Below are positions 1 through 39,416 of a stretch of 39,416 bases of DNA, one piece after another. The DNA comes from a virus. Its lineage: Duplodnaviria > Caudoviricetes. Both the position numbers and the translations under genes were made by a program. The notes beneath the pieces are model-generated. The model searched no databases and was not told where the DNA came from. It was given only the letters and a program-made list of their open reading frames with translations. The first letter of the stretch is position 1. The number at the start of each line of letters is the position of its first letter. The stretch spans positions 1 to 39,416 of the IMG/VR virus record IMGVR_UViG_3300042197_003621, one strand, 5' to 3'.

Positions 1-470
1 AAGACGCCCGGATGGCGGACCATCGTCTCCCACTCCACTGAAACCCCCAGCGCGTACTCGGCGCAGTGGCGCCACGAGTTCCTCGCCTTGTAGTGCTCGA
101 AGTCCTCGAACCGCTCCCGGAGCAACAACGGCTTGCCCGTGGGCCCGAGGAAGTCCTCCGGCGTGAAGGGCTCCTTGAAGACGCAGTCCGCGTCGATGTG
201 GAAAACCAGATCCGTGTCTCTCGGGCACCACAGGTCCGCCTCGCACTTGCAGACTTGGTGGTGGAGGAAACCCTTGGACTCGGACTCGAAGTAGCTCCGC
301 AGCTCGACCCCGTGCTTCTGGGCCAGCGGCTTGAAGCGCGCCTCGTCCTTGGTCGGCACGACCATCGTCACCCCGGCAAAGCCGCGGGCGAACTTGTTGA
401 TCGACCTCAACGTGTAGGACGTGAAGTCGTAATCTTTGGCGTAGGTGACGAGAAAAAGTTGGGATTTCAC
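1..470 (-). CDS. Glycosyltransferase-like protein (GT-A type, DxD), truncated by the window edge
   Basis: Manual translation from GTG at 470: MKSQLFLVTYAKDYDFTSYTLRSINKFARGFAGVTMVVP...DLVFHIDADCVFKEPFTPEDF... The frame is open to base 1 and has a hydrophobic strand followed by DAD. Not in the ORF track. Confidence 0.6.
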   Translation of the reverse strand, partial: MKSQLFLVTYAKDYDFTSYTLRSINKFARGFAGVTMVVPTKDEARFKPLAQKHGVELRSYFESESKGFLHHQVCKCEADLWCPRDTDLVFHIDADCVFKEPFTPEDFLGPTGKPLLLRERFEDFEHYKARNSWRHCAEYALGVSVEWETMVRHPGV

Positions 471-681
471 ACTAGACAAGTCGGACGTAGCACTTGGGCT
501 TTCTCGATCGGCAAATGCGCGTTTTCCCGCAGCGCGATATGCGAACCCATACAGTCACCCTTGGTGTAGCTGTGGGCTTTTACAAAATCAATCACGGCCC
601 CATCGTCGTTGACGACGTGTTCGACGTAGCGTTCGGACAGGTCAGCCAGTAAGCGGGGACGGCATCCAGCTTCAGGATCAT
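467..681 (-). pseudogene. Possible internally deleted or frameshifted gene remnant, perhaps GT-like
   Basis: ATG at 681 overlaps the upstream stop (TGATG) and reads MILKLDAVPAYWLTC... A different frame (LSERYVEHVV...RPTCLV*) ends at TGA 469-467, overlapping the next GTG (GTGA). The 215-nt span is not a multiple of 3. Confidence 0.3.
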
Positions 682-938
682 CAGCAGTTCCAAGCCTTCC
701 TGCTCCAGTAGTTCGCCGACAATTTGCCCTCGCCGCCCTTGATCCCGCCGCTCCTCGCGCAGTACGACGACTTGCGCGCCGGCTGGTCCTTCTTGATCGT
801 CATCTTGGGGTCGCCGTAGCGGACGAGCCGGACCTTGTTCCCGACCTTGGCCAGCACGGCCGACTTCTTCGGCCCGCCCGGCGTGCGTTTCGGCTTGTTG
901 TAGCCGGCAAAGACCATCCCGCGATATTTGATGCTCAT
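681..938 (-). CDS. Conserved small basic phage protein
   Basis: MSIKYRG...KKSAVLAKVGNKVRLVRYGDPKMTIKKDQPARKSSYCAR...LSANYWSRKAWNC is a pattern I recognise from environmental phage hypotheticals. Start at 938 preferred because TTGACC lies 36 nt upstream. Confidence 0.7.
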   Translation of the reverse strand: MSIKYRGMVFAGYNKPKRTPGGPKKSAVLAKVGNKVRLVRYGDPKMTIKKDQPARKSSYCARSGGIKGGEGKLSANYWSRKAWNC

Positions 939-974
939 AAAGGGTGGGGTGTCAGGAACGGGTTTGCCGGTCAA
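939..974 (-). promoter_or_regulatory. Putative sigma70-type promoter, probably leaderless
   Basis: TTGACC-N17-CACCCC-N7-ATG; strong -35, degenerate -10. Confidence 0.3.
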
Positions 975-1102
975 TCCCGGTCGTAGTCGTAGGGGTGGCC
1001 ACGACGGGGATCGTGGTCATCGCTCCGGCCGCAGATGTACCCAGCCATCAGGCCGATCAGACAGGCAAACACGACGCACAAAATGATGGCTAGTCCGCTC
1101 AT
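971..1102 (-). CDS. Small single-TM membrane protein (possible lysis accessory)
   Basis: MSGLAIILCVVFACLIGLMAGYICG plus a charged tail; ATGA overlap with the endolysin stop. Confidence 0.5.
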   Translation of the reverse strand: MSGLAIILCVVFACLIGLMAGYICGRSDDHDPRRGHPYDYDRD

Positions 1103-1515
1103 TGAAGGAAGGTCGGCTTGGTCCGGATCTCCTCGAACAGGTTGTGGACCCGTTCGCCGTAGGGGCACTTCTGGTTCTTCTCCCGCAGCCGCAGCGCGCC
1201 CGTGAAGCCCTTGTTCCAGATGGAGCCGAGCAGGTAGGCGGTGGGCTCGATGCCTTTATCTTCCAGCCGCTTGGCATACTGGCGCAGGCGCGTGCCGGCC
1301 ACGGCGTAGGCAGCGCCGCGCTGCTTGGCGTAGGAGTAGGGCAGACGAGTCTCCTCCCGCCACGTCCGTTCCGTGAACTGGAGTCCGCCGCCCGGGTGCG
1401 ACCACGGCGTGTTCTCGGCCATCTCGATGGCGAGGATCAGGTGGCCCAGATCGGACGTGGGACGGAGGCCGCCCTCGGCCCCTACCATCCCGAGGAAGAA
1501 AGCCAGCGCGATCAT
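1099..1515 (-). CDS. Lysozyme-like / lytic transglycosylase endolysin with N-terminal hydrophobic anchor
   Basis: Catalytic Glu context AIEMAEN, then GGLQF...TW, WNKG and YGERVHNL, matching SLT/lysozyme-fold motifs; hydrophobic N-terminus MIALAFFLGMVG. Confidence 0.65.
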   Translation of the reverse strand: MIALAFFLGMVGAEGGLRPTSDLGHLILAIEMAENTPWSHPGGGLQFTERTWREETRLPYSYAKQRGAAYAVAGTRLRQYAKRLEDKGIEPTAYLLGSIWNKGFTGALRLREKNQKCPYGERVHNLFEEIRTKPTFLQ

Positions 1516-1778
1516 AACTGAGTTTCTCTTTCGGCAAATCTGGCCAGCTTCTGTTGGAGTTCGCCGATCTTGCCGAGCAGGCGAGCCTCGCGCTCCAAAC
1601 TCTTGCCGAGCAGCGCGGCTTGCTCCTGCACTTGTTCGGCTAACATATCGGCCTGCTCGCGGACCGCGAAAAGGATCCGGGCGAGCGACTCGACGTCGGA
1701 CGGCTCGTGACGGAAGACCGTGATGGTCCCGTCATCGTTGCGGCGGCAGAGTTCCGTGGAATCAGTCGTGTTGGTCAT
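1512..1778 (-). CDS. Hypothetical coiled-coil protein
   Basis: 88 aa with a heptad-like Q/E/L-rich C-terminal half; overlaps both neighbours. Confidence 0.6.
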   Translation of the reverse strand: MTNTTDSTELCRRNDDGTITVFRHEPSDVESLARILFAVREQADMLAEQVQEQAALLGKSLEREARLLGKIGELQQKLARFAERETQL

Positions 1779-1866
1779 TGTCGTAGTCGGGGCCGCGACG
1801 GCTTTGGAGGATCACGCCGACGGCGAGTCCGAGGATGAAAGCGATGGCGACGAGCACGATGGTCAT
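1762..1866 (-). CDS. Small single-TM membrane protein
   Basis: MTIVLVAIAFILGLAVGVILQSRRGPDYDNDQHD; ATGA overlap with the recombinase stop. Confidence 0.5.
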   Translation of the reverse strand: MTIVLVAIAFILGLAVGVILQSRRGPDYDNDQHD

Positions 1867-2489
1867 ATCACGGTCTTTCCCATCCGGATGTTGCGTTGAG
1901 CCTGCGCCAAGCGGAACGCCGTGGAGACGGACACCCCGCCAAGCTGGGTGGCCAATTCCCGCAGTTGGGTGCCCCCGTTGTCGAGCCACTTGCAAATGAT
2001 CTCACCGCGTTGCGGTTCGGGCACCATCCGCTTCGAGGCGTGACCCAGCTTGCGTCCGCGGCTCTTAGCCGCGGCCAACCCCGCCTTGGTCCGCTCCACG
2101 ATCAGGCTGCGCTCGAACTCGGCCACGGCGGCCAGAACGTGCATCTGGAGCCGGCCCGCCGGGTTAGACTTGGACGTGTCGATCCCCTGCCCGGGGCAGA
2201 CCAAGGCAACGTTGTGCTTGTCGAACTCCCCCACCAGTTGGGCGAAGTGCGACAGGGAGCGGGCCAACCGGTCCAGCTTCACCACCAGCACGGCGTCGAA
2301 GTGGTGCTGACGGACCCGTAGCATCATCAGGTCGAGCGACTCACGGCTCGACTTCGAGCCGGACACCACATCGGTGTACTCGGCGGTCACGGTCCAGCCG
2401 CGCTGCTGGGCGTAGGCCCGCAGCTCCTGCTGCTGGGGCTGGACAGTCTGGTCTTCAGTGGAGACTCGGTAGTAAAGGACGGTTCTCAT
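1863..2489 (-). CDS. Small serine recombinase (resolvase/invertase family)
   Basis: YYRVST catalytic Ser motif, VVKLDRLARS, AVAEFERSLIVERTKAGLAAAKSRGRKLG and a C-terminal HTH-like segment; 208 aa. Confidence 0.93.
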   Translation of the reverse strand: MRTVLYYRVSTEDQTVQPQQQELRAYAQQRGWTVTAEYTDVVSGSKSSRESLDLMMLRVRQHHFDAVLVVKLDRLARSLSHFAQLVGEFDKHNVALVCPGQGIDTSKSNPAGRLQMHVLAAVAEFERSLIVERTKAGLAAAKSRGRKLGHASKRMVPEPQRGEIICKWLDNGGTQLRELATQLGGVSVSTAFRLAQAQRNIRMGKTVI

Positions 2490-2495
2490 TCACGT

Positions 2496-2525
2496 ACGGG
2501 ATACGGTTCGGTGACGTCCTGTAAA
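2496..2525 (-). promoter_or_regulatory. Putative promoter of the resolvase/lysis unit
   Basis: TTTACA-N16-TATCCCGT, the same layout as the element before the capsid leader; ATG 36 nt from the start of the -35. Confidence 0.4.
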
Positions 2526-2536
2526 GAAAAATCTTG

Positions 2537-2737
2537 TTAAGATTTGAGTTTCGGGGGGCAGAAGTCTCCGGCCTGCACCCCGCAGGAGCGGGATTCCGAG
2601 GCCAGCAGCCGAACCACGTCGAAGACGCTCTTCAGCTTCTGCTCGCTCATAATCCGCAGGAGCGCGGCCCGTTCGTGCGGGTAGCAGGCGAACGTGGAGG
2701 TGATGGCCAAGGTGTGGCCTCGTTTGGATTCAGGCAT
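2537..2737 (-). CDS. Small putative DNA-binding protein (ribbon-helix-helix-like)
   Basis: MPESKRGHTLAITSTFACYPHERAALLRIMSEQKLKSVFDVVRLL shows a strand-helix-helix pattern; start is 2 nt after the upstream stop. Confidence 0.45.
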   Translation of the reverse strand: MPESKRGHTLAITSTFACYPHERAALLRIMSEQKLKSVFDVVRLLASESRSCGVQAGDFCPPKLKS

Positions 2738-2739
2738 AG

Positions 2740-3095
2740 TCAATCGAAGAGGGAGACTCAGTCGGCCGCGCAACGTCCCCAATCGTGTTGTTCGCGGACG
2801 GTCCGGCGGGCGTTGATGCAGGCGATGCGGAAGTCTTCAGGGTCCTTGGTGTAGCGGTCGATCGCCTCCCGGGCGTCGGCGACCAGTTGTACCCCAGCAA
2901 CGGGGTGATCCCGTCGATCGTGGTGCAGACCTGCCGGTAACGGTGCCGGAAGTAATGGTGTTCCATCCCGCTGTAGTGCAGTCGCCAATCCAGCAGGTTG
3001 GCGTAGATCCGGTGCTCCCAGAGCCGCTTGATCAGCCCGTGATGGATGGTGCCAAAGGCCCACCCGTTCTCGATGAAGAACAAAACGGAGTTCAT
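2740..3095 (-). pseudogene. Internally deleted GT-B (GT4-like) glycosyltransferase pseudogene
   Basis: N-part MNSVLFFIENGWAFGTIHHGLIKRLWEHRIYANLLDW... is coupled to the terminase stop by TGATG. It joins out of frame near 2885 to a GT-B-like C-terminus (AREAIDRYTKDPEDFRIACINARRTVREQHDWGRCAAD*VSLFD*) with an internal TGA where Trp is expected. Confidence 0.55.
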
Positions 3096-5086
3096 CAGTC
3101 CTTCATCATATCGGCCATATTGTGGATGTCGGTGTCGAACCCGTGCAGGTCGGACGCGCCGAACACGGAGTCGAAGCCCTGCCAGCCCATCGCCTCGCGG
3201 GGCGCGGGGTCCGTCCGCGTGTCCTTGGCCCTTGGCACGAGCGACGGCACCCGCATCCGGGCGACGTGGAGCATAATCAGGAACGAGTCGGCGCGGTCGG
3301 GAGAGGTCTCGCCGGTGCGGCCCTTGTAGGCGTCCTTGGCCTCGACCGATTGTTTCTTGCCGATCCCGACCTTCATCCCGCCCCGGCGCCCGGCCAGCTC
3401 CTCGCTGGTTTTTTGGTCGACGCCCCGGCCGATCCGCACGATGTCGTACTCGAAGAGTTTGGCCCCCGCCATCCACAGTTCGGTCGCGGTGCGGTCGTAG
3501 AGTTCCCGCGGGGTCTGCGTGTCCTCGTCGGCGACCTTCACGTCGCTGGGGCTGCCCGCGTACTCGACGCCGAGGATCGGCGCGGCGCCGTCGTCGGTCT
3601 CCGCCAGCGGCGCGACCTTGTCCTTCCACTGGCGGCGGATCACGTCGTGGACGCCCCGGCCCGTGCCCGTCTTGTCGATGCCAAAGTTCTCCGGTTTGAT
3701 GCCGAGTTGCCGGCAACGCGCCATATTCTCGTCGGCCACGTCCTGCGTGTCGCCGTGCGGCAGGATCGAGGTGCCGTCGGCTTGGATCTTGATCGCGGGC
3801 TCGGGCAGCTCGTGCCGCTCGCCCTTGTAGTCGACCCACGCGACGGCGCGGCCTACGCGGCCCAGCGTCATCGCCGGCAAGTCGCCGGTGAAGGCCGGGT
3901 CGGAGCCGGCGATCGTGACGGTGGGGCCGTCGAAGACCCACTCGCCCTCGGCGCGGCGGAGATGGTTCGAGTTGATGATCGTCGTCTGGACGCCGGTCTT
4001 GGGGAACCGGCCGTACACGTACGTGTAGACGTTCGGGTGCTGGTCGTTGCCGCCCGCCTGCGAGCGGATGATCTTCTGCACGCCCTCGTACGTGATCATA
4101 CGCGGGAAGATCGTCTTCTTGGACACCACGTTCTCGGTCCGCATCGCGTTGATCGAGATGACGTGCCAGCCGGTCTCCGACTCCCACTCCTCCTGATCGT
4201 CGGTGATCGAGTCCCAGCCGCCGACGGGTTTGCAGTTCAGACCGTACCGGGACCACTCGTCCTTCGGGTTGGCCGCGGCCATAATCTTGATGTGCTCGAC
4301 CGAGTTGTCGACCGACGAGAGCAGGTTGGGCGTCTCGTCGAAGATGTTGGCCGGGATCTCCTGCGCCTCGTCCAGCAGAATGCGGAGCCGCGAGTTGTCG
4401 CCGAACAGCGGGTGCGTCGGGCGGTTCTTGATCTTGGCGCCCTTCAGTTTGCCGCGGGACTTTGGCCCGCCCGGGATGACGAGGACGAAGATCCCCATAC
4501 CACGTTTCTTGTCGAGGGAGATGGACTCCGAGTCTACGTTGCCCGGCAGCGGCAGCACCGCCTCGGTGTGGAGACGCACGATGTCGGCGTAGAGGTTCTT
4601 CTCGACGTGATCCTGAGAGTTGGAGGCCACCTCGATGCGGGTCCACTCGGGGTCGAGCAACCAGTCAAGGACGCACCACGCCGAGGGGGTGAACGTCTTC
4701 CCCACCGAGCCGCAACCCATCACGTTGATCTGGTTCTTGGTGAAGAGCGCGCCCCACATCAGTTGCGCGGCCCGGGGCTCGGGCGTGAACGTCTTCGGGC
4801 CCCACAACACCAGCGCCGCGGCGACGTAGTCGCGGGCGTAGAGCAGCGAGTACACGTAGGCCCACGCCAGATCCATCATATCGGACCGGGTCTTCATCGG
4901 CCGGCGCAACGAGGCGTTGTTGGCGAGGTAGACCTTGAACGTGCGGTCCTTCAGCATCCGCTCCACCGCCTTCATCAGCGACGTGGGGTCTTCGGTCTCC
5001 CGGTGATGAAAGAGGTTCTGGTGGATGTAGCGCAGGTCGGCCCGGCGCGCCTTGTCGGGGATTATGACCGGCACGGTGATTCTCAA
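3095..5086 (-). CDS. terL: Terminase large subunit
   Basis: Walker A GCGSVGKT, Walker B ILLDEA, coupling motif AANP, RNase H-like nuclease acidic motifs GSDPA, GIDKTGTG and SPDRADS; 663 aa. Confidence 0.9.
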   Translation of the reverse strand: MRITVPVIIPDKARRADLRYIHQNLFHHRETEDPTSLMKAVERMLKDRTFKVYLANNASLRRPMKTRSDMMDLAWAYVYSLLYARDYVAAALVLWGPKTFTPEPRAAQLMWGALFTKNQINVMGCGSVGKTFTPSAWCVLDWLLDPEWTRIEVASNSQDHVEKNLYADIVRLHTEAVLPLPGNVDSESISLDKKRGMGIFVLVIPGGPKSRGKLKGAKIKNRPTHPLFGDNSRLRILLDEAQEIPANIFDETPNLLSSVDNSVEHIKIMAAANPKDEWSRYGLNCKPVGGWDSITDDQEEWESETGWHVISINAMRTENVVSKKTIFPRMITYEGVQKIIRSQAGGNDQHPNVYTYVYGRFPKTGVQTTIINSNHLRRAEGEWVFDGPTVTIAGSDPAFTGDLPAMTLGRVGRAVAWVDYKGERHELPEPAIKIQADGTSILPHGDTQDVADENMARCRQLGIKPENFGIDKTGTGRGVHDVIRRQWKDKVAPLAETDDGAAPILGVEYAGSPSDVKVADEDTQTPRELYDRTATELWMAGAKLFEYDIVRIGRGVDQKTSEELAGRRGGMKVGIGKKQSVEAKDAYKGRTGETSPDRADSFLIMLHVARMRVPSLVPRAKDTRTDPAPREAMGWQGFDSVFGASDLHGFDTDIHNMADMMKD

Positions 5087-5148
5087 TAACTTCTTTTACG
5101 TTGTCCTCAAGCCTTTATTGACCAGAACAATCCCGACCCCCTATTGCG
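5087..5148. promoter_or_regulatory. Divergent promoter region between terL and the structural operon
   Basis: AT-rich 62-nt gap between divergent genes with TTGACC at 5118-5123 on the + strand. Confidence 0.45.
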
Positions 5149-5298
5149 ATGCCATTTGAATCCAAAGCACAAGCCCGTTACCTTTTTGCGCGTGAGCCCA
5201 AGGTCGCCAAGCGTTGGGCCAAGGAGACGCCGAATATGAAGAAATTGCCGGAAAAGAAGGGTTCGCAAAGCGCCGCGGAGACGCGCCGAAAGAAGTGA
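5149..5298 (+). CDS. Conserved small basic phage protein (49 aa)
   Basis: MPFESKAQARYLFAREPKVAKRWAKETPNMKKLPEKK...; recognisable MPF.SKAQ...A.RW..ETP...LP pattern; GTGA overlap with the next gene. Absent from the ORF track, probably because of its size. Confidence 0.7.
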   Translation: MPFESKAQARYLFAREPKVAKRWAKETPNMKKLPEKKGSQSAAETRRKK

Positions 5299-5897
5299 AG
5301 ATCGGCCGTGGAAAGGTGCCGCCCAACGGGTGGCATTTCGAGGTCGTCCCCGGCCTGCGCTTGGAGGCGATCAACGAGGAGGAGCTGGTGAAGCTCATCT
5401 TCGAGTACCGTCTCCGCCACAACATCCCGGTCGGGGATATCGAGCGGGACATCGACGACTACTACTGTTCCCGTTGGCCCAAGGCGTGCCACAAGGAGCC
5501 CAAGGACTGGGTCTCCAATCCTGACCAAGTCGGTCACGTCTCGGCCGAGCCGTTGCTGAAGCGTGTGACTCGCTGGGCGGCCCTGATGATCCACGGCCAG
5601 CCCAAGGGCGGTTACTCCCTGATCAACGTGGACGAGGCAAACCGCCGTGCCAACATTTGCGTCGGGTGCCCCCGCAACCAAGGCTGGCGAGGTGGCTGCG
5701 CCGGGTGCAGCAGTTCAACTGCAACCGTACTTGCACAATTGCGTAAAGTTCAGTCAGTCAAGCAACAAGGAAACTTGATGGGATGTCAGGTTGGCGGGTG
5801 GGATAATGCCACCGCAGTGTGGATGCCTGCAACTGAATTGCCTTTAACCGACGACCAACTCAAGGCCCTCCCCGACCGTTGCTGGCGAAAAGTATGA
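5295..5897 (+). CDS. Cys-rich putative Zn-binding protein
   Basis: GTG start at 5295 (MKIGRGKVPPNGWHF); motifs RRANICVGCP, CAGC, GCQVGG and terminal CW. Confidence 0.7.
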   Translation: MKIGRGKVPPNGWHFEVVPGLRLEAINEEELVKLIFEYRLRHNIPVGDIERDIDDYYCSRWPKACHKEPKDWVSNPDQVGHVSAEPLLKRVTRWAALMIHGQPKGGYSLINVDEANRRANICVGCPRNQGWRGGCAGCSSSTATVLAQLRKVQSVKQQGNLMGCQVGGWDNATAVWMPATELPLTDDQLKALPDRCWRKV

Positions 5898-6172
5898 TCC
5901 TCCGCTGGTCCAGCCCTGTCTACTTGCTGAAAGCCTGTTTTAGGGCTCTCAAGTTCTTGTTGGCCGGCCGCCCTGTGCTGGCGCCGACGGAAGTGCAGCA
6001 GGAGCGTTACGCGATCTGCCAGAAGTGCCCCCTCCATTTGGACGGCCAATGCACGGTCTGCACCTGCTTCGTCAGTACCAAGGCGATGATCTCCTCGGAA
6101 AGCTGCCCCGACAGCCCGCCCCGTTGGAAGAGGTTGACATTCAGTACACCAACACCCAAACACGCTGACTAG
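5894..6172 (+). CDS. Small Cys-rich Zn-finger-like protein (DUF6171-like pattern)
   Basis: ERYAICQKCP...CTVCTCF...K...SCP....W; ATGA overlap with the previous gene. Confidence 0.7.
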   Translation: MILRWSSPVYLLKACFRALKFLLAGRPVLAPTEVQQERYAICQKCPLHLDGQCTVCTCFVSTKAMISSESCPDSPPRWKRLTFSTPTPKHAD

Positions 6173-6183
6173 GCGTAATTGCA

Positions 6184-8499
6184 ATGCCAGACGACTTACA
6201 ACCCAACGATCAGGATATTGTCGGTACGGGCAGCTCGCTGCCGGCAAACGGCATCGCGACGATCGACGCCCCGGAGCGCACGGACAACGGCTACGGCGAC
6301 CACCTCAAGCTGGAGGCCCGGTCGGTCAAGACGGTCGATCACGCTTGGAACATCTGCAAGGCCACCGAGCAGAACAACCGCACCCGGGCCGCCCGTACCG
6401 CCGACATCCAAGGTCTGCACGATGGCGAGCCGCCCCGGTCCTCGGCCGCCCAGACCGAACGGGGCAAGTCTTGGCAGTCCAACGCCTCCACCAACTGGCT
6501 CTCCGGTATCGTGGGCCGGGTCAGCCAGCGGTTCGTCAACGCGGTCATCTCCCAGATCTACGTCACGTCCAGCGCGCTGCCCAAGACGACCAATCTCTAC
6601 AAGGCCAAGACAGACTTCCTGCGCGCCAAGTTCACCCGGCTGATCCGTTCGTGGGACGGCAACACTGGCCTGATCAACAGTCTGGCGGTCGAGACCGCGC
6701 TTCAGGGCTACGCCTACGCGGTCTTCCTCGACCCGTACACGTACAAGCCGACGATGTTCAAGCAGGACCGCGCCTTCTGCCCGGAGCAGTCCGGCCAGCA
6801 CGCCCGCGACCTTCAGTTCTTCGTCGCCAAGATGGACTACCGTCTCGACGAGTTCCTTGACCTGTTCAAGGACGAGGAGGCGGCCAAGGAGGTCGGCTAC
6901 GACCTCGACAACTGCGTCTACGCGGCGAACAACGCGAAGATGATGGACCCGCGTGAGGACGCGACCACGACCCAGTTCCGCAAGTTCGTTGAGATGATCA
7001 ACGAAGGCGTCCTCGGCCTGACCTTCACCTCGACCGGCGCCCGCGTGGTGTCGTGCTGGCTGCTCTTCAACCGCGAGTACGACGGTCAGGTCAGCTTCTG
7101 GCTGATTCACCGCGACTCGGGCAAGATGCTCCGGTTCAGTTTTAAGTTGTTCCCCAAGATGCAGGACGTCCTCGCGATGTTCTCGTTCGAGCCGGGCAAC
7201 GGCTGCATCCACTCGTCCAAGGGTCTGGGCCGCAAGCTGGCGTCCCTGACCATTATGAAGGAGCTGTTCCGCAACGGCATCATCGACAACAGCCGGATGA
7301 GCGGGCTGATGATCCTGCGCGCCGACTCCAAGGATAAGAGTAAGTTCGCGCCGGCGGTGATGTCGCCCTTCGTCATCATCGACAAGTCGGTCGAGATCCC
7401 GCAGCAGCAGTTCATCGCCAACTCCGAGGCGTACCGGGTCACCGACACGCAGATCGACGGTTGGGCCGAACAGTCGGTCGGCGCCTACCTCGCCGCCCAG
7501 ATCTCGCCCACAGGCCGCAGCGACAAGACGGCGACCGAGGCGCAGATCGACGCCCGGCGCGAGAGCGAGGCCGCGGACATTATGATCCGCCGCTGGATCG
7601 ACCAGTTCTCGAACCTGATCCAGATCCAGCAGAAGCGGGCCTTCTCGGACGACTACATCGCCGAGGCGCGCCGCCTGACCGACAAGCTGATCAAGGACCC
7701 GGCGCTGGAGACTCCCGATTTCTACGAGGGGCACGGCAACAGCGATCCCGAGGTCCTCCGCACGCTGGTCGAGATTATGCTCGATCCGCTGATGATCTCC
7801 GACGACGAGATCAAGATCTGGCGCGAAACGCCCGCCTCCCCGCTGGCCCACACCGCCGACGCGGTCACCGCGCAGGGCGTGTCGGTCGTGCTCCAGAAGT
7901 ACGCCGGCAACCCCAACGTGGATCAGGGCAAGGTGATCCAGCGCGACATCGAGAACACGGTCGGCGCCGAGCTGGCGCAGGAGTTCTTCATCCCCACGGC
8001 CGACCAGACGATCGTCGCCGAGGCCCGCCGGATGCAGCTCATCGAGTCCAACACGATGCTCACCGCGGGCATCGAGGTGCCGGTGAGCCCGCGAGACAAC
8101 CATCTGATCCACGGCGCGACCTTGCAGGAGCTCCTGACCTCGGTCGCCGCACCGGTCCTGAGCCAGCCCAACCCGCCGCAGCAGATCCTGAAGGCCACGG
8201 AGCTGAACCTCAACCACCTGCTGGCCCATCTGCAAATGGGGATGGCCGTCGGGCTGGGCAAGGACCCGAACTTCCAAGAGATCGAGAAGTTCGCCCTCGG
8301 CTTCAAGAAACAGCTCACGCAGGTCATCGAGATCAACGAGCAGATGCAGGCTGCCCAGCAGGTCGTGATGGACGCGATCCGCCGCGAGGGCCTGCCGCCC
8401 GAGAGCGCCTCGCCGACCCCGGAGATGCCGCCAATGGCCGCGCCCGCGCCGGCCGCCCCGCCTGTCGAAGAGCCCGCCTTCGTCAATGTACCTTCGTAA
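6184..8499 (+). CDS. Portal (head-tail connector) protein
   Basis: 771 aa, helical, first large gene of the head operon ahead of scaffold and capsid; KTATEAQI resembles the TATE motif of podoviral portals; Q/P-rich C-terminus. Confidence 0.75.
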   Translation: MPDDLQPNDQDIVGTGSSLPANGIATIDAPERTDNGYGDHLKLEARSVKTVDHAWNICKATEQNNRTRAARTADIQGLHDGEPPRSSAAQTERGKSWQSNASTNWLSGIVGRVSQRFVNAVISQIYVTSSALPKTTNLYKAKTDFLRAKFTRLIRSWDGNTGLINSLAVETALQGYAYAVFLDPYTYKPTMFKQDRAFCPEQSGQHARDLQFFVAKMDYRLDEFLDLFKDEEAAKEVGYDLDNCVYAANNAKMMDPREDATTTQFRKFVEMINEGVLGLTFTSTGARVVSCWLLFNREYDGQVSFWLIHRDSGKMLRFSFKLFPKMQDVLAMFSFEPGNGCIHSSKGLGRKLASLTIMKELFRNGIIDNSRMSGLMILRADSKDKSKFAPAVMSPFVIIDKSVEIPQQQFIANSEAYRVTDTQIDGWAEQSVGAYLAAQISPTGRSDKTATEAQIDARRESEAADIMIRRWIDQFSNLIQIQQKRAFSDDYIAEARRLTDKLIKDPALETPDFYEGHGNSDPEVLRTLVEIMLDPLMISDDEIKIWRETPASPLAHTADAVTAQGVSVVLQKYAGNPNVDQGKVIQRDIENTVGAELAQEFFIPTADQTIVAEARRMQLIESNTMLTAGIEVPVSPRDNHLIHGATLQELLTSVAAPVLSQPNPPQQILKATELNLNHLLAHLQMGMAVGLGKDPNFQEIEKFALGFKKQLTQVIEINEQMQAAQQVVMDAIRREGLPPESASPTPEMPPMAAPAPAAPPVEEPAFVNVPS

Positions 8500-8746
8500 A
8501 GAAAACCTAGAAGCCGCCGCCTCCCTCCTCAACTCCCCGCTCTGGACAGACATCAAACGATGTCTGCTGGAGCGTCGCCCGGACGCGCCACTCGCCGTGG
8601 ACGCGATTCACACCGCGGCGGCCAAGGGTTTCGAGCGGAAGGGCTACGAGGCCGCCATCACTGAGATCGAGAAGCTGCCTTTCGACGTCCTGACCGAGCG
8701 TCAGGACCCGTTCAACCGTCCCGCCATAACCGCAACTGAAGACTGA
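8486..8746 (+). CDS. Small helical protein between portal and scaffold
   Basis: 86 aa, overlaps the portal end; a typical position in podoviral head modules. Confidence 0.65.
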   Translation: MYLRKENLEAAASLLNSPLWTDIKRCLLERRPDAPLAVDAIHTAAAKGFERKGYEAAITEIEKLPFDVLTERQDPFNRPAITATED

Positions 8747-8747
8747 T

Positions 8748-10211
8748 ATGCCCGACCCCGTCACCGCTCCCGCTGAAGCAAGCTCGTTCAACCTAGACGG
8801 CCTCGCCGATCTCGTCCGCACGTCCAGCCCTGAGCTGGCCAAACTGGTGGAGGCCGACGGTGTGGCCACCGCGGAGCTGCCGCCAGCCGAGGAGACTCCC
8901 GCTCCGCCGCCCGCACCCGAGCCGGAGCCAGAGGTGAACGAGCAGCCCTTGGCTGCCGAGACGACGGACGAGGCTCCGCCGCAGGAGGCACCGGCGGATC
9001 GCACGATCGCCGACGAGCTGGAGGAACTCAACCGCCAGTCCGCCGAGGCCAAGTCCAAGCCGGCGCCGAAACCCGCCGCTGAAACGCCTCCGGTCGAGCA
9101 ATCCCCGCAGCGTGACGACGACCTGAAGCTGGATGTCCGCCAGTCGGCGGCGATGCACCCGAGGACCAAGAAGATCATCGAGGAGCGCAACCAGAAGATC
9201 GTCGCCGAACGCAACAAGGCCGACGCGCTGGCCAAGGAACGGGAGGAGATGGCCGCGGAACTCAACCGGGTTCGCGAGCAATTGAAGAAGGGATCGATGC
9301 CCAAGGAGGCCGAGGAGGAGCTCAAGTCGCTCCGCGAGCGCATCCGGGAGCTGGACATCACTCGCGACCCCAGTCTGGAGATCAAGTACGACCGTCCGAT
9401 CGCCGAGAATCAGGACCGCATCCTCAAAATTCTTCAAGAATTCGGCGTCGGCAAGACTCAGGACGGCGAGGAAGACCCCGAGGCGGTCGAGAACCTGAAA
9501 AAGTCCGGTCTGAACTTCAAAACTGTCGCTCCGTTTATCAAAAAGTTGTCCGACGAAGGTTTTGAGGAGGAGGCGGAGCAGCTCCGGGAGCATCTCCGCG
9601 AGAATATCCGCATCCGGAACGCCAAGGACCGGGAGATCAACGAGTGGAAGGCGGACTTTGACTCGAAAAAACAGCAGGCGGTTCAGTTTTCCCAGCAACA
9701 GGCCGAAAAAAGCAACGTCGAGGTGCGTGAACACGCCACCCGCATCCTCAATTCCGACATCGTGGAGCTCACCAAGGACTTCCCGTTCCTGAACCGGCCC
9801 GCCGACCCGCTTCCGAACGACACTCCGGCCGTCGTGAAGGCGAAAAACGACGCCATTCAGGCGTACGACGCCGCGGCCAAGTCGATTTCGGAGGCGGTGG
9901 CGCAGTTGGATCCCTCCAAGGTCAGTCCGAACAAGGTTGCCGAGGTCAGCGGGCGCCTGACGGCCAACGCGGTGCAAAACATCATCGTCCGGCAACACGT
10001 TTTGCCGCGGTTATTGAAGGATCTGGCCGATCTGAGGGCCCGGAACAGCGAACTGGAGACCAAGGTGGGCAAGATCAAGACCGCGGGGACCCTTTCCCGC
10101 GCCCACGCCGCCGCCGCGACCGCTCCCGCGGGCGCCAAGGCCGTGTTGCCTGAGAATACCGAGGATGCGGTGCGCCAGATCGCCAAGGAGATGGGCGTTT
10201 CGCTCGGGTAA
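8748..10211 (+). CDS. Capsid scaffolding protein (putative)
   Basis: Acidic Pro/Glu-rich disordered N-terminus followed by long coiled coils; lies between portal and capsid genes. Confidence 0.65.
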   Translation: MPDPVTAPAEASSFNLDGLADLVRTSSPELAKLVEADGVATAELPPAEETPAPPPAPEPEPEVNEQPLAAETTDEAPPQEAPADRTIADELEELNRQSAEAKSKPAPKPAAETPPVEQSPQRDDDLKLDVRQSAAMHPRTKKIIEERNQKIVAERNKADALAKEREEMAAELNRVREQLKKGSMPKEAEEELKSLRERIRELDITRDPSLEIKYDRPIAENQDRILKILQEFGVGKTQDGEEDPEAVENLKKSGLNFKTVAPFIKKLSDEGFEEEAEQLREHLRENIRIRNAKDREINEWKADFDSKKQQAVQFSQQQAEKSNVEVREHATRILNSDIVELTKDFPFLNRPADPLPNDTPAVVKAKNDAIQAYDAAAKSISEAVAQLDPSKVSPNKVAEVSGRLTANAVQNIIVRQHVLPRLLKDLADLRARNSELETKVGKIKTAGTLSRAHAAAATAPAGAKAVLPENTEDAVRQIAKEMGVSLG

Positions 10212-10214
10212 CCG

Positions 10215-11126
10215 GTGATCAACCTCGTCGAACTCCCCCAGAGCTACATCGACAAATACGGCCGGGAAAAAGTGACCGAGATCATCGGTCACGGGCCGGC
10301 GATGGTGTCGATGTGGCTCTCCCGAAAGCGGTTTCCGTTGGACGCCGTGCAGAAGCTGATCGAGTTCGATCCGTCGCCGCTGCACGCGGTCAAACCGTTG
10401 TACGCGAACCCGGAATCCGGGAAGAAGATGGTGATCTTGATGCCAATGAACGGGCCACCGGAGCCCGAGGTGATGGACGCCTTCGCCCGGTTGTACGATC
10501 CGCGGGAAATGGACTTTCACCGCGTCGCGTTCAACAACCTGTCGGTCGCCCGCAACGCCTTGGCCGGGAGATTCCTCCGCGGGCCGTGGGACTGGGCGCT
10601 CTGGTGGGACAGCGACACGATCCCGCCCTACGGCAACGCCGAGGCGTTCAAGAAACTGTGCCAGAACCCGAATATGCCGGACGTCTTCGCCGGCGTCCAC
10701 GCGATCTACCGGATGCTGGTCCACAAGAAGCCGTTCGTCAGCGCCTGCTACGTCGGGCGGAAGAAAGGCGCGCCACCGCAGTTCTTTACCGGCGACGCGG
10801 AGACCGCCCGGGCGATGGTCAAGCGAGGCCCGCGGGACGAGCTGCTGCAATGCGAGTGGACCGGGTTTGGTTTTGTCCTGACGCACCGCCGCGTCTTCGA
10901 GGACATCATCCGCACGCAGGGCGAGGAGATTCGCGTCAAGAATGACGGGCTCCGCGCCAAGTTCGGCTACGATCACGCGTTCTTCACCCCGACCGGGGTC
11001 GACATCCCCGGCGACGACATCCCGTTCTGCATCCGTGCCATCAAGGCGGGCCACAAGCCCGTGATGGATCTCTCCGTGTTCGCCGCCCACATCGGCAATC
11101 ACGCCTACACCTACGCCGACCTTTAA
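10215..11126 (+). CDS. GT2-like glycosyltransferase with N-terminal HTH-like segment
   Basis: ARNALA, WWDSD (DxD), TGFGFVLTHRRVFE and GDDIPFC...G...D......HIG are typical of phage GT-A proteins; residues about 5-50 resemble a Cro-like HTH. Confidence 0.7.
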   Translation: MINLVELPQSYIDKYGREKVTEIIGHGPAMVSMWLSRKRFPLDAVQKLIEFDPSPLHAVKPLYANPESGKKMVILMPMNGPPEPEVMDAFARLYDPREMDFHRVAFNNLSVARNALAGRFLRGPWDWALWWDSDTIPPYGNAEAFKKLCQNPNMPDVFAGVHAIYRMLVHKKPFVSACYVGRKKGAPPQFFTGDAETARAMVKRGPRDELLQCEWTGFGFVLTHRRVFEDIIRTQGEEIRVKNDGLRAKFGYDHAFFTPTGVDIPGDDIPFCIRAIKAGHKPVMDLSVFAAHIGNHAYTYADL

Positions 11127-11130
11127 TAAT

Positions 11131-12606
11131 ATGCCCGCCCCCAGTACATTCCAACCACTCACCTCCGGACCCGCGATGGCCCGGATGGCCGACGGGACTT
11201 ACGTCCCCGCGTCGATGCCGAGCCGTGCCCTGCATCCCAACCACCAGAAGCTCCTGATCGTCATCCAGTATTACGAGGCCGACAAGATCGCGGCCGAGGA
11301 ACTGGCGCTGCTGATCGCGGATCTGGAACGCGTCCGCAACAATCAGGCCGACATCCTTGTCTTCCGCCGGCACGACGCGGGCGAGTTCAGCGTAGGCGCG
11401 CTGGAGAGGCTGCGCGACAAGTTCAACAAGGTGCATTACGAGACGTGCCGCCGCCGTGATGCCAAGGGGTATCCGTTCGGGCCAAACCAGATGTGGGGGG
11501 ATCTGGTCTCGATGATGGCCCAGATGCCGCGATGGCACGAAAATTACTACGCGTTCCTGCCGTTGGAGTCGGACTGCGTCCCAATGCGTCCGGGTTGGAT
11601 CGGCGAACTGGCCGAGGAGTTCCGGATCGCCAAGTCCAAGTCCTACGCCGCCGTTGGCCACATCCACGACAATCCGATCCGCCACTTAAACGGGGTCGCG
11701 ATCTACGACACCCAGTTGTGGCGGATTGTTCCCGGCAACAAGTTGAACGGCGCCAATCCGCAGGTCGCCTATGACATCTACCATCGGGCGGAGATCCTGC
11801 CGGTCGCGTGCGACACTCCGCTGATTATGATGGAGTACCAGCGCCCCACCATCACGGCGTCGGATTTGTTCCGGCCGTGGAAGAGCGGGTTTGAGCCGGC
11901 GATGTTCCACGGGGTGAAGGACGGGTCCGCCCGGACTGCCGTGCGCGCCAAGCACATCACGTTCGCGCAGGAGAAGGACACGTCGAGCCAGACCGTGTTC
12001 ACCTACCAGCATCAGCCGGCCAACAACCCGTCGATTACCGCCAAGTACGACCTTTGGTTCGAGAGCTGGCGGAGCCGCGGGTGGAACCCGATCAAGCTGA
12101 CGCAACGTGACGCGATCCGGCATCCCAAGTACACGGAGATGCTGGCCAACATCAAAACGATGAAGTTCTTGGCCGACCCGGCTGAGATGACCGCGAGGCT
12201 CGTCCGGTGGGCGGCGCTCGACGCGATGGGCGGCGGACTGATGGTCGACCCGGAGGTATTGCCGGCCAACTTCAACCCGACTCACTTCGATTGGAAGCCG
12301 GCCCTGCTCAACTCTGACAACGCGTCCGGAGTCTTGGCGGCTTGTATGAACAAGCAATCCTTGGACTTGTTGATCGAGGCCATCCGCACGTATCCGGTAG
12401 ATCCGGAGATCCGGTTATTGGCTCCCGAACTGACCATCCTGAAAGCCTGCGGGCTGTTCAAGAAGCCCAAGTCCTTCGTGTCGGTCTGCGGGGACAAGGA
12501 CTGGCGTTCGGCCCGGATGGTTTGTTTCAGCCAACCCGAGATGCAACGGATTGGTATCCCCGGTTCGACCCTCCAGTTGATGGAGAAGTTCCTGCGGGAG
12601 ACCTAA
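11131..12606 (+). CDS. Two-domain glycosyltransferase-like protein
   Basis: N-domain with FLPLESDCVPMRPGW and HLNGVAIY; C-domain GT32/OCH1-like (W..W...GW.P, RLVRWAALDAMGGGLMVDPEVLP). Confidence 0.55.
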   Translation: MPAPSTFQPLTSGPAMARMADGTYVPASMPSRALHPNHQKLLIVIQYYEADKIAAEELALLIADLERVRNNQADILVFRRHDAGEFSVGALERLRDKFNKVHYETCRRRDAKGYPFGPNQMWGDLVSMMAQMPRWHENYYAFLPLESDCVPMRPGWIGELAEEFRIAKSKSYAAVGHIHDNPIRHLNGVAIYDTQLWRIVPGNKLNGANPQVAYDIYHRAEILPVACDTPLIMMEYQRPTITASDLFRPWKSGFEPAMFHGVKDGSARTAVRAKHITFAQEKDTSSQTVFTYQHQPANNPSITAKYDLWFESWRSRGWNPIKLTQRDAIRHPKYTEMLANIKTMKFLADPAEMTARLVRWAALDAMGGGLMVDPEVLPANFNPTHFDWKPALLNSDNASGVLAACMNKQSLDLLIEAIRTYPVDPEIRLLAPELTILKACGLFKKPKSFVSVCGDKDWRSARMVCFSQPEMQRIGIPGSTLQLMEKFLRET

Positions 12607-12618
12607 GACAAAAAGGCA

Positions 12619-12648
12619 TTGACCGGAGGGGATAACGGAGTATCCCGT
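12619..12648 (+). promoter_or_regulatory. Putative promoter for the capsid gene
   Basis: TTGACC-N16-TATCCCGT, preceded by an A-tract. Confidence 0.45.
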
Positions 12649-12658
12649 GATCCCATCC

Positions 12659-12810
12659 GGGGGTTATTAGCGCGCAAGCGCCGGTCCGCTGCGAGAGCAG
12701 CACATCCGCCGGGGACGAACGGGTGTGTCGCAAGACCGAACAGGAGAGGGAACTACCCACCTTCGACCGGGTAAACCCGCCATTCGGCGGACAGTTCAAC
12801 CATAACCTCT
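12659..12810 (+). ncRNA. Candidate structured RNA / 5' leader of the major capsid gene
   Basis: 9-bp closing helix (12659-12667 with 12802-12810) enclosing GCGC-GCAA-GCGC, GCUGC-GAGA-GCAGC, GUC-GCAA-GAC and other stems. Confidence 0.55.
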
Positions 12811-12817
12811 TTTCACA

Positions 12818-14056
12818 ATGTCTTGCACTCCGATTCCGATCGATCTCGCGACCCAGCTTTTCTCGCGTGATCCCCAGCGTCTCTACGGCCCCATCGCCAA
12901 GTCGCTGATCACCCAAGTCCCCTACATCTCCGCCCTCCGCTCGGGCACCTTCCCCGCCGCGGTCTCCGCCACGCTCCTGAGCGTCGCGCAGGGTCGTGCG
13001 CTCCTCCAGACCTCTCTGGCCAATCCGTCGTTCACCTCGATGCTGAACCTTTGCGGTTCCTGCTCGCTGAACGTCGACCAGAACGGCACCAACCAGTACT
13101 CGTACATCGCTGAGATCAATCAGGGGATGTCCGACAAGATCTGCTTGAATCAGGGTTTCTCGGCCTTCCTTGGTTCCCTGACCGCGCAGCTTGAGGCGTA
13201 CCAGAACGGGGTGACCGAGCTGATCAACGCCGACGTGCGTTACCAGCTCTTCCTCCGTTCCGGCGTCAAGATGGTCGTGCAGGCCGGCGGCGTTGGCATC
13301 ACCAGCCAGATCTATGGTGGTGAGTACAACATCGACGAGCCGGTTCCGGCCGTCCAGTCGACCGCCCAGCTCACCTTTGGCACGCTCCAGAGCGTCAACC
13401 GCTATATGCGGTCCGCCCTGCGCGCCAAGCCGTTCGGTTCCGGCGCCGCGGCCCACGCCCGGTTCATCGGTTCCCCGGACATCCTCGACGCCCTCCGTAA
13501 TGACCTCGGCGGCGCCGCGGGTCCCGGTGGCGCGAACATCGTGCCCCTCGGCACGCTGGCCGCGGGCGGCGACCGGATGGCCGTCGATGGCCTGAAGAGC
13601 TATATGTTCGAGCCGCTCTACCGCGGCATCCAGATGGGCGAGGACCCGATCCCGCTGCGTCTGAACTGGAACGGCGCGGGTTACGACCCGGTCGACCCGA
13701 ACACCAGCTACAGCTCCACCGTGGGCACCGTCGCCACCGTTTCCAACGCGTGGTTGGAGGCGTCCCACGAGGTTGCGTTCCTGATGTTCGACGGTTCGTT
13801 CGAGCGTCAGGTTCCCGCCCCGTTCACGGGCGAGGGCAAGATCCGCTTCCAGCGCCAGATGTTCGGTGGTGAGATCCAGTTTATGAACCACCCGGATATG
13901 ACCTCGAACTTGTTCGGGGACTACGGCGTGATGGCGTACCGTATCGGTCGCGCCTATCGCCCGATCTATCCGTGGTTCGTGCTGCCGATCATCTACAAGC
14001 GGTGCAAGGACACGGATAATCTGACGACCTGCACCGGCGTCAGCGGCGAGTCCTGA
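12818..14056 (+). CDS. Major capsid protein
   Basis: 412 aa; has its own promoter/leader and a downstream hairpin; codon usage looks highly biased (GGT, CGT, TCC); follows portal and scaffold. Confidence 0.75.
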   Translation: MSCTPIPIDLATQLFSRDPQRLYGPIAKSLITQVPYISALRSGTFPAAVSATLLSVAQGRALLQTSLANPSFTSMLNLCGSCSLNVDQNGTNQYSYIAEINQGMSDKICLNQGFSAFLGSLTAQLEAYQNGVTELINADVRYQLFLRSGVKMVVQAGGVGITSQIYGGEYNIDEPVPAVQSTAQLTFGTLQSVNRYMRSALRAKPFGSGAAAHARFIGSPDILDALRNDLGGAAGPGGANIVPLGTLAAGGDRMAVDGLKSYMFEPLYRGIQMGEDPIPLRLNWNGAGYDPVDPNTSYSSTVGTVATVSNAWLEASHEVAFLMFDGSFERQVPAPFTGEGKIRFQRQMFGGEIQFMNHPDMTSNLFGDYGVMAYRIGRAYRPIYPWFVLPIIYKRCKDTDNLTTCTGVSGES

Positions 14057-14075
14057 TTCTGAATCAGGTTGATTC

Positions 14076-14113
14076 AGCCACCCCAAGGACATCCCTTGGG
14101 GTGGCTCCCCTTT
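14076..14113 (+). terminator. Strong hairpin after the capsid gene (leaky terminator or stabiliser)
   Basis: Perfect 13-bp inverted repeat AGCCACCCCAAGG / CCTTGGGGTGGCT with a 5-nt loop, followed only by CCCCTTT. Confidence 0.55.
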
Positions 14114-14133
14114 AACCCTGAGAAGCCAGAATT

Positions 14134-15228
14134 ATGTCCTGCGCGGGTGCCACTCAATGTCTGCCTCCGAAGGCCACGCTTCTGTTTTTTCAAGGGATCA
14201 CGGGACCGGTTGGCCCCGTAGGCCCCGCGGGCGCCACTGGCCCGCAAGGACCGGCGGGAGGTCCCGTTGGTGGGACCGGCCCCATTGGGCCGACCGGCGC
14301 AACCGGTCCTAGTATCGTCGGCGCTTCCGGGCCCCAAGGCCCGTCGGGCCAGCTCTGCGTTTTCCGCGGGGCGTACGCGGTCACCACCCGGTACTACTTC
14401 AACGCGACGCGTCGCGACGTGGTGATCCACAACAACACTTACTGGGTCGCGACCAACCCAGCCAAGGACGCGCAAGTCAACTGGGGTACTCCCGGATCGA
14501 GTTCCGACTGGGCCAATTTTGGCGCGGTGTTCTCGATGATCGCGACCGGGCTCCTGTTGACGCAGAACGCGGTCATCACGGTCAGCCTGACCCTTGGCCA
14601 GACCGGGTCGAACATCGGGTTCATCCAGTCGGCCAACTACATTGCCGGCGTCAGCGGGTTCCTGATCCGCGCCGACGGGTTTGCGGAGTTCAACGACGTG
14701 CTGGTGCGGGGCAACATCTCGACCACGTCGGAGAAATTTAACCCGGACGACGTCGTTAACACGATGCCGCCGATCGGGTATGCGGCTTACGTCATCCCGC
14801 AGATCGACAACGCGACGATCCCGGAGAATCCGACAATTCTTTACGAGACCGACAACAGTTTGATCTTCTACGGATGGCAGAGTGGGGCCACCGGATTTGT
14901 GACCAACCGGTTCGGCAATTCGACCCAGCCGTTCATTGTCAACCTGCAAGGCAACGCGAACAACAGTTCTGGAAGTGCCCAACTGTTCTACATCGAACTT
15001 TACTATCGAACCCGGGACAACGGAGGTCCTTGGGGGTCTTGGCAAACAATCGGCCTGCCTGCTTACGTTACTTCGGACATCGTCGGACAGAGTTTTCAGA
15101 AAACCAATTTCGAGCTGTTGTCCCTGACCGGCACTGAGGACGTGCAGTTCGCGGCGGCATTCTCCAAGGGCGTGGGTGGGTCGGTGATTATGGAAGGCGC
15201 GCAACTGTCGGTTCAGGCCCCGAACTAA
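14134..15228 (+). CDS. Virion fibre/decoration protein with short collagen-like repeat
   Basis: N-terminal G-X-Y repeats ([13 protein letters not shown]), a [28 protein letters not shown] tail-protein-type motif and a beta-rich C-terminus. Confidence 0.7.
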
Positions 15229-15229
15229 A

Positions 15230-17266
15230 ATGTCCAACAACTGCAACTCCTGCGAGCCGGTCCAGTGGTGTACTCCTCCGAATTGGAATACCGATTTTCC
15301 GCAATTGGTCGGAGCAACGGGGGCCACTGGTCCAGCAGGTGCCACCGGCGCCGGGGTTACAGGAGCGACTGGAGCTATCCCCCCGTGGGTGTTCGCGTTT
15401 TACTTCACCGGCAGCGCGATTGACGAAGCGGTTTTTGGTTATTTCAACACGCAAGTTCAGGCGGAAATAGTCGCCATCTCCATTGCCGCTCAAACAGCGC
15501 CCAGTGGGTCAGACCTCACCATCGATTTGGTCGATTCTCTCGGTTTCGAGCTTGGACGTATCGCCACTCTTTCGGCGGGGAGTAATTACTCAAAAACTTC
15601 GGTTTTGCCTTACACGGTCGCGGCCAACGATTTTGTCCGGGCCAAGATCAAGTCCGTAGGCAGTATCGACCCGGGCGGATATCTTTGCGTCACGCTCTTT
15701 TTCTCTGCGGCTGGTACACCCGGCCCTACTGGTGCCACGGGCCCTCAAGGCCCTGCGGGTGGCCCCACCGGGCCAACTGGTGCGACCGGTCCCGCGGGTG
15801 CCACGGGCGCTGCGGGTAGCCCCGGTGGTGCCACGGGTGCCACGGGTGCGGTAGGATCCACGGGTGCCGCGGGCGCAACTGGAGCAGTTGGTGTAACGGG
15901 CGCAACGGGTCCTCAAGGCATTACGGGTGCGACTGGTGTTCAAGGGCTGACCGGTGCGACGGGTGCTTCGGGCGCTCGTGGCGCTACAGGCGCTACCGGT
16001 GTCGGAACGACAGGTGCGACGGGCGTTGCCGGTTCAACCGGACCAACGGGCGCTGGAGTTACCGGAGCGACCGGTGTTGCCGGTTCAACGGGTGTAACAG
16101 GCCCCAGCGGATCTTTGGGTGCTACGGGAGCAACAGGTGTCGCTGGTCCGACCGGCGTTACCGGAGCTACCGGGCCCGCGGGAGCAACGGGTGTGGGCGT
16201 TACTGGTGCAACGGGTGTAGCCGGCTCAACGGGTGCTACCGGCTCTGTCGGCGCAACCGGAGCGGGAGTTACTGGAGCTACTGGAGTGCAAGGCCCTACC
16301 GGTTCTCAAGGGGCTACCGGAGCCACGGGCGCAGGCGTTACCGGTGCAACGGGTGTGGCTGGCCCAACAGGCGCTATCGGCGTCACGGGAGCTACGGGTC
16401 CTACGGGCGCCGGAGCCACTGGTCCTACCGGACCCCAAGGGGCTACCGGTGTTACAACCGCTCCGAACATTCAGTTTTTTACCGCCGGAGGAACTTGGAC
16501 CAAACCCTCCAACGCCAAGACGACTTTTGTGTACCTTGTCGGCGGCGGTGGCGGTGGTGGTTCCGGGCGCCGCGGCGCCTCGGCCACAGACCGGTTCGGT
16601 GGCGCGGGTGGCAGCGGCGGCGGTGCCACGTTCCTGTCTTTGCCTTCCTCCATCCTTGGGGCCACGGAACCCATCGGCGTTGGTGCCGGCGGTGCCGGCG
16701 GCGCGGCCATCACGTTGGACGATACCAACGGGAACGTCGGTGTTGATGGCGGTGACTCGTACTTTGGTGGTTGGGCCGTCGCCTTGGGCGGCAAGGGCGG
16801 CGAGGGCGGCACCGCGACCGATAGTATCGCCTACAGCGGCGGCAATAGTCAGGCGGTAGGCGGTGCCGGCGGTGGCACCAACACGGTTACCGCTGGAGCC
16901 ACGTCCAAGCAGGCTGCGGCCGGTGGTGGCAAGGGCGCCGACCTCGACAGCACCGACACCCTTGTTTACGGCGGCAACGGAGGTGATGCGGGAGTTGGTA
17001 CCCGGTTCACCCCCTTGGCCGGAGGTTCCACCAACCCGAATCCGGGTCCGGGCGCAAACGGTGACGACGCCGTCACCAACGAACCGCAAGGCGGTGCCGG
17101 CGGCGGTGGCGGCGGCACGGATCTCGCCACCACGGGCGGAGACGGTGGCACCGGCGGGTCCTATGGCGGCGGTGGCGGCGGTGGCGCCGCCAGCGAAAAC
17201 ACGTTCGACTCAGGCAAAGGTGGTGATGGCGCCGCGGGAATCGCAATCGTCATAACCTACTTCTAA
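15230..17266 (+). CDS. Collagen-like fibre protein with glycine-rich C-terminal domain
   Basis: Long GATG(P/A/V)T repeat at about 15720-16450, then [11 protein letters not shown]...[11 protein letters not shown]...GIAIVITYF glycine-rich domain. Confidence 0.8.
15720..16450 (+). repeat. Collagen-type coding repeat (9/18-nt periodicity)
   Basis: Degenerate ggNgcNacN triplet repeats encoding G-A-T / G-P-T. Confidence 0.85.
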
Positions 17267-17267
17267 C

Positions 17268-17471
17268 ATGCCGGATAACATCTATCCAGACGACCCGAAC
17301 GGCACAGATTGGGTCCGGCTCGGCCAATGGTTGGAGGCTTGGTATTACTCCCTCACTTCAACACCCCCTAGCGGCGACCCGTTGCTTGCCCCCATCCGTC
17401 AGGAAGACACCGAGGGCGTCAAGTTTGCCAAATGGCAGCGTTGGCTCAAAGCGATTCAACAAGTTTCCTAA
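17268..17471 (+). CDS. Small virion-associated protein
   Basis: 67 aa, tightly spaced in the operon; shares the DTEG......QRWLK motif with the next gene. Confidence 0.65.
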   Translation: MPDNIYPDDPNGTDWVRLGQWLEAWYYSLTSTPPSGDPLLAPIRQEDTEGVKFAKWQRWLKAIQQVS

Positions 17472-17483
17472 CCATCGACCTCC

Positions 17484-17933
17484 ATGCCTGACCCACTTCT
17501 ACGCGATCTGACCGTTTACGACACCGAGGGCACGCGCTGGGCGGTCATCCAGCGTTGGCTCAAGGACGTCGTCGACACGATCAACGCCGGCCACCCGGAG
17601 ACCAAGGGCCGCGATTTCGCGACCATGATCTTCACGGGATCGGCGATCTTGAATAACACGTTTGGGTACTTCAAGTGCAGCACCACGACGAAGTGGACCC
17701 GGGCGCAATTGTTCTGTCAGACCGTCCCGACCGGCTCGGCGATCATCGTCACGTTTGTCAACGACGCCGGCACAAGCCTTGGCGTGACCGCGACCGTGGC
17801 TGCTGGTCAAGATCGGCAGGAGACGGTTTTCGGATCCACTTTGACTTTGTCGCCCGGCGACATTGTTCGATGCAAGATCACGCAGGTTGGATCCACTACC
17901 CCCGGCGGGTACATCACGGTAAACCTGATGTAA
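17484..17933 (+). CDS. Small virion protein with beta-sandwich domain paralogous to part of 15230..17266
   Basis: FTGSAI...FGYF...QT.P.GS...VR.KI..VGS..PGGY..V.L is shared with the 678-aa protein. Confidence 0.7.
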   Translation: MPDPLLRDLTVYDTEGTRWAVIQRWLKDVVDTINAGHPETKGRDFATMIFTGSAILNNTFGYFKCSTTTKWTRAQLFCQTVPTGSAIIVTFVNDAGTSLGVTATVAAGQDRQETVFGSTLTLSPGDIVRCKITQVGSTTPGGYITVNLM

Positions 17934-17941
17934 AATGATTC

Positions 17942-20900
17942 ATGCCCGACGCGATCCAATTCACGATCCCGCCGCTCACCGGCGCAACTGGCGCAGTTTC
18001 ATCCGGAGGAACTACCGGAGCCACTGGCGCGACGGGACCGTCGGGACTGCCGGGACGTAACGGGGTCAACGGAGGCAACGGTGCTACGGGGCCTGCGGGT
18101 TATACGGGCGCCACGGGTCCGGCGGGCAGTCCGGGAGGCGCAACTGGCGCCACTGGTACAGCCGGCACCGCGGGTGCAACGGGTGCAACAGGCGCCGGAG
18201 TTACTGGTGCCACTGGTGCAACGGGAGCAGTAGGCGCCACCGGACCGGCGGGTGGCCCTTCCGGCCCCACTGGTGCAAGTGGCGCAACGGGTGCAACAGG
18301 TCCCGCGGGTGCCACCGGCCCTTCCGGTGTGAATGGCCCAACCGGTGCCACCGGCCCGCAAGGTGCCACCGGCACCGGCGGGGCTCTTGGCAACTACGGG
18401 TCGTTTTACGACACGACCGACCAAAGCGCCGCCAGCACCACGACCGCCTACGCCATCAACATCGGTTCCACCGCGGAAGCCAACGGGGTGTCAATCGCGT
18501 CCGGCAACCAAGTCACGTTCGCTGCGGCCGGCACGTACAATTTCCAGTACTCGATCCAGTTCAAGAACGCTGACAACCAGACTCACGCCGTAAACGTGTG
18601 GCTGCGGAAGAACGGTTCAGATGTTGCTGACAGCAACAGCCGGTACTCAGTCCCCAACCGGCACGGCAGCACCGACGGCCAACTCATCGCGGCGATCAAC
18701 TACGTCCTGACGCTCGCCGCATCGGACTACCTGCAACTTGTTTGGTCCACCCAAAATACGTCGGTGACGATCGACACGTTCGCCGCCGGCGTCTCGCCGA
18801 CCGTTCCAGTCACGCCCAGCGTCATCGTCACCGCGCAGCAGGTGATGTACACGCAAGCCGGAGCCACCGGCGCGGCAGGAGCAACGGGCGCCACGGGCGC
18901 AGGAGTTACGGGAGCAACGGGCGCGACGGGTGCTACCGGCGCCACGGGCCCGGCGGGCACCGGCACGACAGGAGCGACGGGTGCCGCTGGTCCTACCGGA
19001 GCCACCGGCCCTGCGGGAGCCACCGGAGCCGGTGTGACTGGAGCAACCGGCATTCAAGGCCCTACCGGCGCAACTGGCCCGGTGGGAGCTACAGGTGCGG
19101 GAGTAACTGGAGCTACAGGCATTCAAGGCCCTACCGGCGCAACGGGTCCGGCGGGCGCCACAGGTGCGGGAGTAACTGGTGCTACCGGAGTTCAAGGCGC
19201 CACGGGACCGACCGGTGCTCAAGGTGCCACGGGCCCCACGGGCGTGGGCATTACCGGAGCCACCGGCATTCAAGGTTCAACCGGCCCCACTGGCATTGGA
19301 ACGACGGGGGCAACAGGAGCTACCGGAGTCACGGGCATTCAAGGAGCTACCGGACCAACCGGTGCCGAAGGTGTTACCGGCGTGCAAGGCGCTACCGGCC
19401 CTACCGGCACGACGTTTACCGCCAAGACAACCCTTGGCCCTGCGCGTCGGCGTTATCCGGATGGCACTACCGGAGCCACGACTGAGAACGTGTTTTATCA
19501 GGACGTTTTCAACGTCAAGGACTACGGAGCCTACGGCAACGGCACCAACGACGACACCGCGTCGATCTCCGCGGCTATCGATGCTGCTCTCGCGGCGGCT
19601 AACGGTGGCGCGGTCTACTTCCCGTCAGGTCAGTATCTGGTAAACTCCCGTATCACCAAAACGGTCACCAAAAGCCTGTACTTTTTTGGCGACGACGAGA
19701 GTTCTACCATCGTATCCAATAACACGTCCGGGTTGTTCGACCTCACGACTGCGGCTAATGAGACCATCTGCATTGGGTTCTCCAGTCTGGAAATGGTCTC
19801 TCAGCAAACCGCTGGAACCGCGATCTCTGCCACTTTCCTTCCCGCAAACAACTCCCATCGGTATAGTAGGTTTTACGCTCAAAGTCTCACAATAGGCAAA
19901 GTCGACAGCGGCTCCCAAATCAACCGGTTTACCCGGGGGCTTGTCCTGAACTGCGCGTCCAACGCGATGTTGGACAACTGTATGATGGACGGGAATTGCC
20001 CGTCTTGGAGGAGAGAAACGAGCACCCACAACGCCGGGTCTTTGGTAATCGGTACCCAGTATACGATCCTGACGGTTGGGACCACCAACTGGGTTAGTAT
20101 TGGAGCGTCGTCTAATACCGTGGGGGTCGTTTTTACGGCTACCGGAATCGGGAGCGGTACCGGTACGGCCACCGGTTTGGCTCCGGTTACTTCCGGAATT
20201 GGGGCCCCTGTTTCGCCTGCAACGGTAGTAAAGGCGCTGTACCTTAATACCTCCAACAACTACGTCTATTTTTGGACCGGAGGTGGGTGGTCGTTAATCG
20301 CCAACATTACCGGGTATGCGAACCCGCTTGCGGTCATCAGCTCGGCTTTGCCGTTCCGCACTCTCGGGACCTACTTGTTGGAGTTTACCGGTACGATGTC
20401 GGTAAACAGCGCCGTTACAAACTGCGGGTTCAATTTTGCGGAAATCGGAGCTTCCGTTCAGATATACCAAGAAGGGCTCAACCTGACCAACGTCGCTATG
20501 GTCGACGTTTTGTATGGGTGCTACTTTGCCAGTAATAGTGCTACCCGCAGCACGTACTTGACCCTCACCGGGGTTCATATTGATGCACGAGGGTCGACGG
20601 ACCAAACGGCAGGGACTGGGGGAGCCGCGGTACGTCTGAACAATGTATCGTGTATGCTGATGACGGACTCGCTGTTGATCTCGGATCAAGGCAAGGCCGT
20701 TTTGTGGATGCAAGGGGTACACGAATCCTGCGTGGTGGGTAACCAAATTTACGGTCCTGCTGATGGGATACTTATCGAGAATGGGGCCAGTTCTTCCACT
20801 TCGTGGTCGAATGTAATCACCGGAAACAATTTCCGGAATGCAAGTAACACCAACATCGCAGTAGTTGCCGGGACCCAGATCATCGCGAACAGTAATACCG

Positions 20901-21406
20901 AGAGCAACGGCACCACCGGAGGTAACCTGATCATTTCCGATTCAGGGACGAACAATCAGATTTGGCGGACCGTGATGGTGGGGGTGAACTCCACCCTATA
21001 CCTGACTGCCATTCAGCTTTACACGGATGGGTCGGAGGCAGCCGTTTCGTGGGACGCGGAGAGGTACACCGGGGGTTTTGGGATTTGGAATGCAGGCACC
21101 CCTACCCGCATCAATGTCCCTAGTGGGGCCCGTCGAGTGCGGGTGAGTGCCGGTTTTTACTGGGAGGCCAGTACCAGTGGGAGGTTTGTCGCCAAGATTA
21201 AGGATAACGGCGGAAACTCTTGGGCACGCGATAACCGGTTCGGATCTTCCACCAGTGAGACTAATAGTGGGACGATGATCACTCCGGTCATCGACATTGC
21301 TGCCACGAGCATCACCTATTTTGAATTGGTCCTGACCCAGACCACCGGAGGCGATCTCGACCTGCAAGCCTCTCAAGCCACGTACTTCACACTGGAGGTC
21401 CTTTAA
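17942..21406 (+). CDS. Collagen-like tail fibre/tailspike with pectate-lyase-like beta-helix
   Basis: Two G-X-T tracts flank a C1q/BclA-CTD-like domain ([10 protein letters not shown]...PSVIVT), followed by [21 protein letters not shown]...[13 protein letters not shown] (Pectate_lyase_3-type start) and Asn-rich beta-helix repeats. Confidence 0.8.
18859..19410 (+). repeat. Collagen-type coding repeat with near-tandem 69-nt units
   Basis: [19 protein letters not shown](V/A)GAT repeated at about 19026-19200 within a longer G-X-T tract. Confidence 0.8.
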
Positions 21407-21408
21407 TT

Positions 21409-22104
21409 ATGAGCTGCGGATGCGGAAACAATAACTGCAACGGCGGCTGCGGCTGCAACGACTGCAACCAGCCGGGGAACCTGTGCTCCCCGCCCGTGCC
21501 CGTCGTCACGATCGTCGGCGGTCCCGTCGGTCCCACCGGCGCGACCGGCCCCAGCGGCCCCGCTGGGTTCGGTGTGACCGGTCCGACCGGCGCCACCGGG
21601 GCGCAGGGCATCCCCGGCCCGATCGGGGCCAACGGCGCCACCGGTGCCACCGGCGTTGCCGGCGCGAGCGGGGCTCCGACCGCGTTGTTCACCGGCGTCT
21701 ACTGGGACCCCGCGTCGGCCACGACCGACCTTGCCAACCTGCAAGGCTCCCGGGTGCTGGACTTCGGCACGGTCAACTTCTCCAGCGGGGACTACCTCTT
21801 CAGCCTGAAGATGCAGATCGGCTGGAACGCCGGCGCGGTCGGCCCGAACAACCTGAACGGGTCGGTCGACTTTATGGACGGCACTACGTTGCGCCAGACG
21901 TTCAAGTGGGGCCGCTCCAAGAGCGAGGCGGCCGGCTATCAGTATGGTGTCGCCGAGTCCTACGATTTCTGGTTCATCACCACCGTGACGAACGCCCAGA
22001 GCCTGCGTCTGGTTTGTTCCAACCAGTTTTACCTTCTCGGCGCCCAGCTTGTGGCCTTCCCGCTCCCCACCAACACGATTACCTCCCCCGGATTCATCCT
22101 CTGA
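21409..22104 (+). CDS. Collagen-like virion protein with Cys-rich N-terminus
   Basis: [19 protein letters not shown]..., a short G-X-Y tract and a beta-rich C-domain. Confidence 0.75.
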
Positions 22105-22106
22105 GT

Positions 22107-22526
22107 ATGCACAACGATTTTCCCGTCTCAATCGATCTGGCCATCGACGTGCCCGATATGAAGGGCCCCGGCAAAATGCAGGCCAAGTCCGAGCCTATGT
22201 ACCCGTCGCTCTTCATCAGCGGCGCCAAGAGCCTTGAGGACCTTCCCCGGGAGGGCTACGCCCTGATCCACTTCAAGCGCCGCAGCATCACGATGGGCGA
22301 GCGCGACGGTGAGGACTGCTGCTCCGCCGATCTGGAGATCCACGAGATCCGCCTGCCCGAGAAGGGCTCTGACGAGGATATGGGCGACATCGGCGAGGCC
22401 CTCACCTCGATGGCCAAGAAGCGCGGCCTGATGGGCGGCGAGGACGAGGAGATGGAGGAGTCCGACGAGTCCGAGGAGGGCGAGTCCCTTGCCGGCGCGA
22501 TGGAGGACGAGGACGAGGAGGAATAA
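22107..22526 (+). CDS. Acidic-tailed protein, possibly a capsid staple/cement protein
   Basis: True start is probably ATG 22107 (MHNDFPVS), 2 nt after the previous stop; small beta core (MYPSLFI...ADLEIHEI) and a very acidic tail. Confidence 0.55.
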   Translation: MHNDFPVSIDLAIDVPDMKGPGKMQAKSEPMYPSLFISGAKSLEDLPREGYALIHFKRRSITMGERDGEDCCSADLEIHEIRLPEKGSDEDMGDIGEALTSMAKKRGLMGGEDEEMEESDESEEGESLAGAMEDEDEEE

Positions 22527-22529
22527 TCT

Positions 22530-23513
22530 ATGCAGGTCACTCTTGGCCAAGTCATCACTGCTTCAAAGTCGAACGACCTGCTCGGCATCTCCGACCGCGC
22601 CAAGATCATTGACTACATCACGCGGGCGATCGAGATCGCCGCGTACCGCGCCAACTGGGACCCGTACGTCGGCATCGTCGATATCTGCTCGAACAACAGC
22701 GGGTGCGTGACGTTGCCGGACTTCGTTGAAACGGTGCTGGCCGCCAACGTCGGTGGCCGCCCTTCGCTGGGCCGTTCCAGTTGGTACGAGTTCCACATCA
22801 ACGGTCTCGGCTCCAACTCGTCCTGCGGTGGCGCGTGCGGCGTGTACTGGGACGACAAGATGTGGAGCCCGACGTTTCAGGACCTGAAGCACTGGAGCCT
22901 TGTGGCGGCCATTTGCGAGGACCCGATCGACGGCAACGGATCATTGGAGCTAATCGTGCAGGGCGAGACGATGGACGCCCAGTACAACCAGAAGATGGCC
23001 CTCACCATCCCGGTGAGCGGCCCATCCACGCCGGGCGTGCGGGTGCCGATCCTGACTGGGTTCGCCTCGACCGACCCGGGGGTGACCTACTTCAAGAAGA
23101 TCACGCAGGTCACGAAGCCCGTGACCCGGGGGTACATCAAGCTGATCGGCTTCCGGCCGGAGCAGTTGAGTCAGGCCGTCACGCTTGGGTACTACGCTCC
23201 CCACGAGACCAACCCGCTTTACAAGCGGATGAAGGTCTCCTGCAACTGCGAGTGGGTGCGGATCAAGTACCGGCGCAAGACGATCGCGCTGGTCAACGAC
23301 TATGACCTTATCCCGCTGGATTCGTATCAGGCGACGCTGGATCTGCTTAAAGCTATCCGCCTGCGCGAGACGAACAATATCGATCTGGCCGAGAAGTATG
23401 AGATCAAGGCCGTCCAACTTCTGACTGACGTCCAAGCGATCAAGGACGCCGCCACTTGGACGCCAATGCAGGTCGACCCCGCGTTCGGGATCGGCACCAT
23501 CGACTACCGCTGA
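22530..23513 (+). CDS. Head-tail adaptor / tail tubular protein A-like
   Basis: Helical N- and C-termini around a beta core (MQVTLGQVI...; IKYRRK...DYDLIPL...); directly before the nozzle-sized gene. Confidence 0.55.
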   Translation: MQVTLGQVITASKSNDLLGISDRAKIIDYITRAIEIAAYRANWDPYVGIVDICSNNSGCVTLPDFVETVLAANVGGRPSLGRSSWYEFHINGLGSNSSCGGACGVYWDDKMWSPTFQDLKHWSLVAAICEDPIDGNGSLELIVQGETMDAQYNQKMALTIPVSGPSTPGVRVPILTGFASTDPGVTYFKKITQVTKPVTRGYIKLIGFRPEQLSQAVTLGYYAPHETNPLYKRMKVSCNCEWVRIKYRRKTIALVNDYDLIPLDSYQATLDLLKAIRLRETNNIDLAEKYEIKAVQLLTDVQAIKDAATWTPMQVDPAFGIGTIDYR

Positions 23514-23516
23514 CCT

Positions 23517-25562
23517 ATGGCTGAGAGCGTCACCCAAGGCCGGATAATGATCGAGGGCGGCCTCGATGGCGCCCGCTTTTCCGGTTTTCCGGAAGGCGTG
23601 GACAGCTATTCCCATCCGCTTGCCGTGCGTCAGACGCAGGTCCGCTGGCTGGAGAACGCGGTGACGCAGGGCGCGTTCCTGCAAACGCGTCCGGGCTTCA
23701 AGAGTCACCTGACCTTTGACGTGGTGACCGAGGGCAGCGCCTTCCGCACTTGGTGGCTCGCCGCCGGCCAACCGGTGCTGCACCCGCAGATGCTGGTCGA
23801 CTTCTCGCCGTCGGACGCGCCGTCTCAGCTCGTCTTCGCGATCAGCGGCTCCGTCTGGTTCTGCGTCCTGAACCCGGACGGCACGCTCCAGCCGGCCCAG
23901 CAGATCACCACCCTCCAGTTCACGCCCTACGCCGACCAGATCACCGGCACGGCCTGCACTCAGACCAACACGATCGTCGGGGGCCAGTACGTGAACAACA
24001 TCGTGCCCAAGAACCTGCTGGTGATTCAGGACGGGATCAACCGCGCCGGCATCTGGGACGGGTACTCCGGCACCAGTATGAACCCGCAGAAGCGGATCTC
24101 GACCGACGCGAACGGGAACACCCTGTACGATGTCGGTTACAACGAGACCCGGATCGGGCTGTGGTGCGCGTGGAGCGGTGACCGCCTCTTCGTCTTCAAC
24201 GGCCGGCTGGGTTTCGCCTCTGACCTCGGCGACCCGACGCACTTCACCGAGGAACTGAACCTGAGCAGTTTTCAGGTGATGGTCTTCCCGGACGAGGTCA
24301 CCGGCGCGATCGACCGCGGCACCTCCGGCAACAACCAGTCCGCGGTGGTGGTCTACACCCGCACCACCACTTGGACCCTGTTCAGCGGCGTCCGGGCGCG
24401 TCTGCCGTCCCAGTTCTCCGCTGGTTGGGCCAACACGCCGGGCTGGATGACCAAGATCTTCAGCGGCGTCGGCTGCATCGCCGGCAAGAGCCCGATCGTG
24501 CATCGCGGCCTCCTCTACTGGCGATCCCTGAACGGGCTGGTCGTGTTCGACTCGGTCAACACGGTCAACTCGACCCAGAACCTGCCGATCATCGATCAGG
24601 AGATGGCGTACTCGAAACGGTTGGTGACCCCGCCCAACAACGCCGGCGGCGACCTGACCTGCTCGGGCGGCCGAGGCAGCTACGTGTTCTGGTCGATGCC
24701 GGTGGGCCCGGTCACCAACAGCCGGTGCTACTGCCGGCACACTCAGGTCCTCGACCGCCAGACCACGCCCGTTGGCACCGCCGGCTGGCAAGGCATCTGG
24801 ACCGGCATCCGGCCGGTCGAGTGGGCCTCGATCCAGCTCACCGCCGAGCACACCTACGCCCTGTCGATGGACCACGACGGGGTCATCCGCATCTGGGAGG
24901 GGTTTCAAGCCAACCGGGCCGACAACGGCCGACGCATCCCGTGGATGGTCGAGACCCGGCTGGACCGGGTCCAGAACTCCGTCTTCGAGTACGCCAACTT
25001 CCGGCACTTCCGCCTGATCGTCGACCAGATCGTGGGCAACCTCGACATCGTCGGTTACTGGCGCGGGATGCGCGGCGTGTACCACGAGCTGCTGAACACC
25101 AAGGTCACGTCTACTCCCGGCTCGATTCTGGCGCCGGTGCCGGCTTTCGAGGAGATCACCAACAACACGGAGAACTTCGCCTTCCTCCCCCAGATGCGGA
25201 CGGTGATCTCGCAGGATGTCCGCGGCGTGAACGACGTCTGCTCCTCCGCCGGCGTCGAGTCCGAGTACGAGGATGGCACCGACCACGCCTTCAGCCTGCT
25301 GCTGAAGATGACCGGCCGGGGCGCCATCGTCGCGTACCGGATCGCGGTCGATTCCCGGCCGGACAACACCGAGGGCCGGGCGATCCTGCCGTCGGGCGTC
25401 AGCGAAGACGGGTTCAACATCGTCAGCGCCGCGGAATGTCCGGAGCATATCGAGGGCGTCACGCCGGAGTATCAGCTTTACGATCAACCGGTTCAGCTTG
25501 CCCTTAGTCCGTACCAACCGGCATACGACGAGTCGTTCAACTACCAATCGCCCACGTCCTGA
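23517..25562 (+). CDS. Tail nozzle / tail tubular protein B-like (beta-propeller)
   Basis: 681 aa, beta-rich; ENAV...G.LQTRPGF start, GDRLFV and GVGCIAGKS are typical of P22 gp10 / T7 gp12-like nozzles; synteny fits. Confidence 0.65.
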   Translation: MAESVTQGRIMIEGGLDGARFSGFPEGVDSYSHPLAVRQTQVRWLENAVTQGAFLQTRPGFKSHLTFDVVTEGSAFRTWWLAAGQPVLHPQMLVDFSPSDAPSQLVFAISGSVWFCVLNPDGTLQPAQQITTLQFTPYADQITGTACTQTNTIVGGQYVNNIVPKNLLVIQDGINRAGIWDGYSGTSMNPQKRISTDANGNTLYDVGYNETRIGLWCAWSGDRLFVFNGRLGFASDLGDPTHFTEELNLSSFQVMVFPDEVTGAIDRGTSGNNQSAVVVYTRTTTWTLFSGVRARLPSQFSAGWANTPGWMTKIFSGVGCIAGKSPIVHRGLLYWRSLNGLVVFDSVNTVNSTQNLPIIDQEMAYSKRLVTPPNNAGGDLTCSGGRGSYVFWSMPVGPVTNSRCYCRHTQVLDRQTTPVGTAGWQGIWTGIRPVEWASIQLTAEHTYALSMDHDGVIRIWEGFQANRADNGRRIPWMVETRLDRVQNSVFEYANFRHFRLIVDQIVGNLDIVGYWRGMRGVYHELLNTKVTSTPGSILAPVPAFEEITNNTENFAFLPQMRTVISQDVRGVNDVCSSAGVESEYEDGTDHAFSLLLKMTGRGAIVAYRIAVDSRPDNTEGRAILPSGVSEDGFNIVSAAECPEHIEGVTPEYQLYDQPVQLALSPYQPAYDESFNYQSPTS

Positions 25563-26263
25563 TGAGCGCCACGATCCCCATCACCCTCACGCCGGTTCCG
25601 GTGCCCGTCGGCGTCAAGGCCACGGACATCAACCAGTTGATCACGATCATCACGCAGTACACGGCTGCGTCGGTGAACGCTAACGTCTCGTTCTTCCAGA
25701 TCGTCAGCGCGGACCCCACCCAGATCACGACCCCGCTGATCTTCAACACCACGCAGGGCGTCTTCAAGTTTTGGGACACCACGGTGGGCAAGTACACGCC
25801 CATCTCGCCGTTCCAGCCCGGGGATATCAAAAACACGTTCAACGGTGGCGACAGCCCGCAGACCGGTTGGATCGATTGCGACGGCCGGCCGATCGGCGAC
25901 GTGCCCAACATCAGCGCCAACCAGCAGGGCGTCCTGAACGCCTTGTTCGGCGTGGGCGGCAACCTTCCCGACCTCTCGCCCGTGCAGGGCTTCTCGGATC
26001 TGCCGGCGGCCAACGCCTTCACCAACGTGCCCGTGCTCAACACGGTGCCGCCGGATGGTCAGATCGGCGCGCTGCCCTTCTCCTCGGAGTACGATCCGGT
26101 GCAGCCCCAGAATCTGGCTTCCAACACCGAGACGCTGCGGGACAGTCAGGACGCGCTGCGGACCTCGCTCGTCACGATACAGGGCCTGTCCAACCAGATG
26201 TTGCAGGCGATGATCAACCCGGTCACCGGGCTCACCGCTCAGGTGTTCGTGGGGTATCCCTGA
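25562..26263 (+). CDS. Tail protein with tail-collar-like motif
   Basis: QPGDIKNTFNGGDSPQTGWIDCDGR...LFGVGGNLPDL resembles the phage tail collar domain. Confidence 0.55.
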   Translation: MSATIPITLTPVPVPVGVKATDINQLITIITQYTAASVNANVSFFQIVSADPTQITTPLIFNTTQGVFKFWDTTVGKYTPISPFQPGDIKNTFNGGDSPQTGWIDCDGRPIGDVPNISANQQGVLNALFGVGGNLPDLSPVQGFSDLPAANAFTNVPVLNTVPPDGQIGALPFSSEYDPVQPQNLASNTETLRDSQDALRTSLVTIQGLSNQMLQAMINPVTGLTAQVFVGYP

Positions 26264-26739
26264 TGAGCATTTTGGTACAGCCGTCGCACGAGCTGGAGGT
26301 CTTCAACCGGATGGCCAACCATCCGGCGATCGCTCCGCACGTCCGCGACGACCGGGTCAAGGGCGACATCGACCTCGCGCCGCTCAACACAAGTGAGAAC
26401 GTGTTTTTGAGAGTGCAGGTCGACGATCACGATGCCGGTTTTGCTGTCTTGGTGCGCCACGGAAGCATCTTCGAGATGCATTCCGGCGTGTTGCCGGGGT
26501 TTCGAGGCTCTACGGCGCTGGCAATGGGCCGGGCCGTGATCAACTGGGCCCGCAATCAACTCCGGTGCGACCAGTTGACGACTTGGGCGTGGGAGCATTC
26601 CCCGCACGTCCTGATGATGACGCGTCTGCTGGGCTTCAAGGAAGTCAATCGGGTTGATTGGCCGTACACTGTTGAAGGCCGCACCGTCCGCCGGGTCGAT
26701 TTTTCCCTAGCCCTCAATCCTTCTCCACAATGCCTGTAG
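26263..26739 (+). CDS. GNAT-fold protein (DUF2824 / P22 gp14-like position)
   Basis: True start ATG 26263 (TGATG overlap); FEMHSGVLPGFRGS...RLLGFKE acetyltransferase-like motifs; between tail and ejection genes. Confidence 0.65.
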   Translation: MSILVQPSHELEVFNRMANHPAIAPHVRDDRVKGDIDLAPLNTSENVFLRVQVDDHDAGFAVLVRHGSIFEMHSGVLPGFRGSTALAMGRAVINWARNQLRCDQLTTWAWEHSPHVLMMTRLLGFKEVNRVDWPYTVEGRTVRRVDFSLALNPSPQCL

Positions 26740-27551
26740 CAGCCGCCCTGCCTTACATCGCTACCGCGGCTTCCGTAGCGGGAACCGCCAGCGCCATCTC
26801 TGCCCAGCGAAAATCCGCTGCCGCCCAAAAGGACGCTTTGGCCCGTCAGGGGGAGATCACGGCCAACCTCAAGTACGAGCCGATCAATCTGGAGAACCTG
26901 AAGGAGCAGACGCGCCAGCAGGCCATCACCAACGCGACCCAGTCGCTGGCGTTGGAGCGTGAACTGCGGCCGGATGTCGCGGCCACGCGCCAGATGGTCG
27001 CGGAGCGGGTCCGCAGCGATCTGGCCCTTGGCGGGGCGCTCTCTCCTGACGTTGCCAATCAGGTGGCGCGGGCTTCGCGCACGATGGGGGCGATGAGCGG
27101 TGCTCCCGCTGGCCCCCTGACCGCTGCCCAGATCGGACTCACCGCCGAGGGGCTTCGCTCTCAGCGGCTGGGTGAGGCCAATCGGTTGTTGCAGATGAAC
27201 CCGTTGATGCCGGTCGGGCTTGACCCGGGCGCGCTGGCCTCGGCGATCGTCGCGCAGAACGCGGCGATGAACCAGTTTAACGCGGCCAAATCCGGGAGTA
27301 ACGCCAACCTCGCCCAAAGCGCCGGGCAAGTGGGCGCTGGTCTGGCGGCGGGTCGGCACAGCACCAATATGGGCGTGCTGAACGATATCCCGGGTATTCT
27401 GAGGCAGGTCTCTAGCCTCCCGGTTTTCCAGCCGGGAGCGCCCCAGACTCCGCCCGATCTGGGCTTTGACGCTTCCAAGCTCAACTTGCCCGGCATCGTG
27501 ACCCCCACGCCCAACATCCCGTCGATCTCGCTGACGCCGGGCCTCACGTAA
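26730..27551 (+). CDS. Internal virion / ejection protein (small)
   Basis: Ala-rich hydrophobic N-terminus, then an Ala/Gln helical body; first of the ejection-type genes. Confidence 0.6.
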   Translation: MPVAAALPYIATAASVAGTASAISAQRKSAAAQKDALARQGEITANLKYEPINLENLKEQTRQQAITNATQSLALERELRPDVAATRQMVAERVRSDLALGGALSPDVANQVARASRTMGAMSGAPAGPLTAAQIGLTAEGLRSQRLGEANRLLQMNPLMPVGLDPGALASAIVAQNAAMNQFNAAKSGSNANLAQSAGQVGAGLAAGRHSTNMGVLNDIPGILRQVSSLPVFQPGAPQTPPDLGFDASKLNLPGIVTPTPNIPSISLTPGLT

Positions 27552-27555
27552 TCCT

Positions 27556-28920
27556 ATGGCCACGCAAGGCTTTCAACTCTCCCAGTTCGATCGGGCGCCG
27601 GATATCCCGTCAAACGTCGGCGTTGTAGATACAAAAAGTATCTACGGCGCCGTTGTCGACGCGCTCAGGACGAACGAGGCCCTGCGTACGACCCAATTGG
27701 CTCAGGCCAAGACCGACGCAGAACTTGGGCTGGCGCGAGACAAGGCGCTGACCGAGCAGTCCCTGCTGGAGCCCGAGGCGGTCAGTCGCCGTGCGCGGGC
27801 CAACCTGCTCGCCAGCGAGTCCGCTTTTGCGATGCCCGGCGTGGAGGGTGCGGCTCGCGCTCGTCGTGCTCAGGATGCTCTGGCTTCGATGCGGGACGAG
27901 CTGGTGATCGGCAATCTGCCTTTGGCTTCTCAGCTCGATCAGGCGACGCTGAACCAGCGGTTGTTGCAGACTCAGGCGATCACGCCAGAGATGGTCGACG
28001 CCCAAGCCCGGGCGAGTCTGATGGCAAATCGTTTGGCCGCTGGAACAGCCCAGCAGGGTTTGGATTTGCTAGATACTCGAACCCAGTTGGAGCGTCTGGA
28101 GTTGGAGCGCAAAAAGAAGGGAGCGGAAATCCTGTCTGATCCAGCTCTTATCCGCCAAATGGCGCAAGCCAAGGCGTACTCTGGGATGCCCGCGGCACTC
28201 AGCACGTACGGATTCGCTCAGAGAATTCTGGCTGACCCGAACAGCACGCCTGAGCAAATCCGGGCCGCCCAGATAATGCTAAAAACGGCGCCCACCGCGA
28301 ACGCCGATCCGACGTTACGCGCGCAACAGTCGTTCCAAGCCAAACGCGGCTCGGTCGCCGCAGCCTTGGAAATGTCGCTGCCTAAACTGGAAGGCGCGCT
28401 GGAATCGTTTCAGGCAAAATCGAACAACTTTGATCGCCTTATCGACGAGGCCGAGGCGCTAGTAAGTCCATACACGACCGGATTCGGGTCGCTACTTGAT
28501 CAAATGCCCGCCTCGCAAGCGAGGGCGCTGGCCACCACGGTAATGTCGCTTGAAGCGACTCTCGGTTTCGACGCATTGCAGGAAATGCGGGCAAATTCGC
28601 CGACCGGTGGCGCGCTTGGCAACGTGACCGACTTTGAAAACAAGCGGCTGTCGGCCACCATCGCCAGCCTCGATACTGGTGTCGATGGCGCGACCTTTTT
28701 GGAGCGCCTTCAGGTTCTCCGAAACGAGCGTGCCGAGGCGCTTCGCCGGATGCGCGCCGGGCTGATGCGCGATCAAAACTCGGTGCAAGAGTTCCGGTCG
28801 AGCGTCGGGATGCAGCCTTCGCCGTTGGCTCCCCAAACCTCGCCGTTGGCTCCTCAACGCGGGTCGCAATCGTTCAACTACAAGGGCTTCACGGTCGAAA
28901 TTCTCCCTCCGACTCCCTGA
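27556..28920 (+). CDS. Internal virion / ejection protein
   Basis: Helical A/Q/L-rich; LGFDALQEMRANSPTGGALGNVTDFENKRL is a pattern I associate with podoviral ejection proteins. Confidence 0.65.
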   Translation: MATQGFQLSQFDRAPDIPSNVGVVDTKSIYGAVVDALRTNEALRTTQLAQAKTDAELGLARDKALTEQSLLEPEAVSRRARANLLASESAFAMPGVEGAARARRAQDALASMRDELVIGNLPLASQLDQATLNQRLLQTQAITPEMVDAQARASLMANRLAAGTAQQGLDLLDTRTQLERLELERKKKGAEILSDPALIRQMAQAKAYSGMPAALSTYGFAQRILADPNSTPEQIRAAQIMLKTAPTANADPTLRAQQSFQAKRGSVAAALEMSLPKLEGALESFQAKSNNFDRLIDEAEALVSPYTTGFGSLLDQMPASQARALATTVMSLEATLGFDALQEMRANSPTGGALGNVTDFENKRLSATIASLDTGVDGATFLERLQVLRNERAEALRRMRAGLMRDQNSVQEFRSSVGMQPSPLAPQTSPLAPQRGSQSFNYKGFTVEILPPTP

Positions 28921-28923
28921 GTT

Positions 28924-30894
28924 ATGCCTGCTTTTATCATCACCGATCCGAATACCGGTCGTCGTATCCGGGTTCAGGGCGCGTCTCAGCCGAGCAACGA
29001 AGACATTCAGGGCATTTTTGCCCAGATTGACGCTGGAAGCGCGCCTGCCAGTCCGGCTCCGGCTCCGGCTCCGGCCCCTGCCGCTCCGCGATCTGATCGG
29101 GCCAAAGCCGACACGCTTGGGGAGTTCACCACCAAGCCCGAGACCGTGCCGGAGTCCAGCCCCGGGCTCGGAGTTATGGCGGCCGAGATGGGCACCAGCG
29201 TCGCGGGCGGTGCGCTCGGTCAGACCATTGGCGCCGCTGGCGGTCCCGCGGGTATGGCGGTGGGTGGAGCTATTGGTTCCGGTATCGCCAACATCGCCAA
29301 TCAACTGATGCGGATGCGGGCCGATCCGAACTACAAATTCAAGTTTGGAGAGTTGATGGCGGAGGTCGGCACCGGAGCCATTCCGGGTGGTCCGCTCCTC
29401 AAGGGCGGTGCTAGGACGCTCGCTTGGCAAGGCGTCAAACAAGCCGCAGGCGGTGTGGCTGCTGGCAACATCCAGTCCGTGATGGACGAGGGCCGGCTCC
29501 AAACAGCCAAGGAAAACCTGCTTTCAGGGGCGCTCCCGGCCGTCGCGGGCGCTGGCGCTCAAAAACTGTTGTCGGGCACGCCAGAGGCGGTTGCGGCAGC
29601 CACCAAGGCGATGCGGAAGCCTCCACAGGAGGTGAAAACCCTTCAGGAAGCTCAGAAGCTCGGCCTGAAGGCCCTGCCGTCGGAGATCAAGAAAGGCGGC
29701 GTCAGCACCCCGGGAGCCACGTCGGAAGCCAGCCCCGAAGGGTTTTTCCGCACACAACTGGAGAGTCTGGGCGGCGCCACCGCATCCAAGCGCCAGATTC
29801 AACTGGAAAACCAGCAGGCCATCAACGACGCGGTCAAAAAGCAGCTTGGGGTCAAGGGCGACGAACTCAGCCCCGCCGCGCTCAAAAACGTCCGCGTCAA
29901 GCAGGGCGAAGTGTACGGGGAGTTCGCCAGTATGGCCGAGACGGCCCGGCCGCAATTGGCGGCGTTGGACCAGCAGCGCAAAAGTATCGAACTTCTCGAC
30001 CCCAATTACGCGCGCTCCAAGGGCATCGTCATCGCGGACGAGTTGCAGAAGTTTGACGCGGCCAACGCGGCGAAACGTGCTGAATTGGAGACCGCGGTCC
30101 GGTCCGACCCGCTGGAGCTGCGGAAAATCCGCGGCGAAGCCCAAGAGGCGATGGACCGGTACTACGCGTCCGGCGGCAAAGATGTGAACGCGCAAACGAA
30201 AGCGTTCGAGCTCCGCGATCAGGCTACCAAAATCGAGGAGGCGATGGAACAAGCCGCGGCCAACGCCGGCAAACCGCAGTTGGCCAAGAAGCTGGTCAAC
30301 GCTCGCCGGATGATCGCCCGTACTTACGCGGCGGAGGACGCGCTCAATCCCGGCAATTTTAACATCGACCCGGACAAGCTGGGTCAGGCCGCACTTCGCG
30401 GCGTTCCGTTGGATGGCAATCTGGCCACCATAGCCAATTTCCGCAACGCCTACCCGCAGAGCGTCCGCGAGGCTTCCAAGGTGGCGGAACCGGGCGTCAG
30501 TCACGCTGCCACCATTCTGGCAGGCGGCGGCACGCTTTTGGGCACCAAAGACCCGGTTCTCGCGGGAGCAGCCGCGGTAGCGATGCCTTTGGCCCGCGAG
30601 GCTGCGCGAGGTTTCCTCACGTCGGATGTCGCTCAAAAACGAGCCACCGACGCCCTGTTGGAGCGAACTGTTGGTCGCAAGATCAACGTGCCCACCGAGG
30701 TCCGACTTGGCGAATCCGCCACCCGTATGACCGGTCAGCAGGCCGCGAAGGCCGCGTCGGACGAGACGCCGGACGTTATCCGCGAAGATGTGGAGGCGTT
30801 GCAGGAAGACCCGCAGGGTATGAAGGCCGAGTTCGAGAAAAAGTACGGTAAAGGCTCGTCCGCGAAGTATCTGTTCCGCAAAAAAGCCGACTGA
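28924..30894 (+). CDS. Internal virion / DNA ejection protein (large)
   Basis: Gly/Ala-zipper hydrophobic segments (AGGALGQTIGAAGGPAGMAVGGAIGSG) and coiled coils; synteny fits. Confidence 0.6.
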   Translation: MPAFIITDPNTGRRIRVQGASQPSNEDIQGIFAQIDAGSAPASPAPAPAPAPAAPRSDRAKADTLGEFTTKPETVPESSPGLGVMAAEMGTSVAGGALGQTIGAAGGPAGMAVGGAIGSGIANIANQLMRMRADPNYKFKFGELMAEVGTGAIPGGPLLKGGARTLAWQGVKQAAGGVAAGNIQSVMDEGRLQTAKENLLSGALPAVAGAGAQKLLSGTPEAVAAATKAMRKPPQEVKTLQEAQKLGLKALPSEIKKGGVSTPGATSEASPEGFFRTQLESLGGATASKRQIQLENQQAINDAVKKQLGVKGDELSPAALKNVRVKQGEVYGEFASMAETARPQLAALDQQRKSIELLDPNYARSKGIVIADELQKFDAANAAKRAELETAVRSDPLELRKIRGEAQEAMDRYYASGGKDVNAQTKAFELRDQATKIEEAMEQAAANAGKPQLAKKLVNARRMIARTYAAEDALNPGNFNIDPDKLGQAALRGVPLDGNLATIANFRNAYPQSVREASKVAEPGVSHAATILAGGGTLLGTKDPVLAGAAAVAMPLAREAARGFLTSDVAQKRATDALLERTVGRKINVPTEVRLGESATRMTGQQAAKAASDETPDVIREDVEALQEDPQGMKAEFEKKYGKGSSAKYLFRKKAD

Positions 30895-33800
30895 TGGACT
30901 ACCTGATCACCAAGGAGCCCGAGAAAACCGACTACCTGATCGAGCCCGAGCCGGAGACTCCGGCCGAGCCGCAGGGGCTGATGTCCAAAGCCAAGGACAC
31001 GGCGGTCTCCTTTGGCATTGGTGCCAACAGCCTGCTCCAGATGGCGGGCGATCTGTACGGGCTGGCCACGGGCGATATGGGCAACGTGGTCTCCCAGCAG
31101 GCGCGGGAGAACATCCAATACCTCCAGCAGAGCAAGAGCCCGGAACTGCGGCAGGCCGAGGAGACGCGACGCAAGGCGATCGAGGCGGACGAGGACGAAC
31201 TGGGCAAGGCCCTGAGCTACGTTCGCCAGACGGTCACCAACCCCTCGTTGCTTTCCAGCGCGCTGGCCGAACAAGTCCCCAACTTGGTGGGAACGGGTGG
31301 TGCAGGTGCCGTCGCCAAAGCCGGCGCCGAAAAGGTCTTGTTCAAGACGGCGGCCGATCAGGCCGCCAAGCGTCTGGCGGCCAAGAAGGCTGCCCAGATC
31401 GGTACGGGTGCCGCGGTGGCCGCAGGTGCCGGGATGCAGGGCACCGACGTTGGCTCAGACCTGTACGACGAGACCGTTTCGGCGCTCGACAAGGTCACGG
31501 ACGAGCAGGCGCTCTCCATCCCTGAGATCGCCAGTTTGGTGGAGGAAAAAGGTGCCACTCTCGACGAGGCCAAGACCGCGTTCGCCCTGATGCTGGGGCG
31601 CGAGGCGTTTGCGTTGGGGGCCACGATCTCCGCCGGCGCGCAGATGCTGCCCGGTGGTCGCACCATCGAGCGTTCTTTTGTCGGCCGGCAGGTCGGAGGC
31701 CGTTTGGCTGGAGCGATTGGCGGCGGATTGGGCGAGGCCGCCAGCGAGGCGGTGGAGGAAGGCGGCAGCCGGGTGGCGGCAAATCTTCTGGCGCGGCGTT
31801 TTGAGCCTGAGCGTCCTTTGGCCAAGGGCGTTGGCGAAGCCGTGGGTCAGGCGGCGCTGGTCGGGGGTATCCCCGGCGCCACGTTTGGTGCCGCATCTTC
31901 CCGCCCCACACCGCAGCCGGCGCCGGAGGGTGAAACTACGGCGGGCAAAACCGGAGAAGCTCCGGCGTCGGTTGCGACCAAGAGCACCCTTGCTGGCGCT
32001 CCTGAGGTGGCGCTGGAGAGTTCCGAGGGCCTGACGCCCGAGCAGTTCTACGCGGCCGTCAACATTCGCCAAGCTCGGCTGATGGGCGGACAGCCCGATC
32101 CCGAGGACATCCGGATTGCCGGCGAAGTGCCGCTGCCCAAGGTGCAGATCGATCCGGAGAAGGCCAACCAAGCGATCGAGCAGGCCCAAGCCGCGTTGCA
32201 GGAATGGGCCGATTCCACGGCAAACGCGCCGCAGAATATCCGGATCATCTTCGACCCGGAGTTGCTGCATAACGGCTATGGCGTGCAGGGGTATTACAGC
32301 CCTGACGGCAGCATCTTCATCAACGCCGCGTTCGTCGCGCCGGAGAACGTCGGCAAGATCGCCAGCCACGAATGGGCCCACTCCACGCTGGCCACGCCCG
32401 AGGGTCAGCAGGCGTTCGCCGATTTTGTGCAGCGGGAAATCCCGCAGGGCGAACTGGACGCGCTGGCCGCCCGTTACGGCACGCAGGACCGCCGGGTGCT
32501 GCTGGAGGAATGGATCGCCGAGAATCAGGAGAAGGCCCCCGGGGTGATCGAGCGCATCGTCGCCCGCATCCGTGAGTGGCTCGCCAGCTTCAACATCGTC
32601 GATCTGAGCGACGCCGAGGTTGCGGACATTATGCTCCGCACCCTGCGCCAGCAGGCCGAGGGTCGCATCCAGCCCGACACGTACGAGGCGATGCAGCCCG
32701 CCGAGGGCGAGCGATTCAGCCTCTCGGCGGAGCCGAAGCGCATCTCTGGTGTGATGGCCAGCCCCAGCATCACCGACATCAATTACGACCGGGCGAAGCG
32801 CAATCTGACCTCGGCCAATCAGGCCCGTTTCAAGAGTCAGATTTCCGAATACGCCCCTGAGGCCGAGATTTTCGACGCGGTGGGCGATTGGGCCGACGGA
32901 TCGGAAAACTCCGTTGCGGCCATTTTCCAAGACCGCAAGTCGTCCGACGAGCTCCAGCGTCTCGCGGCTCAAGTTGGCCTCGCCGGCGACCAGAAGGCCG
33001 TCCTCTGGTGGCGCACCGAGCCCGAGGGCGCCGACGCGATCCACGAGATGAGCTGGCCCAAGACCGTCTCGATGGACGAGGCGCGTCAGGCGATGATCGA
33101 CGTGGGTCTGGAGAACCGCACGCTCATCCAGACTCCCGAAGGCGTGCGCGGATTCGTGTTTGACCAAGGGCGTCAGAATCTCAATAAGATCGAGGCACTC
33201 AATGAACACGAAACCCAACCTTCTCTCGAATCCAGCCCCGCAGCAGGAGACTTCCTCGGCAGTTGGACAAGCCGCGCCGAGGGCCGACGGGCCTACCGGC
33301 GAGTACTGGGATCGACTCCGCAAGCTCAAGCGGGTGCGGGTGAGCTACGATCTGGGGAGGTCGGTGGGGTCGGGGATCGTGGTGAGCCAGAAACCCGATT
33401 CAGCCTGACCGAACGGGTCGCGCAAGGGCGCGACACCGTGCTGGCGGCCGAGGCTCAGAAGCTGAAGCGCGGCGAGACGACGCCGGCGAAGTACGCCCGC
33501 AAGGTGGAGCAGAGGATGCCGCTCCGTCCGTTTGACGAGGTTCCTGAGCCTGCTACGGGCGAGGACATCCTCCGTGGGCTCGGCAACCGGATGGCCGGCG
33601 AAACGCTCAAGCGCGAGCTGAAGGCCAATCCTGAGGACATCGAGGGCCAGCAGGTCGAGGCGCGTCTGGACATCCCGTCCTACGAGGACGCGAACGTCTG
33701 GACCGTCACCCTGCACAACCCCCGCGAACGCGCTGGGGCTGCCGGCAAGGTGCTGGCGTACACGCCCACGGCGATCCTGCGCGACGTGACCTTTACGGTC

Positions 33801-36800
33801 AACGAGACCGCGGCGATGAACGTCGCCGCTGGTGCCCGCAAAAGCACCTTCGCGACGATGGACGGCACCTACGTGCCGGCGACCGCCCGAAGCGCCTACG
33901 AGCAGGCCGTGGAGGCCAAGGAGAGCGGTGACTGGGTCGAGATCGGGATGAACCCGATCCGGCACTCCTACTTCTACGACAAGGCCGACCAGCGCCCGGT
34001 TGTCTCGGCCGACGAGGTCATCCAAGTCGGCGGTCTGGTGCTGGGCCGCGGCGTGCAGTACGGCGAGAAGCCGGATTACAAGTTCAGCCTAGCCCAGACC
34101 AAGACGCCGGAGTTTCAGAATTGGTTTGGTGATTCCCAGATCGTGGACGCGGATGGGAATCCGCAGGTGATGTACCACGGAACAGCTTTCCGTCCTGACC
34201 CAAGGAAACCCGAATTTCCGAAAGTTACATTTACTAGGGATTTTACTGAATTTAGGCCGAACGAACGCGGACTGATTTTTACTTCGCTTGATCCAAAATT
34301 CTCCGACAAATTTGCAATGGAGTATGCCGGATATGGAGGCTCATACAAAGAGGGCGCTCGGGTGTATCCGGTATTTGTTAAAACCGAAAACCCGTTTGAT
34401 TACGAAAATCCTCTCCATATCAAAAAACTTTTTGGGGATAAAAACGAATTAAACACTCTAGATTTGACCGTTGGTATTGTTTCGCGTGGCGAAGTGATGG
34501 ATGGAAGTTACGCTGCTATCGAGGCTTTAAGCCGTAAAATTAAAGAGGCAGGGTTTGATGGTCTCTACGTTTTTGAACGCGGCATTAAAAATCTCGCGGT
34601 TTTCAGTTCTGACCAACTGACTTCAGCCACCGGCAACGTCGGCGCATTCGGCCAACGCCCTCTCACCGCCGAGGAGCGCGAGCGTCTGGGCGTGACGGAG
34701 GAAGAGGCGGCTGAAGGCCAGAAGCGTGGCGACATCCGGATGAGTCTGGCCCGGGGCGGCACTCGCTTCAGTCTGGAAGAAACCCGTCGGACCCGAATCC
34801 AGCCGGCGGGGTTCCCGCCCGACCCGTTGGGCTTCTTCTCCCCGCTCCAGCGCGCCATCGCCGAGATGCCGGACCGCGGGTTCGCCGACTACGTCGCGAC
34901 GCCGGCGGTGCCGGGGCGCAGCTTCCCGGCCCGCACGATCCGCGACAAGGAGGGCAACGTCATCAAGGAGATCCCGGCACGCACCGAGCCGGACAAGCCG
35001 GAGCGCGTCGTGACCGCCGCGGAGCAGCTCCGCAGCCACCTTGAGAAGTTCAACGTGAAGAAGGAGGAGCTGGAGGACATCCGGGACACCGGCGGTCAAA
35101 CCTTCGCCGACTGGATCGCGCAGAACCCCAACGCGACCAAGGAGGAGGTCGCGCAGTTTGTGGCCGAGAATCAGGTCTCCGTGGAGGAGAACGTGCTTGA
35201 GCCACAGGGCAAGTATCAGATCGTTCAGGACGGAGAGGTCATCGATATGCTCTCTTTCGACACCGAGGAGCAAGCGGCGGCTTACATCGACCAGTCGATC
35301 CAAGACTACACGTCAGAATTCGAGATCGACGGGGACCAACTGATCGATCCCAGCGGGGACGTCGTCTCTGAAATCACGAAGGACGAGGATAAGGACCTGT
35401 ATTATGTTGGGTATCCCGGCGCTCCCAAAACTGATTCCCGCTTGTACTACACGTTGAACGGGGCCCGGCGCGCCCTCCAACAAGAATTGGAGGGGATCGC
35501 TTTTGGGGAAATTAGGAGGTATCGGGTACAGGAAACGGCTTCCGCCACTTTTGAGGAGTACACGTTGCCGGGCGGTAGGAACTACCGCGAGACCGTCCTG
35601 ACCTTGCCCAAAGGTGCCCGCGGCTCCGGATTTTTCTCAACCCATTTCCGGGACACTCCCAACTACCTCGCGCACGTTCGACTCAAGGACCGGGTCACGC
35701 CCTCCGGTGATCCCGTTCTCTTCGTCGAGGAGATTCAGAGCGACCTCCACCAGAAGGCCCGGGATATCGGCTACAAGGGACTGGAGAGCCCGCAACAGAA
35801 GGCCGAACGACTCAAGAAACTCGAACAGGTCCGAGACGAGCTGGAGTTAAATGGCACCCAGATAGATCGCAGCGATAATCAAATTGCACGGCTACAAGTG
35901 GAGATTAACAAGTCCCGCGATCAGGGGTTAGACGCGGAGCGTTTGAACGAGCAACTGGAGGTTGAGTACAAGATCAACGAGAACCTTTCCCGCATCCGGG
36001 CGAGGCTTATGGATCAGGCGGATGAATTCTCGCTGGCGGCAAACCCGAGAGGTGTCCCCAACGCGCCGTTCAAGAAGACTTGGGCCGAGATGGCCTTCAA
36101 GTACGTGCTGTCCGAGGCCGCCCGGAAGGGCGACCAGTACCTCGCTTGGACCACCGGCGAGCAGCAGAACAGACGCTACCCCGAATTGTCTGCGGTGGTG
36201 CGATCCGTCGGATGGGAAAGCCGTCTTCCGGGCTTTGGGGCCGACCCCGGCGAGAAGTTCCTCAGAATCCGTATGGTCAATGAGACGGCCCCACTTGAGT
36301 TAATCGTGGAACCGGAGGGGACTGTCCGTCCCTTCAGCAGGGCGGATGTGCGGGCGCAGCGGTTTGAAGGGGCGACCCTGACCGAGATGGTCGGCGCCGA
36401 CTTGGCCAACCAGATTCGCAACAAGGACAGCGGGGATGTTTTTTTGACGGAGGACCTCGTCATCGACGAGCAGGGTATGGTTGGTTTCTACGACGAGATC
36501 ATCCCGCAGTTCGCCGCCAAGTACCTGAAGAAGTACGGCGTCAAACCGGAGATGATCAGCGTCGTGCTCCGGCCGCAGCGCAAGGAGCCCAGCCCGCTCA
36601 ACATCCCCGGCGAGGAAGACGCCGAGGTGGAGGTGCCGCAGAGCACCGCCAAGGTCAACGCGGTGCGGATCACGCCGGAGATGCGTGAGGACTTCGTCGG
36701 CCGCGGCCAGCCGCGCTACAGCCTGAGCGCCACCAAACCGCGGAACGTCAGCACCGTGGGCGTCACCCGCGAGGCGATGGGGTTGCCGCTGGAAGGCCCG

Positions 36801-37892
36801 GTCTCCAAGAACGCGGTGGCCAAGGCCCTCAACGACCTGAGCCGCGGACTGCTGCGCGGCGAGGAATTTGACGACGACCAGATCGCGATCGCGCACGGCG
36901 TGATGAACGCGGTCGCCGAGGGACGAAGCCAACTGCTGCTGGGTGACAAGTCCGGCGCGGACTGGTACGACACCGACATCGACACGGCCAAGAAGTACCT
37001 GCGGCGGGCCCTGCCGAGCCTGAAAAACGACACCGATATGGTGCTCTTCACGGCCGTGATGACGCCGACCTCGTTCGGCCAGAACCCGCTGACCAACGTC
37101 GCCACCGCGGTCCGCATCTACGAGGCGGCGGGGGACGATCCGTGGGGCAATCTGCCGCCGCGGCAGGCCGACGGGAAGAAGGGTTGGACCGCCCGGGGCA
37201 ACGCGGTCGCGTTGGGTCTCGAACGCATCAACCAACTGGTCAATGAGCGGGGCGAGCGTGGTGCGGTAAACTGGCTGCTGAAGAAACACCCGATCTCGGA
37301 GCTGCGGAAGTACAACGAGAACGTATCCGGCAAGGCCGGCGACCTGAAGTACGGCGCGTACATCTTCGGCCCCAAGGGTGGCCCGTTCTTCCTCAATATG
37401 AACGGCATCCGCGAGGAGATGACCAAGGACCTCTGGTGGAGCCGCACCTTCAACCGCTGGTTCGGCACGATGGAGGAGACCGTGCGCGCCGTCGACGAGG
37501 AGGGCGGTGTTGAGGGCGAGAAGGAGCAGGAGGCCGAACAATTCCGGATTCAGGAGGTGCCCCGCAACGACGCGGAGCGTCGCCGGATGGACGCGATCGC
37601 CAATCAGGCCGCCCAGCGGCTGGGATTGACCATCGAGGAACTGCAAGCCACCCTTTGGTACTATGAACAACAGCTCTGGAAGCGGCTCGGAGCCAAGGTC
37701 GAGTCCTACTCTTTCCGGGACGGAGCCCTCCGGATTCTCGAAAAACGGGGCATCGAGCGCCCCCGAGTTCGCCGCGGTGATTCGCCGAATGAAGGACGAA
37801 GGCAGGCTGCCTACCTTCTCGCGGCTGCTGAAAGCCGTCCGCAAGCCCCGCCCGATCAGCCAGCCAAGATCGAGGTCAGCGGAACGCGATAA
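30894..37892 (+). CDS. Large polyvalent (DarB-like) injected protein: zincin peptidase, ART-like, glycosylase-like and unknown modules
   Basis: 2332 aa; Gly/Ala-rich N-terminus; HEWAH (32367-32381) with downstream EE; FQNWFGDS.IVDADGNPQVMYHGT ART-PolyVal-like start; FVEEIQSD domain; C-terminal WY...GPK...F..N...T.DLW...LQATLW domain. Confidence 0.85.
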   Translation: MDYLITKEPEKTDYLIEPEPETPAEPQGLMSKAKDTAVSFGIGANSLLQMAGDLYGLATGDMGNVVSQQARENIQYLQQSKSPELRQAEETRRKAIEADEDELGKALSYVRQTVTNPSLLSSALAEQVPNLVGTGGAGAVAKAGAEKVLFKTAADQAAKRLAAKKAAQIGTGAAVAAGAGMQGTDVGSDLYDETVSALDKVTDEQALSIPEIASLVEEKGATLDEAKTAFALMLGREAFALGATISAGAQMLPGGRTIERSFVGRQVGGRLAGAIGGGLGEAASEAVEEGGSRVAANLLARRFEPERPLAKGVGEAVGQAALVGGIPGATFGAASSRPTPQPAPEGETTAGKTGEAPASVATKSTLAGAPEVALESSEGLTPEQFYAAVNIRQARLMGGQPDPEDIRIAGEVPLPKVQIDPEKANQAIEQAQAALQEWADSTANAPQNIRIIFDPELLHNGYGVQGYYSPDGSIFINAAFVAPENVGKIASHEWAHSTLATPEGQQAFADFVQREIPQGELDALAARYGTQDRRVLLEEWIAENQEKAPGVIERIVARIREWLASFNIVDLSDAEVADIMLRTLRQQAEGRIQPDTYEAMQPAEGERFSLSAEPKRISGVMASPSITDINYDRAKRNLTSANQARFKSQISEYAPEAEIFDAVGDWADGSENSVAAIFQDRKSSDELQRLAAQVGLAGDQKAVLWWRTEPEGADAIHEMSWPKTVSMDEARQAMIDVGLENRTLIQTPEGVRGFVFDQGRQNLNKIEALNEHETQPSLESSPAAGDFLGSWTSRAEGRRAYRRVLGSTPQAQAGAGELRSGEVGGVGDRGEPETRFSLTERVAQGRDTVLAAEAQKLKRGETTPAKYARKVEQRMPLRPFDEVPEPATGEDILRGLGNRMAGETLKRELKANPEDIEGQQVEARLDIPSYEDANVWTVTLHNPRERAGAAGKVLAYTPTAILRDVTFTVNETAAMNVAAGARKSTFATMDGTYVPATARSAYEQAVEAKESGDWVEIGMNPIRHSYFYDKADQRPVVSADEVIQVGGLVLGRGVQYGEKPDYKFSLAQTKTPEFQNWFGDSQIVDADGNPQVMYHGTAFRPDPRKPEFPKVTFTRDFTEFRPNERGLIFTSLDPKFSDKFAMEYAGYGGSYKEGARVYPVFVKTENPFDYENPLHIKKLFGDKNELNTLDLTVGIVSRGEVMDGSYAAIEALSRKIKEAGFDGLYVFERGIKNLAVFSSDQLTSATGNVGAFGQRPLTAEERERLGVTEEEAAEGQKRGDIRMSLARGGTRFSLEETRRTRIQPAGFPPDPLGFFSPLQRAIAEMPDRGFADYVATPAVPGRSFPARTIRDKEGNVIKEIPARTEPDKPERVVTAAEQLRSHLEKFNVKKEELEDIRDTGGQTFADWIAQNPNATKEEVAQFVAENQVSVEENVLEPQGKYQIVQDGEVIDMLSFDTEEQAAAYIDQSIQDYTSEFEIDGDQLIDPSGDVVSEITKDEDKDLYYVGYPGAPKTDSRLYYTLNGARRALQQELEGIAFGEIRRYRVQETASATFEEYTLPGGRNYRETVLTLPKGARGSGFFSTHFRDTPNYLAHVRLKDRVTPSGDPVLFVEEIQSDLHQKARDIGYKGLESPQQKAERLKKLEQVRDELELNGTQIDRSDNQIARLQVEINKSRDQGLDAERLNEQLEVEYKINENLSRIRARLMDQADEFSLAANPRGVPNAPFKKTWAEMAFKYVLSEAARKGDQYLAWTTGEQQNRRYPELSAVVRSVGWESRLPGFGADPGEKFLRIRMVNETAPLELIVEPEGTVRPFSRADVRAQRFEGATLTEMVGADLANQIRNKDSGDVFLTEDLVIDEQGMVGFYDEIIPQFAAKYLKKYGVKPEMISVVLRPQRKEPSPLNIPGEEDAEVEVPQSTAKVNAVRITPEMREDFVGRGQPRYSLSATKPRNVSTVGVTREAMGLPLEGPVSKNAVAKALNDLSRGLLRGEEFDDDQIAIAHGVMNAVAEGRSQLLLGDKSGADWYDTDIDTAKKYLRRALPSLKNDTDMVLFTAVMTPTSFGQNPLTNVATAVRIYEAAGDDPWGNLPPRQADGKKGWTARGNAVALGLERINQLVNERGERGAVNWLLKKHPISELRKYNENVSGKAGDLKYGAYIFGPKGGPFFLNMNGIREEMTKDLWWSRTFNRWFGTMEETVRAVDEEGGVEGEKEQEAEQFRIQEVPRNDAERRRMDAIANQAAQRLGLTIEELQATLWYYEQQLWKRLGAKVESYSFRDGALRILEKRGIERPRVRRGDSPNEGRRQAAYLLAAAESRPQAPPDQPAKIEVSGTR

Positions 37893-39064
37893 GATGCCGG
37901 CGAATACCAACCGTCTGCCCTTAGCTCGTTGAGCTGGCGGAAAGCGGCGTCGTAGAGGCGCCCGCACTGCTCCAGCGAGTAGCGGCTGCGGGTCAGCACC
38001 GAGCAGATGTCCCGGCTCATCCCGCGGGCCGCCTCGATCGAGGCCACCCAGTCGCCGAGCGTGTTGCAGCGGTAGCCGGTGATCCCCTCGCGCACCGTCT
38101 CGGTGAACGCGCCGTAATCGACCGAGATGAGCGGCGTGCCGCACAGCATCGACTCCACGCCGCTGCCGGCAAACGGCTCGATGAAGCTGGTCGGCATCAG
38201 CATACAACGGGCTTTTCCCACCAGCTCGGCGCGGGCCTTGCCGTGGACCGGGCCGACGTACTCGATGTCGAGCCGCGACTGGTCGGGCGCGGGGTCGCTG
38301 AGGACGTGCCGCATCACCTCCTGCTCGAAGTTGCCCTGACCGGCGAAGACGAACTTGGGCACCGGGCCCTCGCGCTTGGCGTACTCGCGGATGATCGCCG
38401 CGATCGTGGTCATCCCCTTCTCCGGGGTGATCCGGCCCATATAAACGACGTAGTCGCCGGAGCCGTCGCCGACCGGCCAGTCGTCGAGGTCGAAGTAATT
38501 GGGCACGACCCAAGAGTAATACCGGTTCTGGCCCTTCTCGTCCCGGCTCACTGAGTTGTCGTGATCCCACCGGCCCCAGTGGTAGTGGCGCCACGCCTGA
38601 CTCTCGAAGATCCGCCACGCCCCGAACGGTTTGTCCGAGTAGCCGATCCCGCTCTCGACGTGGACGGCCTGCGGGAAGACGTTCACCAACTGGTCGTGGG
38701 CGCGGCCGAACGGGTGCAGGATGAAATCGCCGGGCTGCACGCGCTTGGCCAGCTCGACGATCAGCCGGCTGTTGAAGGTGGGCCAGCCCCGCTCGCCGAT
38801 CACGGCGTGGTCGCCGTGGAACTGAGTCTTGTCCTTGCGCGAGTAGTGCTGGGCGAACTCCGCGGCGTTGAGGATGTGGACGGTCTCCTTGGCCGCCGGG
38901 TCGTCGACGCTGCCCTCGTTGCAGTAGCGGATCACGTCCCACCCGTAAGGCGCCATCATCTTGGCCCAACGCCGGCACTTCCCGGTGAAGGCGCAGTGGC
39001 TGTAGTCGTCGGTCAGGATCGTGTGGAAACACGACACCAAATGCATCGTCGGCAGAGTGGGCAT
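37856..39064 (-). CDS. GT4-family (GT-B) glycosyltransferase
   Basis: VVPNYFD, YMGRITPEKG and MPTSFIEPFAGSGVESMLCGTPLISVDYGAFTETVREGITGY (E-x7-E motif); 402 aa. Confidence 0.9.
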   Translation of the reverse strand: MPTLPTMHLVSCFHTILTDDYSHCAFTGKCRRWAKMMAPYGWDVIRYCNEGSVDDPAAKETVHILNAAEFAQHYSRKDKTQFHGDHAVIGERGWPTFNSRLIVELAKRVQPGDFILHPFGRAHDQLVNVFPQAVHVESGIGYSDKPFGAWRIFESQAWRHYHWGRWDHDNSVSRDEKGQNRYYSWVVPNYFDLDDWPVGDGSGDYVVYMGRITPEKGMTTIAAIIREYAKREGPVPKFVFAGQGNFEQEVMRHVLSDPAPDQSRLDIEYVGPVHGKARAELVGKARCMLMPTSFIEPFAGSGVESMLCGTPLISVDYGAFTETVREGITGYRCNTLGDWVASIEAARGMSRDICSVLTRSRYSLEQCGRLYDAAFRQLNELRADGWYSPASYRVPLTSILAG

Positions 39065-39160
39065 TGGGGGCGCCTATCTTAACAAGAAAAGCGCGTCAAG
39101 TACTACTTGCCAAGCACTTTTGACGGGGTTAATCCGGGGGCAGAGAAACCCATTTTTCCA
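39065..39160. promoter_or_regulatory. Divergent promoter region with palindromic operator candidate
   Basis: TTGACG on both strands (39099-39094 minus; 39120-39125 plus); inverted repeat CAAGTA-C-TACTTG at 39097-39109. Confidence 0.45.
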
Positions 39161-39416
39161 ATGCCTTCCGTCATCATCCCCCCGACCGACGTCTCGCCCT
39201 ACACTGGAACCGGTGATCAAGTGTTGGCCAACACGCCGACGCTGGTGACGCCGAACATTGGCGCTGCGACTGGCAGCAGCGTGAACTTGAGCGGCAACGC
39301 CACGGTGGGCGGCAACCTCACCCTGACCGCCGCCGCCGCGACCGTGACGATGGGGAGCACCAACACGGCGAGCATCGCGGTGAATAGCAACGGCTTGCTG
39401 ATCATTACGCCGACGG
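39161..39416 (+). CDS. Tail fibre-like protein, truncated at the window end
   Basis: Manual translation MPSVIIPPTDVSPYTGTGDQVLANTPTLVTPNIGAATGSSVNLSGNATVGGNLTL...; TG.G..VL...PTLVTP..G is a common fibre repeat; frame open to the end. Confidence 0.65.
   Translation, partial: MPSVIIPPTDVSPYTGTGDQVLANTPTLVTPNIGAATGSSVNLSGNATVGGNLTLTAAAATVTMGSTNTASIAVNSNGLLIITPT

Follow-up and report, generated by a model that had tools for sequence, protein, structure and literature searches.

A conserved capsid-gene leader in uncultured phages is predicted to form two tandem pseudoknots near the start of its mRNA

What kind of RNA precedes the capsid gene of this phage, and what might it do for the capsid mRNA? 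The window analysed here is the whole virus record of 39,416 bases, whose gene content points to a short-tailed phage. A sequence-only reading had placed a multibranch structured RNA, rich in GNRA loops, at 12659-12817, directly upstream of a gene that it called the major capsid gene, and had proposed a translational enhancer, a switch or a new ncRNA class. The ORF that follows the leader (Table 1) falls in no family of Pfam, PHROG or NCBIfam. Its AlphaFold model (pLDDT 68.9) gave 281 Foldseek matches at E ≤ 0.001, the best being the phage N4 capsid (E 1.7e-10); since the model resembles HK97-fold capsids, the capsid label was right. A sequence search of solved structures returned only a spurious dehydrogenase match. 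The capsid family is large and uncultured, with 149 proteins found in one search and 348 IMG/VR loci by broad alignment; the best 80 of these 348 loci entered our collection and 268 remained outside. Among 50,697 GenBank phages, the capsid, terminase-like and tail proteins had no relative, and the leader DNA gave only chance short matches. Genome scans for a host found none, except for two short MAG contigs with a capsid relative, which are likely misbinned; these contigs (L181 and L182; 2.1 and 2.7 kb, one titled Microbacteriaceae) are too short for a host call. In the contig of L005 and L040 (3001-3279), a stop cuts the capsid frame short at 92 codons, although the match continues in one segment, reflecting either an assembly error or an internal stop.

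The rest of the window holds several features of its own. On the minus strand, opposite to the virion genes, a 663-aa ORF (3095-5086) carries a Walker-A-like GCGSVGKT motif and is probably the large terminase; it has no match in Pfam, PHROG, NCBIfam or GenBank phages. A serine resolvase/invertase (PF00239) is encoded at 1863-2489, also on the minus strand. Four collagen-like fibre genes, one with a pectate-lyase-like domain, lie directly 3' of the capsid gene (14134-22104, plus strand). A 2332-aa polyvalent protein (30894-37892, plus strand) combines an ADP-ribosyltransferase domain (PF18760), an L5 gp82 domain and an endolysin-like region; its N-terminus resembles a virion RNA polymerase family, and the protein is likely injected. 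Glycosyltransferase-like genes are found at 10215-11126 and 37856-39064.

To describe the leader across the family, we assembled 103 deduplicated leaders, that of this phage included, from loci whose start could be assigned and that had 200 nt or more upstream; truncated, duplicate and start-less loci were left out. Thirty of them form a core group (capsid identity of at least 45%) and 73 are distant (below 45%). A MAFFT alignment of 24 core leaders, unfitted to any structure, was used for an RNAalifold consensus, which contained a helix P1 (12658-64/12704-11, with a bulged G) and the pairing GGGU 12721-24/ACCC 12755-58, and in which the helices of the sequence-only reading were absent. The full model pairs in 86.7% of the cells of the 24 core rows, and 17 of its 31 pairs change on both sides. 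No pairing as high was reached in 500 shuffles, a statistic that ignores relatedness among the leaders, and slid controls gave 36-51%. The pair 12661/12707 is kept in 24/24 rows in five forms (GC, AU, CG, UA and GU), with at least four independent two-sided changes on the capsid tree, as counted by eye with several near branches weakly supported. Across the 13 close relatives, 428 of the 429 cells in the eight model helices are paired, and 11 changes are two-sided. The leader is a conserved, covarying sequence that is predicted to form two tandem pseudoknots near the likely start of the capsid mRNA; the structured RNA is real as judged by covariation, and its conserved fold is predicted to differ from the multibranch one.

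Table 1. Predicted features of the capsid gene and its leader; hairpin cell counts refer to the 13 close relatives.
Feature	Position	Strand	Basis or remark
Predicted capsid promoter: A-tract 12610-14, -35 TTGACC 12619-24, weak -10-like TATCCC 12641-46	12610..12646	+	Conserved motif
Helix P1 of domain 1: P1a 12657-60/12709-12, bulged G12708, P1b 12661-64/12704-07	12657..12712	+	RNAalifold
P2 hairpin, GNRA loop	12670..12681	+	52/52 cells paired; loops GCAA, GAAA, GUAA
Conserved CG 12682-83 and PK1 (GUCC 12684-87/GGAC 12713-16, adjoining the P1 3' strand)	12682..12716	+	Covariation
P3 hairpin with GAGA loop; in distant members it varies or is missing	12688..12701	+	64/65 cells paired, 3 two-sided
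Domain 2, PK2: GGGU 12721-24/ACCC 12755-58 in the 9-nt P5 loop	12721..12764	+	RNAalifold
P4 GNRA hairpin, inserted in the domain 2 linker	12727..12736	+	39/39 cells paired
P5 stem of domain 2	12746-50/12760-64	+	One A (12759) between PK2 strand and P5
P6, variable spacer hairpin, outside the conserved core	12777..12790	+	7/13 fully paired, 4 two-sided cells
G-poor initiation region lacking a Shine-Dalgarno	12791..12817	+	In the alternative fold, 12802-10 could be paired to the 5' arm
Major capsid protein, HK97 fold, 412 aa	12818..14056	+	AlphaFold model and Foldseek
13-bp hairpin, weak U-tract, terminator-like or 3' protector	14076..14106	+	Predicted fold

Both domains share one strand order (a, long loop, b, short loop, a', no more than a few nucleotides, b'), in which the 3' part of a hairpin loop pairs with a strand lying upstream. 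In the usual H-type knot the third loop is the long one, so the strand order of the leader is a different one. Support for pseudoknot pairing in this 5' UTR is by covariation, with compensatory changes in P1, PK1, PK2 and P5. In the 24 core rows, two-sided changes occur in 3 of the 4 PK1 pairs; most rows give PK1 good support, and it is weak or ambiguous in four core leaders (L016, L050, L014 and L061). Its variants include GCUC/GAGC and CCCC/GGGG and, by hand-written patterns, GCGC/GCGC, GUUC/GAAC and GGCCC/GGGCC. PK2 is paired in 96.9% of the cells and reads GGGU/ACCC in 25 of 26 parsed core leaders; AUCC is a variant, with UGGU/AUCA and GGGU/GCCC added by hand-written patterns. Because PK2 hardly varies within the core group, what supports it there is chiefly conservation. 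A descriptor of the fold parsed both domains in 26 of the 30 core leaders, and hand-written patterns made after inspection bring the fit to 29/30, leaving one degenerate leader (L044) without the fold. A first, stricter descriptor had matched 9/30 core and 24/73 distant leaders and had missed this phage's own leader. The final tandem descriptor was loosened after the leaders had been viewed; therefore the weight is carried by the shuffle and coding controls and not by the hit rate. Scanning viral contigs for an exact 22-nt motif yielded 9 matches, all of them capsid leaders already in the set.

How, then, does the conserved fold relate to the multibranch one? All the complementarities listed for the latter are present in the sequence where they had been placed, and its folding energy stands out from shuffles (-63.1 kcal/mol, z -2.75, 1/200 shuffles as good). 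It is the ViennaRNA minimum for this phage, but the relatives conserve the double pseudoknot instead, and the covariation that had been named as a check was found, and is strong, for that fold. What carries over are the three GNRA hairpins, whose loops are GNRA in 39/39 cases with the stems paired as in Table 1, and, loosely, the CCGCC/GGCGG hairpin (P6). The other helices fared worse in the 13 close relatives: the closing helix GGGGGUUAU/AUAACCUCU pairs in 101/117 cells and is complete in 4/13, and CACAUCCG/CGGGUGUG pairs in 99/104 cells and is complete in 8/13, neither with any two-sided change. The pairings GUCCGC/GCGGAC, CCGGUC/GACCGG and CGGG/CCCG are complete in only 4/13, 5/13 and 3/13 of these relatives, respectively. 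The element also needs new bounds, starting at 12657 and with a conserved core that ends near 12764; in contigs of one relative, which are probably DNA, likeness to this phage begins at 12657 as well.

The two folds could be the two states of a conformational switch, in which the pseudoknot fold frees the start region, a strand-swapped fold masks positions -16 to -8, and temperature, a ligand or a protein toggles between them. The masked fold is indeed the predicted minimum in this phage, the duplicated GGGU/AYCC strands would permit the swap, and 86% of the masking-duplex cells pair in the 13 close relatives. Yet the masking duplex exceeds shuffles (p ≤ 0.05) in only 8 of 26 leaders, including three weak cases from near relatives, and is absent in the other 18; the masking helix shows no compensatory change. 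The competing helix CACAUCC/GGGUGUG is paired in 84.9% of cells with 3 two-sided cells, and its key position is only C-G, U-G or a mismatch. Most distant leaders have modules with different helices, which makes the swap unavailable to them, and no conserved expression platform or terminator is present in the leader. We therefore consider a switch improbable; if there is one, it would be in the subclade of this phage. Under the nearest-neighbour model, the alternative fold of this phage has -63.6 kcal/mol, compared with -47.4 for the nested part of the pseudoknot fold, in which the knot helices are uncounted. For transcripts that end at 12712-20 the predicted fold is P1; therefore, co-transcriptional folding could favour the knot.

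We then looked at the distant leaders, in which the fold takes a smaller form. Two compact modules with the same strand order, set back to back, were found in 40 of the 73, an arrangement matched by 2 of 730 shuffles and by 1 of 365 coding tiles. Without the rule that an unpaired YUA follows the first helix, the tandem is found in 46/73 distant leaders versus 17/365 controls; the YUA is present in 35 and 39 of 46 modules, compared with 4 of 34 in shuffles. Module 1 comes in 22 helix sequences and 35 inner stems across the 40 leaders, and the module 2 helix is GGCC/GGCC in 23 of them, with 11 forms overall. Each compact module has only 8-11 pairs. The RNA family thus ranges in size from modules of about 25 nt to the elaborated 108-nt form of this phage. 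In the other 33 of the 73 distant leaders, the descriptor found no tandem. A covariance model built from the 24 core leaders finds held-out core members and no compact distant leader; with no profile match between them, the kinship of the two forms is suggested by agreement in gene, position, strand order and YUA. By eye, five leaders (L078, L081, L083, L084 and L087) form a third variant, with 6-8 bp stems and a 4-nt third loop in the first knot, which is followed by a GGCG/CGCC module.

Each of the five whole relatives examined has a single copy of the element, at its capsid gene: the best-scoring tandem lies there in 3/3 compact-form genomes, and each of two core-type genomes has one model match. 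Further copies in these relatives and in this phage amounted to lower-scoring descriptor matches only. One such match adjacent to a promoter was inspected and sits inside a gene. A free structural or packaging RNA of the phi29 pRNA type, released from the leader, might account for the link to a head gene; the 4-nt loop/strand complements, including the palindromic GGCC of many distant members, could pair between molecules. However, no leader terminator separates the element from the AUG (by a scan in this phage and by eye in relatives), and the genome carries a probable terminase gene, making this the least credible of the readings considered here.

Does the element belong to the start of the transcript or to the start of translation? 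An upstream promoter had been predicted; its A-tract and TTGAC are conserved in relatives, although a strict sigma-70 scan did not call it. The A/T-tract plus TTGAC pattern used in our promoter script has this site as its sole plus-strand match in the window, and sigma-70 geometry would put +1 at about 12654-55. A second promoter-like site, TTGACC-18 nt-TATTGC, is found at 5118-5151 at the head of the plus-strand block, with an ATG one base past its second hexamer; no structured leader was seen there. The distance from the first T of TTGAC to the first helix is 35-39 nt in 26/26 parsed core leaders and 33-37 nt in 24 of the 29 motif-bearing distant tandem leaders, the remaining five having 5, 9, 29, 44 and 50 nt; the motif is absent from 11 of the 40 distant tandem leaders. 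By sigma-70 geometry, such spacing puts the first helix at about +1 to +4. The distance from the last helix to the AUG, in contrast, is variable, at 51-90 nt in core leaders (51-64 nt in 22/26) and 50-135 nt in distant ones. Fixed promoter spacing, variable AUG spacing, independence of a Shine-Dalgarno (SD) motif and one copy per genome together point to the front of a dedicated capsid transcript, and not to the ribosome site, as the probable place of the element.

The lack of an SD motif before the capsid AUG had been noted, and it is indeed absent; it is, however, general in this phage, where an SD-like motif precedes only 2 of 20 genes. Among the leaders, such a motif is found in 1/30 core, 27/73 distant and 18/40 distant tandem members, and the core leaders have a G content of 4% at -15 to -1. 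The idea of a translational enhancer that replaces the SD is weakened by the 18/40 and by the 50-135 nt between element and AUG. Many distant members (L090-L169) carry AGAAAG(G)-type ribosome sites at -20 to -4, whereas the group of this phage is G-poor and SD-less; these contrasting sites hint at different hosts within one capsid family. The element had also been said to fill the largest intergenic gap, and its 211 bp are the largest in the plus-strand block 5214-37892, but the claim needs three small ORFs to be counted. Beyond the gene, a hairpin with a U-tract stands in 61 of 98 relatives; the hairpin of the window itself fails the U-tract rule.

Two further readings bear on this 5' position. 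A self-cleaving ribozyme or processing signal could give the mRNA a defined, protected 5' end, and the double-pseudoknot architecture with conserved unpaired bases recalls small ribozymes. With the first helix predicted at about +1, little would be left to cleave off; there is no Rfam ribozyme match, and a repeated small module with free stems lacks a single catalytic core, so that we find this reading very unlikely. In a reading modelled on phage HK022, the nascent leader would bind RNA polymerase and suppress pausing or termination through the 25-kb virion gene block. Like putL (PMC9378689), the leader has two structured units directly 3' of a phage promoter that heads a long gene block, here a same-strand block from 12818 to 37892. 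But the put sites are two stem-loops on early operons, which bind the beta' zinc-binding domain to suppress termination, with pseudoknots unmentioned in PMC9378689, while here pseudoknots are predicted, module 1 is highly free in sequence and a terminator-like hairpin, often with 6-7 U, usually follows the first gene. A put-like function thus seems to us to have only a slim chance.

The reading that we tentatively favour, at slightly under an even chance, is that the leader acts without protein as a 5'-end shield and an obstacle to RNase scanning, making the capsid mRNA long-lived. Transcription would start 0-3 nt before the first helix and leave the 5' triphosphate paired or nearly so, and a paired 5' end would be a poor substrate for RppH-type enzymes and RNase J. 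Once the end had been converted or clipped, each pseudoknot would stand as a coaxial block in the path of a scanning RNase E or a 5'-3' exonuclease, with the second domain as a back-up; plain hairpins would not block. The pseudoknot fold would also hold the GC-rich leader apart from the open initiation region, and the hairpin 3' of the gene would protect the 3' end, giving a unit like that of T7 gene 10 for the most abundant virion protein. Several enzymatic precedents are available. RNase E begins its scanning at a monophosphorylated 5' end; it gets past orthogonal stem-loops, and pseudoknots hinder it to a degree that scales with their coaxial pairs (PMC9943677), which would explain the retention of knots in place of hairpins. 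Moreover, Bacillus subtilis RppH acts only when two or more nucleotides at the 5' end are unpaired (PMC3997798), RNase J1 is stopped by a viral xrRNA (PMC5760640), and the guanidine-III pseudoknot stabilises its mRNA as a scanning obstacle (PMC12186494). From the sequence comparisons we infer that a shield is favoured by the position tied to the 5' end, the indifference to the mode of initiation, the topology kept while the sequence varies and the hairpin 3' of the gene in 61/98. On the other side, the 8-11 pairs of the compact modules sit at the weak end of the obstacles tested (PMC9943677), the nearest-neighbour model prefers the alternative fold of this phage by 16 kcal/mol with the knot helices uncounted, and 2-3 unpaired 5' nucleotides are predicted here, so RppH may not be fully excluded.

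A generic RNase E obstacle should also care little about sequence (PMC9943677). The unpaired YUA and the near-invariant second helix go beyond this need and suggest a specific 3D fold or a partner. The two modules could accordingly be a protein-binding platform, either for S1/30S as an enhancer or for the phage capsid or scaffold protein in autogenous control, as in the T4 gene 32 operator. Tandem sites would suit a dimer or cooperative binding, and S1 is reported to act on pseudoknots (PMC7038950). The T4/T2/RB69 gene 32 leader likewise holds a phage mRNA pseudoknot about 60 nt upstream of the gene, followed by a weakly structured region, and its T4 version nucleates gp32 binding at 67 nt upstream of the start (PMC3014915), compared with the 51-64 nt of most core leaders. 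Yet the gene 32 leader has a single pseudoknot, to which the ssDNA-binding product of that gene attaches (PMC3014915), whereas two knots fixed to a promoter precede a capsid gene here, and the downstream gene encodes an HK97-fold capsid instead of a single-strand nucleic-acid binding repressor. The AUG spacing of 50-135 nt includes unrelated hairpins, the promoter spacing is the fixed one, the element is present with or without an SD, and no candidate binding protein was identified. We consider a protein platform doubtful.

The shield reading brings the leader close to several known systems. Guanidine-III and other RNase E obstacles (PMC9943677; PMC12186494) share with it a pseudoknot that lies in a 5' UTR of bacterial type, ahead of the initiation region, as well as the proposed mode; compared with guanidine-III, the leader is predicted to have two tandem knots from about +1, a 1-nt third loop and a long first loop. 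Flaviviral xrRNAs (PMC5760640), which close a ring around the 5' strand and thereby halt a 5'-3' exonuclease, are also built of tandem pseudoknotted units, with the 5' strand entering at a helix junction, and domain 1 similarly combines a multiway junction and a knot at the level of secondary structure; xrRNAs, however, sit in 3' UTRs of eukaryotic RNA viruses, and the element here is a phage 5' leader. In a bolder and, in our judgement, unlikely version, the pseudoknots of unusual strand order would form an 'RNA cap', with the first nucleotides buried at a helix junction and the 5' strand encircled, as the first natural counterpart of xrRNAs in the bacterial world. Such a cap would stand in tandem across hundreds of uncultured phages, perhaps with convergent forms in other phage families, and protect capsid mRNA during the breakdown of host RNA.

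The T7 gene 10 unit consists of a promoter, a structured leader, the capsid gene and T-phi, with a 5' hairpin, a strong SD and a phage polymerase. The unit described here resembles it in setting a dedicated promoter, a structured leader and a terminator around the capsid gene, and differs in its tandem pseudoknots, host-type TTGAC promoter and frequent lack of an SD. As for earlier descriptions, the 15 release of the Rfam covariance models gave no match at the gathering score in the window and six relatives (best E-values 9.3 and 4.5, the latter outside the leader). A literature search, in which subscription papers were sparsely covered, found no published description of this leader. Fremin et al. 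2023 (PMC10690425) and the phage cis motifs of Rfam 15 likewise place structured RNA upstream of a phage structural gene, but the Fremin candidates average 67 nt and the leader has no Rfam match; the supplement files compared contain neither the motif nor four of the contig numbers, and a partial model may be present in the alignments of that article. The proposal of a new ncRNA class in cis to the capsid gene is borne out by the strong covariation, the lack of an Rfam match and the tie to the capsid promoter. The family is real and apparently uncatalogued, and would belong among structured 5' leaders with pseudoknots, where its function is a proposal. The double-pseudoknot fold, the compact form found family-wide and the anchoring to the promoter are new.

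A phage infection yields more capsid protein than any other product, and little is known of how its mRNA stays stable. The leaders described here provide a defined RNA family with dozens of natural variants. If the shield holds, its modules would be compact, portable mRNA stabilisers; if a partner binds the modules instead, they would reveal a new regulatory interaction in phages.
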